Origin: Phyllobates terribilis
Taxonomy: Eukaryota
Direction of reading: 5' to 3'
Length of the DNA: 64,000 bases
NCBI RefSeq assembly: GCF_046119375.1
Contig: NW_027362763.1
Location: 767,622,001 to 767,686,000, forward strand
The stretch's first letter is position 1. Every line of letters begins with the position of its first letter. The notes below the pieces were generated by a model. It had not been told where the DNA came from, did not search any database, and worked only from the letters and a program-made list of their open reading frames with translations. Below, one piece after another: positions 1-64,000 of this stretch. The position numbers and the translations under genes were made by a program.

Positions 1-2622
1 GCACAACTTCCCCTTGTAAAGGAACAGTCTACTCTTTTCTGCCCACAGTTGCTTGGCTTCCTCCGGAGCGTCTGGGTCAAGGCGAGCCTCTGGCCGAGTC
101 AGCATCTCCTTCACCAGCCGGACGGCAGGGTCACTGTCTTGCGTTTCCGCCCAGTTGTAGTGAGGTAAGGGGTTAAGCGTAGCGCCTTGCTTACTCCTTA
201 CCCGATGGGAATACTGGATAGTCCCATGACGGTGAAACGCGGGGAGTTCGACTTCTTCCAATCCCTCTGGATCTTCTCCTACGTCCGGTAGGTTTGGCAT
301 CCTGGACAGGGCGTCCGCGTTGGTATTGGAGCGTCCTGCCCGGTATTTGATTGTGAACTCGTAGTTGGACAGACGGGCCATCCATCTCTGCTCTAGGGCA
401 CCGAGTCTTGCTGTGTCCAGGTGTGTCAACGGGTTGTTATCCGTGTACACGGTGAACCGGGAAGAAGCGAGGTAGTGCTTAAAGCGTTCGGTGACTGCCC
501 ACACCACTGCCAGGAACTCTTGCTTAAATGAGCTGTAATTCTCAGGGTTTCTTTCGGTGGGTCGCAGTTTTCGGCTGGCGTAAGCGATTACTCATTCTTT
601 CCCCTGCTGGATCTGGGACAGCACGGCTCCTAGCCCGATGTTACTTGCGTCGGTGTAGAGGATAAAGGGCTGGCTGTAATCAGGGTACGCCAGGATTTCA
701 TCCCCCGTGAGGGCCATCTTTAGCTGGCGGAAGGACTCTTCTTCTAACTTCTCCCATCTGAAGGGTGGCTTCTGGTTCTTGGCCTTCCGGGACTGGCCTA
801 TCACGAGGTCCTGCATAGGAGCTGCCTTTTTGGTGAAACCGGGGATGAACCTGCGGTAGTAGCCTACCAACCCGAGGAACTGCCGCACTTCCTTTACACT
901 GGAGGGACTTGGCCATTCCTTAATTGCGGTGATCTTATCAGGGTCGGGAGCCACTCCGTCAGCGCTCACCACGTGTCCCAGGTACTGCACCTTTGGTTTC
1001 AGGAGGTGACACTTGGAGGGTTTCACCTTTAGGCCGTAGCTTGCCAGAGCTTCGAACACTTCCGCCAGGTGTTTCAGGTGGTCCTCATAAGTCTTAGAAT
1101 ATACGATGACATCGTCCAGGTACAACAGGACCGTCTCGAAGTTTCTGTGGCCCAGACAGCACTCCATTAATCGTTGGAAGGTTCCTGGTGCGTTGCAGAG
1201 TCCGAACTGCATACAGGTAAACTCGCTAAGTCCCATCGGGGTGGTGAATGCAGTCTTCTCCCGGTCCGCCTCTGCTACAGGAACCTGCCAGTACCCACTA
1301 GTGAGATCCAAGGTAGAGAAGAAGTTAGCAGATCTTAAAGCAGCCAAAGACTCCTCTATCCTTGGTAAGGGGTACGCATCCTTGTGTGTGATACGGTTGA
1401 TTTTCCGGTAATCTACACACATCCTCATGGTGTTGTCTTTCTTTTTGACTAAGACTAGTGGAGCTGCCCAGGGGCTACAGCTATCCCTGATCACCCCAGC
1501 CTCCTTCATGTCTCTAAGCATCCCCTTGGCGTGTTGGTAGTGTGCAGGGGGTACGGGTCGATACCTCTCTTTTATGGGAGGATGGTCTCCCGTGGGGATG
1601 TGGTGTTCTACCCCCTTGACTCGCCCGAAGTCTAACGGGTGTTTACTAAACACTCTCTCGTACTCTTGAACCACCCGATAGACTCCCTGTTTCTGGTGTG
1701 AGGGAGTGGAGTCAGTACCCAAATGTAGTTGCTGACACCAGTCCTCCATTGCTTTCTTAGAGCCGTTACCTTCCTCCGGGTGAGATGGAGGCAAGGGTTC
1801 CACATATTGTATAGCATTTTGGTTAATGGTATATAATTTGGTTAGCGTGGCATACCGGGGCAGGTGCACTTCCCTCTTCCCGATATTGATTATTCGAACG
1901 GGCACCCTCCCATGGCGTACATTAACCACCCCCCGTGCTGTCAAGATGGTGGGCCTACTGTCTGAGTAAACTGGTTCTACCATTGCCTGGTAATCTCTAC
2001 CTCTCAGACCAATAGCTGCCCGGCACCAAATCATCATTTCACTTTTTGGGGGCATGGCAATAGGGAAAGGGTCACACATTCTCACGCTACCAATCTCACC
2101 GCCGGAGAGTTCCACCTGTTGCCGTCGCATCAGTGCCCGGATCTCTTTTTGGAGCACTCGCTGCTCGCCGGAGCTGGCGTTCTTGGCAACCTGCTGTAAA
2201 AGGAAAATCACCTCTGCAAGACAATTTTCAATTACATTAGTTCCTAGAGTTATCTTTGGGTGACTCTCGTGTTTGTCAATGTCTACAATGATCAGTCCCT
2301 GTGCTGCCAGTTCAACTCTACCAATTTTAATGGTCACCTCTTTAAATCCGATCTGTGGCACGGGCTGACCATTGCTGGCGATGATACTCAAGTCATCGTC
2401 AGGGTAGCGGGTAATATCCGAGTCATTCCAGTACTGCTTGAAGAGCACGTACGGGATGGTGGTGACCTGTGACCCGGTGTCCAGTAGGGCACTCATAGGA
2501 ATGCCATCCAGTACCACAGGCAAGACTGGACGTCCTCCCACATATTTGTCGCGCCAGTTCGATGGGCCTGATGATCTTTTTCCTAGGGGTTGGCCCTCTA
2601 CCCTAGGTTGTGCCAGTTTAAA
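1..2622 (-). pseudogene. pol: Gypsy pol (PR-RT-RNaseH) with one premature stop at 592-594
   Basis: ORF 592..2541 has LLDTGS, CVDYRKIN, LDLTSGYWQV, YLDD, YTDAS. After GKE-TGA the same frame reads VIAYASRKL...YTDNNPL...NADALSR to the window edge without further stops (hand translation). Confidence 0.92.
2564..2622 (-). other. Predicted -1 ribosomal frameshift signal (U_UUA_AAC plus pseudoknot) at gag-pol overlap
   Basis: Heptamer TTTAAAC (2622-2616) in the gag frame; pol is in the -1 frame; 8-nt spacer, then stem CCTAGGG/CCCTAGG whose loop GGGCC is complementary to downstream GGCCC. Confidence 0.7.
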
Positions 2623-3578
2623 GGACAGTACCTTGCCATATGTCCGGGTTGATTACAGCGGCGGCAGATGGGTCGTCCGTCCTCGTTGTATCGGTCGCTG
2701 GGTCTTCCTCTGGCCGGTGGGGTCCTCCTTGGTCGACGCCACGGGATGTCCTCCGGTCCGGATGCCAGCTGGATCTTCCCTGGAGTAGAAACCTGTAAAG
2801 ACTGCACAGTTCGGGTTAGCGCAGCAACGCTTTTAGCTAGCTCTTGGACCTGATGGTGCAGGTCTGGAGCCGGGTCATTGCTCAAAGCCTGCGCATCAGC
2901 TCCCACAGGCCCTGCCGACAAGGGCGCCGCCTCCTGGTGGTAAGTAGTAGTGGGGCGTCTGTGGGTCACAACGCCACCTGGTGCCGGTTCTCGGAGCACC
3001 CGGATGGCTCTGTCCTTGAACTGTGCAAATCCCAGATGAGGGTCCTGTAAGGCCATTGCCCGCAACTGGGTTCGGTGGGCATTGCAATATAAACCCTCTA
3101 TAAATTGTTCAGTCAACAGCCTGTCCTCGTCTCCCACGCCGTCAGGGTCGGTCTGCTTAATGGCTCTCAGGGCCTCTTGTAGGTTCAGGGCATAGTCCCT
3201 TATACTCTCATGTGCCCGCTGTTTGCACCCGTAGAATCTAAGCTTGATCTCGGCTGAGGTGCGGGTATCAAAGGTGTCCCTCAGCCGGGTTAGTATCCCT
3301 GCGACAGTCCTCCTCCCAGGTGGCCAGGACTTTACCTCCCTTTGGGCTGCCCCGGTTAGTTGGGCCACCAGGATGCTCACTTTTTGCTCTTCTGTGAGGG
3401 GGCACACCTGGAAGAGGCTATCCAGCTTTTCTTTAAAGTCATTCAGGGTATGTGACTCCCCTGAGTACTGGGGTAGCCAGGCTGCTCCCGGGATATAGGG
3501 CATGGTGAAAGGCATGACTGCAGCAGCGGTGGCGCTGGCGGGGGTTGAGGCAGTGAAGCTCTCCTCCGTATCCGACAT
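2598..3578 (-). CDS. gag: Gypsy Gag (capsid-like region plus CCHC zinc knuckle), 326 aa
   Basis: Open ORF ending in CRRCNQPGHMARYC, immediately upstream of pol. Confidence 0.9.
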   Translation of the reverse strand: MSDTEESFTASTPASATAAAVMPFTMPYIPGAAWLPQYSGESHTLNDFKEKLDSLFQVCPLTEEQKVSILVAQLTGAAQREVKSWPPGRRTVAGILTRLRDTFDTRTSAEIKLRFYGCKQRAHESIRDYALNLQEALRAIKQTDPDGVGDEDRLLTEQFIEGLYCNAHRTQLRAMALQDPHLGFAQFKDRAIRVLREPAPGGVVTHRRPTTTYHQEAAPLSAGPVGADAQALSNDPAPDLHHQVQELAKSVAALTRTVQSLQVSTPGKIQLASGPEDIPWRRPRRTPPARGRPSDRYNEDGRPICRRCNQPGHMARYCPLNWHNLG

Positions 3579-3805
3579 CTTTCTCCCCCCCTAGTGGACC
3601 GTGGCCTACCTTGCGATGATCCTCTTCCGTAGGCCGCGGCTCCGCAGTGGATCGTCAGGGTTGAGGACCTTCCGTCGCGCTCCTGTGACGTCGGCGTCTG
3701 CTGGGCTCCTTCCAGGACCTTACGCAACGTCCGGACGTGAGGCGGGGCTTCAGTTCTTGCGCGCTGTCGGAGTCCACGCCCCTCTTCTTCCCGCGCGGCG
3801 TCTTC

Positions 3806-3950
3806 AAGATGGCGTCCAACGGCGGGAAAACTCCACGGATGGCGGGAAGAAGGCAGAAGATGGCGCCGGATGGCGGGAAAACTTCGCGGATGGCGGGAAG
3901 AAGGTAGAAGATGGCGCCGGATGGCGGGAAACCTCCACGGATGGCGGGAA
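3806..3950. repeat. Three 51-bp tandem repeats in the Gypsy 5' leader
   Basis: AAGATGGCG at 3806, 3857, 3908 with shared GGATGGCGGGAA blocks. Confidence 0.85.
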
Positions 3951-4017
3951 TCTTCACCACTGGTAAGTTTGAACAGTCTTTTTCAGGCACGCAGTACCCG
4001 GTGGTTGCGGGCACGAA

Positions 4018-4035
4018 ATCCTGCCAACTACGCCA
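4018..4035 (-). promoter_or_regulatory. Primer-binding site, tRNA-Ser(AGA/TGA type)
   Basis: TGGCGTAGTTGGCAGGAT 5 nt after the LTR end; 17/18 match to the recalled vertebrate tRNA-Ser 3'-end complement TGGCGTAGTCGGCAGGAT. Confidence 0.85.
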
Positions 4036-4040
4036 AAAGT

Positions 4041-5039
4041 TGACGCGCCCCTGGGCCTGTGTCGCGCTGCGTTGCGCACGCGGGAGCTTACCCGGAGCCG
4101 GATCTGTTGAGGGTTGTAGTCTCGTGGCGGTGACCCGGTCCGTGCCCAGGGAGTCAAACTGAGCGGCGATGTATCAGCGGTAGATGTTGGACGACTACGC
4201 CACCCGTTGAGTACAGCTAAGGAGCTCCTGCTGCAGGGCAGACCGCTGAGGCCGGTGGTAGGATTGTGCAGCGTGATAGTATAACCCCCAACGGGAGGGG
4301 TATGGCCTCAGGGCAGCCGACGTGGATGATGGGGGTAGCAGGAACCACTCGGAGACGGTACGGTGTAGTTCAGGGTCTTTACTGGTGACAAAGATAGACC
4401 TTCCCGGAGTACTGGCTAGCGATTGGGGCCTGGTCAGTCCTTGAGCAGATGGGATCTCCCCTGGCCAGGCGGAGTTGTAGGCCTCCCAAACTAACTACTC
4501 TTCTGGCTACCTTGCTAGAGGCGGGTATAAGTAGCCCACGTCCCTGAGTGTACCGTGTGGTGCTCACCCGTATGGCCGGTGACTCGGGGCCTTCTAGTAG
4601 CTTCCGCTCCACGACGGCGGTGCTGGTCCCATGCGTGTGACCGTGCCTTCGGGTTTCTTGGCCAGAGGACCTGGAATCCCCTGCCTGACGGATTCTGCTG
4701 CTGGGTAGGAGTTAGTCCCCACAGCCTCGGACTCCGGGTCCGGTAAGAAATCTTCTCAGTCAGGGCGAGCTCTGCAGCTGCCAGCCCCTGACTCCTTGTA
4801 ACACTGCTCCCACAGAGCTCCTGATGTTCTGTTCCTATATTTGCTTCTTTTCTCTGTCTCTACTTCTTCTCTACTCACTAACCCTGCCTCAGCCCTAGGT
4901 TTATATAGGGGAAGTTCTTCCCCTCCCAGGACTGGGCAGGAGGTGTGGCATGCATAGGATTCCTGACCAAGAGACCTCCCACTTGCTCTCAGACATAACA
5001 TTGCTGTTACTGTGGAAACCAGATCCCTGGGGTGCCACA
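4041..5039 (-). repeat. Gypsy 5' LTR (~1.0 kb)
   Basis: Starts TGTGGCACCCC, ends GGGGCGCGTCA; TATA-like CCTATATAAA near 4900; AGTAAA at 4383-4378; followed by PBS. Confidence 0.9.
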
Positions 5040-5396
5040 CCTACACTACCTAATAAACAAGCGAATCTCTCCCTAGCTCAGCAGCAGCTCTCCCTACACT
5101 GTCTGATTCCGGAGTGACTGTGACGAGCACAGCGGTGCCAGGTCTGATATAGACCTGATGACGCTGTGCGGCCAGCCAATCACTGTAATGCCACAACCAA
5201 CATGACTTCGGCATTACTGTGAGTGGCAGGCAATCCCTGCATGTTGATTGGCTCTGTAAAGAGCGCCAAACATGCATGGAGGGGACCCGAGCATCCGCCC
5301 GAGCATATCGCAAGTACTTGGCGAGCTCCGAGCATCTCGAGTACTGAGATGCTCCGGCGAGTACTGAGTACTTGTGAGTATGCTCGCTCATCACTA
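5040..5396. mobile_element. Right-end remnant of a hAT-type MITE (TAGTGATGAGCG terminus), interrupted by the Gypsy LTR
   Basis: Ends ...CTCGCTCATCACTA, same terminal family as the adjacent MITE. Confidence 0.55.
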
Positions 5397-5404
5397 GTCA
5401 TTAC

Positions 5405-5670
5405 TAGAGATGAGCGAACATGAACTCCAAAGTTCGGGGTTCGTACCGGACAGTTAGTGGCCGGTGTTAAACGCTAAACACAGACTTCTCCCGAAAATCC
5501 ATTGCAATGATCGGGGCAAATCCGGGAGGAAATAGAGAGAGAATTTTCCAGATCAAAAGTTCGGGTTGCTATTCTTTTCAATGGAGTTCTGGCTCAAGTT
5601 CAACCAAACTTTGGAATATAGTTCGGGTTGGGTACCAGAACTCGAACTTCCACGGGTCTGCTCATCCCTA
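5405..5670. mobile_element. hAT-type MITE
   Basis: Inverted termini TAGAGATGAGCG / GCTCATCCCTA; 8-bp near-TSD GTCATTAC / GTCATTAT. Confidence 0.75.
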
Positions 5671-8600
5671 GTCATTATTTTTCATACTCTTTATAATTCT
5701 GCTTTTACAAAACCTGAAATGAATAAATGCTGAAATGTACATTTCTTCAGATTTTTCATTCAGGTAACTGAAAATGAACTAAGAAAAATACAAGCATAAA
5801 ATGTATTTCGATGTATACGTCTCTGTAGTCTAAGCGGTAAAAAACAGTTGTTATAAATGTGACTACCACCTTTGCACCCACGTCTCTTCACCTCAGCTTC
5901 CATATCTATTTAGAAATATAGAAAGTTAGAACATGGCTACCAACATTGGCCGCTGGACAGAGAGGAAATGTATTTGCCAAGTTTTGGTGGGGGCCGCAGA
6001 CAGCAGCTTGGGGACATTCCGCAGGTAAAATTTCTGGCTTCACCTCGGCAATTGTTAATAAAATAGAAAGGTTCCACATGGTATAGAAAAGCAAGAGGCC
6101 ACAAATTGTGAGGAATCCTGAGAAAACGATTCAGGAGAAGAACATTGTCATTAGGGCTAAATTTTATCTAGGACAAAAGTGGTAATTGTCTAAGGGCTTC
6201 TACTGCCTTATCACTTTCATCACAAGTTCCCTTCAGCCCTACATGCAGCAAAACTTGGGAGCCAAAAAAATGTAAAGTGTTCCTCATACAAGATTATTAT
6301 ATGGCTGAAGAAGTGATTAATTTTCTCTAATATTTCTTATTTAAGGTGAGGGCTCCATTCCTCTAAATGTAATACTAATAAGAAGAAATCTGGTGGTCGA
6401 GCATTCTTGGTTATTTCCATAGGGAGAGGGTCAGATGCATCACTTTAAGGACAGGTGCAGACGATCATATATTCTCTAATCCGAGACAATCAGGCAGATT
6501 ATGCAAATCACACTTCAATTAAAGTTGGATCAGAGTGGGTTGATAGTGTGATCCATAGGATAGGACATCAATGTATGATCGGCCCGGGTCCCACACCCGG
6601 CACCCCTCGCCAATTAGCTGTTATTGGTGCCGGCGGCAGCCGCAGGCCGGAAGTGCTCACCTGCTGTGCTTGGCCGTCCATCAGTAGTGGCCGCCGCAGG
6701 GTATTGCACATCCGCCTCCCATTGAATTGAATAGGAGTCGGATGTGCAGCAACAAGCGCTGGCCACTGCAACTTAACGGCCAAGCACCGCAGGTAAGCAA
6801 TTCCTGCCAGTGGCCGCAGCTGGCACCCATAACATCTGATCGGCGGGGGTGTCTATTCTAGGGCATCAATGTAAAAGTAGTAGATAACCCCTTTAACAGA
6901 ATAATATGAATGAAAGATTATTATTAGAGGCAGATTATACAGACACAGTATTTACAGAATCAATGGCAAAACAATTATATAAACAGGAATATATTGTTTA
7001 ATGTATAATGGGGAATATCAGGATAAACTCGGGGTCTACAATCTAAGCTAATTCTACTTGGGAGGGGGGTAAATGCTGTACTTGGCGTGAACAATCTGTA
7101 AGAACTTCCGCGGCTTTCTGGACCGCCACTCCGTCTCACTGGCCGCACGTTTTCCTAACAAAGTCTATCAATTCTCTCTAGGCCACTCTAGCATCAGCCG
7201 GTCTGGCCCACAGTCCTCCCTCTGCCTAAGTCCAGTACTGTAAGTCTCTGCTGAATGTGAGGGCCCGTCCCACACGTCTCCTCCGATCACCGGCCCAGAC
7301 ACGGGTCTCTGGCCGGGTATCCTCAGGGATTCTTTGCTACTTGACCACGGAGGAGTGTCTCCTTGGTCTGTATTGAAGGGGGCTGATCCTCAGCTGTTGG
7401 CCGGCGTTGTCTAGGTCAGAAGCCTTGACTGGCGTCATTCGGATCTTCGGTGCTTGACCGTCGATGGATGAAGTCTGGAACTTAACTGGCGTAGCTCTGG
7501 TCTTCGGTATTTGACAGTCGTCGTCTGAGTCTGGGCCTTGTTGGTACACACGGCTGCGGCCAACTGTCATGGCTGCTGGAGCAGCAGCAAGACCAATTGT
7601 CACTTCCCTTGGCGCCCAATCCTCTCCTGTTTTGGCACGCTGGCCTTTTGTATCCAAGACTGTCTCCATTGCTGTCACCTTACTCGGAGCACTGGCTAAT
7701 TCCGTCCCTCCTGCAACTTCTCTCCTCCGGATCAGTTCCGCAGGGTTTTGTACAGGCCTGGAAGCCGCATGGCATTGCAGCGTTTTATCCCCTGTGCTCC
7801 GTTCTCCTACACGTCAACATTAAGATGTATTGTCTTTGGATCCGGTCAGGCTCGCTTTTCAGACAATCATTCATTCTGATGAATCCCCCCTATAACCTCT
7901 TTCGGGAGATCGATTCGATAGGGATTTTCACTTATCTTTTGCCTAGGTAATAATGTTTAATGTTGGACGTGCCTCTTTAAGGTTGCAGATACAATTGAAT
8001 CCAGGAACAAGGCCTAGGTTGGTGCACAGGAAGTTTCCATCATCAGGATCAGTGAGACGTCTTACTATATAATATAAAATCATATCAATAGAATTTTTCC
8101 TCTAATAAGCACATACTTGTAAAGGATTCACATGTGCTTCTCGCTGCACCTTGCGTGGGCAGATGTCTCACAGCCAGTCCTCGGGGCCCCTGTGTGCTAA
8201 AGCTGATCCTTCCTTCTTCTGTCAGAAATTACCAAATCCGGCCATTGCATAAATACATTAATATTTTTCTTAATTCATTTCCTGGACTAGTTAACTGCCA
8301 TGATCTCTTATTCAAGGGAAATAAGAAAACAAATATTTAAACTTTCAATAATTCAGTTTAGGTTGTATATTTGGAGAACCGTGAAGAGCCCAGAAATGGT
8401 TACGAGACATCGGGTAATCTTGTGTACCTCCCCAGCACTGATCATTACAATGCTGCACCTATGTGTTTCCCACACACTGGGTCTGCCAAGTAATAAATGT
8501 GAGGTGCTGAATACTAAGCAGAGTCAATAGAACAAAACACTTCTGCGGGGGCTGAAGCTACAGTATGTCTGGATTATGACTTTCATGATATATTCACTCT

Positions 8601-9936
8601 CATTAAATAGTAAAATCCCTTACTTTAATGTTCTAAGTAAAGATGAAAAACCTTATTTACTAAAGATGTCTGTACAGTGAGAAAGGAAACTTTAAAATAA
8701 AGATAATTACGAGCGGTCACTTCTATTCTGCCTGCACTCTCAGGTGGACTAGATCACAGCAGCTTCTGTACAGGTTAAACACACAGGATCCTGTAGATAA
8801 CGCTCCGATCCTTAGTTTACCATTAGTGTTACAGTCAGTAGTATAAAGTCTTGTATCTTTATAAAACATATTACTTACCATGTTTACTGCTTTCATTTAT
8901 CTTTCCCCATTAAAAAAACAAACACACAAAAAAATTTTGTCTAGGAAACTGTCAGCATGCTACTCTTGACTGATAGATTCTGAATGGCCTTTGGAGTTTG
9001 CCCCATTTGGCTCCTACAGGCTCTTTGTTTCCCGCACATTCAACTATAATGTGGTCTGTGGCTGAAAATCAGTTGAGAGGAGCTCAGAAAAAGACGGATA
9101 AAGCAGTTACAAACTGTACGGTCTGATTAAGCTCACTGATGGATTCTCAGTAAACTCATTCTGCAGTCAGCAATAGACAGTGCAACACAGAGGCTACAGG
9201 TAAAGTAATAGGTGCAAAATATTAAGTGAAACCTGAGTGCAAAAAAGATATTTTATCTCAAATACATACCTTTCTATAAAAAAAGGCTCCAAAGTTGGAC
9301 AGCACCTTTAAGAAAAATGTTTTTTTTTTCTAAAACAATGCTACTTTGGTTCATGGACTTGTCTGGCATTGCACTTTAAAAGGAATCTGTCAATGGGTTT
9401 TTACTATGTTATCAGAAAGCAGCATGATGTAAGCACAGAGATCCTGATTCCAGCAATGCATCACCTACTGGTCTGTGTGTTCTTGTTTCAATAAAATCAG
9501 TGTTATCAGCAGGAGATTATCAGTAGAGGACTAATTGTCTCTTGCCATGTAGTCTTCTTGCTCTGTGAAACTACACTCACCATTGACTAGCAACTTTCGG
9601 CCTATGAACAGTGCACACAGACAGCTGCCAATCATTGGTCAGGGCGGTGTAATACAGGGCTCATCATTCAGAGAACTGCTAGATCTGCAGCAGAGAAAAC
9701 AGGGATTTTATCAAAATTACAACATGCAGCGATGCATTACATGGAATCAGGGTCTCTGCCCCTACAACATGCTATTCTTAGCTTATATAGCAAAACCTGC
9801 TGAAAGATTATCTTTCATAGCTATTCACTTGAATTGGGCAACAACAGGCAAAAGTGGTGTTGTGCCTGCAAAAGAGCAAACCCTTTTTCAAATCTTTTTT
9901 GTTGCAGAGAAACTGTTGTTTCAATTTATATATATA

Positions 9937-12300
<2,364 letters not shown>

Positions 12301-12449
12301 TATATATCCTGCGTTTTTGAGCAGTTTTCTTTGTGTGTGTATCTTTGCTTTCTCTTCTGCATAATCTTCTATAGGCAGCAACTGTAATGTGATCCCTCAG
12401 TGAGTTGAAAACCTTCACTGAAGACAGAATTGAGCACTGTATCTATCTA

Positions 12450-14083
12450 CAGTGGGTACAGAAAGTATTCAGACTCCTTTCAATTTTTCACTCTTTGCTT
12501 CATTGCAGCCATTTGGTAAATTTTAAAAAGTTCATTTTTTTTCTCATTAAAGTACACTCTGCACCCCATCTTGACTGAAAAAAAACAGAGATGTAGAAAT
12601 TTTTGCAAATTTATTAAAAAATAAAAACTGAAATATCACATGGTCATAAGTATTCATACCCTTTGCTCAGTATTGTGTAGAAGCACCCTTTTGAGCTAGT
12701 ACAGCCATGAATCTTCTTGGGAATGATGCAACAAGTTTTTCACACCTGGATTTGGGGATCCTCTGCCATTCTTCCATGCAGATCCTCTCCAGTTCCGTCA
12801 GGTTGGATGGTGAACGTTGGTGAACAGCCATTTTCAGGTCTCTCCAGAGATGCTCAATTGGGTTTAGGTCAGGGCTCTGGCTGGGCCTGTCAAGAATGGT
12901 CACAGAGTTGTTTTGAAGTCACTCCTTTGTTATTTTAGTTGGGTGCTTAGGGTCAGTGTCTTGTTGGAAGGTGAACCTTCAGCCAAGTCTGAGGTCCAGA
13001 GCACTCTGGAAGAGGTTTTCATCCAGGATATCTCTGTATTTGGCCGCATTCATGTTTCCTTCAATTGCATCCAGTTGTCCTGTCCCTGCAGCTGAAAAAC
13101 ACCCCCATAGCATGATGTTGCCATCACCATGTTTCACTGTTGGGATTGTATTGGGCAGGTGATGAGCAGTGCCTGGTTTTCTCCACATATACCACTTAGA
13201 ATTATCACCAAAAAGTTCTATCTTTGTCTCATCAGACCAGAGAATCTTATTTCTCATAGTCTGGGAGTCCTTCATGTGTTTTTGAGCAAACTCTATGCGG
13301 GCTTTCATATGTCTTGCACTGAGGAGAGGCTTCCATCAGGCCACTCTGCCTTAAAGGCCCAACTGGTGGAGGGCTGCAGTGATAGTTGACTTTATGGAAC
13401 TTTTTCCCATCTCCCTATTGCATCTCTGGAGCTCAGCCACAGTGATCCTGGGGTTCTTCTTTACCTCTCTCACAAAGGCTCTTCTCCCACGATTGCTGAG
13501 TTTGACTGGACGGCCAGGTCTAGGAAGACTTCTGGTGGTCCCAAACTTCTTCCATTTAAGAATTATGGAGGCCACTGTGCTCTTAGGAACCTTGAGTAAT
13601 GCAGAAATTCTTTTGTAACCTTGGTCAGATCTGTGCCTTGCCACAATTCTGTCTCTGAGCTCCTTGGGCAGTTCCTTTGAGCTCATGATTCTCATTTGGT
13701 CTGACATGCACTGTGAGCTGTGAGGTCTTATATAGACAGGTGTGTGCCTTTCCAAATCAAGTCCTATCAGTTTAATTAAACACAGCTGGACTCCAATGAA
13801 GGAGTAGAACCATCTCAAGGAGGATCACAAGGAAATGGACAGCATGTGACTTAAATATGAGTGTCTGAGCAAAGGGTCTGAATACTTATGACCATGTGAT
13901 ATTTCAGTTTTTCTTTTTTAATAAATTTGAAAAAATTTCTACATTTCTGTTTTTTTTCCAGTCAAGATGGGGTGCAGAGTGTACGCTAATGAGAAAAAAA
14001 ATGAACTTTTTAGAATTTACCAAATGGCTGCAATGAAACAAAGAGTGAAAAATTTAAAGGGGTCTGAATACTTTCCGGACCCA

Positions 14084-14086
<3 letters not shown>
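12450..14086 (-). mobile_element. Tc1 transposon, degenerate
   Basis: TIR CAGTGGGTACAGAAAGTATTCAGAC; transposase fragments [30 protein letters not shown] split by stops and frameshifts. Confidence 0.92.

Positions 14087-14142
<56 letters not shown>
14086..14142. repeat. (TATC)n microsatellite
   Basis: Perfect tetranucleotide run between two Tc1 elements. Confidence 0.98.
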
Positions 14143-15780
<1,638 letters not shown>

Positions 15781-15824
<44 letters not shown>

Positions 15825-15838
15825 GATCTATCTATCTA
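15781..15838. repeat. (TATC)n microsatellite
   Basis: Tetranucleotide run continuing after the Tc1. Confidence 0.97.
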
Positions 15839-15839
15839 T

Positions 15840-16559
15840 GCGGATTTTACATGCATTTTTCCTGCCAGGGACAAGCGGAAATGAAGCGTTTTTCACATGC
15901 ATTTCCGCATGCGGGTTGTCAAGCGCTTTCCAAGCGATTTTAGCATCACTTGGAAAGTGCTTGACAACTTGGTCACACTATATAAATCCATGCAACCCGT
16001 ATGGATTTATATAGTGTGACCGTAAAAGAATGGTAAAAAAGAAAAAATAAGTATTATACTTACCTTCTGATGGCCCCCAGTGTCCTTATCCTATCCGTCC
16101 TGGCTTGCCGGCAGCTCGCGATGGTCTAAAAGGACCTGCCATGACGATGCCATAGTGAGTATAATGTATATTTTTTATTTTATTCTTTTTTTTACAGGTA
16201 CTATGGTACTCGGGTCTGGAGGAGAGTCTCCTCTTCTCCAAAGCCGGGTACCATCCGCACATTGAACCGCATGATATCCGCATGATATCCGCATGTGCAC
16301 ATGTAGTGAAGTAGATGTCATGCGGTCCAATGCAAGTAAATGGCGGCAAAACCGCTGCGATTCCGCAAAATAATTGGTAGCGCTGCGGATTTTTCGGCAA
16401 TGAGAATCCGCAGCGGAAATTTCCGCAGCACGTGCACAGCACATGCGGATTATCATTGGGGAACATGGCAGACCTTCTACCAAGCATTTTTTAAGCGTTT
16501 CTGCAGTGGAATTGCCGCTGCGGAAACGCTTAAAAAACGCATAGTGGGCACACAGCCTT
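15840..16559. mobile_element. Probable PIF/Harbinger-like MITE remnant with internal hairpins
   Basis: Right terminus GTGGGCACACAGCC followed by TTA; internal inverted repeats; left end not identified. Confidence 0.4.
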
Positions 16560-19485
16560 ACCCACTTATCATACCCCTTTCCTGAATTCACTTCTCAATC
16601 CTGTCTTCAGTGAAGGTTTTCAACTCACTGAGGGATCAGATTTCAAAACTGTCGTGTCAGGATCTGAACGACTTTGACAAGAGCCAAATTATGATGGCTG
16701 AATGACTGGAAGGTCTCCCAATTGGCAGATCTTATGGAGTGCTCCTTGGATGCCATAGTTAGTACTTACCATAAGTGGTCTAAGGAAGAATGCTGATTGA
16801 TGCATGTGGGGAGAGAAGGCAAGCAGAGCTGATCTGATCTGATCAAACAGAAGAGCTACTGTAGTACATATCGCTGAAAAAGGCAGTGCTGGACCGTCAG
16901 AGGTCTTGTCTTTCTTAGCTGATGGCTGATTGGTTGGTGTACAGCGATTGGCTATGACACCTATGTAGATAAAACAGCTGGGAATTTGGAGTTCTGAACA
17001 ACACCTATACTATTCACCATTTTCACCAAACCTTTCCAGAACAACTTTTGCCCTGAAGGAGATTGATTTTGATTGGGTGGTGTGGATAAAGGAAACAAAA
17101 GTGAGAGGTTTGGTGCCAATCTGGGAAAGTGCAGAGGACCCATGCATGGTGTCTACTGGAGCTATGGTTGGCTTGTGGAATAGTTAGACCTGTAGCCTGT
17201 CCCACCTGGGAAATGGCAGTAAACTACAAGATGATGCAGGCTTGGCCATCGGAAGATGGACTGATTGCCTTGAGCATCTTGCCCATGTGACAGATTAGCA
17301 GTTAGCTGAAAGTCAGGAGGCTTGATTTGGGTCACAAAGAGAAGCTGTATGGAGAATCATGTTACATGCACGCCGCTAGGTTCAGATAGGGCGAGACGAG
17401 TTTCATGAATTCGTTGGAATCCTGGGGGAACCGTCACTCAGGGCGACCATAGGCTGCAGCTTCTCTCAGGCTCACAATACATTCAGTTGCTGACCAGACA
17501 CATCTGACAAGAGTCTTCTAACAGTTTAACAGTGGAATTTAATCTGAAGCACAGCCAGTGCAATTCAGGGATATTGCAGCCACAATCTTCATTACAGTAC
17601 AGTTTAATAAAGCAGGCACAGCAAAGTCAGTCTCTTCAGTAGCATAATTCAACATAGATTAGGTCTCTTAGCAGCACACTTCTATGCATACACAACCACA
17701 GGCTTTTCCTTCACAAGGACTCAATAGTACACAGCATTCTTTATCCTGCATGGAGATGGAGGGGGGGAGGGTTTGATGAGGGAGATGATCCCTATGACAC
17801 GATTCTTTCCAGTCCTTATCTTTCTGCCTGATAATACTCCACACTGTTAGCTCAGGGAGTCTATCTGACCTGTGTTTAGCTTCCCTCCTGACCTGAATTC
17901 TGTTCCCTTGCCTTCTGTGAGATACAGATCATAAGCCACCTTTCTTTTCGGCTCCGGCCAGAGAGTAAACAACTTCCCCACAATCCCCCTGGGGCTCTGC
18001 TAAAACACTCCCCCTTCTCCTGTGACTGTGTTAACCCCTCTAGTTGCTGGATTCTTCTGGAGCACAACACCTCCTGTCTCCTGTGCTTGTGTTACTTCTA
18101 ATAGTTGCTGGATGCTTTTGAAGCAGCAGCACTACTTCTGCATGCCACAATCACCCAGGGTTCTTGGGTGAATCTCTAGAGAGGAGTCATTTGGCTGCTT
18201 TGAAGAACAATGCCTGGAAAAAAAAATTGAGAACAGAGGGTTGCTACCAAAGTAACTTCTACACAGTCTGAGGTTTGGAATGCCCTGTCATGGAGGAGAG
18301 TGGCTCGCTGTGCTCTGTGCCAGCCATCCTTAAGATTACTAGGCTGAGATTCTAGTCAGCCTAGATGAGGAGAACTGCAACTATTAAGCTTTCTGTACCA
18401 TTATGTGAAGAGGAAAATAAGTAAATTTGGATTGTTTGATCTGAATATGATCTGCAGTTGTCTGTGAGTGGGGAACTTTTCAAGAAGCCCCTTAAAACAG
18501 CATCATCAAACTGTACCATACATATGGATATAAGTAATGCTCATAAACAGACAACCGTAAAAATCGGAAGAGTTGCACGAGTTGCATACAGTTATCACAC
18601 TCGCCCATTCATGCTTATAGGTCCTTGAAAAAAACGGACCACACTCGGATGTCATCTGAAAGCTGTCCGAATTTTACGGATGGACAGAATGGAGAAAACG
18701 GAGAAATTTATTTATTTTTTTATTCTGCACATCCAAGAAAATAGGATCACAATCTGATCAGACTTTGATCAGAGTGTGATTAGGATAATCGGACCAATTT
18801 TTCTCGGATGAGAGAAAAACGGTCATGTGGCCCTTGCCTAACTCTGGTGATTCAGACCCCTGTAACTTTTACCAGAAAATTCAGGCCTGCCTGCATCTTG
18901 TTTCCGCTCTTTTCCCAGCTGCATACGTAAATGACTCATCAGGCTTTGAACAGCAGTAATTTAAGAGACAAATGAGTAATTGCAAAATACATTGTTTTGT
19001 TTGCTATTGGAGCAATGGAATATTTAGTCACATATAAGCTGCTGGATGTGTTTATTGTACTGCACAATTCCTATATTAGCTCTTAAATAGTAATATTTTT
19101 CATGTTTATATATTGAAATATTATTCTGAAAAACATAACAGTTTGATTAATAGCTTGAAAGACAGCAAAGAGTAACACAAAAGAATAAAAGCTGTTTTCA
19201 TCACAGCTCAAAATCCGCTACATATACAAAGATTTTACAGATATTATGCCACCCGCCTGCAGCCGCCACTAGAAGATTAGAAAACTAGCTGCATACTGAT
19301 AAGACATTGAACTTAGAGCATAGCTGCACTTTCACATAACTTTTCAGAATAAGCTGTCCTGTGAACATGAAGAACACTATTTCTTGTCCTATATCCCGCA
19401 TTTTCATCAGTTTCTCCTCTGCAGGCTTTGTCTCTAATTTTCCATTGTCTCTGAGCTAGTGGGTGGAGAATAGCTGTTATGATGT

Positions 19486-19902
19486 TGTTAGGATCATTCA
19501 GCCATGGAGGGTCCTTGTTGGAGTCGGGGTATCCCCGTAACAAGAAATACACAGACACGTAGTGTATAATCAAGTACTGGGAAGCCCCTGAGCGCGTCTG
19601 CCTCTATAGGTGCTGTCCCTTTATTTATACTAATAATCATATTTTTTTGTCAGACATGCGCAGTAAAATGCCTTTGTTTCACAAGCAGTGAAGTGATGAT
19701 TCATAACAGTGGAATGTTGATAAGAAAGTTTCATAAACAGAAAAGTGATAATTCATAGCAGTAGAAGGTTGCTGAGACAGCTAAAAACAAGTTACAATCT
19801 AATTTCTGGGCGTCAGTCCAAATGTCCAGATAAGGGAAGAATAACTTCATCTGTGTCTTACATCGTAGTCTTGGGTGAAGTATAACTCCTATCATCCTCT
19901 CA
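19486..19902 (-). repeat. ERV 3' LTR
   Basis: TG...CA termini; preceded on minus by PPT AAAGGGGGGAC (19913-19903). Confidence 0.97.
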
Positions 19903-19966
19903 GTCCCCCCTTTGATTCTTCCTTATGGACTTTTGGTAGAAGACCTGGTCCGGGAGTTCTTTTCTT

Positions 19967-21537
19967 TCATATTCTTGAATCCGTGTTACAAAGCTTATTT
20001 ATGCATATTAAAATAATTTTTAATCCTATTTTAAACACTACATATATGACTACTATAATTAGCACAATCTGTAATATACCTTGCAGAATTCCAGCCACCC
20101 AACCTCCAATACCCTTAAACCAGTTCTTTGGGTTGAGAAAGGAGAAGGTGTCTGACCACCAGCTATCTTTATTTTGGTCATTGTGTCTGTCATATTCATC
20201 CCGTAATCGTTGTATATCTGCCAGCTTGAACCTCATACTCATTGTACTGTTTGGATCTATGTAATGACAACAGGTTGGACCAATAATTTGACACATTCCT
20301 CCCTGGGCCGCAGTTAGGTAGTCTAACACTACAGTATGTTGATTAGTAACAATTATAAGTTGATTTTGGACAGCTATACTAGTATTAAGTATATCCATAA
20401 TATCCCATATCTGATCATCTAGATAGTCGGTGGCCTGAACTAATTTATCCCACATCTGCATCAACATTGGATACACAAAGAAAGTGCTGAATATTTTATT
20501 AGGAATTCCCATTTGGACCACATGTGGCCTACCTGAAGGTCTAGGCGAGTTGTCGGCTGCTCTTTTGTATAGTGTGTGTTTAGGTACTGCTTGCATATCT
20601 ACCTGCTGATTCTGAACTATAAATGTGGCCGGTGTTAAGCGTCCTAGAGTACATGCACCTTTTATTCCTACTGGGAGCCATTTGTATGCTCCATTTCCAC
20701 AAATCCAGAAGGTTCCTTCAGGCAGATCCCATATTGCAGAGTGTTGGAGCACCAACCTATGTACCAAATCTAAAAATTTAGATACATTCTGAAGTATACA
20801 CCAAGGGGGTTTTTGACCTAATGGACTACAGTATCCTGCATCTGGATTTTCACAAGTCGGTGTACCTGGGTCATATGCACTTGACTCATTACATAATATA
20901 TTACCTGGTATCTTTGAACATGTATCATTGTTTCCATCGGGGAATAATTGTGAATATTTCCAACCATTATTGTGTATGTATTTTTCTACTATATCAGGTT
21001 TAAAAGGTTGAGAAGAAGATACTGTGCTACTAAAACTGAGTTGTATATTTTCTGTAGGAATTAACCCTAAGTCTGTTAGTCCCATCTTATTTCTAGGAAC
21101 CCATACACCTCCTTTAAACGCTAAATATTGTAAGTTGTTTATTTTTCCGGTCATATTACCTTGCCACCAGGGAAATCCCACCCACCCCACAACTGGGATG
21201 GCAACAGTGTGTTCCATAATCTAGAATTAACGGTTTGGTTATTTGCTAATTTGTCTGAGCAATTAGTCCATGTAAACACTTCCTCAGGGGTCATGGGTAC
21301 GGCCAGGAAGGGTATGCTCGTGGCTGATATTGGAGAATGCGTACAAATCCAACAGTCTGCTATTTTCTGTCTGCCATCGAGCAGCCCGTTTACCAATGTC
21401 TCATGATGTTTTATAAATTTATTATCTGCAGGTTTTGGGGAACTTAGTTTATCCCACAGGTCTCCCTGATCTATCGTTATAGCTAACACAAGTACAATCA
21501 CCACTATTTCTTTTTGCAATGGCTTGCATGTACCCAT
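19967..21537 (-). pseudogene. env: ERV env (gamma-type), split by one frameshift near 21220
   Basis: Signal peptide and CWIC (CXXC) in 21151..21537; LYKR cleavage site, ISD-like TNQHTVVLDYLTAAQGG, CX6CC (CQIIGPTCC) and hydrophobic anchor in 19967..21217. Confidence 0.93.
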
Positions 21538-24167
21538 GCTGATTTTCCTTCCAATTTTACTGCAGTTGGAGTTGTCAATAACACCTGATATGGACCCTCA
21601 AATCTGGGTTCTAGCGTTCTTCTGTTATGTCTTTTTACGTAAACTTCGTCTCCTGGTTGCAGCTTGTGCGTTCCCTCGATGGAATCTGGATCTGGAATGG
21701 AAGAGAACACTAAAGAGTGTATTTTAGACACATGCTTACATAAATTTTGTACATAAGCAGTTAAGCTTTCAGTTTCTAACATTAAAGTCTGTGGGAAATA
21801 CAATCCTGTATTGGCAACTCTACCAAACAATATTTCATGGGGGGTGAGTTTGCTCTTTCCCTGGGGGGTGTTTCTGACTGAATACAATGCTATTGGGAGA
21901 CACTCAGTCCATGGTTTCTGTGTTTCTGCCATGGCTTTCTGTATTTTTAACTTAAGTGTTCCATTCATTCTCTCAACCTTACCAGAACTCTGTGGGTGGT
22001 AAGGGGTGTGTAGTTCACTTTTTATACACAACATTTTCATTACATTCTGAAAGATCTCTCCAGTAAAATGTGTACCTCTATCTGACTCGATCACTTCTGG
22101 GATACCATAACGGGGTACCAGTTCATGTGCTATTTTTACTGCAGTGACTTTAGCCGTGGCTGTATGAACTGGATAAGCCTCTGGCCACCCCGAAAACATG
22201 TCCACACATACCAGTACATACTCATAGTGTCCATGCTTAGGCATCTGGATGTAATCGATCTGAAGTCTCTGGAACGGATATAGTGGTCTTACATGGTGCT
22301 TCTGGGGGGTCTTAACAGTCTGTCCTGGATTGTGGGCTAAACAGATTTCACAAGAACCACATTTTGCTCGAGCTACCTGGCCGAACCCTGGGGCTAACCA
22401 CTTCTGTCTGACCCTCTGTATCATACCGTTTGCAGACACATGTGTAGGTCCGTGGGCTTCACTGACCACAACAGGGTACCACGCTCGGGGGAGACAAAGC
22501 TCATCTCCTTTTCTCCATAGTCCTTCTTTTTCTTCTGCCCCCTGTTTCTGCCACTCTTCTTTTTCTTCTCTACTCACCTGCTGGTGGGCTTCTTTGAGCC
22601 GTGTAATTAAGTCAAATTCTGATACTGCACTAATAGTGTGGTCAGTTGTCAGAGGTTTTACTGCAGCTCGCTTAGCAGCCTTGTCGGCTCGGTCATTACC
22701 CCTAGCTATCTCGGTGTCGAGTCTTACATGTGCAGGTACTTTTATTACTGCTACTTGTTTGGTTGAGGCAGCTGATTCTAGAATTTGTCTAATCATTGAA
22801 ATGTGTTTTGGCAATACCTGATTCAGTATGCCATGTACATCATGTGTAGTTTGTACTATTAAGGCATGGTCTAGTACTATTTCTGAGGCTTTTTCTACCA
22901 AAAGAGAGACAGCTGCTACTACTCTGACACATGATGGTGCAGCTTTGGTAACATTATCTAATTGAGCAGAATAGTATGCGACAGGTCTTTGTTTATTTTC
23001 ATGTTTCTGTGTTAGTACTCCTGTAGCATGATTAGACATTTCCGCAGCCATTAATTGGAATGGTTTGGCGTAGTCTGGGATTCCCAAGGCCGGGGCTGAC
23101 ATGAGACCTTTCTTGAGGTCTTGAAAGGCTATGAGCGCTGATTCAGTTAACTGAAAAGGCTCGATTTTTAAACAATCATATAGAGGTTGCATAAGCTGAC
23201 TAGCATGTATAACCCATTGTCTGCAGTGTGATACTATTCCCAAAAATGCTCTTAATGTTTTGTAGTTCTTGGGAGGAACAAGATCTCTAATGATTTTTAG
23301 TCTGTCGGCGGTGAGGTGCCGAATACCTTGTGAAATGCAGTGACCTAGAAATACTACCGTAGTCATATAAAGTTGTACTTTTTTCTTGTTAACTTTACAG
23401 CCCATGTCTGCTAGAAATATTAACAATCTTATTGTGTTGCTGTTTGCGGACTCTTGAGCAGGGGCACATAACAATAGGTCATCAACATATTGAAGAATTA
23501 CAACCTCATCCGTAGGTTTGAAATTTTGAAGAACTGATCTCATAGCTTCTGAGTACAAGGTAGGTGAATGTATCATACCCTGTGGTAATCTTGTCCATGC
23601 TAATTGTCTATTCTTAAATGTAAATGCAAACAGTTTGTAACAGTCTGGGTGTAATGGTACTGAAAAAAATGCATTTGACAAGTCTATGACAGAAAATACT
23701 CGTGCTGTTGCTGGGATCTGTGATAGCAACGTGTGTGGATTTGGCACAACAGGAGTAATAGGTTCCAAAATTTTATTTATCTCTCTTAAATCATGTACCA
23801 TCCGGTATCTAGCAGCTGACCCCTCAGTAGATTTCTTTTTTACGGGGTACAACGGTGTATTGGCTGGTGACTTTACTTCTATCAGTACTCCAGTTTTTAG
23901 ATAATCTTTTATCTGTTCTCCTATGGCGTGTTCTTGTTGGGCACTAATAGGATACTGTCTCAATTGGGGTAGTGTCACACCTGGAACAGGAGTGACTTTT
24001 ACTGGAGCTATTGGCATTAGTCCTACATCGGTGTCATGTTGTGCCCATAATTTTTCTGGTACCTCAGAAAGATCTAAAATAATTTGGGTAGGGGCAGGAT
24101 CTTTCTCATCCTCTAAGGCTTGGACTTTTACAATGTTTTCTAGAGACTCTTGGTCATCAGGCACCAA
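21504..24167 (-). CDS. pol: ERV Pol (RT, truncated RNase H, integrase); no protease
   Basis: 887-codon open frame with VHDLRE, LPQG, YVDD, HHCC zinc finger, DDE integrase and GPY motif; RNase H N-terminal catalytic part absent. Confidence 0.9.
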   Translation of the reverse strand: MVPDDQESLENIVKVQALEDEKDPAPTQIILDLSEVPEKLWAQHDTDVGLMPIAPVKVTPVPGVTLPQLRQYPISAQQEHAIGEQIKDYLKTGVLIEVKSPANTPLYPVKKKSTEGSAARYRMVHDLREINKILEPITPVVPNPHTLLSQIPATARVFSVIDLSNAFFSVPLHPDCYKLFAFTFKNRQLAWTRLPQGMIHSPTLYSEAMRSVLQNFKPTDEVVILQYVDDLLLCAPAQESANSNTIRLLIFLADMGCKVNKKKVQLYMTTVVFLGHCISQGIRHLTADRLKIIRDLVPPKNYKTLRAFLGIVSHCRQWVIHASQLMQPLYDCLKIEPFQLTESALIAFQDLKKGLMSAPALGIPDYAKPFQLMAAEMSNHATGVLTQKHENKQRPVAYYSAQLDNVTKAAPSCVRVVAAVSLLVEKASEIVLDHALIVQTTHDVHGILNQVLPKHISMIRQILESAASTKQVAVIKVPAHVRLDTEIARGNDRADKAAKRAAVKPLTTDHTISAVSEFDLITRLKEAHQQVSREEKEEWQKQGAEEKEGLWRKGDELCLPRAWYPVVVSEAHGPTHVSANGMIQRVRQKWLAPGFGQVARAKCGSCEICLAHNPGQTVKTPQKHHVRPLYPFQRLQIDYIQMPKHGHYEYVLVCVDMFSGWPEAYPVHTATAKVTAVKIAHELVPRYGIPEVIESDRGTHFTGEIFQNVMKMLCIKSELHTPYHPQSSGKVERMNGTLKLKIQKAMAETQKPWTECLPIALYSVRNTPQGKSKLTPHEILFGRVANTGLYFPQTLMLETESLTAYVQNLCKHVSKIHSLVFSSIPDPDSIEGTHKLQPGDEVYVKRHNRRTLEPRFEGPYQVLLTTPTAVKLEGKSAWVHASHCKKK

Positions 24168-24177
24168 AATTTGGATT

Positions 24178-24381
24178 CTACCATCCTTTGTCTCTTATCA
24201 CTCCTGCTTTTCTAACCCGAATGTCCTCCCATAGTTTCCTGTTAAACCTGTCATGCCTTGCTACCTGAAAAGTTTTGCAAACTTTCCCTAAATTCTTAGT
24301 TGCTTCTACACCACACCTTTCTTTCACGATCGTATAGACATCTTGTTCATCATTTGTGGTCTTAGTCTGTTTGTTGCCCAT
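24178..24381 (-). pseudogene. gag: ERV gag remnant (matrix N-terminus only)
   Basis: MGNKQT myristoylation motif, 67 aa, then runs directly into the protease C-terminus/RT region. Confidence 0.75.
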
Positions 24382-24468
24382 TTTTCCTGACTATTCTTAC
24401 CTTAGGAGGCTTTTTGGGTTAGATAAAATATATTCTATATTTTACCTTTCCTCGTTACCTATTCTGTC

Positions 24469-24597
24469 CTAAGGAGCCAGTATCTGAAACGGTTTCTCTG
24501 GACCGTTTTGTCTGAAGTGTAGAGTAATTCTAACACACATATATATGGCAACAAGGGCAAGACCAACAATACATAAAATGAACCATACAGTCTCCAT
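24469..24597 (-). CDS. Putative 42-aa single-pass membrane leader (pre-gag) protein
   Basis: METVWFILCIVGLALVAIYMCVRITLHFRQNGPEKPFQILAP*; strong Kozak context ATAATGG; hand-translated, below the ORF-track cutoff. Confidence 0.5.
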   Translation of the reverse strand: METVWFILCIVGLALVAIYMCVRITLHFRQNGPEKPFQILAP

Positions 24598-25085
24598 TAT
24601 ATATCGTGTCCCTGGAGTATTATCATTACTTCCATGGGCTCATTCTGTCAATCTCTTATCCGTCAAAAAGGAGGACAAAGGTTCGGGAGTTAAGCGTGAG
24701 CGAAGGTTTCCCCGAAAGGACACAACCTTATGACTCAGTTAGGCAATCTCCGTAATACTTATGTCATCTACCTTAGTGCGGCTTATGAGGCTATTCCCGA
24801 CATCCACATCTCTTTCATACCATCCGTTTCATAACCTTCTCTGACCTCTCCTTCGGCAGATCCTACAGTATATACATGAATGACCCGAGCTATAGGTATC
24901 CTTCTCTACTAGTTCCTCAATCCCAACACAAGATATGCATGAAATTTACGGACTATCGCAGAGCAGATGTAAGAGAACTAACAGTGTCTCTTACCTGGCC
25001 AGGTTTGTCATCTGCTGTTCCGATGTCCCAATCTCAGCGGTTACTCGTGCCGGTCGATGAACTTGAAGGAATACGCAGACCTCGG

Positions 25086-25104
25086 GTCCCTGTTTCGGGC
25101 GCCA
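25086..25104 (-). promoter_or_regulatory. ERV primer-binding site, tRNA-Lys(UUU)-like
   Basis: TGGCGCCCGAAACAGGGAC versus canonical Lys3 PBS TGGCGCCCGAACAGGGAC (one extra A). Confidence 0.9.
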
Positions 25105-25109
25105 GGAAT

Positions 25110-25526
25110 TGTTAGGATCATTCAGCCATGGAGGGTCCTTGTTGGAGTCGGGGTATCCCCGTAACAAGAAATACACAGACACGTAGTGTATAATCAAGTA
25201 CTGGGAAGCCCCTGAGCGCGTCTGCCTCTATAGGTGCTGTCCCTTTATTTATACTAATAATCATATTTTTTTGTCAGACATGCGCAGTAAAATGCCTTTG
25301 TTTCACAAGCAGTGAAGTGATGATTCATAACAGTGGAATGTTGATAAGAAAGTTTCATAAACAGAAAAGTGATAATTCATAGCAGTAGAAGGTTGCTGAG
25401 ACAGCTAAAAACAAGTTACAATCTAATTTCTGGGCGTCAGTCCAAATGTCCAGATAAGGGAAGAATAACTTCATCTGTGTCTTACATCGTAGTCTTGGGT
25501 GAAGTATAACTCCTATCATCCTCTCA
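25110..25526 (-). repeat. ERV 5' LTR
   Basis: Identical by eye to 19486-19902; followed on minus by the PBS. Confidence 0.97.
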
Positions 25527-26089
25527 ATGTCTCCTACATACAGCACACACAGACATGAGGTAGTCCAGTTCTAGACATCTATGAAGAAGCTGGCAGTTCA
25601 GGTCCTTAGAACCACTGTCAGGCCGTGACTTGCAATCAAAATACAAGCACATTTACATTTGTCTACAATTGGCCCTAAACACCTAAGAAGCAATTCTTTT
25701 ATAGCATTTGCGCCTCTTTTCTGTCTAGTTTCTGGTGTTTTTCACCTGTTTTTCCCTTACGTCTTATTCCTCTTGTAGTTTTCGCCTTGTTTGGAGTCTA
25801 CTTTATATGTGTTTGCCTGCTTGTTTGTTTTTAGTGCCCCACTGATGTTTTCGCCTGTTTGTTCATTTGTGAGTTTTCAAAAATTTGCAATATTTCTCGC
25901 TAACGTATCCCAGTTCTCATTGAAGTGATTTTATGTATGCCAGCTATTTTGGCACAAATTTTGAACCATTTTTCAAAACTGGCGGATTTTTGAGCTGAGA
26001 AGTTGCAAAAAAAGGTTTAAGACAAAAATAGAGACAATTTTTGACCTTGCGCAAAATTCATCAACAGCGTGCACCACAAGACATTATAC

Positions 26090-26330
26090 ATTGAAGGGGC
26101 CTAAGATGGGGGACATTATACCATGAAGAAGCCAATGACGGGGAATAGGATAGGGAACATTATACCAGAAAGGGGTCCAAGATTGGGGGACATTATTACA
26201 AGAATGGGCCCAGGATGGGGGACAATATTATTGGAGGATCCCAGGATGGGGATCATTATTAAATAAAGGGGCCAGGATGGAAGACCATTCTTATAGAAAG
26301 GAGGCAGGATAGTTGGGTTCTCTTCTGTTA
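26090..26330. repeat. Degenerate ~30-bp minisatellite
   Basis: Recurrent GATGGGGGACATTATAC-like units. Confidence 0.75.
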
Positions 26331-26590
26331 GCTGAAGACCAGAATTGTGTCTAGCCTCATGGAAAACTGGAGGGATGCCCAGTGCTTGCCCAGATTACAA
26401 TAGATCCCATCATGCTTTGCTTCACCTGCAGCATGTTGTTGGTAAAGGGATCATTGATATTACCTACAACGTACAATCTGAGATGGAATAACCTTTGCTA
26501 TTACTTTTGCATTTGATTACACAGCTGTTAGCTCTTTTGTTGATTTTTACTGCAGAGTATACATAGCATAGAGCTTCGTTAATTGCTTAA

Positions 26591-27995
26591 AGGGAATGTG
26601 TTATCAAAAATTACAATTGTTTAAATCAGTTTTTTAAGTTAAATGTATTTTTTTAATCTAATACTGTTTTTTTTTTTCTTTTTAATTTTCCGTATTATAT
26701 CTAGATCAAAAATTTGCAATTTTCAAACTGGACAATAGATCTAATACTAGACAGAACTTCCTGTTCAGTACATGTGACTTTTCAGCAGTCTGATCATAAT
26801 GGACAGGATTAAAATGACAGATAAATCCTGTATACACAGAAGATAACCCAGGATCCACAATAGATGATGTCACAGCTCGCCTCCTCCCTTTCCCTTCGCA
26901 ATCACCTTTGCCCCGATGATGCTCATTACACACCAGCACAATTCTGTAAGGTCTGCCTATTGCTGCTAATGTCCATATGTCCAATGGGAAGTAGTAGTAG
27001 TATTAAAACAGAAAATCTGCAGCAAAATCTCACAGACGCTAGTACATCATTGTCCTATAAGATAGCACAGTCCAAACCGGTGATGCGGGATCCTGGTGCA
27101 TATGCGAAAAGCAGTTCATGCATGAAAGAAATCCAGAAAAAAGAAAAAGGGTTTCACTCACCGTCCCATTAAAAATCCTTTAACGCATTACAAGTAAAAC
27201 ATGCAGGCAGAAGAACAATGTGGACAATAACTGGACGACGACTTCGCCCCACCTGCGCATCAATGGGGACCCGTTGAAGCTCAGGTGGCGTGAAATGGCA
27301 GTGACAGGATTCCTGTTGTCCTTCTACAGTTTGACCACTAGTGGCTGCTATTGTTCACCTTGATATTATGCTGCAATTTCACCTCTTACCACTGGAGGTT
27401 GCTGTTATGTCCTGCAATTGCCTTTTACTAAGATGGCAGATTCTGAACCTGTGGAATCCATCTTGTTTCCTGTTTGGGCCTACTTAAAGGCACATGAATC
27501 CCTCACTCATTGCTTGAGTATTGTGTCTAGCTGTTTAGTCTAGTTCAGTCTCCAGCTCCTTGTTCTGAGAACTAACTTACCCAGACTGTTCCCACTTCTC
27601 TACAGATTGTTGCTACAACTCCTACTGCTACTTGCAAGAACTTCTACTACTGCCTGCCGTGTCTTGCTCATGCTCCTCCGGCCACTGGATTCTTGCAGTG
27701 CTACACCAGTAGCGTAACAGGCTGTTGTCCAGCTATTGTCCACATCGTTCTCCTGCCTGCATGTTTTAATTGTAACACATTAAAAGACTTTTAATGGGAT
27801 GGTGAGTGCAACCCTTTTCCTTTTTTACTGGATATATTTTTAGGAGTATTATTAAGCTTACTGGCCGGTATGAAAATTGCAAGATTATTTTTTTTTTTAT
27901 AGGAAAAATAATGAAAAAAACTTTATCAACAATTTTATTTTAAACACTATTAATGTAAAATAAAAAATAGATCATTTTATGATGACATAGTCCCT
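26591..27995. mobile_element. TTAA-flanked non-autonomous element (T2/Kolobok-like) with internal insertions
   Basis: TTAA at 26587-90 and 27996-99; termini AGGGAATGTGTTAT / revcomp AGGGACTATGTCAT. Confidence 0.6.
27130..27830. repeat. Fold-back inverted repeat (~110-bp arms), possibly Penelope terminal-repeat derived
   Basis: 27130-27240 is the reverse complement of 27720-27830; palindromic core at 27243-27296. Confidence 0.7.
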
Positions 27996-29298
27996 TTAAT
28001 TTAACATTTAACTCTTTATTTTATTATGCACCTAAAAAAAAGGCTCATTACCAATGTAGGTCCTTATTTGAGATAGAAAAAATTTGCCTTCAGACCCAGT
28101 AAATTTTCTGATCGCCACATTCAGGTGCACTGGTACTTATACGTTACTGTATGTGATGTACTGAGGTTAAATATTCTGTATTTGTATCTTTCTTATGCAG
28201 AGCAACTCTCAGCCATAAAACACATTAATTAAAAGGGAAATGTTTGCGGCTGCTGCAAACTGAAAAATCCTATAAATGTGAGGCTAGAAATAGGAGCTGA
28301 TCTGTACTGCAATGAAACTGTAACCTACAGAGCCGAGGCTTTAACAAATCACTGCTGTGTGGCAGAATCGATTCATTGCAGCATTCGCTTGGCACAGTAA
28401 TGCCATTTTTTTTCTCTGCTGCAGTGTTCAGCCTGAAGAACTTGACTCATTGTTCTACATAATTTCTGCTTATCAGAGTGAGGTCAGAAAGCTATGGTCA
28501 CGGTTAATGTCACATTTTGAATGAAATCCTCATGTTTTTTTCAGCAAATATACTTGAAAAAATTGTACGATCTAACCAAAACAAAGAAAATGGGAAAACG
28601 GCCAATGGAAAGAGGGAAATGAGATTTCAGAGCTGATAAAAATAAAATGTGATATTGGATATAATGGTTTCAATCTTCTATAGTGCGAGTAGTGGGAAGA
28701 ATACATTGCACAGGGATATTTCTCATGGGGTGCCAGGAGCCATCTCTCCCTTGTATTACAACCCTGAAGATTATTCTGCGCAGCCCAATCTTTTGTGCTG
28801 AGTTGTTCTCATAATGTGATGCTCAGTCATGTAAGCCGAGAACGTTCAGGTTGCTTTGAAATAAATCAATATAAAAAAGGTTATACTACAGCCTGAATAC
28901 ATTACAGTGTTACCAGGAGGGGACGTGACTGAAGCGTAGGACGTCTTATGGACTAAATGGGCTGCAATATCACATATCTTGTTAGAAAGACACACACACA
29001 CATTCATGTGTAACGTGGCGCAGTAGCCACGGGTGAGACACTCGTCTGTCATGAAAATGTCGGTCCTGGGTGGGTTGTGGACTTGTGCTGTGAGGGCCTT
29101 ACGTCCGTGCAGGCCGCATGTAATCAATATTGCTGGTTTACCAGGACCTGATGTTTCACAGTTCAATGAAGGAGACCAACATTCGAAAATAAACTCTTTA
29201 CTCAACGGAAACTTGATCAGAGATGTATAGAAGGGATAGCAGGTACAAAGTCTTATGGACGTTTCCTTTACAGTATGAAGCTTTTTCCACTCAGTATC

Positions 29299-30569
29299 TG
29301 TGGCGCCCCTGCGGGTTCAGTCGCCACAGAGGTACTGCATCTCACCCAGAGTTGTGGTACCCCACTCTCAGGTAAGGAGGGAGTACTGCCCGGACCCACG
29401 CACCTACATCCCACACTACACCATTTCAGACCAGCAGAAGGGGCAAGATGCACTTATCCATTGCTGAGCCCTGTCCCTGGTTGGAAGGGGGGGGACCAAG
29501 AGAGGGGGAACCATGTAGTGAGTGTGGGTGGAGGAAGTAGTTCAGGGGAGCACCATCAGAAAGAGTATAAGAAGGAGGGGAACCATCTAGAAGGAGTTCT
29601 GTTCAGGTCAGGTCAGTGGAAGTACAGAGGAGAGACAGTGGGGAGTGGGAGTTCAGAAGGAGCTCTGCCCAGGAGAGAGAAGAGCGGGCCTAGCCTGAGA
29701 GGCCCAGGAGACAGAGGATGGGAGCAGAGGGAAGGCTCCAGAGACAGAGGGGATCTCAGGGGCACAGTGAGTGCAGGAAGCCACCCGTGCGCCCGAATCT
29801 ACACGGACTTGGAGGGATCAGGCCACAGAGGGCACCGGCCCCTAAACTAGTGGAGAACAACCAGGCTCGGCTAGATAACCGGAGGCTGCTGCATTTTCAA
29901 GGTGCTGCAGCCAACAGCCACAATTATATTGCCAAAAAGGTGGCCGCATAGGGTCCAGGGGACTGCAGGTCGCCTGACAAGGCCCGAGCTCACTGGCTTG
30001 GGACACTGATTGTGAGGCGCAGGGCAGGAGAGTGAGAGCCAGCACAGTGAGACGACCGGGAAAGGTACATAGAACGGGGTCCCGTTTAAGTGCTCCTGAA
30101 ATACCTGAGAGTTTGCTGGATCACTACCCCGGAGGACACAGGACGACGGGGGCGGTTATAATCCGGAAAGTGTAACCTGAGGAACTTAACAACTGTGAGT
30201 AAAACCTGATGACTGCACCCCACCATGTCCCTGAATAATTGGTGCGCCATCACCTGCACTACACTGCACCAACAACATCTACCTCATAAAATCAACATCT
30301 ACTGCCCTGGAGCTTAGCTCTGCCTGTGGAGAGCTGAACCAACTCTGCTGCGTCACCATCAGCTCCAGAGGATCTGCACCGCAGCGACGGCCCCATATAG
30401 CCGCATACCACAGGTGGCGTCACAAACTTTTTCTCTAAAAACTTTATTCCCCTTTTACTTTCCCTTTAATTGACCACCCTGGGTCACGGACCGGGTCACT
30501 GCCACCGTGACTACCCCGATACAGGACCGGCCCGGCTACCGAGTAACCCACGGCCCAGGGGGCGCATCA
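29299..30569 (+). mobile_element. Gypsy-type solo LTR
   Basis: TGTGGCGCCCC...GGGGCGCATCA, 4-bp TSD TATC. Confidence 0.9.
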
Positions 30570-31384
30570 TATCCTTCTTCTATAGTCTACTCCAGGGCTT
30601 TCTATAACCACTTTCTCCCTGTCTTCGCCACAACCCAGCTACTCCACTACAGTCCTCATTTAACAAGTCTCCTTTACTTGATCAGCAGTTCTGCATCCAA
30701 TTTCTTCCACTACTAGCACCCTGGAACTCCTGCTAGGGGTCCTTCACTAGTCCCAGTCTCTCAGTCCTGTTTGGGCCTGTTTCCTTTCAGGGTTACAAGG
30801 CCAAGGTCTCATGGCTAGGCATCCTTTCCTAGGATCCGTTTCCAGAAGGCCACTCTGTCTTTCTGTTACTTATCCTCAGGATCTTGCTATCCCTTTCTTT
30901 TTAGTCTCTTCTCATTCATGGTCACCCTCCAATGCGGCACTGCTCACTTTAGACCTTTTAGTCCGCTCACTATGCACTCCAAACCCTATCTGAACTAGTC
31001 ACTTTCTCTTACACTGTCCCCTCCCAATATGGGCTAGTCTCAACTGTTAACTCGTAACTTACCCTATAGTAAACTACATAAATGACTAACACATTACATT
31101 ATTCAAATTACACAGTATTATCAAAAGACGCAATACACAATTCACATGACAATACAACAATTGTCTTCTTCAAGGGGAAAACGTGGCCAGCCTGTCCATA
31201 CCCTTACACACGCACACTCACACATATATAACACACACACAGGCACACTTTATATCTAGTGGTCCCTCAAATATAGTGTGGCACATGCTATTGGTTGCTC
31301 CAGTTGGCCATTTAACTGATGAAAGGCATGTGAATCAGCGCATCACACTACAGAGAGACAATCTTTGGCTGTTATATTACTGAA

Positions 31385-31926
31385 ATGCATGTACAAATTG
31401 TCTAGGAAGTCTTCTTCATATGTGCTACCCCTAAATATACTACATGTACTGTACTGCTCTCTACCTGTACTACTTGTACTGTACTGCTGATTACTTGTAC
31501 TACATGTATTGCACTGCTCTCTATCTGTACTACATGTACTGTACTGCTCTCTACCTGTACTACATGTATTGTGCTGCTGATTACCTATCCTACATATGCT
31601 CACACCCTATAAAACATGTGGAGTACTGATCAGTACCTGCACTATATGTACTCTGTTTCTTGCTACCTGTATTTAATGTATTGCTCTCTACCTGTACTCC
31701 TTGTGCTACATATAATGTACTGCTAATTTCTATATACATGTTATTGCTTTTTACCTGTACTACATATAGTGTACTGTGTCCTATCTGTTACATGTACTGT
31801 GCTGATATCTACCTGGGCTGATCACTTCTTCTGCAATATGTATGTAACTTCTCTCTACCTGTACGTGATGTAATGTACTACCCTCTACATGTACTTTATG
31901 TAATGTACTTCTACCTGTACTACATG
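31385..31926. repeat. ~30-bp minisatellite (TGTACTACATGTACTGTACTGCTCTCTACC-like)
   Basis: Repeated units visible directly. Confidence 0.9.
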
Positions 31927-32943
31927 TGTGGCACCCCAGGAGTCCGGTTGCCACAGTGGCATTGCTTCCCTCACAAGGGGTGATGCCATGCCTGGAAGCA
32001 AGCAGGGGTCCCCTAGTCAGGTATACTAGCATGCATCACTTTCCTGGCTCCAGACCAGCAAGGGGAGCTCCTCCCCTTAGCAACTGGAATCTGGAGGCGG
32101 GGTTAGTTAGAGTTAGTGAGAGGAGTTGAAGTCAGGAGAGCGAAGAGGAAAGACCCGGGGAGTGGAGCTGCACGGCAGTTCACCCAAGAGAGGAGCGCAG
32201 AAGAACCGGACACGGGAGTCCGAGGTTGTGGGGCACTGAAGGCCCAGCAGCAGAAACCAGAGGGCAGGAGACTGCAGGTCTCCTGGCCCCATCAAACGCC
32301 CGGAGGCTCAGCAGCACCATAGGGCCCAGCACCGCCACGTGGGAGCGACACTCCAGGAAGGCCCGAGCTGCTTGCCATACGGGTGACCACAAAGACGTTT
32401 TACTCAGAGACGAGGGCCGCAGCATAGCTATAAGCAGCAGGGCCAAAGAGATTAGCGCGAAGGGAAGGCCTACAACTTCACCTGGTGAGGTGGATTCCCA
32501 ACTTGCTTCCAGGCCTCCCGGACCTCTACTACCAGCTAGTACCCGTGCCCCAGTCTGCCTAACCACCGCAAGTAAAGATAAGAGGAAACCGTCACTAAGT
32601 TGTGGACTGGTCATTATCTGCGCCATCCCCTGCACTACACCGCACAGCAACATCTATAACATCACCACTTCTTGCCGTGGAGCTAAGCTCTGCCTGTGGA
32701 GAGCTGAACCAACTCTGCTGCGTCATCATCAGCTCCAGAGGATCTGCACCGCAGCGGCGGCCCCATATAGCCGCATACCACAGGTGGCGTCACGAATATT
32801 ATATATATATAAAACTTTATTCCCTTTTCTTTATTCCCCTTTTATTGACCGCCCTGGGTCACGGACTTGGTCACCGCCACTGTGACACCCCCAGCACCGA
32901 CCGGTCCGGCTGCCGAGTACCCCACGGCCCAAGGGGCGCGTCA
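31927..32943 (+). mobile_element. Gypsy-type solo LTR (possibly mosaic)
   Basis: TGTGGCACCCC...GGGGCGCGTCA; 3' third similar to 29299-30569; flanks CATG/GAGG do not form a TSD. Confidence 0.85.
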
Positions 32944-33084
32944 GAGGCACTGTACTGTTCCCTACCTGTGGCCAGCATCCGACTGGAGTACTTTGGGTCA
33001 GCAAGATAACAAGACCACCGATTGTGTGGTAAAACGTGCTAATATTGTGGTGTAGCATAAAAAGCAATGGCCCACATTTAGCAA

Positions 33085-33400
33085 TAATCGCCAACCAGAG
33101 TGCCCCCATAACAACACAAGCCCCCATAATAGCACCAGCCTCCATAACAGCACCCGCCTCAATACACCCATTACAACACCATCCTCCATGCCCTAATAAC
33201 TCCCCCAACCTTCATGCCCCCATGAACAGCACCATCCTCGGTACCCCCATAACAGCACCAGCCTCAATGCCCCCATAACAGCACCAGCCTCAATGCCCCC
33301 ATAACAGCACCAGCTTCAGTGCCCCCATAACAATGCCAGCTTTGATGCCCCCCATAACTGCACCAGCCTTCAGTTCATGCCCCTAAACAGTTCCGACCAC
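33085..33400. repeat. ~26-bp minisatellite (GCCCCCATAACAGCACCAGCCTCAAT)
   Basis: Tandem units visible directly. Confidence 0.9.
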
Positions 33401-33667
33401 TGTACCCACATGACAAATAACCACAGTGCCTCATTGTAAGGTAACAAAAGGCTTTAAAAAAGTCAAGGTGCTCCATAACAGAACCAGCTACGGTGCCCCT
33501 AAAGCAGCATCAGCCACAATGGTCCTACAACAGCGCCAGCTACACTGCCCACATCCACAGGATAGATTATAAGTTATAGGGGGTCTCACTGCTCGAATTG
33601 AGAATGATGGCCCTGTGTCCTCTGTCTGAATAAAATATTACAGTGCATTCATGACCACTGCTCGATT

Positions 33668-33959
33668 NNNNNNNNNNNNNNNNNNNNNNNNNNNNNNNNN
33701 NNNNNNNNNNNNNNNNNNNNNNNNNNNNNNNNNNNNNNNNNNNNNNNNNNNNNNNNNNNNNNNNNNNNNNNNNNNNNNNNNNNNNNNNNNNNNNNNNNNN
33801 NNNNNNNNNNNNNNNNNNNNNNNNNNNNNNNNNNNNNNNNNNNNNNNNNNNNNNNNNNNNNNNNNNNNNNNNNNNNNNNNNNNNNNNNNNNNNNNNNNNN
33901 NNNNNNNNNNNNNNNNNNNNNNNNNNNNNNNNNNNNNNNNNNNNNNNNNNNNNNNNNNN
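33668..33959. other. Assembly gap (292 N)
   Basis: Run of N. Confidence 1.
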
Positions 33960-35656
33960 GAACACTTTTCTGTTCATTTCTGGGGAGGAAGACAGGAGAT
34001 GAGGAGTTAGCAGACACTGACTGGGATGCAATCCTGGGAGACTCTGTTGATTACTGCTGACATGGGAGACCTGCTGCCTGTCCACAGGAAGAGAAGAGAC
34101 CAAAAGTGCAGAAGAAGAAGTAAAAAGGCTGAAAGGTGTGAAAATTACACTGGAGTGGTATTTTTTCATTGATATGGATAACCCCTTTCCGATCATGTCA
34201 GTAATAGTACGCAGCTGTGCCCTGGGACTTATGGACCAGCTACGTACTATTACGCATGCAGCGATTCCGCCCGCACACAAGCGGTGCGGGGCGATAGCCG
34301 CCGGGTGTCAGCTGATTGTCACAGCTGACACCCGGACACCCGGTGCTATGTGCAGGGAGCGGTCCCGCACCGCTTCCGGCACATTAATCCCCGCAATGCT
34401 GCGATTGAAGTCGATCGCAGCATTGCGGTGGCAAGGGGGGAGGTGATCGATATACTCACCTCTCCTGCCGGCATCCAGCGATGTCTGCGGTGGCTTCCGG
34501 ATGTTGCCATGACGACCCGATGTCGTCATGGCAACATCCGGGTCACCAGGAGGCAGGACGTTAGTTTGGTCATGCGCAATGCGCGACCAAAGTAATGTCT
34601 CCCCTGTGTGCAGCGCTGACAGGCTACATGGCATAGGGAGCTGCTGCTCTCTATGCCATGCAGCCGATGAGGCTGCAAAAAGCGAAAGTCCCATAGTGGG
34701 ACAATGTGTAAGAGTAAAAAAAAAAGTAGAAAAGTGAAAAAAAAATAAAAAAATTGTAAAAATATAAAAACAAAAAGAAAAAAATAATCCCCAAAAAATA
34801 AGAATATATTGAACCCATAATATTTATTTATTATGAAAAAAAAATAAAAGAATAAAAGTACACATATTTGGTATCGCCACGTCCGGAACGACCTGACCTG
34901 TAAAACTGTCCCACTAGTTAACCCCTTTAGTGAACACGGTAAAAAAAATAAATAAAAAACGAAGCAAAAAACAATGCTTTATCATCATACCGCCAAACAA
35001 AAAAATGGAATAACACGCGATCAAAAAGACGTATGTAAATAAAAATGGTACCGCTAAAAGCGTCATCTTGTCCTGCAAAAAACAAGCCACCACACAGCTC
35101 CATTGTGCAAAAAAAAAAAAGTTATAGCTCTCAGAATAAAGCGATACAAAAAAAAATATTTTTTCTTAAAAATCATTTTTATTGTGTAAAAGCGGCAAAA
35201 CATAAAAAAACCTATATAAATGCAGTAGCGCTGTAAATGCACTGACCCGAAGAATAACGCTGCATTATCAATTTTACCACACGCGGAACGGCATAAAAAA
35301 ACCCCGCAAAAAAACAATTTCTGAATTGTTGGTTTTTGTTTATTCTGCCTCCCAAAAATCAGAATATAAACCGATCAAAAAATGTCACGTGCCCGAAAAT
35401 GGTCCAATAAAAACGCCAACTTGTCCCGCAAAAAACAAGCCCTTACATGACTCTGTTGGCCAAAATATGGAAAAATTATAGCTCTCAAAATATGGTGATG
35501 CAAACACTAGTCTTTGCAAAAAAAGCGTCTTTTAGTGTGTGACAGCTGTCAGTCATAAAAACCCGATATGAATCTGGTATCGCTGTAATCACACCGACCT
35601 GAAGAATAAAGTAGTCTAATCACTTATACCACACGAGGAATGGTGTAAAAAATAAA

Positions 35657-35798
35657 GTCTAGGGTTACGGTTGTGCTAGGGTTAGGGTTGGGCTAGGGTT
35701 AGGGTTGGGGTTGTATTAGGGTTGGGGCTAGGGTTGGGGTTGGGCTAGGGTTAGGGTTGGGGTTGTATTAGGCTTGGGGTTGGGTTAGGGTTGGGGTT
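35657..35798 (+). repeat. Telomere-like degenerate (TTAGGG/TTGGGG/CTAGGG)n tract
   Basis: GGTTAGGGTTGGGCTAGGGTTAGGGTTGGGG repeated. Confidence 0.8.
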
Positions 35799-35840
35799 TT
35801 TTCAAAAGTAAAGAAAAAAAAATTATGACAATATGGCAAC

Positions 35841-36141
35841 CAGTGTTGAGCGCAAGTGCTCGCTACTTGAGTTTGCATCGGGTACTCGGGTATGCACTGA
35901 GTATCGCGGGTGCTCGAGTGACATGCTCAAGTCTCTGCCCCATATGCTTCGCGGCCAAAAAAAACGTTGCTGGGATCGCCTGCCATGCACGAGCGATCCC
36001 CGCATGTTTTTTTTGGGTGTCTAACAACCGTGAAACATGCGGGGTGGGGACTCGAGCATGTCATTCGAGCACCCGCGATACTTGGTGCATACCCGAGTAC
36101 CCGATGCAAACTCAAGTAGCGAGCACTTGAGCTCAAGACTA
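35841..36141. mobile_element. hAT-type fold-back MITE
   Basis: ~90-bp inverted arms starting CAGTGTTGAGCG; near-TSD ATGGCAAC / ATGACAAC. Confidence 0.8.
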
Positions 36142-36189
36142 ATGACAACTTATTCAATATAATGACCTAATGTTATCAAATTCTGTCGT

Positions 36190-37560
36190 ACCTTTGGGTT
36201 CAAAATGTACACTATACCCCTTGATAAAATTCTTGAGGGGTCTAGTTTCCAAAATGGGGTCACTTGTGGGGCGTTTCCACTATTTCGGCACATCAGGGGC
36301 TCCCGAAATGTGACATGGTGTCCGCTCTTGATTCCAGGCAATTTTACGCTCAAAAAGTCACACAGTGCTCCTTCCCTTCTGAACCCTGACGTGCGCCCAA
36401 ACAGTGTATTTTCCCCACATATGGGGTATTGGCGTACTCAGGAGAGATTGCACAACAGTTTTTAGGTTCCATTTTCTCCTCTTACCCTTGTGAAACTAAA
36501 AAAATTGGGGCAAAAAGATCATTTTTGTGAAAAAAGTTAGATTTTTTTCTTTTCACGGCTTCATGTTCTAAACTTCTGTGAAGCATCTGGGGGTTAAGGG
36601 TGCTCACCACACATCTAGATAAGTTCCCTCAGGGGTCTAGCTTCCAAAATGGTGTCACTTGCGGGGGGTTTCCACTGTTTAGGCACATCATGGGCACATC
36701 CGCTAATTATTCAAGCAAATTTTACATTCAAAAAGTCAAATGGCGTTCCTTCCCTTCCGAACCCTGCCGTGCGCCCAAACAGTGGTTTTCCCCCACATAT
36801 GGGGTATTGGCTTACTCAGGAGAGATTGCACAACAAGTTGCATGGTGCAATTTCTCCTGTTACCCTTATGAAAATGCAAAACCGGGGGCTGAAAAACATT
36901 TTTGTGGCAAAAATGTGAAAATTTTATTTTCACGGCTCCATGTTATAAACTTCTGTGAAGCACCTGGGGGTTCAAGATGCTCACTACACATCTAGATAAG
37001 TTCCCTGAGGGGTCTAGTTTCCAAAATGGTGTCACTTGTGGGGGGTTTCCACTGTTTAGGCACATCAGGGGCTCTCCAAACGCAACATGGCGTCTGCTAA
37101 TTATTCAAGCAAATTTTACATTCAAAAAGTCAAATGGCACTCCTTCCCTTCTGAGCCCTGCTGTGCAGCCAAACAGTGTTTTTTCCCCATGTATGGGGTA
37201 TCTGCGTACTCAGGGGAAATTGCACAACAAATTTTGGGGTCCATTTTTTCCTGTTATCCCTGCGAAAATAAAAAATTGGGGTCTAAAGTAACATTTTTGT
37301 GAAAAAAGTTAAATGTTCATTTTTTTCTTCCCCATTCCAAAAATTCCTGTGAACCACGTGAAGGGTTAATAAACTTCTTGAATGTGGTTTTGAGCACCTT
37401 GAGGGGTGCAGTTTTTAGAATGGTGTCACTTTTTTGTATTTTCTGTCATAAAGGCCCCTCAAAGTCACTTCAAATGTGATGTGGTCCCTAAAAAAATGGT
37501 TTTGTAAATTTTGTTGGAAAAATGAGAAATCGCTGATTAACTTTTAACCCTTATAGCGCA
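36190..37560. repeat. ~380-bp tandem repeat, about 3.5 copies
   Basis: TCTAGTTTCCAAAATGG(G/T)GTCACTTG recurs near 36241, 36637, 37013, with a partial fourth copy near 37410. Confidence 0.9.
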
Positions 37561-38264
37561 CTAATAAAAAAAAATTTTGGTTCCAAAATTGTGCTGATGT
37601 AAAGTATACATGTGGGAAATGTTATTTATTAACTATTTTGTGTAATATATCTCTCTGATTTTATGGAATAAAAATTCAAATTTTGAAAATTGTGAAATGT
37701 TAAAAATTTTCGCCAAATTTCCAATTTTTTCACAAATAAACGCAAGTGATGTCAAAGACCACTATCATGAAGTACAATATGTCATGAAAAAACAATCTCA
37801 GAATCAGGGGGATCCATTGAAGCGTTTCAGAGTAATTACTTCATAAAGTGACAGTGGTCAGAATTGTAAAAATTGGCCTGGTCATTAACGTGCAAACCAC
37901 CCTCGGGGGTAAAGCGGTTAAAGTAGTGATGTGCAGTACTCCAAAGATTTTTTTTTTACCAATATTCTAGGATAAACCCTTTACGGCTACAATCCAGTGG
38001 TACACCACCAATGGCAGCAGGCCACATGGCTGCTGTGGGGCCCGTGAGCCGAGGGGGCCCAGTGCCAGCGCAGCTGCAGGGACCCCTGCCTCTTGTACGC
38101 TAAACTGTAGATGCCGATACAATTGAAAGTAGTTATGAAAGAAGGAGCGATAGCTGAGGCTTCCTCCCCCATCATTCTTCCTCGGCGTCTGACGTCTCAG
38201 CGGCAGCGCTTCAGAACGACGATCAGAGGTGAATACTGTATTTTTTTAAAATTGTGGTTGCCAT

Positions 38265-39300
38265 AATATTGTATGGAAGACTATGGGAAGTGTATTATAC
38301 TGTATGGAGGACTATGCGAAGTGCGTTATACTGTATGGAGGACTATGGGAAGTGCGTTATACTGTATGGAGGACTATGATGAGTGCATTATACCATATGG
38401 AGGACTATGGAATGCAATATGCTATATGGAGGACTACAGGGTGCATTATACTATATGGAGGACTATGGTGGTGAATTATACTATATATAATACTATGGGG
38501 AGTTCATTATACTATATGAAGGATGATGGGGAATGCATTATACTATATAGAGGACTATAGGAGTGAATTATACTTTAAGGAGGACTATTGGGTATGCACT
38601 ATACTGTATGGAGGACTATTGGGAGTGCATTATACTATATGAAGTTCTATTGAGAGTGCATTATACTATATAGATTACTATTCGGGGTGCATTATACTAT
38701 ATGAAGAACTATAGGGAGATTATACTATATGGAGTACTATGGGGAGCGAATTATACTATATGGAGGACTATGGGGAGCAAATTATACAATATAGAGGACT
38801 ATGGGGAGTGAATTATACTATATAGAGGACTATGGGGAGCGAATTATACTATATAGAGGACTATGGGGAGCGAATTATACTATATAGAGGACTATGGGGA
38901 GCGAATTATACTATATAGAGGACTATGGGGAGCAAATTATACTATATAGAGGACTATGGGGAGTGAATTCTACTATATGGAGGACTATGGGGCCCATTAT
39001 ACTATATGGAAGGCTATGTGGGGGCTGTTATAATGTATGGAGAAATATGCGGAGGCCATTATAATATTTGGAGGGCTATGTGAGAGCATTTATGCTTTAT
39101 ACAAGCAATTATACAGTGTGAATGTTTGTGTGCGGTCAATCATACTGTATGAAGGGCTGTGCGGGAGCCATTATACTGTTTGGTGGGCTAGGGCGAGCCA
39201 TTATACAGTGTGGTGAGGTATAGGGCCATTATGCTGTATATAGGCCCATTATAATGCATGGAGGGCTGTGCGGGGGTCACAGTTGGGGGATCATACTGTG
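38265..39300. repeat. ~32-bp minisatellite (GGAGGACTATGGGGAGCGAATTATACTATATA)
   Basis: Homogeneous core 38720-38990 with decaying flanks. Confidence 0.95.
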
Positions 39301-39344
39301 TTGGGGTCACCATATTTTGCCTAGGGAGTTGAGGTGGGGTACAG

Positions 39345-39485
39345 TACTCTCCTGTAGAGTGTAAGCTCTTATGGTCAGCAGGGTCCTCTCTCTCTCCTAT
39401 AGAGTGTAAGCTTTTATAATCAGCGGGGTTCTCTCTCCTGTAAAGTGTAAGCTGTTATGGTCAGCGGGGTCTCCTCTCTCTCTCC
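39345..39485 (+). repeat. Three tandem copies of an L2-like 3'-end motif
   Basis: TGTAAGCTCTTATGGTCAGCAGGGTCCTCTC repeated; resembles the TGTAAGCTC...GGCAGGG motif of L2 tails. Confidence 0.5.
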
Positions 39486-40420
39486 TCTCCTTCTGTGTAT
39501 TTTCTGAGCAATTACTGGCTTTACAGTATTGAGATTAAGGCTAATTCATTTGAATTTTTAGAGAAAATTTGTCAAAAGTCGGTGAATTCAAATTTCAAAA
39601 GATCCACTCATCTCTACTTAACACTTAACAAAACAAAAGCCATTGAATTGGTATAGTTAGTTGACATCTACACTTTTCTGCGTCGGGATATATACATATT
39701 GCTGTATTGTGATATCTTGGACATTACAACAAAGGACACATCTGTACACGTTATTAGCCATAATGTCTATTATGGCACTTTTCAAGGAGCATAATTAAGT
39801 GTACAGTCAGCTTTTGAAATTGATGTGTAAGAAGCAGGAAGGATCACAATGACTTTGAGAAGGACCCACTTTGATGGCGATACAACTGGGTCAGAGGAAC
39901 TCCAAAACGGCAGGTCGTGTTTAACGTTCCAGTTTAGTACCTGCCAAAAGTGGTCCAGGAACTACAACCAATGAAGCTACAAATAAAGGTCCACAGACCT
40001 GAGATCCTAGTACTCATATTAGGCCCTGCCACACCGCTTAAACCAGACCTATCATCAAAAATGACACCTCATTTTTTATTTTCATATTTTACAGACAAAA
40101 AAAATAAACCAAATTCTCAATTTAAGTAATTAAAAAATCAGGAAAAGGGCTTTAAATACTATGGGAGAATATATGCAAATTGTATGTTAATACGACTATC
40201 ACTAAAAAGTTGCCACCAATTTCAAATATACTTAGCGGTGCTACACAGCACAGAAGTGACGTTTCTGCTCTGAACAGTGTGACCTCACTGCTCAGAGCAG
40301 ATACCATGTTCAGGGTTGTGCAGTGAATGTGCCGCTGCTCCAGGGGACATATTGACACTTTAATAAAATATTATTCCCACTGATCAGAGCAAAGACAAGT
40401 GTGCTAGTGATAAACATGGA

Positions 40421-40580
40421 AGAATCATAGAATCATAGGATGTTAGGGTTGGAAGGGACCTCTAGGGTCATCTGGTCCAACCCCCTGCTCAATGTGGGAT
40501 TTACTAAACCATCTCAGACAGATGTCTGTCCAGCCTCTGAAGACATCCATTAAAGAACTCTCCACCTTTCGTGGCAGAGC
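40421..40580 (-). mobile_element. CR1 LINE 3'-end fragment
   Basis: AGAATCATAGAATCATAG (reverse of ATTCTATG octamer tail) plus GGGTTGGAAGGGACCTCTAG CR1 3' motif. Confidence 0.8.
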
Positions 40581-42462
40581 AGTGGGGAAAACTAATATAT
40601 TCACTGCTGATGGAGGACATTTTGCTGGCCACTCATGTTCCCAATTGCCACCGCAGTTCCCTGCCCACTGTCCAATTCTCTACCTGTATTGGCTCTCGGC
40701 AAGGCTCCTGAAGTTATTGCACTTGTGCAGTTAACTCTGGGGCCTCCTTGCAGCCAGAAGCTCTGGCCTAGAGTAAACACCGGGTTGGAGATGCGGCGTG
40801 ACAGAGGTGTGGAGGACCGGATATTGGGCAAGGAGCAGAGGGGCGGTCGGAGTGGTGGGGTGAATATGAGTTTATCTTTTACATCTTATGTTTATTATGC
40901 TCTGAGAATTAGAAAGCCGGCAGAACAAAATAAGGAACATTCACTTCACGGAGAATCAAATGTGTGATTTGGCAAATTCTAATTTTGTCAGATCCGCTAA
41001 TCTCTAATCAGAATATAAATTAAAATATTAGTAAAGTTTTAGTAAGTTAAGTTATTCCATAGTTTGTATTCTTTACTCAGTCTACCCATGAACCCAAACC
41101 CATAAATCTCTCCATGCATATAGAAATAAAATGTCTGCTCACCTGTATTAATGCATTGCACACACATAGATATACTTGTAATTGTGTGATGTTATAGGTG
41201 TAACCCATGGTTAACAGGATGACAACAAGTGACGTTTTTAGTGTAGGAAATTCAAAATTGACCATGTCCGACGTCTAGGCCACACATTCCCATACTTGCC
41301 TACATTACTGTTGGTGTACAGGGATGTTTAGGCCACCCCCACGTACCACCAGGAAGGCCCCTACGTAATACGTAAGCTTTTGAACCCTTGGCTGGTGAGT
41401 ACCATTGCCTTTTGCTGTTTTCTAATTTGATTTTGGAATTTTTTTAAAAAAAATTCTGTTTATTATTCTGGCTATGCTGTTTGTTTTTAATGTTAGAGTG
41501 GGGAATCGCAAAATCGTGAGGACCCTTGACGTTTGGGTTGCGAGCTTACGCATTTTGGCCAAAATATCAACCAATACCTCATATGATATTTTGCACTTTT
41601 TTATCTGCCAGGGAGCAGCCAGGCCCATTTAATGGTGACCTTGTGAGTGGGGACTTTGCACCTCTGCGATGCACGGATAGGGTGCCGGGCATCCCACCTA
41701 ATCGAATAGGAGGGGCGTGTAATAGGATGCTGACCAGGCACACTGCCACTAGTGTGTGAATTGCACCCTATTGCAAGTCTCATCTTGTGCAGTTTTAATG
41801 CTGGGCAGTCGCTCCTCCAGTGAGAGGTTGAGAGTGAGTGTTTTCAGCATTCTGCACCTGTGTTACCTCCTTCTCACAAAAAGGGGGCCGGCTGCGTCTT
41901 GGTGTGCATTTTTTGAACCCTTGGCTGGTTAGTTTCATTGCCTTTTGATGACCACATGTAAGCACTCACACATGGATTAAGTCATTACAGAAAAGGGTAA
42001 GAAAACCGGATATTTCCTTTGCTCACTTGTTATTTCTTTCATTACTGGTTGTAATCTTAATCTTCCATTCCTTCTAATGCTGTGAGTAAGTAAATCATTG
42101 TTTCTCTAGAATATGTGGTTCCTGACATGTACTATACGCTGATGAGTAATATTTGATGAGCAACTGGAGTTAGGAGTGTTTGATGAGTGGACAAATCTAA
42201 TTCATTAGGAGGCTCTTAATGAGTCAGGATCATCTGACTCCTACACGGCCCCCAATCAAGACCTTGATGAATCGGGGCCTATGTGTTTCCTGACATGTAT
42301 TAGACATTGAGTATTGTATAACTGTTGCGTATGCTGTTACTCTAAAACTTTACCATAAAGAACATATATACTTACATTACACTTGGCAATGGAAGCAATA
42401 GATTGCTTTAGTTTAATACAACAGCCTGGATTAAGTTTCTGCTGGATTTGATGGATTATACC

Positions 42463-45400
42463 CAGAGTGGATTTGATTTAAATCTAACTGATTTAAATCA
42501 CGATTAAAATCACGATTTAAATCAGTAGTCAGTAAGGCTTGATTTAAATCAGTGATTTAAATCAAAGTTTCTACCTAAACTAGTTCTTGCTACTTTAACA
42601 TGCAAGTAGATGAAGATTTTTAGAATCACTTTTTATATTACTTTTTTCTCCCCAGTTTAATGGGTTAATCATTCATATTTGGACACCACTGTTCTGTTGT
42701 ACTTAGGAAGGAGAAAAATAATCCTGACCTTAATAACAATTTAAATAGATTTATTCAACTGAAACAATAACAACATTACAGCATAAGTTATTTGCTTAAA
42801 CAAACATCCATGTTTGTTAACTAATTTGGCTAAACAAAATATATATATATTTTAAGAAACTTAGACTGTCAGCCCAGCCGACACATGAAAAACTTAAATA
42901 CTACTGTCCCTGCTGTCCTCTGTAGCTCACTCGTCGTCATCTTCATCATCATCTTCTTCTTTGTTCCTATTCATAATCTGGAAAAGAAAAACAAGCTTTC
43001 CTGCTTTATTGGGTCCCAACCGATTTCTCAATTTAGAATGAATGAGTCCAAAGGAAGAGAATATTCTTTCAACGCCTGCAGAAGAAGCTACTGCTGTTAA
43101 AAGTGAAATCATTACTTGAACAGTCTCTAAATCCAAGCGCTTAAGTGACTTCCACCAGTTTACTGGTGTGACCTTCCTTAAAATATCTTCAGCAAACATA
43201 TATTTCTTGAATGGTTCCCCCTTAGCTCTGAAGTTTATTATAGTTGGCATTAAAGATGGATGATTGCTGGATACCCATGTCATAGCTAACTCGTCTTCCT
43301 CAGCACTTAGGTTTTGACCCTGATATTGGATATTGACAATATTTGCCAAAAAATGAGCTGGAGTCAGTGCTTGTCCCATTCGTTTGTTTACTGCTTGTAA
43401 TTTAATTCTGTCCATGTGTAGTTCTGTTTTTAAGTGTTCACTCAGTTCCTTCCAAATTTCAACAGCATCCGCAATAAAACAGCTATTTTTCTGTATTTTG
43501 TTTAAAGCTTGAAAGATGGGTTTCAGGAAGCTCAGCATATGTTCAACATTTCTCTTAAGCCCAATGTTGAGGATTTTGGCCGTGACAGTGCCATCTATTT
43601 TATCTCGATTTTCTTCACAAAGTGTCATCAGAATAGGCCAGTTTTTGATATACTGCTTAAAACAGTCCACCACAGAGTTCCATCTAACATCTTGTGGGAG
43701 CGTTAGCTTGGTTCCACCCATCCTTTTCAGAGCTGCTGCAGCAAAATGATTATTACGGAAGTATTTAGCAATTTCAACAACATTAGCCTTTATTTCTGGA
43801 ACACTTAAGTCTTTGGCTAAGAGGTGCAGCAAATGAGCACTGCAACCATATGTTATTAGCAGCTTTGTATTCCCTCCCTGCTCTTCTAAATTTCTTCTCA
43901 TCTTGGATACGTTTGCAGCATTGTCAGTGACCAAACTGCGTACTAGACATTTGAATTTTTGTTCACATGTTGTTATAGCTTTTACTGCCACTTCTTGTAA
44001 GTATTCTGCTGTGTGTGCATTTCCTGACGTATCAGTTGTTTGTGCAAGGAAGACTTTACCTTCTTCTGTTGTTATACAAGCGCATACAATAGGATCATTG
44101 TGGACATTACTCCACCCATCAATACTTAGGTTAACAATTTTACCCTCCAGAGCTGTTGCACATTGCTCCATTTCTCTGTCATACACTTGATCCAGCAGTT
44201 TCCCTGCAACATCAGCTCTGCTGGGTGGACTGTATCCTGGTCTCAGTGACTGAACCATATTAATAAAATGTGGGTTCTCAGTCAGACGGAAAGAAGAGTT
44301 CGTTGCATAAATAAACTGGGCAATTTTTTCATCAATCAACTCTTTTTCTGATCTGCTAGTTCTTATCACAAACCTATCTATGGTGGTTCCAGGAGGTAAA
44401 GGTTTTTTCTTCCTTTTGGGTGATGGTGATATGTGGCTGTGGGTGTCTGATGATGATGCTGCTGCTAATGAAGCACTATCCTGGATGGATAACTCTGAAA
44501 CTGTAGAACAGGATGATGGTGATCTTGGAGGTGGATAGTTTCCAGAATCCATGAATTCCCCTAAACAAAAAAGTCAATGCTGTTATTTTATTGTTTATAC
44601 AATTTCTGCTTATTGTACACAACACATCACTGCCCCTGCCCCAAAAGGAATATTTGTTTTTCTTCATAACTGTACCAAATGACAGTAACATGCAGTAATA
44701 CTAAGAAATATAATTTTTCTCACACAAGACAGTTCAGTCTTTAGAAATAGAATTCAATAAAAATGTTTACCAACAGATCCTGCCTGTTCAGAAGTGTTTC
44801 TTTGGTCATCATCATCACCGCACTTCTCATGATGTTGCCTCATTCGCGCCACCAGGCCTTGCATCTCTTTGTTGCATCGTTTGCATTTTGCACGCATGCC
44901 TGCCTTACCGATAGGCGAAGGAGCTTCATTAAAATATTCCCAAACTGGGTCTCTTTTACGGCCTGCTACCATTATAAGGAAAGAATGTAATAAACCTCAG
45001 ATCGTACACACAAACAGATCCAGACTTGTCTGTCTGTGGCTATGCTGCAGTATTGTGCTCAAAGTTTCACTTTCATTTTCTTCTCTGCTTGCCCTTCCTC
45101 CTCCTCACACTTAGATTCACATTCTTCTTGTGTTGTGCAGATCTATTCCACTCCAAACAATCAGAAACATATTGTCTAACTTCTTGGACTTGGCACTGAA
45201 GGGGTTGATTCTGTATTCATAGGTTTGTAGAACAATAGGATTAAGGTCTTTTTCTCAACTCTGTTCATGTTGTAACATTTTTGCCGTGAAGAAGAGGCTG
45301 TTACCTCTGCGGAGTCAAATTCAGTTTTGAGAACTGCGTAAGTAAAGCGAGCGTCTGTGATAATATAGGAGAGAAACTGCCCACTAATCCTACAGAAACC

Positions 45401-45609
45401 TCTGGCAGAGCATGGCATTGTGAATGTTACACATATACAGCTTTTATTCTACTGAGTTAAACAACTCAGCTTTATCTCATGATGGAAGAACCTTTGGATG
45501 GTAAAATATTTTCCTCAAAAAGCAGTTTATTGAAAAAAATCCGATTTAAATCAAAAAAATCCGATTTTTTTTATTTTTTTTAAAAAAACATTGATTTTTA
45601 TCCACCCTG
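42463..45609 (-). mobile_element. Full-length hAT DNA transposon
   Basis: Perfect 8-bp TSD ATTATACC; termini CAGAGTGGAT / CAGGGTGGAT; subterminal GATTTAAATC repeats. Confidence 0.95.
42927..44972 (-). CDS. hAT transposase, two exons (44972-44771, 44560-42927), predicted 611 aa with BED finger
   Basis: Exon 1 RKRDPVWEYF...CKRC...HHEKC; GT..AG intron of 210 nt joins in frame (phase 1); exon 2 has IDGW, VTDNA, CSAH, W, and SSAGVERIFS dimerisation motif; no stops. Confidence 0.88.
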
Positions 45610-47041
45610 ATTATACCAGATGCTGGTCAATTAGGTGGACTGCAGTTCTCTCTGATGGATGCCCTAGAAAAAGCCGGAAAGGTGTAACTCGAGTCAGGCT
45701 TCACATGATGTTTTATATGCCATATTTCATGCATCTTTTGTAAGTACAATAAAATACCTTATAGAGGAAAGCTCTGTATAGCAGTACTTCTCTGTTGTTG
45801 GGCTTTTTGGCTTTTACTCTAGTTTTTGGACGATAAGAAGGCTAAGCTGAATAATTTTACACTCAGAAGTACAATAGAAGAAAATACAACCTGTTTTGAG
45901 AGTCGAGTAACATCTTGGAAATGGACTCACTTGATTGCTGGATCCGAATCTCTTCAGCTAAGCCCTTAGTCTGCGCAAAACGCTACATTATTTCTGCAGT
46001 TTATCTTAAGGAGTGTGACCAGCTCCATTTGCGTTTTTTGCTGCGACTTGGGAAACAGTGGTGACTTTTTTTGGACAGATCCATCTGTTCAGGTTTCGAC
46101 CTTTAGAGTATAGGATATCCACAGTAGACCATGTCCATCATTCTACACTCCATCAATATGCCAGCCGGCAGCAAGACACATTTTGCACACTAATGCATTT
46201 GTAATGCGATCTAAAGATAAAAAATATACTATTACTATAAAAAGTAAAGATACTTTACATCACACAAGTGCCAACCTGCTAAGACATATTATAAGGAAGG
46301 CTCAATGGACAAATGCCACAGAGCTTAGGAGATGTCACCAACTATAAGACCTAAAGTATCTCCATCGCCCAGGCTGACTCTTCTTATTCATCAACCCAGT
46401 AATTTCTAGTTACTCCCCTGGCAGTCACTGTATGTAGTTTATCCATTGTTCACCTATGGTCCACCACATTTATGAAAAAGGGATTCTTGAAGACTGTTCA
46501 ACGATTGTGTCCAGTAAAGACATTCATGTGTATTTTTCTCTTGAAAGCTCTGAAAGTTGACTGCTACCTCTGCACCTCTATAACTGTGCATTTACATAGA
46601 GGAATAGTAAAGGTCATTGATGATTTATTTATATGAAAGGTTACATGAAGAGTTACAGATAGCAGAATATAGATGAGGATGGGATTATATTTTACCTCTT
46701 TGAACAGCTTGAACAGTTGATCTACCAACTCGTTTTTATTCTTCTGGAAATCCATCATGTTAGGAGATGTGTAGGATGTCATATAATTTAGGAAATAGCC
46801 ATGGATGCAAAGAATGGAAGATCATATAGTAAGCCTGGGATAATGTCTTGGAACCCACAGAACATGTGAGGGTGCAGGATGGGTGCAGTATGAATTAGGC
46901 TAATGGCTGAGGGTGTGTGCCAGCAAATTTCACAGCTATGGTATTGAGACTTATTATGAAAGGCTTTGTTAAAAATCTAGAACTTTATATAACTTACTGC
47001 TCCTTTGCAGTGGATCTCTGAACAAATAAAGAACATATATA

Positions 47042-48637
47042 CAGTAGTCTTCGAAATAATATCAGTGTGTTCAAAAACATGAGTTAAGAACAAAATCTTT
47101 ATACTAGTTTTTATTTCCATGCATTGAGAACATTGCACACTGTTTTCTAATTCAAAACTTGAAGAAAAATGTATATCATTGTTAACTACTTTACAGAAAA
47201 TAGCAAAAAATGAACATTAGGCTGTTCTAAAAAATAGTAGTGTCTACATTTCTCTTTACAAACTCACAATATGTACTCTTTTTTGAGGATTTAGCATTCC
47301 TGTGAATCACTAACCTAATATTTACCTGTATAACCACAGTATTTTTAGAACTGCTTCACATCTGTGTTGCATAGCGTCAACCAACTCCTAGCACCTGTCA
47401 ACTGTTATTCCAGCCCAGGATGCTTTGACTACATCCCACAATTTTTGGGCATTTGTTGGCTATGACTCAGAAACTGCATTTTTGATGTCACCCACAAGTG
47501 TTCTGTCGGATTAAGGTCTGGGGATTGGGCTGGCCACTCCATAACCTCAATTTTGTTGGACTAGAAACAACATTTTGCTCATTTACTGTTGTGTTTAGGG
47601 TTGATGTCTTGTTGAAACATCCATTTCAAGGGCATATCCTCTTCTGCGTAAGGCAACATGACCTCTTCAAGTATTTTAATATATGCAAACTGGGCCATGA
47701 TCCCTGGTATGTGGTAAATAGGTCCGGCACCATAGTAAGAGAAACATGCCCATATCATGATGCTTGCACCACCATGCTTCACTGTCTTCAGAGTGTGCTG
47801 TGGCTTGAATGCAGAGTTTGGGGGTCGTCTGACGAACTGTCTGCGGCCCTTGGACCCAAAAAGAACAATTTTACTTTCATCAGTCCACAAAATGATTCTC
47901 CATTTCTCTTTAGGCAAGTTGATGTGTTCTTTGGCAAATTGTATCCGCTTCAGTACATGTCTTTTTTTAAACTGTGGGACTTTGCGGGGACTAAGAGATT
48001 AGCTTCACACAGGCGTCTTCTAACTGTCACAGTACTCACAGGTAACTTAAGACTGTCTTTGATCATCCTGGAGCTGACCATTGGCTGAGCCTTTGCCATT
48101 CAGGCTATTCTTCAATCCATTCGAATGGTAGTCTTCCGGTTTCTTCCACGTCTCTCTGGTTTTGCTTTCCATTTTAAAGCATTGGAGATCATTTTAGCTG
48201 AACAGCCTATCATTGTCTGCACTTCTTTATAAGTTTTGCCCTCTCCAATCAACTGTTTAATCAAAGTACGCTTTTCTTCTGAACAATGTCTTGAACGACC
48301 CATATTTCTCAGGCTTTCAAGGAGAAATGCATGTACAACATGTGCTGGCTTCACCCTTAACTAAGGGCCACCTGATTCACACCTGTTTCTTCACAGAATG
48401 ATTGACCTCACTAATTGACCTCCACACTGCTATTATTTTGAACACACCCCCTTTCAATTAATTATTCAAGTACACAGACTCAAAAACATGCAGATCATGA
48501 ATGCGGAATCTGTTGGTTTTCTTAGAATCTACTGCACCAACTGGTAAATTATTTGACATGCGGTAATAGAATTTATACCAAAAACAGTGATTAATCTGGT
48601 TAGTCACATTGGACTGCTATTATTTTGAACACTACTG
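47042..48637 (-). mobile_element. Tc1 transposon, degenerate
   Basis: TIR CAGTAGT(C/G)TTC(G/A)AAATAAT, TA TSD; fragments MGRSRHCSEEKR, WTDESK, FQQDINPKH. Confidence 0.9.
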
Positions 48638-48639
48638 TA

Positions 48640-48858
48640 CTTACATTTGGCAATGAAAGCAATAAATTGCTTCTGTTTGATAGTACAGCCTGGATTTTGT
48701 TTCTGCAGGTTTTGTTGGATTTTTATAGATTCCAGTCTTATATCTGGAATATGGGTCTCCCTGAGGTGTGGATGGGCCAATTCATGCCTTTCATCCCTTC
48801 CTTCGGGATGAGGTACGCTCCTGTTGTAATGTGAACAATGTTACAGAATGTCCATACA
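48640..48858. repeat. Old dispersed repeat (possibly decayed L1 inter-ORF region), segment 1; continues 50488-50619 and 60762-60805; paralogs at 42345-42462 and 62870-63135
   Basis: Direct similarity between these segments; joining them across the Tc1 insertions restores the uninterrupted copy near 62900-63130. L1 assignment rests on weak endonuclease-like residues near 46850-46950. Confidence 0.6.
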
Positions 48859-50485
<1,627 letters not shown>

Positions 50486-51306
50486 TATTGTGATATAAGA
50501 TTTTATGACTATTAATGCTGTGAAAGATTCAAGGGTATTTTATTGACATTGACGTGTTCTAGTATTGCATTGTATTACATGATAAGATAGGGACAGAGTA
50601 AGGATAAGAGATTAACACATACAGTGGTGACCACAAGTTTTGCATTTTTTTTAAAGTGTGTACATCTGTCTGGTTCTTGTGATGCCATTTTCCTGGTGAT
50701 TTTAGTAAACCGGAAGCAAATGGTTGTCAGCCATAAGGATGAAAATTGTGTTTGCCATTGTTTTATCTCTTTATGTGTTAGTTTACAACATTTGCTGGTC
50801 CAAATGTTTTGCATATTTTGTCATGGGCGGTTGAATTTTGTCTAAATTTTTTTTTTTCATGTGTGTTTTCTGGTTGACACATGGCAAAGACAAAGCCAAA
50901 TTTATCATCAGATGTCAGGAACCTTATTATGGCATTCCCCCTGCGACACCTCACTGACAGGCTGGCTACCTGAACCACATTAACCCTTTCAGGAGAGGAA
51001 AACAATGCATAATAATGCCGTGCATTCCCCTCCTGAAGGTCCGGGTCTTAACATGGCTTTATACTGCATATTAACCTACTTTCAAAAAACCTATTATTTA
51101 CCACACTCAATAAACATGACATACGCAGATTTGGTTGCAAAAATTTATGGCCACGGCCTTCATTAAAGATTCTTATACATGAAAAACCATCACTTTAATA
51201 AAACTCTTATAACACCGCAGCTTAGCCATAAGCTCAAGCCCGTTTACCTTACCAACCTGGTGTCCATTCAGTCTCCTGAACGACTAACCCCAAACGACCA
51301 TCGTGA

Positions 51307-51870
51307 TTAAAAAGACACGCATGGCCCCGCCCCACCAAGGGCCAACTCAACCATTGCTTGTAAATTTAGGTTGAATATGTCAAGACCTACATCAGATAGG
51401 TGAACACAATCAACCTGAAAAAGGCCTGGCAATCCTCCTTCCAAATCCACGTATCTAAATGAAAACCCAACAATTAGTGGCATGAATTTACTCAAAGACC
51501 TGTTTAACCTTTTACGTATTTTCTCACAAAACTTCAGCTCCGCTGACCTAACCCACAAAACATATAATTTTAATATTATAAAATGACTTTTTTAACTCTA
51601 ACAAACTCTTCTTCATCTGGAATAACAGGTCAATAGTGCCCAACTTTCCAATGTCATTTCCTCCTAGGTGTACGATAATGATGTAAGGGGCCGGAGCTCG
51701 AATACCCATTAGGGTCACTTGATCCAAAAGACCGTCCCATCTTTGTCCACTAATTCCAAACCAAAAAATTCTCACTTTATCCGAAGACAATGATAAATTT
51801 GGCCCATACCAGCGCTGTTGCGCCCTCCATTCAGCCCATCGGATAAATGAATGGCCCAAAATCTAGACTG
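51307..51870 (-). pseudogene. Ngaro ORF4 SGNH/GDSL-like hydrolase, frameshifted
   Basis: Block I GHS, block III HLGGND, block V DCVHL across ORFs 51548..51859 and 51307..51558. Confidence 0.8.
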
Positions 51871-51912
51871 TGACACCTAGAAAAACTACAACAGAAAAAA
51901 CAATAGTGTTAA

Positions 51913-52700
51913 TTATCTCCTAATGTACAACTTATAACATTTCGAATCCCACCTTCCCAATCTCTTAATGACTTCCTCACTCAATCCCAATCTGGCGGCC
52001 TCTGTCGCAGCACCAATCCTAAAGGAATGGGTAGAAAAATATCTATCCCCCAACTGCATCACCGACAAACACGTTTTAAGAATCCTCCTAAACTGGAATT
52101 GCGTCAGAGGCTCACCAGACCAATGAAGCAGGAACTTCTCTCCATTTGCCGGGCGAATATCCAAGTAGCTCTTCACCCTGCAGACTGGACAGATAGCTGC
52201 ATCAGAAAACATTTTAAATGAATACCACAACCTTTACCGGACTAATCTGTCTTTGACCTAGCTATAAAAAGCATTAATAATTTTCTTTCCAACTTCACGT
52301 GCTGCCATGACAATCCTTCTGTGCCTGTCTTACTTCTGGGTAACAGCTCACCTATACGAAGAGCTCCAAAAAACATTAAAACTGCTGCTGTGGAAAATAA
52401 AATAGCCTCAAATTCATTATACCAACAAGTAAATGCCACTTCACACAGATTTCTTAGCATAGTTGAGGAAATCGGGCACCTTCCATCACGAACAAAACGC
52501 TTCCTCTTGTACCCTTCAATACCTGCTTAATTAAAAAATAATCATTAATTGGATGCTGACCCAGAATTTTAAGAAAGAAAGAAATACCGGATACATTTTT
52601 TGCTATTGTTAAATATGCAAACCCTTTATCAATACATGTCAACACAAAAGTTAAAGCAGCCTGCTCTGAACACCTGTCAACTCTTAACCTGCCACCCGCA
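51913..52700 (-). pseudogene. Ngaro tyrosine recombinase, frameshifted
   Basis: FFGALRIGELL (catalytic R), HSFRIGAAT (HxxR), GRW, C-terminal Y. Confidence 0.9.
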
Positions 52701-52782
52701 CAGAATTCTGACCACAGCTCCCAAGCCGCCAGGTAACCCTTCCAGATTCAACCCGCTAGTGACCTTTGCAACAATTCCATTA

Positions 52783-54279
52783 TTAGGCCCAGATTATTCC
52801 CCACAAATATCCTGGACAATCCTCTCCTATCCGTTGAGCGCGGGGTGCGAGCCTGAAGAAATCTGAGAACTGTAAGTGAGAAAGTGATTCAGCAACTGCA
52901 CTATATTTATTATCAACTTCTACCGCCTTCAGCCAAATGTTCCTTTTGAGACACAACAGAACTAAATGCCTGAGCAGTCTAACTACTAATTTACATTTAC
53001 TTGACAAGCAATTCACAGCAAGAACTGCTCCTTTCCTACTGGAATGAATGAGAATATTCCTATTAGACAACTGCTCTCCCCAAATCGCTATTGACACCAA
53101 AATGGGAAAAACTTCTAACAAAATTATATTATTTAAAACGACATTTTTTAACCAAGCAGGGTGCCATTTCTCTGCACACCACTTACCAACCAGATAGACA
53201 CCAAAACCTAAGGAAGAATTAACATCCATATACCACTCCAATTCAACCTCAGCAACAAAGGCAGACCACCCGATTGATAGGCCATTAAAATACTGCTAAA
53301 AATCTAACCAGACTTCTAAATCTTCCTTGACCTCCTTGGTTATGCGCACATGAAACTGCGGGTCCCCAACTCCTGCAATGTGCGCGGACAAGCGTCTACT
53401 GAAAACTCTACCCATAGGCATAACTCTAGATGCAAAGGCTAGCAAACCCAACACAGACTCAACTTCTTTGACCATTGCTTTCTTCTTACTGAATAATGCT
53501 AGCAATGCATTCCTACATTTGTCAATCTTAACTAAAGGTAATCGACACTCCACACAAATTGATTGAAAGATAGCTAACAGCTCACTACAAACATCAGAAT
53601 CAGCTGGGCCTACAAAAAGAAAATCGTCCAAGTAGTGCGCTATACCGCCCTTCATGGACCTGACTGCTGTCACCCAATCCATAAATGAAGCAAACGCCTC
53701 AAAATAAAAACACGATACTGAACAACCCATAGGCAGGCATTTATCTGCATAGAAAGAACCATTAAACTGAAAACCAAGAGAATTAAACCCACTAGGGTGT
53801 ATAGGCAGTATCCTAAAGGCAGATTCTATGTCGGCCTTGGCCATTAAAGCCCCAGGCCCAAAACTTTTAACTATCTCCACTGCCGTATCAAATGATGTAT
53901 AGCTAACAGAAATAACGCTATTGTCAATGCTGTCATTTAAAGAAGATCCGTATGGATATGATAAGTGGTGAATAAACCTAAACAAATTTGGCTCCTTCTT
54001 AGGGACTACACCCAGAGGTGATAAACGAAAATTCTAAAACGGACGCACCCTAAAGGGGCCCGCTACTCTCCCTTCCACTATTTCTTTACTTAATTTCTTC
54101 TCTACCACCTCTGGGTGTAGATCCACAGATTTTAAATGATTCACCCATATGCAGCCTTCCCCCAGGAATTGGGGAATATAGAAACCCTCCATAAAACCAT
54201 TAGTTAGTAAGCTGGCTGTCTTGCGGTCTGGGTACCACTCTAACCAGGGGCGCATTTTCTCCAGATTTACTGGAGTCAA
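52783..54279 (-). pseudogene. Ngaro RT and RNase H, frameshifted
   Basis: HHLSYP, KADIESAFR, LPMGC, HYLDDFL; RNase H fragment with DVNSSLGFG and LEVFPI. Confidence 0.9.
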
Positions 54280-54339
54280 TGCCCTTGTTAAGGTGCTCCC
54301 TTGTGGAGGGCTGTCTTGACAGGCTCGCTTTTTTTTTTA

Positions 54340-56817
54340 TTTTTTAAAACACCTGGACATAAGATGTGACCCTCCACAAAAGGAGCACTCGTGTTTGTAT
54401 TAGCAAGTATCTTTCCTCATTGTAGTTTGAGCCAGTATTTGGCACTGAACATTAGCAGGTTTGGAGGGCAACATAAGGTTCAGCCACAAAACCACATCCT
54501 TAACCCCCCCCATCTAAGGGATGGGTATACCGATAGTTTCTGTCTACAATTCTCATCATAGACATACCAGCTCAGATTGCCAAAATATTTGTATGCTTCC
54601 AATACTATTTCCACATGTTGGAAAAGCCCTGAACACTTGCTGGGAAACCTCTCACCCATAACATAATACAAAAGGCTTGCAGACAATTATTAAAAGACCC
54701 TGGAATCGGTCTGCGTCTATCATCGTCTTTCTCCAGCCGGGACAAAAAGTCCTTAGAAGCTGGCAGCAAAGACAAAATATCCAAATATTCATTACACCAA
54801 ATTTTTTTTTTTACTGTTATAGGTAAGTGATAACCCAGAGAGGAGACAGTGCATACTAACGCTTCCTTATAACAATCCTCCCCTACCCCTTTTACTCCTG
54901 AAGCTACAGGAGTTAACATGGATTCCTGCTCCCCCCTCTCGCCCCCCCAGGCCCTGGTCTAAGTGCTTCCATACCTCAGCTACACCCGGGGCCCTGGAGG
55001 ACAGACTAGCTGGCCTAGAAGGCACAGCAGGGGGCTGTAATAAGAACCTCAATGAGGGCAATACATACAACTGTTCCAGAGTGTAGTGTGTATCATGTTT
55101 GCTATACTCACCGCCATCAGGCGACCCGTTCTGACTGTCCTCACGCCTGAAGACCTCGTTCTCTGCGGGCTCTCCAGCTTGCGGACCGTCAGTCTCAGGA
55201 CCAGCAACGGCTTCCTCCAGCCGGTTGTCAACTTAGGCCTTGTGTGTGGGGTGACATCAGCGGCACCCCTGCGTCCTGGCCTCCTCCCTGGTGTACCATG
55301 CGCCCTCACTGGGGATGGAGAGTATACCACTCTCCTCCTCCTGCTCCTGGCTTCGCCACGCAGGACCGCGCCGCTGGATGACGTCATCAGGGCTTCCGGC
55401 TCAGCGTCGGTGATGCGCTCCTCCAGTGCTTCCTGTTCTCCGTTCAGTCTGCGGGCAGCACTCGGTCCAGGCACATCTCCCTCATCCTGGTCCAGGCATC
55501 GACAGATCCATGACAGGGCACCTTCCTCCCCCATCTTGCGGTGCAGCTCCTCCATCAGGGCGACCATGGTGACACAGGTGTGACGCAAAGCTGCGCTTGG
55601 TATCACAGATCCTAGAAGGGTGTATTGAAGGATTCCTCCACAAGAAGCCCCCATAACCATTCACACATCTCCACCTTCCACCTCAGACCACCAGAGGGAG
55701 CCCGTTAGGGATAGATAAATAGGGAAGGTGGAGCCAGGCAGCAGTAAGTCTATTCTGGAGTCAGAGTCGAGTTCAGTCTGGTTTAGCAGTGAGTCCAGTG
55801 CAGTCTGAGAAGAGTTACCTCAGAGGACAAAAGCCTGTTCCAGCTCCTGCAATTGCTATCCTGCAGTGGAGCTTATCCAGATCAAGACTCCGGGTAGCTC
55901 AGAGAGGTGAGCGTTAGGTGTGCCAGCGCCATAAGATCGGTGAAGCGCGGCGAGCTGCCGTTAGTGTGAGTAGCCTAGTGAGGGCCCGAGTAGGCCGAAG
56001 GCGAGTGGAGAGTTAGTACATAGGGGGCAGAGGAGCTTAATTGGCTCACCCCGAAGCAGTTACCAGACACCGGGTCCGAAGCTTACCGGATCTCCACGAC
56101 CCAGTAAGATAAACCGGAATCCCTGGAGAACTACAAGTCCCAGGATCGCTAAATTGCTGATACGTAACAGAGCCAGGAGACACATAGGCCCCGTAAGTTG
56201 GGAGCGTGCACTCCAAGAGAAGGCCCAACCACAAGGTCAGCCAGCGCAGGACAGAGACAAAGTTAGGCCTAGCTCCAGGCAGGTGAGAAACTTACTACAC
56301 AGAGGCAAGAAACAGGAGGCCCAAAACTCGCTCCTTGGGGAGGATCCTGACATGCACCCTTCACCCTACAGTGCTCCGGGACGTGCCTGAATTTCCATCA
56401 GTAAAAGGTACTGAAGTGACTATAGTGTCTGTCCCCGTTCTTGCTCTGACCCGGCTCGGTCTCGCCTGTCCTGCATTCCCCATCCATACACTGCCCTGAG
56501 GCCTAGCTCCACCTGTGGGGAGCTATACCACCCAGCTGCCTTATCACCGGCCTCAGTGGACTGCGCAGCGCTGGTGATTCTCACCAGAAGCCACAGGTGG
56601 CGTCACGAACTCTTTTATAAACTTAACAAATTATCCACCCTTTTTAAGGAGAGACCCCAGGGTACTGGCCCGGGAGCCGACCGCCGCGACATCCCCAAGG
56701 CTAAAGGCCCGGGTATCCGAGTCATCCCCATCCCCTGGGCTTGTCACAGGCACGGTGGTGGCAGCCGCACTAGATGAGCAGCGTCTGAGGACTGACACTC
56801 TCCTCAGGCGATGCCAT
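54340..56817 (-). pseudogene. Ngaro ORF1 (gag-like with zinc fingers), interrupted by a solo LTR
   Basis: ATG 56817 (MASPEES) reads across the LTR insertion into CVTMVALMEEL; C-terminal WYVYDENCRQK and HECSFCGGSHLMSRC motifs. Confidence 0.75.
55579..56746 (+). mobile_element. Gypsy-type solo LTR inserted in Ngaro ORF1
   Basis: TGTGAC...TTGTCA, 4-bp TSD CAGG. Confidence 0.88.
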
Positions 56818-57104
56818 CTTTAATACCCTGCACCACCAATGTTTAATAAATATTAGGACCCTATCAGCAGCTGTCGCATAGGGACGTAGTCTTCCCCCTG
56901 CGACACCACACTGACAGGCTGGCTACCTGAACCAATCCCCTGAGTTCCAGTCAAGAAGCCTTTCATCTCTGCAAAGAACCGGAAGGTCAGACTTGAGTTT
57001 GCCAAAGAACACAGCCAATGGAAAGAGACAGATTGGTCTAAGGTGTTGTGGTTGAATGAATCCAAGTTCAATCTGTTTTGTAGTGATGGCAAGCACTATA
57101 TATA

Positions 57105-58348
57105 TGAAGCGCTCTCTGGGCCGTGGGGTACCCGGTGCCAGGCCGGTAGATGCTGGGGGATGTGTCACAGTGGTGGTGACCTGGTCCGTGACCCAGGGCG
57201 GTCATTCAAAAGGGGATTATTTACAGGGGAATTATATACAAAGTTCGTGATGCCACCTTTGTTATGCGGCTAAGGGAGCCGCCGCTACGGAGCAGGTCCT
57301 CTGGAGCTGATGTAAGTGCAGTAAAGCTGGTGTGGCTCTGCACAGGTAGAGCTTAGCTCCAGGGCAGTGTAGATGTTATAGGTTGTGCTGGGCGTTGTAG
57401 TGCAGGGGTGATGGCGCAGACAATAATCACAGAGACAGTGGGGTGCAGTCTTCCGAGTTTACTCACAGTGGTTAAGTTCCTCAGGTTGCACTGTCCAGCT
57501 TACAGCCTCCCACGTCGCGATGCGTTCACCAAGCAGGGGTTCAGCAATCCCCCAGATAATTCAGGAGCACTTAACGGGACCCCTTTCTGTGTGCCTTTCT
57601 CAGTCGTCTTCCTGCGCTGGCTCTCACCCTCCTGCCCTGCGCCTCGCAACCAGTGTCCCAATCCGGTAGCCTCGGGTCTTATCGGGCGACCTGCAGTCCC
57701 CTGGACCCTCTGTGGCCACCTCGGTGATATAGTTGCGGATGTGGCCACTGCACCCTGCAAGTACAGCAGCCTCCGGTTCCTAGCTGAGCCTTGTAGTTCT
57801 CCACTAGTTAAGGGGCCGGTCCCCTCTGCGGCTTGATCCCTCCACCGCCTGGCAGATTCGGGCGTACGGGTTGGCCTCCAGCACTTCCCGTACCCCTGGG
57901 ATCCCTTCTGTTCCTGGAGCCTTTCTCCTGCTCCCTCTCCTCTTCTCTCTCTCCTTCTTCTCTCTCAGTCCTGGGCCTCTCACTAGGCCCGCTTCCGGAG
58001 CAGAGCTCCTGCAGAGCCTCTGCTCCCCTCACTTCCCTCCTCTGACTGGCTTGTCTTTCTAAGATGGCTCCCCTTTTTATACAGCTTCCTTTCATGTGCT
58101 CCCCTGAACTACGTCCTCCACCCACACCCACTACATGGTTCTCCCTCACTAGGTTCCCCCCACTCCAGCCAGGGAAGGGGCTCAGCAGGACAAGAGGCAT
58201 CTTGCCCCCCCCTGCTGGCCTGGAGTGGTGTGTTGGATGCAGATGTTAGGGTCCCGGGCAGCACTCCATTCTTACCTGAGAGTGGGATACCACACCTCTG
58301 GGTGAGATGCAGTACCTTTGTGGCGACTGAACCCTCAGGGGCGCCACA
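57105..58348 (-). mobile_element. Gypsy-type solo LTR, same family as 29299-30569
   Basis: Minus-strand TGTGGCGCCCCTGAGGGTTCAGTCGCCAC...GCGCTTCA, TSD TATA; splits Tc1 transposase. Confidence 0.9.
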
Positions 58349-58872
58349 TATACTGCCCAATTTGAAAACATAATGATGTAAGGTACCAAACACCTACAGT
58401 GAAACATGGTGGTGGCAATGTCATGGTTTGGGACTGCTTTTCTGCATGTGCCATTGGCCCTCTGCATAGATATGATGGAAATATGAATGCTACAATGTAC
58501 AAGGATATACTGGAGAATGTAATGCTGCCACATGGTAAAACCAAAGTAGGCAGGGGATGGAAATTCCAGCAAGTCAATGATCCCAAGCACACATCCAATT
58601 AAGTAAAAAACTGGTTTGCAAAGAAAAATGTTCGCCTGTTGCAATGGCCAAGCCAATCACCTGATTTAAACCCTGTAGAGCACCTTTGGAATGACTTAGG
58701 GCGACGAATTGGGGCCCCAACCCATAGCAATAAAGATGAATTGTTTGCAGATTTGCAAATGGAATGGAGCAGTATCCCTCAAGATGTCTTCAATACCCTA
58801 GTAGCTTCAATGCCCCTGTAAGTTATGGCATTGTAAACAATGAATTACTCTCTATGTTGTGATCAATAAATA

Positions 58873-60563
58873 CAACCCCTGGTAAAAATTATGGAATCAC
58901 CGGGCTCGGAGGATGTTCATTCAGTTGTTTAATGTTGTTGAAAAAAAGCAGATCACAGACATGGCACAAAAGTAAAATAATTTCAAATGGCAACTTTATG
59001 ACTTTAAGAAACACTATAAGAAATCAAGATAAAAAATGTGGTACTCAGTAAGGGTCATTTTTTTCAGACCAAGCAGAGGGAAAAATTATGGAATCACTCA
59101 ATTCTGAGGAAAAAATTATGGAATCACCCTGTAAATTTTCATTTCCAAAACTAACACTTGCATCATATTAGATTGGCTCGTTAGTCTGCATCTAAAAAGA
59201 AGTGATCACACCTTGGAGAGCTGTTGCACAAAGTGGACTGACATGAATCATGGCTCCAACATGAGAGATGTCAATTGAAGCAAAGGAGAGGATTATCAAA
59301 CTCTTAAAGGAAGGTAAATCATCACGCAATGTTGCAAAAGATGTTGGTTGTTCACAGTCAGTTGTGTCTAAAATCTGGACCAAATACAAACAACATGGGA
59401 AGGTTGTTAAAGGCAAACATACTGGTAGACCGAGGAAGACATCAAAGCATCAAGACCAGAAACTTAAAGCAATATGTCTCCAAAACAGGAAATGCACAGC
59501 AAAACAAATGAGGAATGAATGGGAGTAAACTGGAGTCAATGTCTGTGACCAAACTGCAAGAAACCGCCTAAAGGAAATGGGATTTACATACAGAAAGCTA
59601 AACAAAAGCCATCATTAACACCTAAACAGAAAAAAACAAGGTTACAATGGGCTAAGGAAAAGCAATCGTGGTCTGTGTATGACTGGATGAAAGTCATATT
59701 CAGTGTTGAATCGCGAATCTGCACTGGCAAGGTGATGATGCTGGAACTTTTGTTTGGTGCCGTTCCAATGAGATTTATAAAGATGACTGCATGAAGAGAA
59801 CATGCAAATTTCCACAGTCATTGATGATATGGGGCTGCATGTCAGGTAAAGGCACTGGGGAGATGGCTGACATTACATCTTCAATAAATGCCCAAGTTTA
59901 CATTGATATTTGGACAGTTTTCTTATCCCATCAATTGAAAGGATGTTTGGGGATGATGACATCATTTTTCAAGATGATAATGCATCCTGCCATAGAGCAA
60001 AAACTGTGAAAACATTCCTTGAAAGAAGACACATAAGGTCAATGTCATGGCCTGCAAATAGTCCGGATCTCAATCCAATTGAAAATCTTTGGTGGAAGTT
60101 GAAGAAAATGGTCCATGACAAGGCTCCAGCCTGCAAAGCTGATCTGGCAACAGCAATCAGAGAAAGTTGGAGCCAGATTGATGAAGAGTACTGTTTGTCA
60201 CTCATTAAGTCCATGCCTCAGAGACTGCAAGCTGTTATTAAAGCCAGAGGTGGTGCAACAAAATACTAGTGATGTATTGGAGTTTTCTTTTGTGTGTTTG
60301 TTTTTCATGATTCCATAATTTTTTCCTCAGAATTGAGAGATTCCATATTTTTTTTCCCTCTGCTTGGTCTCAAAAAAATTATCCTTGCTGAGTACCACAT
60401 TTTTTATTTTGATTTCTTTTAGTGTTTCTTAAAGCCATAAAGTTGCCATTTGAAATGACTTTAGTTTTGTACCATGTCTGTGATCTGCATTTTTTCAACA
60501 ACATTAAACAACTGAATGAATATCCTCCGAGCCCGGTGATTCCAAAATTTTTGCCAGGGGTTG
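58873..60563 (+). mobile_element. Tc1 transposon (three direct repeats per TIR), degenerate
   Basis: TIR CAACCCCTGG(T/C)AAAAATT, AAAAATTATGGAATCAC three times per end, TA TSD; DDNASCH...SPDLNPIE (DD34E) with stops upstream. Confidence 0.92.
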
Positions 60564-61445
60564 TAGTATATGCAAAACTTTTGGCAGTCAGTTTTCTGTA
60601 ATTAAATGAGCATACCTATATTCAAAAGCATTTTGGTTAAAATTAAGGTCTTGCATGATGACAGCTTCATGCACTTACAATTCATCACCACAGAAACAAC
60701 AACCAGACAGAAGTAATCACACGTTATTAAAAAATTCAAAACTTTTGGTATCGCCACTGTAGGTATAGGAACAGAATAAGGTATTAAGCGTAGTTAGGGT
60801 AAGGTGAAAGTGAACGCAGTTCCTTTAAGAAAGGGAAAATAAAATGGGACTGTTCCGCGTCCCTGAGGGCAAGGAGCCCTGAAGGCACTGGAAAATACCG
60901 ATGCTGGCCAGTGTGGCCGGAAGTTTGAATATAGAAGTGTGTTTTTTTCCCCCTCCGAGTTTGGTTACGCATGTTTAACACATTCCTCTGCTGGATTATG
61001 GGACACGTTAACCACCCTTTGTAACGAAAATGGACTGTGTGCAGCTGCCCTATGGAACGTGCTCTTTTAACCATGAACTGTCTTTATTCTTACCTTGAAC
61101 TTTTCCCGCAGGAGCTTATGGGCAGCGCACTTGTTTCTTTGAAGGGACCGTAGTCTACAAAAAGCGAGGAGGGGGAAAACCCTGAACAGGAAGACCCAAG
61201 GATCGAGCCGGGTCAGCATTGCAATAGCTAAAAGCGCTCCTGGACTGTCAGAGCTGTGGTTAGTTGGCCACTGAGCCGTTATGTTTAATGTGGACTTGCT
61301 GTGTTTGAATACTCAGAGCAGGATTAGTTGGCCAACTGGCCTGTTAGGTTTGAAAACGGACATGTTGTGTCTGGGTACCAAGAGCGAGGGGGCCGGAGTT
61401 AGTCGGACCTGCGTTTTAAAGAAAAAAAGGTACTTGGACACTTAA

Positions 61446-62696
61446 TCCTTTAACAACCTTGGGATTTTCCATTTTTGCGTTTTCATTATTTTCTCCCCTT
61501 CTTCCCAGAGCCATAGCCTTTTTATTTTTCTGTCAATATGGCCATGTGAGGGCTTATTTTTTGTGGGAGAAGTTGTATTTTTAAACGCCATCACTGGTTT
61601 TATCATATCGTGTACGGAAAAAATGGGTAAAAGATTACAAGTGCAGTGAAGATGCAAAAAAAAAATGCAATTCCACAGTTGTTTTTTAGTTTTATTTTTA
61701 CCATGTTCACTGAATGCTAACACTGACCTGCCATTATTATTCTCCAGGTCATTACGAGTTTGTAGACACCAAACATGTATAGGTTCTCTTTTATTTAAGT
61801 GGCAAAAAAAAAAATCCAAAATTTGCTAAAAAAAAATAAATGGCGCCATTTTCCAAGACCCGTAGCATCTACATTTTTTGGGATCTGGGGCTGGATGATG
61901 GCTTATTTTTTGCGAGTTGAGCTGATGTTTTTATTGATACCATTTTGGGGTAGATCCGATGTTTTATCGCCCGTTATTGCATTTTATTGCAATGTTGTGA
62001 CGACCAAAAAAACATAATTCTGGCGTTTAGAATTTTTTTCTCATTACGCCGTTTACCAATCAGATTAATTCTTTTTTTATATAAATAGATCGGGCGATTC
62101 TGAATGCGGCGATATCAAATATGTGTATGTAGGTTTTTTTTTTATTATTTTAATTTGAATGAGGTTTAAGGAGGGTGATTTAAACTTTTATATATTTTTT
62201 TGCTATTTTTAAAAACTTTTTTTTACACTTTCTGTGTGCTTTAATAGTCTCCATAGGAGACAAGAAGTAACAGACATCTGATTGCCTCTACTGCATACAA
62301 GCGATGAGCAGATCGCTGGTATGCAACAGAAATGCTCACTTGCTATAAGCGCCGACCACTAGGGGGTGCTCATAGCAATCGAGATATGACAACAGCAGGA
62401 GTCTGCTTCAGACCCCGGGTTGTCATGCCTACCCATCGGTGACCCGCAGTCATGTGACGGGGTCGCCGATGGGCGGGACTAATGCCGCACTTCCGGCCCG
62501 GCGATGTTAAATGCCGCTGTCAGAGATTGACAGCGGCATTTAACTGGTTAACAGCTGCGGGTGGATCGTGATTCCACCCGCGGCTGTTGCAGGCACATGT
62601 CAGCTGTATAAATCAGTGCGGGCTCAGTGCCGGAGTCCTCGCTGAACCGGGGGTGATGGCCTGGGGCGTACTAATAGGCCCCAGGCCAGAAAGGAG
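61446..62696. mobile_element. TTAA-flanked piggyBac-like MITE
   Basis: TTAA at 61442-45 and 62697-700; short inverted termini TCCTTT / AAAGGAG; no ORF. Confidence 0.65.
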
Positions 62697-64000
62697 TTAA
62701 TGTGGGCCAAAAGGCCGATGTATAGAAATCGACTCTAGTAAAAAAAGCATTGTAATCATATGTGAGAAAATGTGCATTGAATGTTTTTAAACAATACTTG
62801 CATAGATGTTTTATCAGCACCGTATGGTCGGGGACGACTATGTTTTTGGAGGGAGGAATGTAAGGAAGTGTTTTGGGCAATTCATGCCCTTCATCCCTTC
62901 CTTTGGGAATAGTCATGCTCTTGTTGTAATGTGAACAATGTTGCAGAGTGTGTATATATTGTGATATAATGTTTATGACTATTAATGATGTGAAAGATTC
63001 AAGTGTATTTTATTGACATTGATGTGATCTAGTATTGCATTGTATTACATGATAAGATAGGGACCGTGTAAGGATAAGAGGTTAACACATAGGTATAGGA
63101 GCAGAACAAGGTGTTAAGGGTAGTTAGGGTAAGGTAGGGGTTAACAGTTATAGTGGCACTCCCAATTAGGGAGGGGGAACTTAAATATATTAGGAGGGGC
63201 ATTTCCTGGTAAAGAGGAGAGTGAGGGAGATCAGAGAGGGTAGGTGTGAAAGGCCAGCTTGGGGCCAGCTCAAGAACAGAGCAACCTAAAGGAAACAAGT
63301 AACAGCAGCAGAAAGCAGTATGAGTACAGCAGCGATAGCATTCCTTGGAACATCCCTTAAATCCTGCGGTCTACGGGCAGAGCAGGGTATGGAGGAGCCT
63401 ACCCTAATTTCGTCTTCTGAGAGGAGAATTGGCGGCAATCCACAGAGGCAAGTCGGGGCAGAGTCCCGGGAAGCTGCGGCGCCAGGCGAGACCTCCCTAG
63501 TGCAGGAAGTGCCAGTAGAGAGAGGGATTACGCAAGCAACCAAAACCATCAATGCTGTGTTACACTGTGCTGTACCCAAGACCAATTATGAACTGAGCCT
63601 ATGGAGTAAAGTTGAACTGCTGGAAACGAGTCAAGAGTCTGGTGTGAACTGTGTGATCGAGCACAGACCCACGACCGTGGGACAGATGGAGCCTCATGGA
63701 ACAAAAGTTAGTGTTGTCCATTACAAACAAACCACACGACAGATAGGACACTATATTTTATTTGTGGGGAGCCAGGGTGTGGGAGAACAGCAGCCCCTTG
63801 CCCATGACTACCGCCTTGTGCCCTCTACAATGATCTAAGGAGATGGACGGTCCTCATCTTAAGCTGTGTTTTTCATGAGAAGTTTTCTCCCACATTTACG
63901 GCAAAATGCTCTGTGTTCACCGATCTTTGTGAATCGTCCGACTCTAAGGATACAGAAAGAACATGGATTAGCATTCAAGAAAGGGCAGGAATATCAGTTG

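Follow-up and report, generated by a model that had tools for sequence, protein, structure and literature searches.

The window analysed here is a stretch of 64,000 nucleotides from Phyllobates terribilis (assembly GCF_046119375.1, contig NW_027362763.1, positions 767,622,001 to 767,686,000 of the forward strand). Five Gypsy-type LTRs lie in it, called A to E below, and each carries a short copy of the start of a primer binding site (PBS), referred to as the inner site. The features discussed are listed here.

592..2652, minus strand: pol of the window element, with protease, reverse transcriptase (RT) and the start of RNase H
2598..3578, minus strand: gag of the window element, with a zinc knuckle; its matches to PNMA and Retrotrans_gag are weak
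4018..4035, minus strand: true PBS (18 nt) of the element of LTR A, matched by a host tRNA gene in L132
4041..5039, minus strand: LTR A, 5' LTR of a Gypsy element of the tRNA-Ser(AGA/TGA) type, identified by its TG..CA ends and complete relatives
4116..4128, minus strand: stretch in the terminal U5 stem-loop of LTR A, complementary to the 5' end of tRNA-Ser(AGA) apart from a 2-nt bulge
4187..4325, minus strand: structured U5 module of LTR A (junction stem, hairpins and pseudoknot) with the inner site at its end, predicted from covariation and a match to the model built from relatives
4192..4202, minus strand: inner site of LTR A, complement of the CCA end and acceptor 3' strand of tRNA-Ser(AGA/TGA)
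4203..4209, minus strand: predicted pseudoknot 3' strand of LTR A, adjoining the inner site
4289..4295, minus strand: predicted pseudoknot 5' strand of LTR A, a hairpin loop
4378..4383, minus strand: putative poly(A) signal AGTAAA of LTR A, from which the extent of U5 is deduced
29299..30569, plus strand: solo LTR B, target site duplication (TSD) TATC; pseudoknot strands 30323-30329 and 30408-30414, tRNA 5' site 30501-30511
30415..30427, plus strand: inner site of LTR B, tRNA-Ser(CGA) type
31927..32943, plus strand: LTR C, a mosaic without TSD; pseudoknot strands 32693-32699 and 32778-32784, tRNA 5' site 32876-32886
32785..32796, plus strand: inner site of LTR C, CGA type
55579..56746, plus strand: solo LTR D, TSD CAGG; pseudoknot strands 56512-56518 and 56591-56597, degenerate tRNA 5' site 56680-56690
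56598..56610, plus strand: inner site of LTR D, CGA type
57105..58348, minus strand: solo LTR E, TSD TATA; pseudoknot strands decayed, tRNA 5' site 57164-57174
57243..57255, minus strand: inner site of LTR E, CGA type, with one CpG-type change

The initial annotation had placed the five motifs and the PBS at these positions, with 136-151 nt from the motif end to the LTR end, AGTAAA 337-367 nt from the LTR end and TSDs around the motif in three copies (B, D and E); all of this was confirmed on the sequence. The motif is present in all five LTRs as claimed, but they are not five independent cases, as the similarity is 76% between LTRs B and E over the full length and 84% between C and B over the last 330 nt. 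LTR C itself is partly like LTR A in its 5' half and like B and E at its 3' end. The assignment of the inner site to U5 follows from the position of AGTAAA or AATAAA only; neither the strand nor the start or end of a transcript could be read from the contigs of four possible RNA runs.

The window element has gag followed by protease, RT and RNase H and no env, which is the order of Ty3/Gypsy elements, the Barthez clade included. Its Gag matches PNMA with an E value of 5.7e-4, below the Pfam cut-off, and the PNMA match is clear in relatives of the distant clade discussed below. Relatives of the element occur in frogs, fishes and amphioxus. In the accessible parts of the published descriptions, Barthez elements have a PNMA-type Gag, a length of about 7.9-8.3 kb and LTRs of more than 1 kb, and those parts mention no tRNA site or structure in U5 (PMC3670739, PMC11117352). 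The weak PNMA match of the Gag and the size make the Barthez clade a putative place for the frog family, a likeness drawn from such descriptions. The window also holds an apparently young endogenous retrovirus-like element (19485-25408) with two identical 300-nt repeats and pol-like and env-like frames on the minus strand, and, at 42927-44573, 14470-15561 and 52783-54033, reading frames whose translations, inspected by eye, resemble hAT and Tc1 transposases and fragments of DIRS RTs.

The inner site lies within true LTRs. Both LTRs were found at 23 of 40 long loci, and in all 23 both carry the motif with at least 10 of 11 matches; a 4-bp TSD encloses 20 of these elements, all of them with the motif in both repeats. 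The loci thus fit what marks a true LTR feature, namely presence in both terminal repeats, within a TSD and with a PPT ahead of the 3' copy, and this rules out units made of an LTR, a PBS and deleted internal sequence. One AGA-type LTR (L148) is followed by a PBS for another primer while its inner site is unchanged, so the inner site is inherited and not recopied.

The inner motif is identical to the first 10-13 nt of the PBS of the same element. Host genes for tRNA-Ser(CGA) and tRNA-Ser(AGA/TGA), confirmed with ARAGORN, are complementary at 18 of 18 positions to the two PBS types once CCA is added. Alignment with these genes bore out the earlier proposal that the motifs are complements of the two tRNA 3' ends, and that the inner motif of the full element and its PBS at 4018-4035 address the same tRNA. 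The match to the tRNA ends sharply at position +11 in the AGA type and at +13 in the CGA type. In the genome, patterns for the CGA and AGA/TGA PBS types match 6,051 and 72,575 times, where one site may count twice. Exact patterns give 50,108 AGA/AGA and 4,205 CGA/CGA pairs of inner site and PBS, against cross pairs of 1 and 4, five in total, so the covariation with PBS isotype that had been put forward as a check holds. Of the five cross pairs, three come from chimeras in which the element's own 3' LTR carries the AGA motif; a small deletion accounts for another, and the last is a mis-primed copy from a family that is normally AGA-primed. When loci were chosen by the PBS alone, a cognate match of at least 10/11 was present in 48/50 AGA-type and 51/70 CGA-type loci, and a non-cognate match in none of the 120 (shuffles, 1/2,400); the misses inspected are due to decay, deletions or truncations.

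Judged from the trees, the isotype covariation represents one or two primer switches only. AGA elements are nested among CGA elements in the RT tree, on no starred branch. In a tree of LTRs with the motif columns removed and two damaged rows left out, the second AGA family falls inside CGA, but the test still allows a single AGA clade (p-AU 0.10). How several bases could switch together is illustrated by L233, in which the inner site of the 5' LTR has been rewritten to the full 18-nt tRNA complement and that of the 3' LTR is unchanged. Within each type the motif columns are conserved at 0.93-1.0 in rows that, like the 41 representatives used below, were selected for an intact motif start; the linker that follows is at 0.58-0.59 and other U5 stems are at 0.8-0.9. 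The motif is therefore more conserved than its flanks, which had been put forward as a further check.

Several other observations were made on these families. Single copies whose PBS fits another tRNA-Ser than that of their family (L148/L224 and L311/L236) look like snapshots of mis-priming. In the chimeras L237-L239 a CGA-type LTR is joined at the LTR/PBS junction to a non-autonomous AGA body and 3' LTR. Young non-autonomous derivatives that lack pol are abundant (L206, L208, L209, L211, L213, L215, L219, L220 and L223); they are 4.4-5.2 kb long, have LTRs that are 99-100% identical and keep the whole U5 module. In L031-L060 the terminal CA is separated from the PBS by 3-8 nt, depending on the subfamily, where 2 nt is usual, which may bear on end processing by integrase.

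The structure of the RNA around the site was predicted from 41 frog representatives obtained by clustering 83 intact loci at 90%. The 120 nt upstream of the motif are predicted to form a junction stem and hairpins in which 14 of 34 pairs have changed on both sides. Pairing was possible in 91.8% of cells versus 34-52% in slid controls, a comparison that favours the structure, as it was drawn by eye from the sequences on which it was scored. RNAalifold independently recovers the nested helices. The loop of one hairpin is predicted to pair with the 7 nt directly before the motif in a 7-bp pseudoknot, so that the helix ends where the motif starts. Two pairs of this pseudoknot covary among the 41 rows (UA/CG in 14 rows and GC/UA in 9), and in 35 of 41 representatives the inner site is directly preceded by the end of a helix of 7 bp or more, compared with 5.6% of control positions. 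A search of the window with the structure model matched exactly the five LTRs, and an Rfam search of eight loci gave no match in the U5 module. A second pseudoknot (GCTGC/GCAGC) was considered and is unsupported, as its strands are nearly invariant and RNAalifold pairs them otherwise. An HDV-like or hammerhead ribozyme has the wrong helix order, judged by eye, and dimerisation through a quasi-palindrome fits only the CGA motif. There is no intact antisense tRNA gene in the window because ARAGORN found no tRNA anywhere in it; the spacing of the two tRNA-complementary sites also varies.

The second of these sites is in the loop of the terminal stem, about 70-90 nt downstream of the inner site, and is complementary to nt 1-11 of the tRNA. 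The complement is near perfect in CGA types and 12 nt long in the second AGA family; in the main AGA clade it is interrupted by bulges or mismatches. A GTCAC hairpin noted earlier in this region is present in four window copies but is not a general feature, as its 5' arm is missing in many subfamilies; the part that persists is the 3' part, which is complementary to the tRNA 5' end. By prediction, the loop site favours cognate over non-cognate tRNA in 24/25 CGA and 10/16 AGA representatives, and it is engaged in the co-folds of 6/16 AGA representatives. It is absent from three of four distant families and is also found in elements with no inner site. In many Ser-primed Gypsy LTRs, even those lacking an inner site, the last 60 nt contain a complement of the tRNA-Ser 5' end, either at the very end or in a loop (for example L419, L509, L482, L402, L413, L526 and the L517 family; shuffles were as good in 0-1/100). 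This complement may be a widespread second contact.

The energies discussed here are folding predictions that ignore tRNA modifications and the chaperone. The duplex of the inner site with the tRNA is predicted at about -21 kcal/mol and that of the PBS at -34 to -36 kcal/mol. The ends of tRNA-Ser are self-complementary, so the inner site can also pair inside the RNA, with the U5 loop, at -11 to -14 kcal/mol. Opening the inner site would cost 3.2 kcal/mol versus 6.4-8.1 kcal/mol for the PBS start. In co-folding without the PBS, the cognate tRNA lies on the inner site in 38/41 representatives and on both sites in 23/41, and the non-cognate tRNA in 0/41.

A similar design was found in distant relatives. 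Metagenome contigs yielded 36 distinct LTR-like junctions that have an AGA PBS, and four families among them have an inner match of 10-12 nt, 37-86 nt upstream and after AATAAA or ATTAAA, with one LTR per copy examined (shuffles, 7/3,600). In all four a hairpin helix of 6-8 bp ends exactly at the site, compared with 1-11% of control positions. The Gags of three of these families are about 22% identical to the window Gag, and for one family the named Gag relatives are teleost proteins. A Gag tree of 20 rows rejects a single clade of all motif bearers (p-AU 0.0036); hence the design of helix plus site was either gained twice or lost repeatedly. The inner site is missing at 32 of the 36 LTR-like junctions, and the other frog Ser-primed families examined have none; since most Ser-primed relatives do without it, the site is not essential to the lineage. 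It is the design only that is shared and not a fold, as the frog structure model found no match in the distant clade. Searches of viral contigs gave 0 matches and 1 irrelevant match.

The inner site is a real, selected RNA element. It is best explained, with moderate probability, as a conserved copy of the PBS start placed behind a predicted 7-bp U5 helix, where it is likely to serve as a non-priming dock for the primer tRNA-Ser. Since the inner site is predicted to be more open than the PBS, the CCA end of the tRNA would pair there first and stack on the end of the helix. The acceptor stem would unzip, with its 5' strand held by the complementary U5 loop. The capping of the dock is suggested because the 3' end of a docked tRNA would face the helix and have no free template; as the helix would deny RT a single-stranded template, the docked tRNA would not be extended. 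The tRNA could then move to the stronger 18-nt PBS or remain as a second packaged tRNA. Docking therefore likely aids primer capture or hand-off. It is more tentatively proposed, and we lean towards doubting it, that two distant Gypsy lineages independently evolved such a helix-capped, non-extendable dock for the CCA end, which unzips the acceptor stem and hands the tRNA to the PBS.

A second docking site had been suggested in the initial annotation, and the docking part of that suggestion stands as the best reading but priming at the site does not. A PBS that is used is recopied to 18 nt in each cycle and sets an LTR end. An 18-nt inner site exists in only three copies genome-wide: L233, rewritten in one LTR as described, and two in which the leader follows the inner site directly and no 3' LTR lies within range. 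These are what would be expected of a true second priming site that yields short strong-stop DNA, but among LTRs whose sequence diverges immediately ahead of the site, none terminates at the site with a TSD: 0/28 (all matches) and 0/30 (of 54), 0/58 together, with patterns that are specific to two subfamilies and overlook a quarter of the ends that could occur. On sequence grounds, the inner site would thus lack both marks of a productive PBS, the rewriting to 18 nt and the LTR end with TSD. Non-integrating products started from the inner site would leave no trace in such counts, and a second priming site is considered improbable. The site could instead act in the cDNA: RT would pause at the helix at the moment when the growing minus strand terminates in a DNA copy of the tRNA 3' end, and this end could pair with a PBS and displace the primer or prime the partner RNA. 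By geometric inference this accounts equally well for the register, the helix and the covariation, and L551 has the predicted junction from PBS to inner site with a duplicated U5 end. However, with the pattern used this is the only such junction in the genome versus about 50,000 normal ones, its product damages the LTR, and ectopic recombination also explains L551. A role in the cDNA is therefore unlikely, though less so than second priming.

Pairing within the RNA itself is the alternative we take most seriously, although it too is unlikely. It holds that the PBS mimic pairs with PBS-complementary U5 sequence, keeps the PBS open and never binds tRNA. Downstream GCCAC/GACTAC tracts recur in the AGA and distant families, and making the inner site unavailable raises the predicted cost of opening the PBS in 13/16 AGA representatives, but the sign is opposite in 15/25 CGA representatives, so that an RNA switch, also raised in the initial annotation, does not hold as a general function. 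The internal pairing is moreover weaker than that with the tRNA, position 11 of the CGA type fits the tRNA (61/61) and mismatches the loop, and it leaves unexplained why the site begins precisely with the CCA complement and has a helix in front of it. The same annotation had considered a 3'-tRF decoy, which would draw off tRNA fragments that otherwise block the PBS. In the accessible portions of one report such fragments repress LTR elements through the PBS (PMC12853362); the inner site, however, pairs with no more than the last 10-13 nt of the fragment and misses its 5' seed, its predicted binding is 12-15 kcal/mol weaker than that of the PBS, and a decoy does not need a capping helix, which makes this role very improbable. 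The site could also be a neutral relic of an old LTR end and PBS kept matched by rare templated rewriting. A CA and a short spacer precede the site in some frog subfamilies, and L233 indicates that rewriting is possible. But the flanks resemble an LTR end in 0/13 cases and the leader in none beyond one marginal case, the distant clade has no CA end, the conservation of the motif far exceeds the 0.58 of the linker, and rewriting yields 18 nt where the families retain 10-13. This view is largely refuted and is the least probable of all.

The proposed dock for the primer tRNA can be compared with several known systems. The usual explanation of how retroelements select, package and open a primer tRNA invokes Gag/NC, synthetases and contacts with other arms of the tRNA. 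In the T-box antiterminator, a bacterial regulatory element, a UGGN tract beside a helix captures the NCCA end of a tRNA by stacking. The T-box pairs over only 4 bp, whereas the frog site pairs over 10-13 nt and the acceptor stem must open. A contact of the primer with U5 is reported for FIV (Miller 2001). The FIV contact reportedly involves the tRNA 5' end. HIV-1 has accessory U5 contacts with the primer outside the PBS, namely the PAS and the A-rich loop, according to the accessible text of one source (PMC11181671). As far as the portions available describe them, retroviral U5 contacts co-adapt when the primer changes, and the frog loop site may work like these; none of those compared duplicates the binding site of the CCA end as the frog inner site does. 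For Ty1, the accessible part of one study indicates that a leader pseudoknot is needed for reverse transcription and sites outside the PBS for tRNA packaging, but the Ty1 boxes it describes are 3' of the PBS and bind the T and D arms, with no second acceptor site, and so differ from the frog site (PMC4974528).

The initial annotation had drawn a comparison with the bipartite PBS of Ty3. According to the available portions of the sources, Ty3 and Drosophila gypsy have second sites near the RNA 3' end that bind the T/D or anticodon arms, and that of gypsy is 11 nt long and dispensable for cDNA synthesis (PMC5371799, PMC1635307). On these descriptions the frog elements are alike in being Ty3/Gypsy elements with a second tRNA-binding site, but the frog inner site is complementary to the acceptor 3' strand that the PBS also uses, and it is upstream in U5 behind a predicted capping helix. 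All of the extra tRNA sites compared, those of Ty1 and the retroviruses included, bind other arms of the tRNA. The comparison therefore holds for the presence of a second site and not for the part of the tRNA that is bound. Only the loop site would bind a different part of the tRNA, and in both frog and distant copies the inner site lies beyond the putative poly(A) signal and would not be close to the 3' end of the RNA. Searches of mostly open-access literature turned up no account of a second acceptor or CCA-end site in U5, and the helix-capped inner site is apparently undescribed for such elements. Every solo LTR of the family in the 10.6-Gb genome carries a tRNA-end complement. The family amounts to a natural experiment: it has more than 50,000 copies that use two primer isotypes and show compensatory changes, and the site is present in some relatives and absent from others. 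If the reading as a dock is true, the capture step could be carried out by the genome RNA itself through a capped site for the CCA end. The frog site would work like an accessory primer contact and is not a bipartite PBS of the Ty3 type.
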